A model generated the notes under the pieces. The model was not told the origin of the DNA and searched no databases. It worked only from the letters and a program-made list of their open reading frames with translations. Both the position numbers and the translations under genes were made by a program. A stretch of 33,948 bases of DNA from Folioceros fuciformis (taxonomy: Eukaryota), in the NCBI GenBank assembly GCA_049999805.1, contig JBNGIO010006220.1:1-33948 (forward strand), in the 5' to 3' direction. This document shows, one piece after another, positions 1 through 33,948 of this stretch (position 1 is its first letter; each line of letters opens with the position of its first letter).

Positions 1-1296
1 GCTTTCTTCTCCTCCTAGTTCGAGACCTATTCCAGCACCCCAAGGTCAGTCTTCCATGGCCGAGGAACCATTTCGGCTGGAAGCTGATTCTACTGAATAA
101 GCTACCGTTTTCAGGCCAGGTTCCGGCTGCTGATCCCATTGCTTCTTACCTCCTCTCTATCTTTCCCACTACTCATACTCCTCCCTTGGAGGCTGGCTCA
201 AACACCAACGGTGAACAGTTGCAGGGGAAGATTTAGCAGGAGGCCATCTAGCGAGGAAGAGGCAGCGTCCGCAGATCTTTGAAGATAAGACATCCTCTGA
301 AGTCTCAGGATAGTCTAAGAGGTGGTACATCCTTGTGAAGGTAGGGCCAGCTTATTGGTGGCAAGATGTGCTAGAAGTCTAAATAAGTGGCTGGTGACAA
401 CCGGCTAGGCTAGTGGTCCTATCAAAATAATATTTGTCAAGTTAGAGAGAGGTGAAGTCAGAGAGAGAGAGGCTCCTATAAGATCAGGTGAGCCTTTAGG
501 AGGAGGGAGTCACATTCACTTTGGGAGTCAGTCTGTCACTTCGTGAGCTCTTGGAGGTACTCTCTACATGAGCTCTTGTGGTCTGTCTCTGCTTGGGTTA
601 GGACCTACAGTGTGTTGCCGGCTGTGCAACGTATGGTAGGATCGCAAGCTGCGTGTTGCCGGTTGTACAGTGTCTGGTAGGATCACAAGGTGTAATGACC
701 AGGGTGAAGGGGCTTGCCCCCAGCTCTTAATTGTAAAGGATGTGTCTTTCTCTTGACCTGTCCACTCTTGTTCCCTGTTTGGACAAGTGCTGTAGGCCAG
801 TCATGTTTCATGGCGTCTGGTAAGGTTGTGGGGAGGAGATATCCGAGAGGGGAGTGTGTTCCCTTCTTTCTTTTCTTTGGGGTTAGTCCCGTGACTCTTG
901 CCGGGTAGGAGGAGTTAGTAGGGAAGTGTAGAAGGTAGTGGTGTCGTTGTTAGTTGCTGGTGTTGGTGCTGGAGTGAGAGAGCGAGTGAAGTGAGTGAGG
1001 GAAGTCACAGATCTGAAAGGTTAGGGTCGTTGTAGTGACTGGAGTGAGTTTGTGGGCACAGAGAGAGGTGCAGCTGACCGCTAGACAGCGAGGCCTGTCC
1101 TACGCCTGATCGGAGCTGGAGGAGAGCCCTCGAATCCATCATCGAGTCGATTGAGTCCGACCCTCCATCCATAGCAGCAAGGAACCCCATCGCTCCTTCG
1201 TAGGAATGGAACCCAATGTCTCAACGACAGTGGGATAAGTGTGGCCACTAAAGGTGAAACCCGTCGGCAATCAATGCGTGGGGTTTTGCCTCCACA
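1..1296 (+). mobile_element. LTR-like sequence (3' end of a 3' or solo LTR), probably beginning upstream of the window
   Basis: 679-1296 is homologous in inverted orientation to 4824-5452. Both copies end at the same terminus ...GGGGTTTTGCCTCCACA (CA end) with unrelated flanks. No PBS follows. Assigning 1-678 to the element is inference. Confidence 0.6.
612..689. repeat. Two-copy tandem repeat, 41-bp period
   Basis: gtgttgccggctgtgcaacgtatggtaggatcgcaag (612) versus gtgttgccggttgtacagtgtctggtaggatcacaag (653). Confidence 0.8.
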
Positions 1297-2100
1297 GAGG
1301 GCAAGGGGAATGCCTATGGATTGAAGGGCTAGGTGGTCACAACGTAGCCATGCACACTAATTCAGGACGAGAGAAATAACATAGGTTATGATTTTCATTT
1401 GGATTAGAACATAAGGTGGTAGAAAATTTTGAACCTAGGGATGCCGAATTTGTAGGTGCGCCCATGATAGGCGAGCTGTTTTTAGATTCTAGAAAGTTGC
1501 AGGAGTAATGGTGCTCCAAGCCCAAATGTATATGAGACCCGTGTTGTGTCTCTCTCTTTAGACAATTTCAAGTGTGAGCTCTCGTGTGTCGAATTTGTGC
1601 GCATTGTGGGTTGGAGACATCCGATTCATGATGGCCTGATTTGGTGTGTTGTCCTCTCGTCAAAAGAGGGCCGGGGAGATCCCTGGGTGGTTGAGAGCTA
1701 TGTGACCAAGCTCCTCAACTGGGGTGACTAGTGGAGAAGGGTGCTCAGCATCGACAAGGAGGGGAATTTTTGCAAGAGGCTGGGGGGGGAACGCGATTTC
1801 GCAAAACACCTAGAAAGCAAGGAGGAAACGTGGTTTGCGAAACTCTTGTGGAGCCGTCCAATTGATTATTTTTCCGTGTTTTTTTTCACAAAGAAAATAA
1901 TTCTGATTATGAGTGGAAGACTCCTCCCACTTACAATACAAAGGAAACCCCCTGCTAACGTATGTACATATATCAAGCACCAAAAGAGAGGGGGGAAGAC
2001 TAGCCTTAAGTCCAAAACTCAAGACAAGGCGCACATAGAGCACTCCCCTACACTATGGTACCCGAAGACTACCGAAACCACTTATACTCACACCTCGAAG

Positions 2101-4823
2101 TCACTCGAAGACCCTAAAGACTCCCCTTCCCCAGGGGCTCGAGTGAGTCCAATGTGTATCTTTCCCAGGCGATAGGAAGCCGGCTGTCCTCCAGTCTTTC
2201 CACTTAAATTGCTTCCGGTGTGATTGCTCCAAGGCTTCTGCTGCAATCAATAAATGTTCCCATATGCGCCATAACAAAGCTTGCGCTAAGGCCGACTCCT
2301 GTCCTCCATAGACCACCGCGGACCAATTGACCCAGAGATAGAAAAGACAAGAGGACCACAGTAAGCCCCACCATTAGGTTTCCAGGAGAGGTTTGCCTGA
2401 GGTTGCGTCCAGCCCAAATAAGGCTGATTGACTCGTGATCTTGAGGTTAGCACCAAGAAAAATTAAACGAAGCCACCTGCCCACCTCCCTCCAGATCTGA
2501 TGGGCAAAGCAATAGTGAAAGAACATGTGTTGACTCTTGTTCGGAGCCCCAGCGGTGCAAAATTGACACACATCCTCCCTCGTTGCAACGAAAAGCCCAT
2601 CCCAACGATTTGCATTAGGCAAACACGCTTGAAAGAAACACCAAACCGTAGACCTGACCTTGGGGGGGATTCCTGCAGACTTCCATAGGAGCTTGATGGC
2701 TTCCTTTTGACGCCGTCCAGCTAACTATAGTTGGGGAGCCATTGGTTGTCTTTGCTTGGTTTTCTGCGCTCGCACCAACCAGAGGAATAGGTCCGCCGTT
2801 GGGAAGTTGAAGGAAGATCGAGAGATAGCTTTCTTGCATCCCGGACGCTTGGGCTACCTGTAGAGATCTGGTCAGAAGGTCAGAGCCCAGTTTTCACCCA
2901 GTCGGAACCAGCACTGAACCTTTGCTTTATCGGAGGTTCGTGGCCCAATTGGGCGTTCGCCTGACGTGCACCATTGCCCTGCTCGAACGGACTTACAAAT
3001 GACAGTGATAGCCCATAGCTCCCCCCCTCGGCCTTCTCTGTCGTCCCTACCTTGAACTTCCAAAGAACCTTCAGGCGGCATGACCTTGAACGACTTCAAC
3101 GTCTCTTTGCCGTCAGCTCTCGCAACCCTGATCGCCCTATCTAGATCTAATGCTTCGTCTTGTTCATCCTCCTCCTCCAAGTCAACTCCCCTACTATCCA
3201 TGGAGTAAGCATACCACCCTTCCTCGCCTATGGTAGGTTGTTGCCTTAAGATCTGTTGCACCTTTTCCTCTAGCCCCTCGTGCAACCACAAGAATATGAG
3301 TCTGACGTGCTGGGCCCCTACTCCAAAATCTCTTCGGACCTCTTTCACCTCCTTCCAACGGGACTCTGATCTGTTCCATAAATGCCCAAGCTGAATAACA
3401 CCTTTGCAACAAGCCAGCCCGAAAATTTGTGACCGATATACCCTTGACCTGAACTCCTGTACCCATAACCTCGAGAAGCCCTGCAGAGGAATACCCAAAA
3501 CATCATCCACATGAGAGAAGGTGCCCGGGATAAGATATTGTTTGACCTCCAAGTAACTATTCCATATGGACTTAAAAAGCGGGGAGCATCCTGCAATATT
3601 AAGTATCGGTTTGTCAGCCAAAATGTTGTCTGTAGATCTCCTACCCCTAGGGACAGCTTGGGTGCAGTCCAAATGCTATGTTAGAAGACTCTTCGAAGGG
3701 TAGTATGCCGGATCCGCTGCTTTAACAACCCATTGAGCATACAAAACTTTCATCTTGGCAACTGGGTCCACCACCCCTAGGCCCCCCATGCCACGCGCTT
3801 GAATGATATGCTGCCAAGCCACTTTAGAACACCCAGCCATACTATCCCCCGCATGCCTCCACATGAAAGAGGTCAGCACCTGTTGTAAACGCTTCACCTC
3901 TGTCTTAGAAGGCGCCCACAAAAGCAAATAGTACCGTAATGAGGCAGTAAGGATATGGTTGATCACCACCAGCCTACCTGCCAAATTGAGCTCCAGCAAT
4001 TGCAGACTAGCTGCTTTGCGAATGAACTTGAGGCAGACGTACTTCCCAATCTCCCCATTCTCATCCCCCTCTTGGAAAGGAAGCCCCAAATACTTGTGGG
4101 TAGAGCCCAGTGTCACTTGCTGAATGTGGTTAATACATTGAGGGGGCTCCCCCTCCATGTGAAGACACATCATGCGTGTCTTGTTCCAATTCACCTTGCA
4201 GCCTGAAAGTTCACCAAAGACCTTGACCTGTTGGAACAACGCTTTCAATGGAGCCTCCTTTACCAAGGAAAAGAGGAGAGTATCATCTGCAAATGCAAAG
4301 ACCCTTAGCTGTGTTCCATCTGGGTTCCGAATACCCACCACTGCCAGGTCTTGCTTCACTGCTCTGAGAAAGAAGTCAGTGACGATAATAAATAAGAACG
4401 GAGCAAGGGGGCAACCCTGACGTACCGACCGAGAGATGCCAAAGCGCTCCGTAAAAGATCCATTAACAGACACCTTGGCACCTGCGTCTTCACACAAAAT
4501 GGCTATCCATTTGCAGAAGTTATTCCCGAACCCGAAACTACGCAGGCGTCGCCACAAGATGTGCCACTCAACTGAATCATACGCCTTGTAAAAATCAAGG
4601 GAAATGAAAACGGCAGCTTTCTTCTGTACCTGGGTGTTGTACTTAGCTTCCCTCAGGAGTAGGAAGTTGTCTAGGATGCAGTTATTTTGAATGAACCCTC
4701 GCTGCTCTTTCTCAATCCAATCATCAAGAAATGGAGTGATTCAGTTAGCCAACACCTTAGCAATTACCTTGTATGTGGTAGTTAGCAAGGTAATTGGGTG
4801 CCAATTGGAGATTGATAGACTGG
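2101..4823 (-). pseudogene. LINE ORF2, reverse transcriptase to C-terminal zinc finger, disrupted
   Basis: Track ORFs 3676-4557 (RT core and thumb), 2872-3672, 2374-2622 (CQFC...HMFFHYC..QIW) and 2101-2316. Premature stops include CGA>TGA at about 4741-4743 relative to the second copy. Confidence 0.92.
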
Positions 4824-5697
4824 TGTGGAGGCAAAACCCCGGGCACTGATTGCCGACGGGTTCCACCTTTAGTGGCCACACTTATCCCACTGTCGTTGAG
4901 ACATTGGGTTTCGTTCCCACGAAGGAGCGATGGGGTTCCTTGCTGCTGTGGATGGAGGGTCGGACTCAATTGACTCGATGATGGATTCGAGGGCTCCCCT
5001 CCAGCTCCGATCAGGCGTAGGACAAGCCTCGGTGTCCAGCAGTCAGCTGCACCTCTCTTGGTGCCCACAAACTCACTCCGGTCACTACAACGACCCTAAC
5101 CTCTCAGATCTGCGACTTCCCTCACTCACTTCACTCGCTCTCTCACTCCAGCACCAACACCAGCAACTAACCATGACACCACTATTTTCTACACTTCCCT
5201 ATTGACTCCTCCTACCCGGCAAGAGTCACTAGACGAAACCCAAAGAAGAGAAAGAAGGGAACACACTCTCCCCCCCACACCCCCTCGGATATCTCCTCCC
5301 CACAACCTTACCAGATGCCATGAAACATGGCCGGCCTACAGCACTTGTCCAAACAGGGAACAAGAGTGGACAGGTCGAGAGAAAGACACATCCTTTACAA
5401 TCAAGAGCTATGGGCAAACCCCTTCACCCTGGTCATTACACCTTGTGATCCTTGAAGGATCGGAAAGGGAGCCACATGATGAAGGAGAAGAAGAGAGGAG
5501 AGGAGAGGAAGAGAGGAGAAGAGGAGAAAGAGAGGTCTCACAATGTCTCTCCCATCTCTCTCATCTCTCTTGAAAAGGGAGCTCAAGAGGGTATTTATAT
5601 CCTCTAGAAAAGCTCCCAAGGAAGCTTCACAAGAAGATCACAGGAAGCTTCACAAGAAGATCACAAGAAGCTTCACAAGAAGCTCACAGGAAGCTAT
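4824..5697 (-). mobile_element. Truncated LTR inserted in LINE ORF2
   Basis: The LINE breaks after gatagactgg (4823), whereas the second copy continues gatagactggcgtctt at about 33905. The minus-strand terminus is ...CCTCCACA. A TATAAATACCCTC box lies on the minus strand at about 5587-5599. The right boundary is approximate. Confidence 0.75.
5621..5696. repeat. Short tandem array of 11-12-bp units (gaagcttcacaa / gaagatcacag)
   Basis: About 6-7 degenerate units read directly, next to the LTR/LINE junction. Confidence 0.8.
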
Positions 5698-5835
5698 GAC
5701 TTCCTCTTCTAGCAGATTCTTAAGTCTTCTACACTTCGACGCCGTCTTCGACCATCCCCCCAGACCCCTAACATTCCAGGAAATTATCCGCAAGTGAGAC
5801 CCCCTTTCGTAGTTTTTCAGAGTGTCGATACTCAT
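5698..5835 (-). pseudogene. LINE ORF2 N-terminus (start of the apurinic-type endonuclease), truncated
   Basis: MSIDTLKNYERGSHLRIISWNVRGLGGWSKTASKCRRLKNLL contains the canonical xSWNVRGL APE start. Confidence 0.88.
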
Positions 5836-8800
5836 TTAACGGGACTTGCTTGAGAGATTCCGGACAGCAAACAGCTTGGGCATCCTAGCCCCAGTCATTG
5901 ACTTAGGCCACGCCAGATGGTCCTTAGCTTTTTGCTCAAGGGACAATCTTTGAAGCCTTTCGAACTTGCGAATCGCAGGAGCGGTCCTCCAATCCTGACC
6001 AGCTAAGGGCCCCTTGACATCACTCACTGCCGTGTTTGGACCCCCAAACCTGTCTTTCGCCCAAGGCGCATCCATTACCTTTCTCATAACCGTTGGGTTG
6101 ATCGCAAAAAGTCTGCCTTTTCTCCTTGTTGTACCTTCTGCCTTCCTAAGCTCCTGACCACTAAGCAAGTGGTACACCTCCTGCCCTGGAGGAGGGTACA
6201 CATCTTGCGCCCCCTTAGCCTGCACCAAGTCCTTGTCCAAGGAGTTAGACGGAGAAGTGCTTCCTTCATCCCCGAAGAAAACGGCCTGCACTTCATGCTA
6301 GACAGTATCAGCATCCTCATCTTCCTCAGCATGAGGGGTGGAGAAAAAGTCCTCCTTGAAAGCGAACACCGCATTGTCTCTCATGATGGGGCTGGCACAT
6401 TTTGTGGGACTGGTACATTCCACCACGGGTTTACCGAGACACGTAGAATCACTTCTATCCATTCCAGACCCCTGTCTTGCTCCATATTTGTGGTGACCGT
6501 GGACTTCCAAAGAGGAGTTCCCCCCGCCAACAGAAGTCTTCCCGAGAGACCTGTGACTTCCCCTTGTCCCTTCCAGCACCTTAAGCTTTTTTCCTTCCAG
6601 GGAGGTGATGTCCAAGGCCATGCGTTGAACTACTTTGCTCAACGCCTTCCTTGCCTTGGCCACAACAATCTAATCTTGACGCTTATGGCCTGGAGACAAA
6701 TCTTCTGAGGCACGAGTCCTCTTCCCCACTACCATCTCCATGATCCTCTGCTCGCTTGTGGTCAAGACAGTTGCTGACACCGTTTTCCATGCAGTGGACA
6801 TGAAAGCCGATTCTGCGCCTGGCTCTATGGTTCCAGTAGGACCAGGGCCTGCCTCAAGCCCAGGAGGCTGATGACCCGGAGCTGACAAGTCGCGAAGTAC
6901 TGGGCACCCTGGCGTTGAAGCGAGAGATTGAGGCCCATGAAGAGCCTTGGAAGATTCCCTTCCCACTTCCTCCCCGGCAGCTTGAGCGGAAGTGACAGAT
7001 CCTGTCCCCTAGCTCGAGCCCGCAGAAGCCAACCTATCACAAAACGTCTGAGGAGGCGCTACCGTCAGCTCGTCTGGGACTGTGATGGAGCTTGGATTAG
7101 TTCCTGAGAGTGCGTTTAGCATGCCCTCGGCCCCTGTAGCCAGACGCATCGTTGCCAACTCAGCAACCCGAAGAACTTCAGATTGTCCGCTCCCAGCCTT
7201 AGAAACCGCCATTTGCTCAAAGACAGATTCACCCCCTTGACGACGCACACTCGCTGCCCCAAGCCCGGGGGGAGAAAGCGCCTTCTTACCAGTGGCAAGA
7301 GGGAAATCGACCAAACTCGCCTTCCCGTCTTGTGTGCCCCTTGCCTGGCAGCCTCTAACGTTGGAGACCACCTGCTCAACCGTCTCCCCTTGACCTACCC
7401 AACCATACTCTGGAGCACGATCCGCCCACCTCTCGCCATCCTCCCTAGCATTAGCTCCCACCTCAGGACTTGCCAGAAATGCTTGTGCGATGCGTGCTGC
7501 AAGGCAACAAGCAAAAAACCTTCCGATCTGAATCTTGTACAGGGGTGAGGAAGATTCGTCCTGCATCTTCGCCTTTGAGGAATCCGAAGCCGCCTCCTGG
7601 CCTTGGGACCAGTCGGCATGCTGGAACCCCAGTCTAGCTACCTCGCTCTCCTCAGGTATCTCGTCCCTCCACTTCAACGCAGTGGGAGGTTGGTGCTGCA
7701 CCTCCCCACACCTCAAGTTTTTCGCCACCAGAGAGTTTCTACTGTTGCGAGCTAGCGGTTTGTAGCTGTCAGATGCCTCGGAGGAAAAAAACTGCTGCCA
7801 TACACCTGGAGCACTCACCAGGTTGCCCCTCCCTTCCTCCGAGCTAGGATCTCGCATAGGCGGCACCACCGACACTTCCTCATCCTCCCCACCAAGCTGT
7901 TGGGACGGGAGTCCGAAACCCGCTTCCAGGAGACCAGGATGTTGAGCCATTACGGCCTGGGCCGTGGCCAAGAGATTCTCCTGAGACAGGGGACCGGACC
8001 TGTTCCCCCCAACCGGTGACATCCTGCTGCCTCTTGCCTGAGTAACCCGTCCCTTTGCTACTGAGTCACCCTGATCGCCTACGTTCTTCCTGCCCATCTC
8101 CACATGTCCCATCTTTAGCACATCTGCCGGAGCCTCCACATGCCGATCCATGACCTCCTCCCCAGGGTCAGACCAAGGGGGTGCCTTTTGGCAGGTAGCA
8201 GGCACCCAAGGAGCCGGACTCACTACGCCTTCTTGGACAGCCTCTGCCTGGAGAACTCCATCCCTGAGAGCCGACAACGCTCTCGCCTCACCCAGGTCTA
8301 CCTGTCGACGTCTGGCCACACCACTCGGATGCCTCACTAAGTCAGCTCTCTCTTCGGCAACAACCCCAGAACTCTCATGATCACTTGTCAAAAGGTTGCT
8401 GCCAGCCCTTGGGACACCCTCTACCCCAACCCAGCCTACACCTGTGACCAAGTTGGAGCAATTCTTTGGAACCTTGATAGAAAGGAGTGACGGTTCTACT
8501 TGCACTGACACTAAGGCCCCTCGGCAGGCTAGACCACCGCGACAACAACAATTCTCGCATCCGGGATCTCGTCCTCCCAAGCCATCACGACAGGAGATTC
8601 TTGCACCACTTTTCCACATCCCCCAACCTCGGTTCCTGGAGCAACCTCACCGGATCGTGCCTTCAAAAGCCAATCGTCCAGAGCCCCGGGAGGGGCTTGT
8701 TGAATCAGCCGGCTAGGAAGGCTTTCCAGACCACCCACACACTTCATCCCCAAGGCTTCTCCACCCTCTGTGCGCCGCTCTTCTTGCTCTGGATCCCAGC

Positions 8801-11800
8801 GCGGAGAAAGGGGACAAAGGAGACCTAGCCTCTTCACCTTGTGTGCAAACACTGTGGGAGGGAAGCCCCAGCGTGCCTCCAGAAAAAAAAAACGAGCTAG
8901 GAGCACTGCCCGAGCCCGCCCACACCTCCTTCTCCATGCCGAAAACCAAGGATCTTTTAGACCCGTCTGTCACCAATCCACCTGCTAGTAGCTTGTCCTG
9001 CGCCTCAGACCACGCCCTTTGCTCGCAAGCAGAGCCCACCGCCTGATCTCCCACCAAGGCGTCACTGTCTACTACTTCAGCGAATTCAATCTAGAATTTG
9101 CCGGTGGGACTGCCAGCCGAAAAAACTGCCTCTCCCTGCAAGCATTCTGTCTGGAGTGCTTCGTCGGTGAATACCAACTGGTCTGCCACAACCCCAACTG
9201 ATCACACCCTGCAGCATTCCCAAAGAGGATTCGCGCTTCCGACCTGGCTTGAGGATCCGGCACAACTCCTCCTTGGGCTCTTCCATTATGATGTCCACCC
9301 GATCCCTGACATACCCCGCCCTGATCCCGACCCGCTTCGGGGGTCGTGGAGGCTGCAACTTGCAAGCAATCCTTAGCACAATCCACCGCGTCGTCTTGAC
9401 CTCGTAGAGAGCCCAATCCCGTGCATGCATCGACACACTTAGGAAGCGATGCGAGGAGCTCAGTCTCAGCGCTCAGACACACAGGCGTTCGCACAACTTG
9501 ACTAGGCTGCTCTACAGCATTGGCCCCAACATTTGGATGGACCGCCACCGTGCCCCATCCTTCCCCTTTGCATTGCTCTCCCTTCCCGGTCAGTGTCGTA
9601 GGGAAGGGTTGGAGCCGGTATCCGATCAGCTCCTCTCCAGGCTGGAAAGCGATATCGCTGGAGAACTCCCCAACTTGACACTCTCCCAGATGTCTCCTGG
9701 GAGCCCTGTTGTAAACGCCAGGATTGCAAGGCCTCTTGCCTGACCACTCCTTCATCACAAATGGGCTCCACCTCCTGCATCTCCCGAGCAGAAGGTTCAT
9801 CCTCCTCCATTGCCGAGATAAAACTAGTACATGGTCCCAGCAATGAGTAGCCAGCATGCTGTGCTTCTAGAGGTTGGGTGGTGGAAATCCCCAGGGCAGA
9901 ATTCCCTGCGCTGCCCCCCACCTCAAACGACGGCCCGGTGGCTCCTTCCCAAGGCCCCTTCCCATTAACTGGCACATCGTCTAGTGGAGGGCACACCCCA
10001 CCTTGCTGAGCCAAGGGAGCAGCCCTACCCCCTGGACCTACATACTTATCAGGTTGTCTTTCAACTCCTGACCCCTGCTGACTGCCTGGGAAAATCCCGT
10101 CGTCCACCGCATCCCCCAGATGTGGCACTAGGTTATGCTTCTCCAACCTAGCAAAGAAACTATGGAGCTTCCCTGCCTTGAGATTCTGAAAATTCCTCTG
10201 CCGCTCCCCATGAGAGGCTGACCAAGTTGTCTACCTCTGTCTTTGGCTCCCCGATGTGTGAGTTTGTCCCAACGCCCTCTGTAAGACCGTCTTAATTATC
10301 CCACCCTGTAATTTTTCTCCCGATAGTGTAGCTCGGGATTCAACCCCTACAGGGCTTGCTTCCTGAAGGGTAGTAAAGGAAGCCTGCTGTGTTGCGGGGT
10401 TGTTGAGATGATGAGCACTTCCCCTTTGATGAGTACCCCCGATAGTACCCTTGCCTTCTATTGCCAGACCTTTAAAACCTTTTGCTAGTGACACACTACC
10501 TACGTCCACACTGTTGGAGTCCTCTTCCATAGGCACCGTATCCTCAGCCACCATATCCTCTGCCCATCTTAGCTCCCAACTGCCAGGGAGTTTGATCGAT
10601 ATCGAGGCATGGAGTACCCCAAGAAAACCAAGATGGGCCTTGAAAACCACTCTAGAAGCGAGAGTCACCCTACCTTTGCCAAATTTCGCATCCTTGATAT
10701 AAGCCAGCAACGGAGGCTCCCCCATCCACTGCGAAACCTTGAAGTACCGGATTTGACATTCATCCTTCAGCTCAATTAAGGTATTCACGAATACGATAGA
10801 GGAGCTATCCTCCAGTCTGTGACTATGTCGTGCCTCTTGCAAGATCATGCTAACAGCTTGCTCATCAAACCCTAGACCCGCCTGCAGCAAGCCCTTGACT
10901 TTTAATCTGACTGTAGACCAGAGCCCAAAGGGCTGGCCCCCAGTCGACCCTCCAGTCTGGAATGAGCGTGTAGGTAAGGCTCTGAGATCTCCCCCCTTCG
11001 GCATCCAATAAAAGTATGTGTTATCCATTTTCTTCCTCAAGAGAACACACAACCTAGCCAGTGCACTGTGTACGCCCCCGCTCCCTGAGAAGAACACATC
11101 CTGAACTTTTTTTGCCCACAACTGCGTTCTAGGGCTAGTCCTCTAGGACTTCGTAGGGGCACCTTTGAAACCAGGTAGAGGGCCAGAATGTGCCTTCTCC
11201 GACTTCTCACCCCGACCTCCCAATCCAGCCCGTAAAGGACAAGCCTACTTCAGATGATTATGCAAGCCACACACACCGCACCAAATAGGAAGATCCGGGT
11301 AATCAAAAAGCTGTGTAAAACTCTTAGATGGGTCCTCCGGATCACGAACAACGACGCCTTCAGGCAGATCTTGAAGGCTGTCGACTCTTACTCCGAAACG
11401 GGGTGGTTTGTTGTTGTCCAAAAATCTAGAGTCCACCTTAGGGACCTCCACCACCCTGCCAATGGTCCCCAAATTGTGCAAACCAGTGGGACGAGGTGAA
11501 CCGGCAAAGCAGGAAGACCCACCCACAGGAAATGCCGCTTGATTTTAGACTGCATGATGGAATTCCCGGGGGACCAATCCTCCACCACCACCGGTACGAT
11601 TTTCGGACAGACAATGTTCTTTGTAGAAGAGCCTGAGCCCCAGCAGCCTCGTCACACTTAATCTGGAAAGAACCGTCTGCTTTCAAGAAAACATAAGCTG
11701 GAGGGTATCCCGTTACCCGAGCCACCCCCTCCTCTAGTTCTTCCACGGTAGGAGGACCTGCAGACATATGGCGCCCCACAACTGAGCTGGCAGAAAGCTT

Positions 11801-12157
11801 GTCCTCCTCTCTTTGAAAAAATCTCACCTCTGTGAGCACATCCGCTAGCGGACCCAACTTTAACCATGTACCCTCTTTTGTCGAGTCCGAGACATATGCT
11901 TGGGAGGGGCCCGGCTGTACCTCAGCCTGCGCAAAATCCACCTCAGGTGACCGTACCTGCGATTCTTTCTCTGCCTCGGCCTTTGTTCAGCTAGCATCAG
12001 AGGAATTAGCAACCTTCTCCCCCTCGTTTTGCCCCTGTGGCTTCTGTTTATCAGAATACATACCGACTATTGCTGCCCATGTGCTAGTTGTTGAGCTCCC
12101 TCGTGGGGGGCTCAGCGCCTCCATTGAGCCGCCTAGCTAGCTCCCTCTCGGCGCCAT
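5836..12157 (-). pseudogene. LINE ORF1 (gag-like), exceptionally long, disrupted by stops and frameshifts
   Basis: ATG at 12157 (MAPRGS). DUF4283-like stretch (SVVGRH..., VVEDWSPG, LWVGLPALPVHL) and zinc knuckle YPDLPIWCGVCGLHNHLK*ACP at about 11240-11300. Fragments ending at 11245, 10231, 9502, 8713, 7009, 6670, 6298 and 5836 all share one frame. Confidence 0.78.
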
Positions 12158-12262
12158 CACTAACCTCGAGCCCTGTAGATCAATCCTATGTATCAGTCCA
12201 GACAATTTAATGCTCATTATTTTTCCTTGTCCATTCCGCTGTCTAATCAAATCGTGTTCAAT

Positions 12263-12493
12263 CCTAAGGAGAGGTTTGTATGACCTGTGGAGGGGTCTGT
12301 GTGACTTGAGGAGGGGTCTATGTGACCCAAGAAAAGGTTTGTGTAGCCCAAGGTGGCGTTTATGTGACTTGAGGAGGGGCCTGTGTGGCCTAAGGTGAGG
12401 TCTGGGTGACTTGAGGAGAGGCTTGTGTGGCCCAAGGAGGGGTCTGTGTGACCCAAGGTGAGGCATGTGTGACCCAAGGAGAGGATTGTGTGG
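12263..12493. repeat. 21-bp minisatellite, 11 copies
   Basis: Consensus approximately cc(c/t)aaggaggggtctgtgtga. Contiguous units, no indels, no spacers. Confidence 0.95.
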
Positions 12494-12514
12494 GAATTTT
12501 GTTACATGCTAGAG

Positions 12515-13715
12515 TGTGAGTACCTGAGAACTTGGAGTGTTGATGAAGATTGGTAATAAATTGTGTAAAGGATCAATGTGGATCGGTGATGGAGGGAAGT
12601 GATGTGGTGTGTGACCCTAATGTGCATCTACCAGTGAGATTTGGGTGCAAAATTACATGAGTGTGGTTTGGTGTGCATGAGAATCAACATGCACAGGCCA
12701 TAGCTTCCTAACAAGTGTGGCAAGCAAACTCGTGCCATCCAAACGTTGCAACGTGCACGTGCGACATACAGGTGGGTCCCACCACGGTCACTAAATCCAC
12801 TATTGTGGTGGTTGAATCCACTATAGTGGCAGAACCAAGTCCGGTGGTGGTGGATTCAAGTATGTTGGTTCATTGTGTCTAGATAGGAGCTTATTGGTGG
12901 ATTCAAGTATGTTGGTTCATTGTGTCTAAATAGGAGCTTATTAAAGGAAGACCAGAATCCATACGTTTAGAATATCTTGACATAAATCATTTCCTTAGGA
13001 GCGAATCCTAGGACTACAACGACATAGAGGGTGAATGTGCACCTACTTGTGTCCTTAGACACAAAATATCACTCTACACAAGGCATACTCAAGACTGTCC
13101 TTGCCGCGACTTCCCAAATCTTGCCAACTTGCTGCTTTTCACGACAGTCGATAGGAGGTTGCTAGGGAGGTTGGAATAGATAATATGGTCATTGCATAGT
13201 CAAGACTACCAAGACTCTTAAGACTACCTCAACTACTATGCTCAAGCACAAGAAGGCAGGTAAGGCGAGTTCGCATCCATAGCTTTCAATTTGTCTTTTA
13301 GCATTGTGTGGATAATAGGTATTATTCCCTTTTATTCCATTAATATGGAAACTTAGTTATTACGAATAATAGATAGATTTAGGTAGCTAGAAAAAGGCTA
13401 GAACCCAACAAGTGTGAACAGTCTGGAAAAACCCTACAAAGGTACTAACTCCAGAAGGCAAGGTGCAAGGAAGTGAGTCTTTGAAGTTGCACCAGGAGAC
13501 TGCCACAGCTAGAGGAGAAAGATCTTGTACCCGTGTGTCGAGAATACACGTGTACAAGAAAATGTGTCTCGACACACGAGTGTCATTTTCGTGAGTTCAT
13601 TTTCGTGTGCCCCTCAAATTGGTGAGAAGGTGTGATTGACAAACTACTAGCTAGGGCGCGTACCCTGTGCTGGCCTAGTTGCTTACACTACAACTCTTGT
13701 GATTCCCTCTCATCA
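12515..13715. mobile_element. Probable solo LTR, 1201 bp
   Basis: Starts TGTGAG and ends CTCATCA (TG...CA, imperfect terminal inverted repeat). Perfect 5-bp direct repeat TAGAG at 12510-12514 and 13716-13720. No coding capacity. Confidence 0.65.
12849..12942. repeat. 47-bp tandem duplication
   Basis: ggtggattcaagtatgttggttcattgtgtcta(g/a)ataggagcttatt twice, one mismatch. Confidence 0.95.
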
Positions 13716-14973
13716 TAGAGGAAAACACTTCAGCAGTAGGTGCACCATCAGCACTATCCTAACCCATGAAGCCTCTTTGGGGTTGGACACCTTGCTATGC
13801 GACGGGTTCCTTTGATCCCGCAATTCATCCACATTCCACTTCCTAGTTGGCGATAGTGAGGGCACCCCAATACAGACTAATAACTCTACTGTTGTCATGG
13901 CCAAGGTTGGGTGGTTTGATTGTACACTAGGTTGCAGCCCTCATTATGGTGGCAATGAGGGAGCCAACATCACTTATAGTTGCAAGATGTAGACCTAACC
14001 CGTTCGAGTAATTCGAGGTCCGTTAGGAATATAAAATGTAGAAAGGAAAAAAAGAATTTTGCTCATTCCGGAAAACAGGTCCGGGTGCGATCCGAGGTCT
14101 ACCCCGGTATTTATTTTCGGACCAACACATGGCCACGTAATTGTGGAGATGACCTGCAGCCTTTTTGGTGCATGAACACTTCGATCGATTGCCTCCATCC
14201 TCATGCTGCAATTTACTACAACTAGCTACACTACCTTTATCTAGGAGTTGAAGTGCCCCTAGATGTGATATAGAAACAAAGCTAGCCTCAACAAAGAGGA
14301 CTTCTCTTGCCAAAGGCACTTCACCTCATGCCATAGTCTCTTGGGTTACTATTGGGCCCCAATCTCCCAACGGTTCAGTAGGAGCATCATAATTAACCAA
14401 ATCAAATCTTTAAGTGCTAGGTCCATTAGAATAGACTTCATCTTCTTCTTTACATGTATAAATAAAAAAAGAGATTGAATATTCTAATATGTTAGTTGGA
14501 TAGTGCCAATTTGTTGGGGGGAATTGTATCGGCCGATTCTCACCGTACATGGGTACAAGTTGTGTACTTGTTGGATTCCTGTAACTGCAAAAATCTATAG
14601 CTATTTTAAGATTAATATTAAAGAAGTACAAATTTAAAGCTCACTAGTAATGTTACTCACAACTTTCCAATGATAGTAGCCGCGTATGTGACGGTCACAT
14701 GGAGTCCCCTCCTAGTGATGAAGATTCGTGGTCGACCCCCACCACTTGTGTAGACAAGGGGGGGTTGTGAGAAGGGATGGAATGGTCCGGTCGTCCGGGG
14801 CGTCGGAATCGTGGATATCCTAAGCCCCCCCCCACTGCACCTGGCACAAACGGATGGGGTCCAGTGACGAGCCGCCAGCAGACTGGAAGTAGGGTTTTAT
14901 TTTAGTCGCAAACGCAGCTCCTGAAGCACTTCCTAAACGGCGGGCCCGAACGTTGGACTCCAACCTGCTCCAG

Positions 14974-14980
14974 TATAAAA
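14974..14980 (+). promoter_or_regulatory. TATA box of the HAK gene
   Basis: TATAAAA in a GC-rich context, 58 bp upstream of the first ATG. Confidence 0.55.
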
Positions 14981-15031
14981 CGCGGGCAGGCCTATGGCAG
15001 GGCACCACTCACCAGTTGTTCCTCGCTTTTC

Positions 15032-18000
15032 ATGGCGCCTGGGCTTTCTATGGAACAGGACTCCCAGGGCCAGGTCCAGGGCCAGGGCAAGGGTCAGGAC
15101 GCAACTCAGGCACTACCACATCCCGAGCAGTCCAATGGGGATTTGCAATTGGCGGAGGACGGCGATCTCAACGGTTCCAAGCGACACGCAGATGCAGAGC
15201 CCGACTGGACGCCTCCTGATTCCATCAGACCGCTGGGCCGAGCGGATTCGCTGGATGTGGAAGCCAGCCGGCTCAAAGGCTGGTCTCCCGAACGCAAAGT
15301 AAGTGAGTGAATGTGCATTGCAAGCGTGCGAGCCAGGCACGGGGTTTTTGTTTGGATGATGGGATTAGTAAAGTGAGTGAATGTCCGTTGCAAGCATCCA
15401 AGACAGGCACGGGGTTTCGGTTTGGGTGAGGGGATTAGTGTCTCATGGGCTCTGCTGTTGTGGGTGGAGGCAGACCTTGACGACTGCAGTCATTCTGCGG
15501 CTGGCGTACCAGAGCATCGGGGTGGTGTACGGAGATGTGGGGACGTCGCCTCTGTACGTCTACGAGACGGCGTTTCCGAACGGGCTCACCGACAGCGTTA
15601 AAGACAAGCAGAACCTGCTGGGGGCGCTCTCGCTTATCATTTACACCCTTACTCTCAGCCCGCTCTTCAAGTATGTCGCCATTGTCCTCAGGGCCAACGA
15701 CAATGGGAATGGTGAGATGCGTGTGGGTGAAATTTCTCCTTGCTGCGCATTGGCTGCGCGCGCTCAGGGCGGGTGATGAATTGTGGCCTGCGCGTGAGCG
15801 TGAGCGCTGCAGGTGGGACGTTTGCTCTTTACTCTCTCATTTGCCGTCACGCCAAGGTGGGGCTCGTGGGGAATCAGAATTACGAGGACCGGGAGCTGTC
15901 TACCTACAGCCTCACGATGCCTTCGCGGAGGAGGAAGATTGCGGGCTGGCTGAAGGATCGGCTGGAGGGCAGCTTGCTTCTCAAAAATGTGCTGCTGATC
16001 TTGGTCTGCATTGGGACGTCTCTCATCATCGGAGATGGTACCTTGACGCCCTCCATCTCAGGTTAGGGGGGCCTGCCCTACAACGTCGCACGCCACGCCG
16101 CGCCCCACCGCGCCCTCTTGCTTGAATCTGCTTTCTGCACGCCTACCTTGAACTAGCTTGTTGCTTCCGTTATTGCTGCTCACTCCAGATTGGTGATGGG
16201 CAACAGTCTTGTCGGCTGTATCCGGGCTGCAAATCAACAAGAGCACCAACGTGAGCCAGTGTATGTATGCACAAATTCACGGTGTTTGGAGCCAGGAGCG
16301 AGCTGATTGCTCTGATGATTAGCCACTTCCAGTCATGAATTTCGCACACGCAATTAATTGGGTTCCTTCACATTTGCAGCTGTGGTGGTGGGGATCACGG
16401 TGGTCATCCTCATCTTGCTTTTCGCGTTGCAACACAAGGGAACGGACAAAGTTGGCTTTCTCTTTGCGCCGGCCGTTTGTACTTGGTTTTTGACCAATTC
16501 CCTGATTGGCGTGTACAACATTGCGAGGCATGATCCCTCCATCCTCAAGGCCTTCAACCCTCAGTACATCTACTACTACTTCCGCAACAACAAAGGGGAT
16601 GGGTGGATACATCTGGGTGGAATCGTACTGGCCATTACAGGTCAGCTTTCCAACCGCATCTTTGTTTGGAATCTCTGTGTAACCTTTAGCTTGCACAAGG
16701 GCGTCAAGCCTGACTTTTTGTACTGAATGCGGAACATGCAGGAACGGAAGCTATGTTTGCCGACCTGGCCCACTTCTCTGTGCCCTCAATCCGAGTATGT
16801 TGCCTCATCTTGACTGCATATATTTGTGACTCAAGCAGTTGAATACTGTGCGAAGTAAGTTTCCTCTCATTGTGGAGCTGCTGTACGCAGATTGCTTTTG
16901 CTGGCTTCGTGTACCCGAGTCTCTTGCTCACTTACTGCGGCCAGGCTGCGTATCTCATGAAACACCCGGAAAACGTCGACAAGACATTCTACAAGTCGAT
17001 ACCATGTGAGTAGTCTTTTGAGCTGCAGCAAATCCAAACCAGTTGTAGGCAGTTGAAAGACAATCTTTCTGACAAGACTTTGGTCCTGTGGAAAACTGGC
17101 AGCTCCCGTGTACTGGCCCATGTTCGCTGTGGCAACAGCAGCTGCCATCATCGCCAGCCAGGCCATGATCTCCGCAGTCTACTCCATTCTCAGCCAGTCC
17201 ATGGCAATGAGCTGCTTCCCTCGGGTTAAGATAATCCACACATCAAAACGCTTCCACGGTCAAATCTACATCCCAGAGATCAACTGGTTGCTCATGATCC
17301 TCTGCATCACTATCACACTGGGGTTCCGGAGCACCACCACCATCGGCAACGCCTACGGCATCGCAGTGGTGGGGGTGTTTGTCATCACCACCATTCTGGT
17401 CACGCTCATCATGCTGCTGATATGGCAGGTGAACGTGCTGCTGGCCCTGCTTTTTCTCTTCGGGGTGGGCTCGGTAGAGCTCGTGTACCTATCGGCAGTG
17501 CTGTACAAGGTGCCACAGGGCGGTTGGGTGCCCTTGGTCTTCGCCGTGGTCTTCCTCACCGTCCAGTATTCATGGCAGTACGTACAGGTGCACAAGTACC
17601 GCTATGAGATGAACAACAAGTTGTCCCTGGACTGGGTGGTTGGGTTGGGATCCAACTTGGGGGTGGTGAGAGTGCCAGGCATCGCTCTCGTCTACACCGA
17701 GCTGGCGCAGGGCGTGCCTGCCATCTTCTCCCACCTCATCACCAACCTTCCTGCCATCCACTCCACCGTGGTGTTTGTGTGCATCAAGCACCTGCCGCTG
17801 GCGCACGTGCCGGAGGACGAGCGCATCCTCATCCGCCGGCTGGGCCCTAAGGAGTACCGGATGTATCGCTGTGCTGTGCGATATGGGTACGTGGATGCGG
17901 AAACCGAGACTGCCACGGATTTCGAGCGAAGATTGGTGCAGGGCCTGTCAGACTTTCTGCGTATGGAGGCACCAGAGTTGGATGTCGGATCAGGCCGGGC

Positions 18001-18376
18001 CAACGGAAAAGAGAAATTGCAGCTTGCTCTCATGAGCGAAACAGAATCCGCAGATAGCAGACGCAAAAATTCCATCAGTTCAACCTCGGACAGATTCGAC
18101 GGCATTGTGCCAGGCTCCAGGCAGGGGAGCGCTGACAGGTTGCCGGGGGTGGGTGTGGCGGGGGAGCTTGGCTTCCTGCAGCAGGCCAAGCAGGCAGGTG
18201 TGGTGTATCTGTTGGGGTCGGTGGATTTGCAGGCAGACCCGAATTCCAGCGTCTTGCGCAAGTTCATCATAGACTCTCTGTTCGCTTTCCTGAGAAGAAA
18301 TTCCCGGGACAGCAGCTTTACGCTCCATATTCCTCACAACAGGCTTTTACGAGTGGGTGTGACCAACCAGATCTGA
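15032..18376 (+). CDS. HAK: KT/HAK/KUP family potassium transporter, 8 exons, about 836 aa
   Basis: Exons 15032-15298, 15474-15711, 15813-16061, 16207-16260, 16380-16640, 16742-16794, 16891-17005, 17103-18376, all GT-AG and in frame (2511 nt). Motifs: [70 protein letters not shown]. Alternative start at 15050. Confidence 0.97.
15301..15440. repeat. 70-bp tandem duplication forming most of HAK intron 1
   Basis: aagtgagtgaatgt...caggcacggggttt...gggattagt at 15301 and 15371. Confidence 0.85.
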
Positions 18377-19633
18377 TCACATTCATCGCGTGCGTCACCT
18401 TTTCCACAGCAATGTGGGAATATGCGCACCAACTCCCAAACTTCGAATGGGAGTGATTGGGAACGGGTGGATTGGAAATGGTGCAAACTGTGACTGTCAT
18501 CAAGTGTGAATTTCCGGGAGGTGGAACAACGTCTGCTATTTGGTAAGGCAGGAGAAAGTCACATGTGTCCCAGACAAGGTGGCATTCAATTACTGTAAGA
18601 GTAAATGTACAGATGATGAGTTGCCCAGCTTTTGCTTCCCGACTACAGTCCGCTTGGAAATGTTCTTGTTCTCATTGCTGGACAGTGTTTAAAGTGTTAC
18701 AAAATCTTCTGTTTCGGACCAGGTCGTTAGCTTACGAAACACCTGCTCGCACACACTCTATGCCTCCCTGTTATGGAGAAAGTCTGACCCATTTCCACCT
18801 CCACCACAGTTGCAACCATTTGGAAGTCTCGCTCAAGCTGCAGGAATGAAGATGCATGCAGTGATCCTTGACTCATCGACATATCCGCGAGAAGAGGGTG
18901 CGTCGCTCAAGTCTCCAGCTAGAAACCCAAATTGCCTGAGCCTCCTGAAAGAAAGCATAGTACATACTACTTGCGCACACTCTACCTTCTAGCTTGGCTA
19001 TTGGGCACCCTCTGCCCAGCTCAGCCTGTTTGCAACCGAGAAGGAACGAAGAAGGATAGACTATGGTAATGACCGTTACCATAGTAGCCTGTCCTTGGTT
19101 TTCTCGTTCTTCTCTGGATTTCTAGTTGCAGGACCAGTTTCAAGACTGCAGTCGACAGAATCATTTGGAAAGACGTTTGTTAGTATTCCGCACCTGACCT
19201 AAATCGCTTGCAGACATCTAGCATCCCGAGTCAAGACCTTCATGCTGCAATGTTCTCAGACCACATGTACAGCCAATAGCTCTTGAACCGTACATTGCAA
19301 CAAACCAGAAGCCAGCGAGCGAACTATCCATCAGACTCTGGGAACACAAAGATATGTGCAAGCTGTGACCCATCTTGCCCAACTCTGCACTCGTAGGTGA
19401 TGAAAGCCATCCGAAGGCCTCGTATAAAATATCACAATCCCAATGGCAACGTCACATGCGGACCTGGCTCTCGTCAGCCCTTGTCACACAAGTACAGAAT
19501 TTAGAATTGCGTGTCTGCGTCCAAGACCTTCTGTCACCCCTTCCCATCCAAATAAAACCGGTCAGCTAGCCCCGCAGTCCAGACACTTGACAAGAAGGCT
19601 AACGTGCTGGAAACCTTGGCAATGCTGCATCAC

Positions 19634-20952
19634 TTATCCAAAATCGACCAGCTTCCAAAGGTCACTGCGGCATCGTTGGACTGTCGGCCAAGGGGCCCAC
19701 TTGACAAAACATGGCTCAGAGGTAACTCCTCTTTCCCAGGACAGGAGGGGGACCCGCCGCTGTTCAACCTGGTCCACTACTTACTTGCCCAAAACTGTAA
19801 CCCAAGTACATGCTGGAAGTCAACCTCCTACAGTACAGTAAACCGATTTTGTGCTCTGCGAATGGGAATACATACATATGTAGGTCCGCACACCTCATCA
19901 GCCACTTCGCTGAACAACGTGGCCCACCTAACTGCGCATGGGCACAGGAAAAGGTTGAAGTCCCCAGCTCGAGCAATGTGAAATATAGTTTCCCATATGC
20001 GTCAACAGTACTAGGAAACCCCTTTTGAAGGAACACACCTCTCCAGTTCATGAATGACAATGTTCATCAGCAACTGGCCCGGAATCCAGAGCCTGGATTG
20101 CGACGAGGGTACGTCATAACTGTTACGACAACGGTGTCCGATGTCGGTGCTTTAATGGTGAGCCTGATGGTAGATTTTATTGACAGTAGCCCCCTTGGGC
20201 TTTTGCTGCAGGTGGCCTGACTTCATCCTGGATCTTTCTGAGAGTAGCCTGGTGGAGCGTTTACAACACATTCATCCAACCATACACAATGGTGCTTGAC
20301 GTGACCCTTTGTACATGTCAGTCCTGAGGGGAAGCGCCGATTGAGCCTACCTCTCGTCATCCCCGCAGAACTTGCCGCAAAATGCAGCTGTCCAGTGTCC
20401 TGTATGTGCTCCTTTCGGGCCCACAATGAGCGATGTAGTGTGGAGAGTTCGGACGAAGCTGCATCGGCGTCCAACTGATTCGAGACTCCGTCTCCAGGCA
20501 TCTATGTATGTCGTCATCGCATGGTCCACGTAGCCAGCCACAGCCAGTTGAGTCTACCAGCCAAGATCTGGAAGAGAAAAGGATTTCTCCTTACTGAGAG
20601 GTGAATCGTGATTCAACTCTCCTAGATGCTCTACTCCTAGCCATCCCGGCTCTGAGAACCTGATGCTTCTCTAAAAATCGAAGGATTGAACCAACTGCCT
20701 ATCGGCGTGACACTAATAGGACACAATCGGGATCAACAACTGCGTAGGAAACTTTCAATATCAGACTCTCCGTGGAATTATTAGCTTCAAGAAGCTTCAG
20801 GAACAGGGCCTGCACTGTGTAAACTCTTGAATCGATCGATGATGTGGTTGGGATGGTGTTCCCCGTGGGCTGGACAGTCAGTCTCTAATATCCAGTAGCT
20901 TGTGTACGCTTGTTTACAGTTTCCTCCACGATGAGCCGTGTCAGATCCGTGT
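19634..20952 (-). CDS. Putative multi-exon gene of unknown function; 5' end not found; may be a pseudogene
   Basis: Hand-spliced GT-AG exons about 20952-20918, 20809-20753, 20698-20660, 20553-20351, 20248-20222, 20119-20039, 19927-19876, 19827-19785 and 19680-19634 join in one frame to a TAA. Six of eight introns are 102-111 bp and two are short (48, 54). No family recognised. Confidence 0.42.
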
Positions 20953-21993
20953 CTCATTCTGTGTCCCCGGCCATTGGGCAATGGGCGTGGGTGCACGCAA
21001 CCTGGAAGATGTGGAACCGGCTCTGCCCTGCAATCTACTGCAAACTTCACGACTGGCCCGTCGGATGTCCGTGAGGCGAGGTGAGGATTCCCACCTGCCC
21101 ATCGAGCGTCTAGAGGATTTCTGGCTGCACTGTCGCTTGTGGTCCGAGCTCGAGGGGAAGGACAGTACTGTATGTACAGGTTCTGCGCTGGAGGAGAGGG
21201 CGTGGGAGGCTTTCATCTCCTTCTTCTGTTGACGCCGTCGATTGACTCAGTTTACAATCGGGAGCAAATCGCACGGGTGCTGCTGTACGAATTGTGCTCC
21301 TGTACGAAACGTACAGAACAGGCCAGTGGTCAGCGCATCTTTCTGGTAGCCTCGGGAAGTGTAAGAGGATCAGACCAAATCGCTGCTGATGTAAGACTTG
21401 CTTGCCGAAGCTGTGCATACAGCTCCGATCTCTGGCACAAGCCTCTGCATTCTGTTCACCAAGTCCGTCGCTAGACGCCCAAAAGAAGCTTGGTGTGCCG
21501 GTGTTCACGCTTCCTCCTACCGACCGTGCCAGCAAAGCTACAGCCTCACTGTTGCTCAGGCCGCGCTTGCTATCAAAGGAAAGCACAAATAATTCTGGTC
21601 AAATGTCCAAATTATCTTAATCGATTATTAAGTACTCAAGCTCTTACCAATTTCTCGGTCTGTTTGGGGCCTACCCACATGCCTGTTGGTTGTGAGCTGG
21701 CCATCCAATACGCGCTGGTAAAGATGATGAGGAATAAGATGGCAACAATTAGTACTCAAACACACAAACACGGGCTAAACATCTGAACCTGAGAGCTCCT
21801 GCTACTGCTGTGGTGTCTTAAGCCACAGATTCTGGAGGTAGTAGAGCCAAGGCTTGAAAATTTGGGTTTAGGTGAATGCTGATTTGTTGTCTTACTAGTG
21901 TTGAGCTGGCTCCATTTAAATTTGTATGCAATTCCTCGACAATGTGTTAGGGTTCTTAGATATGATGTCAGACCCTCCTCCAAGGACTGGCCT

Positions 21994-22044
21994 TTTGACA
22001 GGCTCGGTGGGCAGGATGTGGTGTCATGGAGTGCGCTGATAGCA
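21994..22044 (+). pseudogene. PLS-class PPR motif remnant
   Basis: FDRLGGQDVVSWSALIA matches the FDxMxxRDVVSWNAMI pattern. Confidence 0.65.
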
Positions 22045-22210
22045 GAGACGTATTCCCTTTGCTCTTTGAATTCAGAAGTACGACAATTTAGGTGCCCACA
22101 CCGACACATACCCCACAGAGACAGGCACACCATTGTTCAGGGAATGGAGAGCAGCCACCCCTACTCTCGTCAAATAGCGATGGAGGGATCCTGCCGACAA
22201 TACAGAGCCA

Positions 22211-22295
22211 GGCTATCATAGCCTTCCATGTCACCACATGCTGTTCACCAAGTCCATCAAACGTCTCTGATCTGAGCATCTTCCCAGCTGCCACG
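22211..22295 (-). pseudogene. PLS-class PPR motif remnant, frameshifted
   Basis: RGSWEDAQIRD / FDGLGEQHVVTWKAMIA matches the CGSLEDARxVFDxMxxRDVVTWNAMIA pattern. Confidence 0.65.
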
Positions 22296-23363
22296 CCAAA
22301 TTCACGGCCCAAGAGTGTATAGTGCTTTTCCTGCCCGAAGGCTGGCAGTCTTTGCATTAATTACTGTTTTCTCAGCTGCGATGCTTTCGACATGTACAGT
22401 CTCACCACCAGAAGCAACTTTGCGGGCCTGGATTTCAGAGATTCCTTCAGAACTTCAACACTTGAGCACTTCCATTGCTGTGCATCCAGGAGTGCGATGT
22501 GGAGTGCGGCCAAACTGCCTGGCTGAGAGGCCTGGCCTCCCGCCTCGTCTCACACAGACAGTACCGTTATGTAACTGCCAGGAGCGGGAACAGGTTTTTG
22601 GTTTTTCCTTCCCGCCACCCAGGGAGGGCGGCAACGCAAAACTGCGCGGCGGCCGTGGGTTCTTGATCAAACCGCTCGCTCCCTCCCTCCCTGCCTCTCT
22701 CCCTCCTGGTTTTCTTGATTCGGTTTCAGGCATTCCCTGTCCCACGTGACGGCAAACTCGACTGGCAGTGGTGTCCCGGGGGTTTTGTGACGCGCCTGGA
22801 CCCTGGCTCCCGACCACCCTGATGACAAGCAATCGCGACAGGGCTGCGCGCAGGATGGGACCCTCCCCTCAACGTGCACCCCTGGGCCAGCCTAGCCAAA
22901 TGCTGTTTCCCTTCAACTTCCCGCCAGCTCGTGTTCCAGCAGGAAAGGCCTGCACCTAGTAGGTACTCCTCTGTCGGCTTTATGCCCGTGCGCACTTCCT
23001 GCTCTGACTACTGCTCTGGTATGATCTTGGATGTGATTATGCCGCACAATTTGGGAGTCCTGATTTAGCACCTACATTTCGAATGTTCGTGTCCAGGTCT
23101 GCGGACTCTGTCGCAATTTTCTCTGCTGCTTTCGCTTTTTACCAAGGAGCTTGTGGAGCGTTGCTGTAGTGCTGTCTGTGCTCTTGAAGGATCCGGAACT
23201 TCTAGTGGTGTTCTCAAGGACCTGCGCCGCTGCTCTGGAAAGTGTTTGTGAAGGGAATTGTCGTTATATTGAGAGTTGTTGAATTCGAAAGCTTGTTCAC
23301 ACTGTCTGCTGTCTGGAGAGGGTGCTTGGTTCGGTCAAGGAGCTTGTGTGCTTGAGGGCCGCC

Positions 23364-24266
23364 ATGGCCACCACAGCTTCTTCACATGCTGTGGTACTCA
23401 TCGTCATCTTCTCTTCACTGTTTCCCCCCAAAGCTATCGAGGCGGGAACTGCCCGTGTCTTTGGAGATCCTCATTTTGTGGGTTGGGATGGTGTGAATTT
23501 CGACTTTACTGGCAAGCCGGGGTCTACCTACTGCATGATCTCTGACCCTAAAATTCAAATCAACATGCATTTGGAAGGCCGCGTCGATTTTGATGTGCCC
23601 GAGGGCCAGAATGTGACCAGGACGTGGATCACTTCACTTGGCCTTCTCTTCGGATATCACAGGATTGCCTTGTTTGCACGTCGTGGAGCAGACTTGAGTC
23701 ACTCCACCAGTTTTCTTGAAAGGATACATGCGGACGGGGAGACACTCTATATGCCATTAGGGTCCACGTACATAGCCCCGAATGGAGAGTATGTCATCAG
23801 TTATGACAGCAGCGATGAAGATGGCCTCTCACCTTACGACACTTACACAGTAACTTGTAGGAATCTGGCCAAGATGCGCCTTACTATCAGGCCTGAGCTT
23901 CCTGATTTACGTCTCGCATCAGATGCATTTGTCCACTTTGCTGTGGAAATAATCCAAGCAGGACTTTCACCCTCCGTGCATGGGGTGTTAGGACAAACTC
24001 ACATGAATGCCCTCGGCCGTAGCAACAATGGTTCCTACAAGACAAAGTGGAACAACTTGCTGCTGGTGCAGCAAGTGGATTCACCTAACGGCGAAGGATA
24101 TTTGGATGGAACTGTACAGGATTATGAGGTCTCGGACCTGCTTCACTCTGACTGCCGCTTCTCCAGATTTGATGTGAATCCCGACTCTGAGCCAAGCGAG
24201 CCAAGGGTTGAAGTGTCCTCAGGCTACGTCCGCAAGTATTTCAGGGGCCACGGGGAGTTTTCTTGA
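23364..24266 (+). CDS. Secreted root cap / LEA-related family protein, intronless, 300 aa
   Basis: ATG in gccgccATGg context and a hydrophobic signal peptide. Motifs GDPHFVGWDGVNFDFTG, YCMISD..QINMH..G, TWITSLG, LSPSVHGVLGQT and DYEVSDLLHSDCRFSRF are typical of the plant Root_cap family. Confidence 0.9.
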   Translation: MATTASSHAVVLIVIFSSLFPPKAIEAGTARVFGDPHFVGWDGVNFDFTGKPGSTYCMISDPKIQINMHLEGRVDFDVPEGQNVTRTWITSLGLLFGYHRIALFARRGADLSHSTSFLERIHADGETLYMPLGSTYIAPNGEYVISYDSSDEDGLSPYDTYTVTCRNLAKMRLTIRPELPDLRLASDAFVHFAVEIIQAGLSPSVHGVLGQTHMNALGRSNNGSYKTKWNNLLLVQQVDSPNGEGYLDGTVQDYEVSDLLHSDCRFSRFDVNPDSEPSEPRVEVSSGYVRKYFRGHGEFS

Positions 24267-25586
24267 TGCAGGAAAACCAGCTGCTGCGGAGCCAAGGATT
24301 GGCGTAGATAAAAGAAAACGTCTTGCTGTCTGTGTTCTGTGTTGTACATTGTAGGTCAGGTGACAAAGTTTTGCTTCTGCTTTTGTTGGCTAAGAGTTGA
24401 GACTTCAAGCAGGTTTACCCAGCCAGCCCTGGGGCTTTGATTCATGCAGTTGTAGCATGATGTGCGCCACTGTGTCAAGAGGTAATAGGAGGGGGGTGGC
24501 AACAGGTATCTGTTGTGAAGCTGCCTTCCAGGTTGTACACTAGAGCAATAAATTTATCTATTATATAGGTTCTCGGTTGTGACATGTTTTCAGAGCTATG
24601 TTCTGAACGAAACACTACCGGTGCACCCGATGTGAATTTGTAAGACTTACAGTGTGTCACTATGGGGAGCTTTTGTGTCAAAACATTGCATGCACAGGCA
24701 GGTCTTCTTGTGTTCACCGAAAGGAAGCTATCCGGAGGATTTCGCCAACCGCACACTTTCTCCCCTTAGGCTCAACGTTTTCTTCGTTTCGTTTGTCCAT
24801 CGTCCAGGCGTTGGGTAGGGGCCTGGGTTTACGGCCGCGGCGGCTGTACGGTTAGTCTGAAGCCAGAAAAGGCTGTGTCGCCGATGGCACTCACCATCTT
24901 ATCTCATGCCATAGGTTCGTTCCGATGCCCGTTTTGGCGTGATCGCCCCGTGCCCTTAGACGCCTTGGCCAGCAGTCAGGTTTGAGGGTTAGGGCTGGAA
25001 ACTAGCAAGTGCTGTAACATTTGCCTGGTGACGACAGAGGTCGGGCTTCACGGGGAGCAGAAGGCCCTGATTCGTTTCTGAAATGTCACGGAAGGTTGAA
25101 GCTTGTCCGCACCCAATCCCGTGACTCTTGTGTCCAGGCAGCGGCATGTGTGGGAGCTCAGGCGCGCGCTGGGTACGGGCTTCTGAAGCAGCTGCTTGTG
25201 CAATCTGGATCGTAGTGTATGGATGTACAAAGTCTTAAGTTCATGTGCCCTAAACGCCGCACGGCACCGCAGCCGCTCTTGCACTCTCGTGACTTGCAAT
25301 GAGTTTCGTCCCCTTCATTCGTAGGCTGGCCATCCGTGAACCCTGTTGAATGCTTGAGAGACTGCGAGAAGCTTCGCGAGACATGCCCTGATCGAAACTG
25401 CTTCTGTTTGTGACTGCATCACCTCAGTGATCGGCGCCGCTGTTCAGATGCACCGAGGCGAGGCATGCCGAAGGCAGCTGGAGCGGGCTGCCATCGCGTT
25501 GAGGGTTGTTGACGCTGTGTCCCTGTCGTCGTGCTGCCATTCCAGTCCCAGGAACCTCGTAAAGAAGGGTGACAATATTGTTCCGG

Positions 25587-25677
25587 CGGACTCCGGAGAG
25601 CTGGATTTCTTCCAACTGGGCACCGATAGGCATTGCTCCAGTGCCCAGTTGGAACAAATCGAGCTCTTCCGAGTCCG
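25587..25677. ncRNA. Stem-loop, candidate MIRNA precursor
   Basis: Arms 25587-25623 and 25641-25677 pair at 33/37 positions by Watson-Crick pairing, with no bulges and a 17-nt loop. Confidence 0.5.
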
Positions 25678-26035
25678 GCTTTAGTTTGAAATGCGAAGAG
25701 TTAGCCTTCTCCATCCGCTAACGTCCACGGTGAAGAGTCCCTCCACCCTAAGCAGGGTCGAAAATCTACGAGGAAGATACAGAATAGATTTTTATATACC
25801 CTGAGCTTCAGCTCGGTTCTTCCTCCGGCCAGAACCTGCCTCGGGTTTCAGCGGTCTTCCTGGAGCCTTGTAGTAGTTGCTCGTCCCCTGATGGGGGTGT
25901 GGGCTGGCTATCTCCATAGGATGAGGCGTCTTGGCACATGTAGCGGCTGGCTACTTTAGCACCTCAGTTCTCCCAGACCTTTGTCTGTCAAACTCAAACT
26001 TGGTTGGGCTGTTACGATTGATTCCTTTTATGTAG

Positions 26036-26311
26036 ATGACTGTACAAGCTTCTGTGAAAAAAACAGTTTCGGTGCCAGAGGATAGCACTACTGGGGAGAA
26101 CCCATTAGGTGAATTCTTTCGGAAAGTGAAGCGTCGGTTGATCCAACCAGTCTTGCAGCTTTCCATTCCCTTGGTGCTGCTTGCTCTGGCGTATTATTCA
26201 TCCCTTCTCGCACTGTCCTTCATGGGAACGCCATTGATGCTAACTCTGGCTACTGCAGCATACCTCTTCTCAGGCCTCAATTTGACAGGGTTCACTGTAC
26301 CTTGCCGTTAG
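26036..26311 (+). CDS. Possible small membrane protein or coding exon (91 aa)
   Basis: A basic patch (FFRKVKRR) is followed by about 45 hydrophobic residues. The ATG directly follows an acceptor-like ttttatgtag. No homology recognised. Confidence 0.35.
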   Translation: MTVQASVKKTVSVPEDSTTGENPLGEFFRKVKRRLIQPVLQLSIPLVLLALAYYSSLLALSFMGTPLMLTLATAAYLFSGLNLTGFTVPCR

Positions 26312-27303
26312 ACTTTTGTGGGCAAAGCAAGGGATGGCAGCCCCTGTGCCCTGTGGAGCTTCACATCCTGGCGAGACACAACTTGGCAAGCCATCAACGT
26401 GCTCCTGTGTCAGAACTTCCTTGAGACAAGGGCTCCCTCCTGGGCTGCTTCTACCCCGGACTTCTTGTGCAACCATCCGAGACTGCAGGAAGGGTTCCCT
26501 ATGTGGACACCCTTCTGACGCCCAATCCTGACCTGCTCACAGTGGGAGCTGGCAGTGCGGTTGGCAGAAACTCTCTCCTCTTTGGCTATGTGTACGAAGG
26601 AGACAAGGTTGAATTCAAGCTGAATGAGATCTGACAAAGCTGCCATGCTGGACGGCGAGCCCTTGTGCTTTCAGGGCTAAAGATGCATGATGTTGCAGAG
26701 CTCGGAGTTCTGGCACTGGGCATGAAAGGCGAGGCTATTGCTGCTTACTGATTTACAAGGACAGACACAAGGAAAGCAAGGCAAACGTTCTGTTATGGTC
26801 AGACACAAAGACAAACGTTCTGACCACGTCTAACCACATTTCTCACCGTGTCACGGTGACGTCGTGTTCGTGTTCCAGTTTTTTGAAACCATGGGATCAA
26901 AGTATCCCGAGTGGGCGTGACCAATCATTTGGACTACACCAGACTCTTTGGCAAGACATGCTGAAAGCTTCGGAATCTGGGAACGCAGGGGGTGCCAAGG
27001 AAGCTTCCCAACCGGCTCACACAGTGGGCACCTCTAGTGCATCTGCAAGCTCAGCAATATTCCTCGCAAGAAGACACAGCAGATGCCAAAATTCCTTTCA
27101 AAATGCAAGTCCTAAGCAGTTGATGTCCCGACCTGACACTACGTAAGACACTACATACGAACTCTTCGCAGCGGCAGCATAGATAATGACGTAATGGTGG
27201 GATCCAGCGTACAGCGCTCCGTCGACATAATTCACGATGACATGTCTCATAAATTGCCCAGCGCCATGGGTCTTCGTGCACCTGCAGGCTGCCAGCAAAA
27301 TCC

Positions 27304-29497
27304 ATGGCAACTAGAGGAATTGAGTTGTGGGTGGGGTTGTCCTTGGGCTTTCCCTTGTTGTTGATTGCATGGATCTACAACCATTCCCGCACCCTGAAAA
27401 TCAGGAGCAGAAACGCCCAAGTGCCTCCAGGACGATTCTGGCAACTGCCGGTTGTCGGGGACAGTATCCAATTTCTCAGCGGCTCATCAGATGACTTCAT
27501 GGTCCCTCGCCTAAAACAGTGAGGAGGATTTTCATACCTCGAGCTTCAGTCTTGAGTAGTAACCAGTGCTAGCCTCCCAGGTGCTCACTTTGCAAGAAAA
27601 TCGTGATACTTGCTGCGCTGCAGATATGGAAGAGTTTTCAGGACCCATTTGTTTGGGTGTCCAACAATTTGCACTACCACGCTTGAAGCAACAAGATTTG
27701 TGCTTCAGTCCAAGCTTTTCCGCTCAAGCCACACAGCCGCCACTTTGCAGATCGTCGGCAAAAGGTCTATCACTTCGACACACGGGGAGTTGCACGCTCT
27801 TTATCGGAGACTCATTCAAACTCCCATCATTTCGGATTCCCTGAAAGCCTTCACAACTGATATTGATCGAGTTGCAAGAGAGCAGATGCAGGGCTGGGGG
27901 CAGGAAGCAACCATCCGTATTGGAGAGGAGCTGCGAAAGGTGAGCGAACTGATGCTTACGAGCTTCAGATCCTTATCACTCCCCCATGCATGTCCCCGCC
28001 TTTGACAATACGTAACCCGTGGCTTCTTTCTGCAGTTCACTTTCCATGTCGCCTTGCTCTTCACCGTCCACAGCCTGAAAGACCATCCAGACATCGACAG
28101 GCTGAGGACGCTTTTCACAGCAATTGAGCAGGGCTTCTTGGCCGCTCCGATTAACCTTCTTGGGACAACCTTCAGCCGAGCCATTCAGGTGTGACTGCAA
28201 CAACGTACCCGATGCCATCTCTGTTATCCGCTTTCAACGTTGATACAGCTCCGACACGCTGTTCTTGTGCTCACGCTCCTTGGACCCCCAGGCACGCAAG
28301 GAGCTGGTGCAGTGTCTCGCCAAAGAGATCCAAAAGAGGCGGCACAAGGCTGGCAACGTTGTTGAACATCAGGACGTGCTTGACTCCTACTTACAGGCGG
28401 AGGGACCTGAAGGCAAGCTCACCGACGAGCAAGTCACGGACAACATAATAGGCATCTTGTTTGCAGCCCATGACACTTCAGCCACTACGCTCACCTGGGT
28501 TATCCACAACCTGCTGCTCTACCCTGAAGTTCTCCAACAAGTTCAGGTAGTCCTACATGCCTCTTCCCACATCCAAACCCTCAACTCCTGGTATTGCGAC
28601 ATCACAGAACGGCGGATCCAGACTGAATGCGCTAACTTGTGTAATCAGGAGGAGAACGATGCCGTTGCTCGACAAAGAGCGCACATTGACGACCCGATCT
28701 CTCCGGATGATCTTCGAAAACTGACCTACACAAGCAGGGTGGGTACTGCATGTGCCCGTCGTTCTCCTCAAAGATAGATACCACATCCACACCAACTCAG
28801 GCTGTTCCTCACTACCAACACGTACGTGATCACAGGTTATCCAGGAGACTTTCAGAAAAACGAACATTGCGTCTTTCATCATGAGAGAGGCAACGGAGGA
28901 TGTCGTTTTTGACGGTAGGTACAATCCTGAAGTGCCTTCCAATGCAGTGCACCAACAGCAGTTACGACCAACGGGCCTTGAAACGTGCAGGAGTCCTATT
29001 TCCCAAGGGCTGGAAAGTGCTCGCCTGGAACAAATACGTGCATCTGGACCCTGAACGATTCCCGGATCCCCATAAGTTCGATCCTTCCAGATTTGAGGTG
29101 AGCAATCCAGCCTAGATTGATGGGTTGCGAGACAGCATTGTCCTTCACATTATACTGTGCACCTGGTTTCGGCAGAACGTACCCAAACCCAACAGCTTCA
29201 CACCATTTGGAAATGGGCCTAGGGCGTGCCCAGGAAGCGAGCTGGCGAAGCAGGAGATGTTGCTCTTCCTCCATCGCTTTGTGACAAATTACAAGTGAGT
29301 GCACCAGGAGATTGTCGGGCGTCGTTCATACTTGGCCAAACAACGGGGAGTAGCTTAACAGCTGTTCTAAGCTTCTTCTCTTGTGTTGACACAGTTTCAA
29401 GCCCAGCGGGGTGCTGGATCACGCCATACGTTATTGGCCAATGCCCAAACTAAAATCAGGCTTGCCGTTGATTGTCACCCCAAGATCTACCCTTTGA
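27304..29497 (+). CDS. Cytochrome P450, CYP85 clan (CYP707A-like motifs), 9 exons, about 478 aa
   Basis: Exons 27304-27518, 27624-27939, 28036-28188, 28292-28546, 28649-28738, 28836-28914, 28991-29097, 29176-29294, 29395-29497 (1437 nt). N-terminal anchor, PPG hinge, YGRVFRTHLFGCPT, I-helix AAHDTS, ExxR (ETFR), FDPSRF and heme motif PFGNGPRACPG. Confidence 0.96.
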
Positions 29498-30166
29498 CCC
29501 TCGAGTTGGAAACTCGAACTGTTGCGAAACGAATGTCAGCACAGGTATGGGATTCAACCTTGCACACCAACATCGGACCCAAATGTTCACCACGGACCAA
29601 GCTTCCGCATCTTCGAGGCGAAGTTTGAAATATTTATAGTATGTAGGATATTTTTATATTCTAAAAGCTTTACAAAACATTAAAAGAGGGCACTCGTTTT
29701 ATGGTTTAATCCAACTAAACTTTATGGTTTAACCCGCAACCTCTCAAGGTCCCGCCAGGCGCTATTCGTCACTACAAAGTAATTGAAGGCACGAAACCCG
29801 AAGCGCCAGGTCGTCGTGGTCATGTCTTTGTTTGCTGCATGCTAAGCGCAAAGTCGCCGTGGTGTCCATGATCCGAGCTCTAATGACAGAGTACCTGGCC
29901 GTAATGCATGCCGTTCCGGATCACTGTAATCTAACTGCAGCGTTACCGTAACTGTTTGTATTCCAGCTGTATACATCACAAATACCTTGCGCTAGTTACT
30001 TGACAACGCCTTATACCTCACAACGCATATGAAGTTACATTGCGTGGTTGCTTGTGTTTTGATTGGACAGCATAGCAGTGCGCATTGAAAGCAAGCTTCG
30101 TAGTTCACATTCCATAGTGCACGATGAGGATTGATCTCCAAGCGGTGATCGCTCAATTGAAAGAAG

Positions 30167-30658
30167 ATGAGGATTTATCTCCAAGTGGTGATCGCTCAGT
30201 TGGAAGAAGATGAACCTATGCAACTCGGTTACGTGTCGCTGCACATTGTTGTTGAGGATTATGATGCAGGCTCACATGTGTATCGAGGGTGTGTTACTTG
30301 TTTCACAACGATCTCCCCAAATGGTTGGTGCAAAAACTGTAAGGAAGTTGTAAGTGGTAAGCTGCATTATTATTTACGATTGCTGCTTGCAAATTCAAGT
30401 TCCAAGACATGGGCAACCGCTTTCGCAGCCGGAAAAGATTTTATGAGGTTGACTCCAGAGGAGTTCAGTAGGAAAGAAGTGAGAGGAGAAGCATCAACTT
30501 TTCTTAGAAGATTGCAAGGAAGGCATTTCTTTTTCCTCTTCTCCATTAAGATAGCCGCTACTCACCACCTTGCAAGCATTATTATTTTACGAGCTAAGGC
30601 TGTGTATGCGCAAGACTTGTTTCCAACCATTTTTAAAGCTAGGGAGCACACTAGCTAG
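30167..30658 (+). CDS. Stand-alone RPA1 (RPA70) C-terminal zinc/OB-fold-like ORF, probably transposon-borne or a relic
   Basis: YRGCVTC...WCKNC...YYLRLLLANSSSKTWATAF matches the YxACxxC...CxxC...RYxLxxxxxDxTGxxWxxxF pattern of the RPA1 C domain. Intronless, in an AT-rich region. Confidence 0.7.
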   Translation: MRIYLQVVIAQLEEDEPMQLGYVSLHIVVEDYDAGSHVYRGCVTCFTTISPNGWCKNCKEVVSGKLHYYLRLLLANSSSKTWATAFAAGKDFMRLTPEEFSRKEVRGEASTFLRRLQGRHFFFLFSIKIAATHHLASIIILRAKAVYAQDLFPTIFKAREHTS

Positions 30659-30975
30659 ACCACACCTAGGAAAACCATGTTGCGCTGACAGCCCAAGAAC
30701 ACCAAGCATTGAAGGTCTGTCCTTAGGTGTCCTCGACATGGCCATACCCACATCTTCTCATGCAAACATGAATTTACAACTAGCAAACAAACCTTTGTCA
30801 TTGTCTACTACTCTTGTCATTTGCTCCTGCTTATCCATAGTAGGGGCTATAGTGATAATGTCCCTCCCAACTACCACCCTTGCCACTATTTCTCTCATAC
30901 TTTGCCTTGTAGGCATTGCACTGTGCTGGCTTTTGTAAGACTTCCCCACATTTTGTATTTGAAAAATGAAAGATG

Positions 30976-31223
30976 TGGCTTAAAGTGGAAGTGTCGTTTG
31001 TCCATCCATGTAATCATAAAAATGGTATATGTACACACATTCATGATTCTAGCAAACAATAATGAAAGCTACCTAGTTCGATATACCAATGCCAAATCCA
31101 TGGCTTAAAGTGGAAGCACCTTTTTGTCAATCCATGCAATCACAAAATGATATATGTACACACATTCCTGATTCCAGCAAGCAATAACGAAAACTACTTA
31201 GTACGATATACCAATGCCAAATC
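30976..31223. repeat. About 125-bp diverged tandem duplication
   Basis: tggcttaaagtggaag...cgatataccaatgccaaatc at 30976-31100 and 31101-31223. Confidence 0.9.
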
Positions 31224-31744
31224 TAACAGAAACTATGCTTCAGGTGGGTCTGTTCCAACAGCTACATGCTTCATGAATGATCGCTCCTTCGTCTACTTAA
31301 AAAGCTTCCAACTACTTTCGTTTCCCAAAATGCAAGCTTTCTTTTTAAGTTGTTATCAGAATTGGTAGATCAACCAAGGTAGGAAGTGTAGGCAACATGG
31401 TCTTCGCTTCTGCCTCTGCTCTCAATCCCTATAGTTGCCTAATCAATTGTTGGAATAAAGCTGCTGCATGTTGTTGCAAAAAAGGCCACTTTTGTAACAT
31501 GGTTGTTAACTATTGGCACAAAGTTTCCATGTTTGGAGTCGCATCTACTAATTGGCCTACTACTTGTGTGCATGAATGGTCCACTTTGTGCAAGAAGGTA
31601 GTTGCATTGTCTTGCAGCTACAACCCCTTTGTTATGACAAAGAAACTTCTTCCAGAAGTCTGTGCTTACATCTTCAGTAATCAATATGCCAAGTTGTCGA
31701 CAATGTGTTTGAGCTTGAGCAACCTTGGAGTACCTAGCAAGTAA

Positions 31745-33948
31745 CTTGGGAGGGATTCCTACGGAGTGCCATAGGAGCTTGATGGCATCCTTCGCCGTTC
31801 AGTTAACCTCAGTTGGGGAGCCATTGGTTGTCTTTGCTTGATTTTCTGCGCTCACACCAACCACAGGAAAAGGTCCACCGTTGGGAAGTTGAAAAAAGAT
31901 CGAGAAGTAGCCTTCTTGCACCCTAGATGCTTGGGCCACCTGTAGAGATCTGGTCTGAAGGTCAGAGCCCAGTTTTCACCTAATCAGAATTAGCACAAAA
32001 CCTTTGCTTTATCAAAGGTTCGTGGCCCACTTGGGCGTTCGCCAGATGTGCACCACTGCCTTGCCCGAACGGACCTACAGATTACAGAAATAGCCTGCAA
32101 TTCCCCCCCTCGGCCTTCACCGTCGTCCCTACCTTGCACTTCCAGAGAGCCGTCAGGCACAAGACCTTGAACGACTTCAACGTCTCTTTGCCGTCAGCTC
32201 TCGCAAGCCAAATCGCCCTGTCTAGCTCTTATGCTTCGTCCTGTTCATCCTCCTCCTCCGAGTTGACTCCCCTACTATCCATGGAGTAAGCAAACCACCC
32301 TTCCTCGCCTATGGTAGGTTGTTGCCTTAGGATCTGATGCACATTTTCCTCTAGCCCCTCGTGCAACCACGAGAATATGAGTCTGACGTGCCGAGCCCCT
32401 ACGCCAAACTCCCTTCTGACCTCTTTCACCTCCTTCCAGCGGGACTCTGATCTATTCCATAAATGCTCAATCTGGACAATGCCTTTGCGACAAGCCAGCC
32501 CGTAAATTTGTGACCGATATACCCTTGACCTGAACTCCCGTACCCATAACCTTGAGAAGCCCTGCAGAGGAATGCCCAGAACATCATCCAAATGAGAGAA
32601 GTTGCCCGGGATAAGATAATGTTTGACCTCCAAGTAACTGTTCCAGATGGACTTAAAGAGCGGGGAGCATCCTGTAGTATCCAGTAGCGGTTTGTCAGCC
32701 AGAATGTTGTCAATAGACCTCCTACCCCTGGGGACAACTTGGGTGCCGTCCAAGTGCTGTGTTAGCAGACTCTTCCAAGGGTAGTATGCCGGATCTGCTG
32801 CCCTGACAACCCATTAAGCATGCAAAACTTTCATCTTGGCAACTAGGTCCACCACCCCTAGGCCCCCCATTCCACGTGCCTGAATAATATGCTGCCAAGC
32901 CACTTTAGAACACCCAGCCATACCATCCCCCAAACGTTTCCACAGGAAAGAGGTCAGCACCTGTTGTAAGCGCTTCACCTCTGTCTTAGAAGGCGCCCAC
33001 AAAAACAGAAAGTACCATAAAGAGGTTGTAAGGATATGGTTGATCAACACTAGCCTACCTGCCAAGTTGAGCTCCAGCAATTGTAAACTAGCCGCTTTGC
33101 GAATGAACCTAAGGCAGACATACTTCCCAATCTCCCCATTCTCCTCCCCCTCTTGAAAAGGAAGTCCCAAATACTTGTGAGAAGAGCCCAGGGTCACTCG
33201 CTTGATGTGGTTAATACACTAAGGGGGTTCCCCCTCCATGTGCAGACACATCATGCGCGTCCTGTTCCAATGTACCTTGCAGCCCGAGAGTTCACCAAAG
33301 ACCTTGACCTGTTGGAGCAACGCTTTCAATGGAGCCTCCTCCGCCGAGGAAAAGAGGAGCGTATCATCTGCAAATGCAGAGACCCTTAGTTGTGTTCCAT
33401 TTGGGTTCTGAATACCCACCACTGCCAGGTCCTGCTTGACTACTCTGAGGAAGAAGTCAGTAACAATAATAAATAAGAATGGAGCAAGGGGGCAACCCTG
33501 ACGTACCGACCAAGAGATTCCAAAGCATTCCGTAAAGGATCCATTAACAGACACCTTGTCGCCTGCGTCTTCACACAGAATGGCTATCCATCTGCAGAAG
33601 TTATTCCCGAACCCGAAACTATGTAGGCATCGCCACAGGAAGTGCCACTCAACTGAATCATACGCCTTGTAAAAATCAAGGGAAATGAAGACAGCGACTT
33701 TCTTCTGTACCTGGGTGTTGTACTTAGCTTCCCTCAGGAGTAGAAGGTTATCTAGGATGCACCTATTTTGAATGAATCCTCGCTGCTCTTTCTCAATCCA
33801 ATCATCAAGAAATGGAGTGATTCGGTTAGCCAACACCTTAGCAATCACCTTGTATGTGGTAGTGAGCAGGGTAATCGGGCGCCAATTGGAGATTGATAGA
33901 CTGGCGTCTTGCTTAGGGAGCAAGGAGATAACCCCCATGTTGAACCAA
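31745..33948 (-). mobile_element. Second copy of the same L1-clade LINE (ORF2 RT region), 3'-truncated, continuing beyond the window
   Basis: Colinear with about 2659-4823 at roughly 90% identity by eye. ORF 33219-33938 has LLPK, NWRPITLLTTTYKVIAK, SLDFYKAYDSVEW, RQGCPLAP and FADD. Downstream stops are present. Confidence 0.95.

Follow-up and report, generated by a model that had tools for sequence, protein, structure and literature searches.

LINE-1 elements (L1s) are regarded as compact two-gene machines, 6–8 kb in length with an ORF1 of ~1 kb and an ORF2 of ~3.8 kb, and the dominant plant ORF1 protein (ORF1p) combines DUF4283 with zf-CCHC_4, as set out in the available excerpt of PMC5203782. 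The poplar L1 Celine, in the accessible part of its description (PMC11288735), is 6,114 bp long, with a 1,617-bp ORF1 containing DUF4283 and with target site duplications (TSDs) of 10–30 bp. The element described here lies on the minus strand of a 33,948-nt stretch of contig JBNGIO010006220.1 from Folioceros fuciformis (the window). It resembles the plant DUF4283 and zf-CCHC_4 elements, of which Celine is an example, in its poly(A) tail, its TSD of at least 10 bp, its RVT_1 and zf-RVT domains, the order of a DUF4283-like region followed by a CCHC knuckle (both weak matches here) and the putative APE-type start of its ORF2. It differs from them in size: whereas the excerpted description of Celine gives 1,617 bp for ORF1 and 6,114 bp for the element, 6.3 kb separate the start codons of ORF1 and ORF2 here and the element would measure ~10.7 kb if intact, with an extra 5.3 kb that contains no Pfam family. 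On the basis of the one full copy of the segment that was readable, we propose that the element probably represents a plant L1 lineage in which ~5.3 kb of genuine coding sequence separates the RNA-binding module of ORF1 from ORF2.

The coordinates of the element and its parts are collected in Table 1. The duplicated 11-mer lies next to the A8 tail and is the only word of at least nine bases common to 1700–1960 and 12080–12320; in a chance control, an exact 11-mer was common to 298 of 20,000 random window pairs. Pfam identifies RVT_1 (PF00078; E = 2.2e-29, 103.1 bits) and zf-RVT (PF13966; E = 7.7e-8, 33.3 bits, cut-off 27.5), and no direct terminal repeats (LTRs) of the element were found in the repeat comparison of the window. 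The LINE-type reverse transcriptase (RT), the C-terminal zf-RVT, and the poly(A) tail with TSD in an element without LTRs are the features of the L1 clade, and they confirm the TSD-bounded L1 that an earlier, sequence-only reading had recognized. No Rfam family or tRNA was detected in the window. The copy is a dead plant L1, inactivated by ten premature stops, at least three frameshifts and the replacement of its endonuclease body. The replacing sequence is a foreign repeat with a summed word depth of 6.7e4–1.0e5, compared with 8–17 for single zero-difference contigs, and with an inverted copy at 679–1296 (629-nt arms of 92% identity); this second repeat copy and the loose contig ends both place the break at 4826. 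With ~873 bp of the present 10,340 bp belonging to the foreign repeat, and with ~1.3 kb of missing endonuclease and linker (an estimate from the usual ORF2 layout and not a measurement), the ~10.7 kb proposed earlier for the intact element is reasonable.

Table 1 Features of the L1 insertion and its flanks, in window coordinates
Feature	Position	Strand	Basis or remark
Whole L1 insertion, degenerate	1876..12215	-	10,340 bp; TSD pair, RT and zf-RVT by Pfam, endonuclease start
5' TSD ATTATTTTTCC (plus-strand letters)	12216..12226		11 bp
Conventional ORF1 module: N-terminal region, DUF4283-like, CCHC knuckle	11146..12157	-	Weak Pfam matches, visible knuckle string
Extra coding-like segment, ~5.3 kb	5836..11145	-	No known family; ends at TAA 5838-5836
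Block 1, orphan conserved domain of ~156 aa	10519..10986	-	Homology to P0002
Repeat module copy 1	8532..8969	-	Frame shifted from main; BLASTP E 3e-7 to copy 2
Repeat module copy 2	7582..8025	-	Main frame
ORF2 start: ATG 5835-5833, first 46 codons of the putative endonuclease (LRIISWNVRGLGG)	5697..5835	-	APE-type
Foreign very high-copy repeat	4824..5696		In place of the remaining endonuclease and the linker before the RT
ORF2 remainder	2101..4826	-	RT 3676-4740, zf-RVT 2374-2724
3' TSD	1865..1875		3 nt past the A8 tail (T run 1879-1886, plus strand)

The conventional ORF1 module is itself decayed, with stops at 12139, 11989 and 11247 and at least one frameshift; a second must be counted if the true frame is that of the weak DUF4283 match, which is in a third frame. 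That match (PF14111; E = 0.0013, 18.9 bits, cut-off 27.2) spans profile positions 54–89 of 124 in a frame-shifted piece, and zf-CCHC_4 (PF14392) is likewise matched weakly (E = 0.0087, 16.1 bits, cut-off 27). The knuckle string C-x2-C-x4-H-x4-C can be made out, with the TAG at 11247 inside it. Of the DUF4283-like domain and zinc knuckle previously placed in the first 0.9 kb, the knuckle string can thus be seen directly, whereas the Pfam matches to both are sub-threshold.

From the ATG at 12157, a minimum-cost path on the minus strand runs for ~2,107 codons to the TAA at 5838–5836, with ten internal stops (eight TAG and two TGA) and at least three frameshifts. Taken as one ORF, this path gives a first reading frame some four times as long as usual, and it lies outside the size of a Type I-variant ORF1p (~1–1.6 kb), a size that holds only with the TAG at 11145 as a true stop. 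In one-frame translation of 12159–5701, the main frame is stop-poor over 11544–5838: it has zero to three stops per 600 nt in nine of ten bins across 11559–5560, with seven in the bin 9759–9160, compared with mostly 3–16 in the other five frames. Over 9866–9072 the main frame is not stop-poor and a neighboring frame is open. Stops are absent for up to 545 codons, whereas dinucleotide shuffling (300 replicates) yields open runs of 324 codons at most. The frame poorest in stops has 16, and no shuffle falls below 44, so that none of the 300 equals the observed open length or the low stop count. The frequency of G at codon position 1 is 0.34–0.44 across all segments, versus 0.31 in the RT. The sequence-only reading had posited a giant frame of ~2100 codons, broken mainly by TAG, in which a further ~5.4 kb is coding-like and mostly in one frame; the length of the path, the identity of its stops and a frame-specific stop depletion beyond all 300 shuffles bear this out. 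The CAG>TAG decay with which it found the stops consistent is less secure: eight of the ten are TAG, but the share expected by transitions from the codon content is 0.50, and the excess is only suggestive (P = 0.056). An open frame arising by chance in G+C-rich non-coding DNA could draw on the G+C content of 0.55–0.58 across the segment, which lengthens random ORFs, and on the plus strand also being open for 233 codons at 6007–6708. Against the shuffle results, the homology to P0002 and an internal protein repeat that appears in one frame only (both described below), this explanation is effectively refuted.

The extra segment is mostly low-complexity, with a bias to G, S, A, P and E, and shares its strand and frame with the upstream knuckle and the downstream endonuclease start. 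A Pfam search of the segment matched no family, PDB sequence searches gave no match for a 1200-aa read-through or for the last 568 aa, and the true-frame piece 9093–9866 returned only chance-level PDB rows (E = 0.46–0.71). An exhaustive protein search with the frame-0 read-through of 11142–7543, which departs from the inferred frame at about 9866–8517, found the block 1 relative only; the true-frame pieces 9093–9866 and 8532–8969 were searched in Pfam and the PDB. No relative was found by a word-index protein search with the last 568 aa or by a metagenome contig scan with the piece containing the ORF1 end and the ORF2 start. The earlier suggestion that the domains are captured or novel gains no backing for capture here: no donor gene for the segment was found among 1.84 billion proteins. 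In the full-text literature within reach, that is, outside subscription journals and Repbase entries, no plant L1 with such a large ORF1 region was found.

Block 1 is the part of the segment with a distant relative. Its sole match among 1,835,955,588 representatives (E = 2.8e-17; BLASTP E = 1e-26) is P0002, a single unnamed 299-aa ORF on a 1,062-nt Logan contig, to which it is 37% identical over 158 aa with four gap positions and an alignment score of 239 (shuffled sequences reach 51 at most). DNA free of constraint would not retain a similarity this remote; block 1 is conserved at the protein level in an unrelated record. In P0002, as in the block 1 region, a low-complexity tail comes after the aligned domain, but the two tails are unrelated in sequence, and the initial Met of P0002 falls just 14 residues inside the aligned block. 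A word-index search with profile A1 returned P0002 only, the corresponding protein search with the 303-aa block among candidates of near lengths returned none, and a metagenome contig scan with profile A1 found no relative. In the ESM Atlas, block 1 (recognition 1433) gave first matches of 0.90 to unnamed clusters and no usable lead, and an AlphaFold2 prediction of block 1 with P0002 was too poor for use (pLDDT 35.6). A six-frame profile search of the window revealed no additional occurrence of block 1 or the repeat module.

This module, of ~120 aa, is present twice within the extra segment. The two copies align with a score of 88, whereas none of 1000 shuffles exceeds 68 and the other two frames of the copy 1 DNA reach 31 and 40. 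Contigs of other copies of the element contain one extra C after 8516, joining the copy 1 frame to the downstream frame, and this 1-nt length difference confirms the frame of copy 1. The copies have diverged to 27–29% identity yet keep motifs such as W.DEIP, which suggests that the sequence is old and still coding-like. AlphaFold2 on the module pair was too poor for use (pLDDT 32.8). A PDB match of residues 3–42 of the 8532–8969 module to NDUFB3 (E = 0.0044) was rejected as chance: at E up to 0.1 the piece hits no Pfam family, NDUF_B12 included, and the resemblance to NDUFB3 is missing from the paralogous copy. Of three globular blocks suggested by the sequence-only reading, block 1 gains a homologue and block 3 (8900–8530) is supported by the duplicated module, in another frame, whereas block 2 (9440–9090) is without independent support.

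The long frame ends where ORF2 begins: in the TAA-ATG at 5838–5833, the ORF2 ATG adjoins the stop and the frame continues into ISWNVRGLGG. Pfam gave no match for the 46 remaining endonuclease codons (5835–5697), and the only PDB match to the endonuclease 45-mer was the N-terminal strand of APEX1 (2o3c_A), at an insignificant E of 1.4. Below 5697, four contigs from a run of a second sample (X4, the RNA nature of which is only a guess) continue the same frame with TWDVVCLQEH, which we take to be an endonuclease-type motif. SART1 of Bombyx has a stop-start coupled ORF1/ORF2 junction, and the adjoining stop and ATG here are alike, although SART1 belongs to the R1 clade and the present element to the L1 clade, with its coupling deduced from sequence alone. 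The extra segment would have been part of the L1 RNA when the examined copy was inserted by target-primed reverse transcription, and, because the long frame ends in UAA-AUG, ribosomes finishing it may reinitiate on ORF2 by termination-reinitiation coupling. The predicted polypeptide, largely of the low-complexity composition given above, would hold at least two conserved module types, block 1 and the internally duplicated ~120-aa module, and would be encoded either in fusion with ORF1 (~2,100 codons) or by a separate ORF of ~1,730 codons from the ATG at 11028. It may extend or accompany ORF1p in the L1 ribonucleoprotein particle, most likely as a scaffold, multivalent or disordered, on which particles assemble or host factors bind.

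Contigs from X4 and from two DNA runs of the same sample (X1 and X2) bear on whether the segment belongs to the element. Nested insertion of one or more unrelated elements between the L1 ORF1 and ORF2, or an assembly chimera, would have a precedent in the clear foreign insertion or replacement at 4824–5696 of the same element. However, strand and frame are identical on both sides of the segment, there are no terminal repeats and no second TSD at its bounds, and the plus-strand ORFs have no Pfam match; zero-difference X1 and X2 contigs also cover 6232–6668, 6949–7713, 8191–10039 and 11893–12639. We regard both as highly improbable. Diverged contigs include, in X1, one of 441 nt at 8211–8650 with 80 differences and one of 476 nt at 10509–10984 with 28; in X2, one of 381 nt at 11444–11819 with 58; and, in X4, one of 1,379 nt over 8019–9022 and one of 679 nt over 9724–10407 at ~85% identity. 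Because such contigs occur in both same-sample DNA runs and in the second sample, the segment is not private to the examined copy.

The summed word depth in X1, which is not a copy number, is 44–87 over 7006–10274, 164–256 over 11209–12142 and 175–236 over 6072–7005, and the lower values may mean that the central stretch is absent from many relatives or diverged in them beyond 80%. A depth three to five times below that of the ORF1 module and of 6072–7005, together with a low-complexity composition and the lack of a homologue for most of the segment, would suit a passenger: 5.3 kb gained once by one L1 subfamily through template switching, transduction or gene capture, with no function in retrotransposition and an openness that merely reflects recency. 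Such an origin is unlikely, given that block 1 is kept at 37% identity in a distant record, that the internal duplication retains motifs such as W.DEIP at 27–29% identity, that the knuckle and ORF2 share the frame across an exact stop-start junction, and that the 1.84 billion proteins held no donor gene. A lineage carrying coding sequence of its own between ORF1 and ORF2 is the reading that we prefer.

How that coding sequence is divided is a separate matter, on which a three-ORF arrangement would refine, not oppose, the preferred reading. Here the TAG at 11147–11145 would end a normal ORF1 of ~330 codons, starting at 12157 or 12124, and a large ORF of ~1,730 codons (start MDNTYFYW…) would run from the ATG at 11028 to the TAA-ATG. 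The TAG lies 33 codons past the knuckle, in the usual end zone of plant ORF1 proteins, which usually end about that distance past the knuckle; the ATG at 11028 follows 39 codons past the TAG, just ahead of block 1; and the Met of P0002 also falls close to the start of the aligned block. A weak hint is that, close to 11145, the window departs from almost every other contig at 11135 and 11179, yet the 40 listed letter differences, of 4,260, include none at this stop. None of these 40 affects any in-frame stop, so the stops may not be private to the examined copy. On the other side, no stop interrupts this frame between 11145 and 11028, P0002 may owe its start to ORF calling on a contig of just 1,062 nt, and the TAG inside the knuckle, plainly mutational, demonstrates that decay does produce TAGs in this element. 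Three ORFs are possible, though less likely than not.

Human ORF1p (~40 kDa in the excerpt of PMC5203782) is, like the product considered here, the RNA-binding first protein of an L1. Its domains are of the Transposase_22 type, in contrast to DUF4283 plus knuckle, and the product predicted here, read solely from DNA, would be about five times larger. Condensation of human L1 ORF1p is reported, in the accessible part of PMC10202459, to be critical for retrotransposition, and by analogy a long low-complexity extension could serve particle assembly as in the human protein. A lineage that moves 5 kb of extra coding sequence and a family-less domain would widen the coding repertoire of non-LTR elements and would give a natural test of ORF1-side roles in particle assembly, condensation and host interaction; annotation pipelines expecting a ~1-kb ORF1 would miss or split such elements. 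It is conceivable, though unlikely, that some plant LINE-1 lineages encode a third protein of ~1,700 residues, with block 1 and the duplicated modules set in disordered sequence and with UAA-AUG coupling to ORF2. If so, it would constitute a new class of LINE accessory gene, for example for a particle scaffold or a counter-silencing factor.

Among the contigs, in-frame length variants of 84, 132 and 159 nt occur from 10823, and a single contig has variants of 181 and 143 nt, amounting to 324 nt; the intervening sequence was left unread in both cases, and neither is counted as evidence.

The degenerate L1 element on the minus strand of this contig (copy 1) is flanked by an exact 11-bp direct repeat, ATTATTTTTCC (plus strand), at 1865–1875 and 12216–12226. 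The repeat is the sole word of nine or more bases common to the two end regions; as a control, 298 of 20000 random window pairs of the same sizes had a common 11-mer. As a run of eight A (minus strand) also lies 3 nt from the low-coordinate repeat, 1876–12215 (10,340 bp) is taken as a single insertion with its target-site duplication (TSD), bearing out the TSD-bounded L1 proposed by the sequence-only reading. Its layout is given in the table, together with other copies and neighboring features.

Layout of copy 1, contigs from other copies and neighboring features of the window (summed word depth is from DNA run X1 at an identity limit of 80% and is not a copy number)
Feature	Coordinates	Strand	Observation	Summed word depth
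Short leader, 5′ end of L1		minus		
ORF1 module, ~0.9 kb	from ATG 12157	minus	sub-threshold collinear DUF4283 and zf-CCHC_4	164–256
Further stop-poor sequence, ~5.3 kb	downstream of ORF1 module	minus		
Block 1				108–155
Middle part	7006–10274			44–87
Following part	6072–7005			175–236
ORF2 start	TAA 5838–5836, then immediately ATG 5835–5833	minus	MSIDTLKNYERGSHLRIISWNVRGLGG…	
ORF2				800–1300
L1 interrupted	5696	minus		
Foreign repeat	4824–5696		inverted copy at 679–1296, 92% identity over 629 nt	
L1 resumes, mid-RT	from 4826	minus	RVT_1 E 2.2e-29, then zf-RVT E 7.7e-8 (Pfam)	
X1/X2 diverged contig, 441 nt	8211–8650		80 differences	
X1/X2 diverged contig, 476 nt	10509–10984		28 differences	
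X1/X2 diverged contig, 381 nt	11444–11819		58 differences, 3 gaps	
X4 contig, 1379 nt	8019–9022		~85% identity	
X4 contig, 679 nt	9724–10407		~85% identity	
KUP/HAK potassium transporter exon	17057–18373	+	K_trans E 1.5e-57, K_trans_C E 5.9e-26	
Root_cap, weak	23283–24263	+	E 2.5e-5, below cut-off	
Cytochrome P450 fragment	28244–28774	+	E 7.4e-15	
Rep_fac-A_C, weak	30161–30655	+	E 4.9e-5, below cut-off	

The element has the RT, zf-RVT, tail and TSD of the plant L1 family but differs from it in the size of its ORF1 region. Passages of PMC5203782 describe DUF4283 with zf-CCHC_4 as predominant among plant L1 ORF1 proteins, in elements of 6–8 kb with an ORF1 of ~1 kb, and an excerpt of PMC11288735 gives the poplar L1 Celine as 6,114 bp, with an ORF1 of 1,617 bp containing DUF4283, an ORF2 of 3,765 bp and TSDs of 10–30 bp. 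Full-text searches of open-access papers listed none on an element such as copy 1. The usual ORF1 module had been assigned to the first 0.9 kb, where a C-x2-C-x4-H-x4-C string is indeed readable (with one TAG within it) and the two Pfam matches are collinear, although both are weak and sub-threshold (DUF4283, E 0.0013, 18.9 bits; zf-CCHC_4, E 0.0087, 16.1 bits).

Beyond this module, one minus-strand frame contains 0–3 stops in nine of the ten 600-nt bins across 11559–5560, against mostly 3–16 in the remaining five frames. The exceptional bin, 9759–9160, has seven stops in the main frame and none in a neighboring frame, where an ORF at 9866–9072 sits. The longest open stretch in the region is 545 codons (its first 43 residues lying outside the original frame) and the fewest stops in any one frame across 5839–11544 is 16, versus a longest ORF of 324 codons and a minimum of 44 stops in 300 dinucleotide-preserving shuffles; the long frame exceeds chance. 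G at codon position 1 is 0.34–0.44 in every piece (RT, 0.31). A minimum-cost reading path that begins at ATG 12157 and ends at the TAA crosses three frameshifts and 10 internal stops, and copy 1 is dead. TAG is the main break codon, as had been claimed (eight TAG, two TGA), against an expected share of 0.50 from codon content with all transitions equally likely; as this excess reaches only P = 0.056, CAG>TAG decay is plausible and undemonstrated. The CpG observed/expected ratio, 0.54, equals that of the ORF2 part.

Three globular-looking blocks had been picked out in the ~5.3-kb segment (5836–11145). A phmmer search with the single-frame read-through of 11142–7543 (stops as X) against 1,835,955,588 representative proteins matched exactly one, P0002 (E 2.8e-17), a 299-aa unnamed ORF that forms a cluster by itself and comes from a Logan contig of 1,062 nt. 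It aligns with block 1 at 10519–10986 with 58 of 158 identities (37%) and four gap positions, scoring 239 against a maximum of 51 over 300 shuffles. Because such protein identity is retained with hardly any gaps, block 1 is judged real, with the look of a conserved folded domain and not of neutral DNA. Neither block 1 nor P0002 matched any Pfam family, a word-index protein search found nothing for the last 568 residues of the long frame, and two structure predictions reached only pLDDT 35.6 and 32.8. The shifted-frame pieces 9093–9866 and 8532–8969 were compared with Pfam and PDB only; block 2 (9440–9090) lies within an open frame and has nothing else in its support.

Block 3 (8900–8530) is also judged real, but it is read in a frame offset from the main one. 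The 146-aa ORF at 8532–8969 is a diverged paralogue of main-frame 7582–8025 (BLASTP E 3e-7, 27% identity), with a pair score of 88 versus a maximum of 68 over 1000 shuffles, whereas the two remaining frames of that ORF's DNA score 31 and 40. Motifs such as W.DEIP and LEA.FG.P are kept across both module copies, and such an old internal duplication points likewise to translation. After 8516, where copy 1 has a run of four, contigs of other copies carry one additional C (two in X1, one in X2, one in X4), which fuses the shifted ORF with the downstream main-frame ORF; the frameshift is therefore a lesion of copy 1. Separately, residues 3–42 of the shifted ORF (8844–8963, minus strand) resemble mammalian NDUFB3 (PDB 5xtc_Z, E 0.0044; GL[KR]DPW…AWR…FF…WGF), a likeness judged to be chance because Pfam matched nothing in this piece up to E 0.1 and the similarity is absent from the paralogous module copy.

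The segment could have been specific to copy 1. However, diverged contigs lie on it beside zero-difference contigs in X1 and X2, two DNA runs of one sample, and others come from run X4 of a second sample, labelled as the same species; as judged from these contigs, the segment is not private to copy 1. None among 40 letter differences listed, of 4,260, changes an in-frame stop. The depth dip across 7006–10274 suggests that many relatives lack the middle part or have diverged there past the 80% limit. At the segment's end, MSIDTLKNYERGSHLRIISWNVRGLGG resembles the opening strand of an endonuclease of the APE type; the single PDB match of a 45-mer from the ORF2 start, at the N-terminus of APEX1, is not significant (E 1.4). 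Four X4 contigs on the ORF2 start continue below 5697 in the same frame, reading TWDVVCLQEH, which we take to be the endonuclease motif that comes after the first strand, so that in other copies the segment/ORF2 junction region is apparently attached to an intact endonuclease. A second broken L1 copy (31745–33948, same strand; 31745–33907 is 89.7% identical to 2659–4826) runs on as normal RT exactly at the break in copy 1. Its homology ends at 31745, inside zf-RVT (after …GIPPK), with unrelated sequence beyond, toward the 3′ end; as it exits the window within RT, ahead of ORF1, it is uninformative on the segment.

A single frame of ~2,100 codons is not the only layout to be considered. TAG 11147–11145 falls 33 codons past the knuckle, ATG 11028 lies a few residues ahead of block 1 and the Met start of P0002 is 14 residues into that block, making two ORFs, an ORF1 of normal size (~330 codons) and a distinct one of ~1,730 codons after it, a serious alternative, if the less likely one; the frame remains open beyond this TAG. 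Under either layout the element contains ~5.3 kb of extra coding sequence. The long frame that had been noted is confirmed, and its reading as a giant ORF1 with extra domains is partly supported: the dead copy 1 represents a lineage of plant L1s whose additional coding region is large and holds at least one orphan conserved domain.

The lineage's L1 RNA would be ~10.7 kb: the 10,340 bp less the foreign repeat (~873 bp), with ~1.3 kb added for the absent endonuclease and linker, a length we assume from how ORF2 is usually laid out. Translation of the long frame would run to its end, and the abutting UAA-AUG would permit reinitiation on ORF2, which makes sense only if ribosomes get to that stop. 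G, S, P, E, Q, K, R, A and D together form 60–67% of the long-frame product (RT, 49%), which may act with the DUF4283/knuckle module inside the ribonucleoprotein particle. For human ORF1p, condensation is reported to be critical for retrotransposition (PMC10202459); that a long multivalent, partly disordered extension might serve the same end is speculation by analogy.

The foreign repeat, one copy of which stands in place of the L1 endonuclease, is very high-copy. Its two inverted copies (window 1–1296 and 4824–5696; 679–1296 aligning with 5452–4824) have summed word depths of 5.7e4–1.4e5 in X1, versus 8–17 for single-copy contigs; for 4824–5696 the DNA runs give 6.7e4–1.0e5, with single zero-difference contigs at 8–17. 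Short tandem arrays lie on the same side of both copies (531–689 and 5483–5695), and tRNA and Rfam scans gave no match in the repeat. A 21-bp tandem array (12263–12492; 11 units, 69% matches) begins about 40 bp before the 5′ end of the L1; its minus strand can be read as a peptide repeat of seven residues, imperfectly kept (…LGSHRPL…). Contigs of X3, a run of the X1/X2 sample, depart from window 1–14000 chiefly through G>A changes at 803 places and C>T changes at 370, a pattern typical of libraries made by bisulfite-type or enzymatic conversion; X3 might reveal the methylation state of the element. Given the host-gene-like ORFs nearby, the L1 sits in genic DNA of a land plant. The window also contains a 91-nt palindrome (25587–25677), with 80% agreement between the stretch and its reverse complement.
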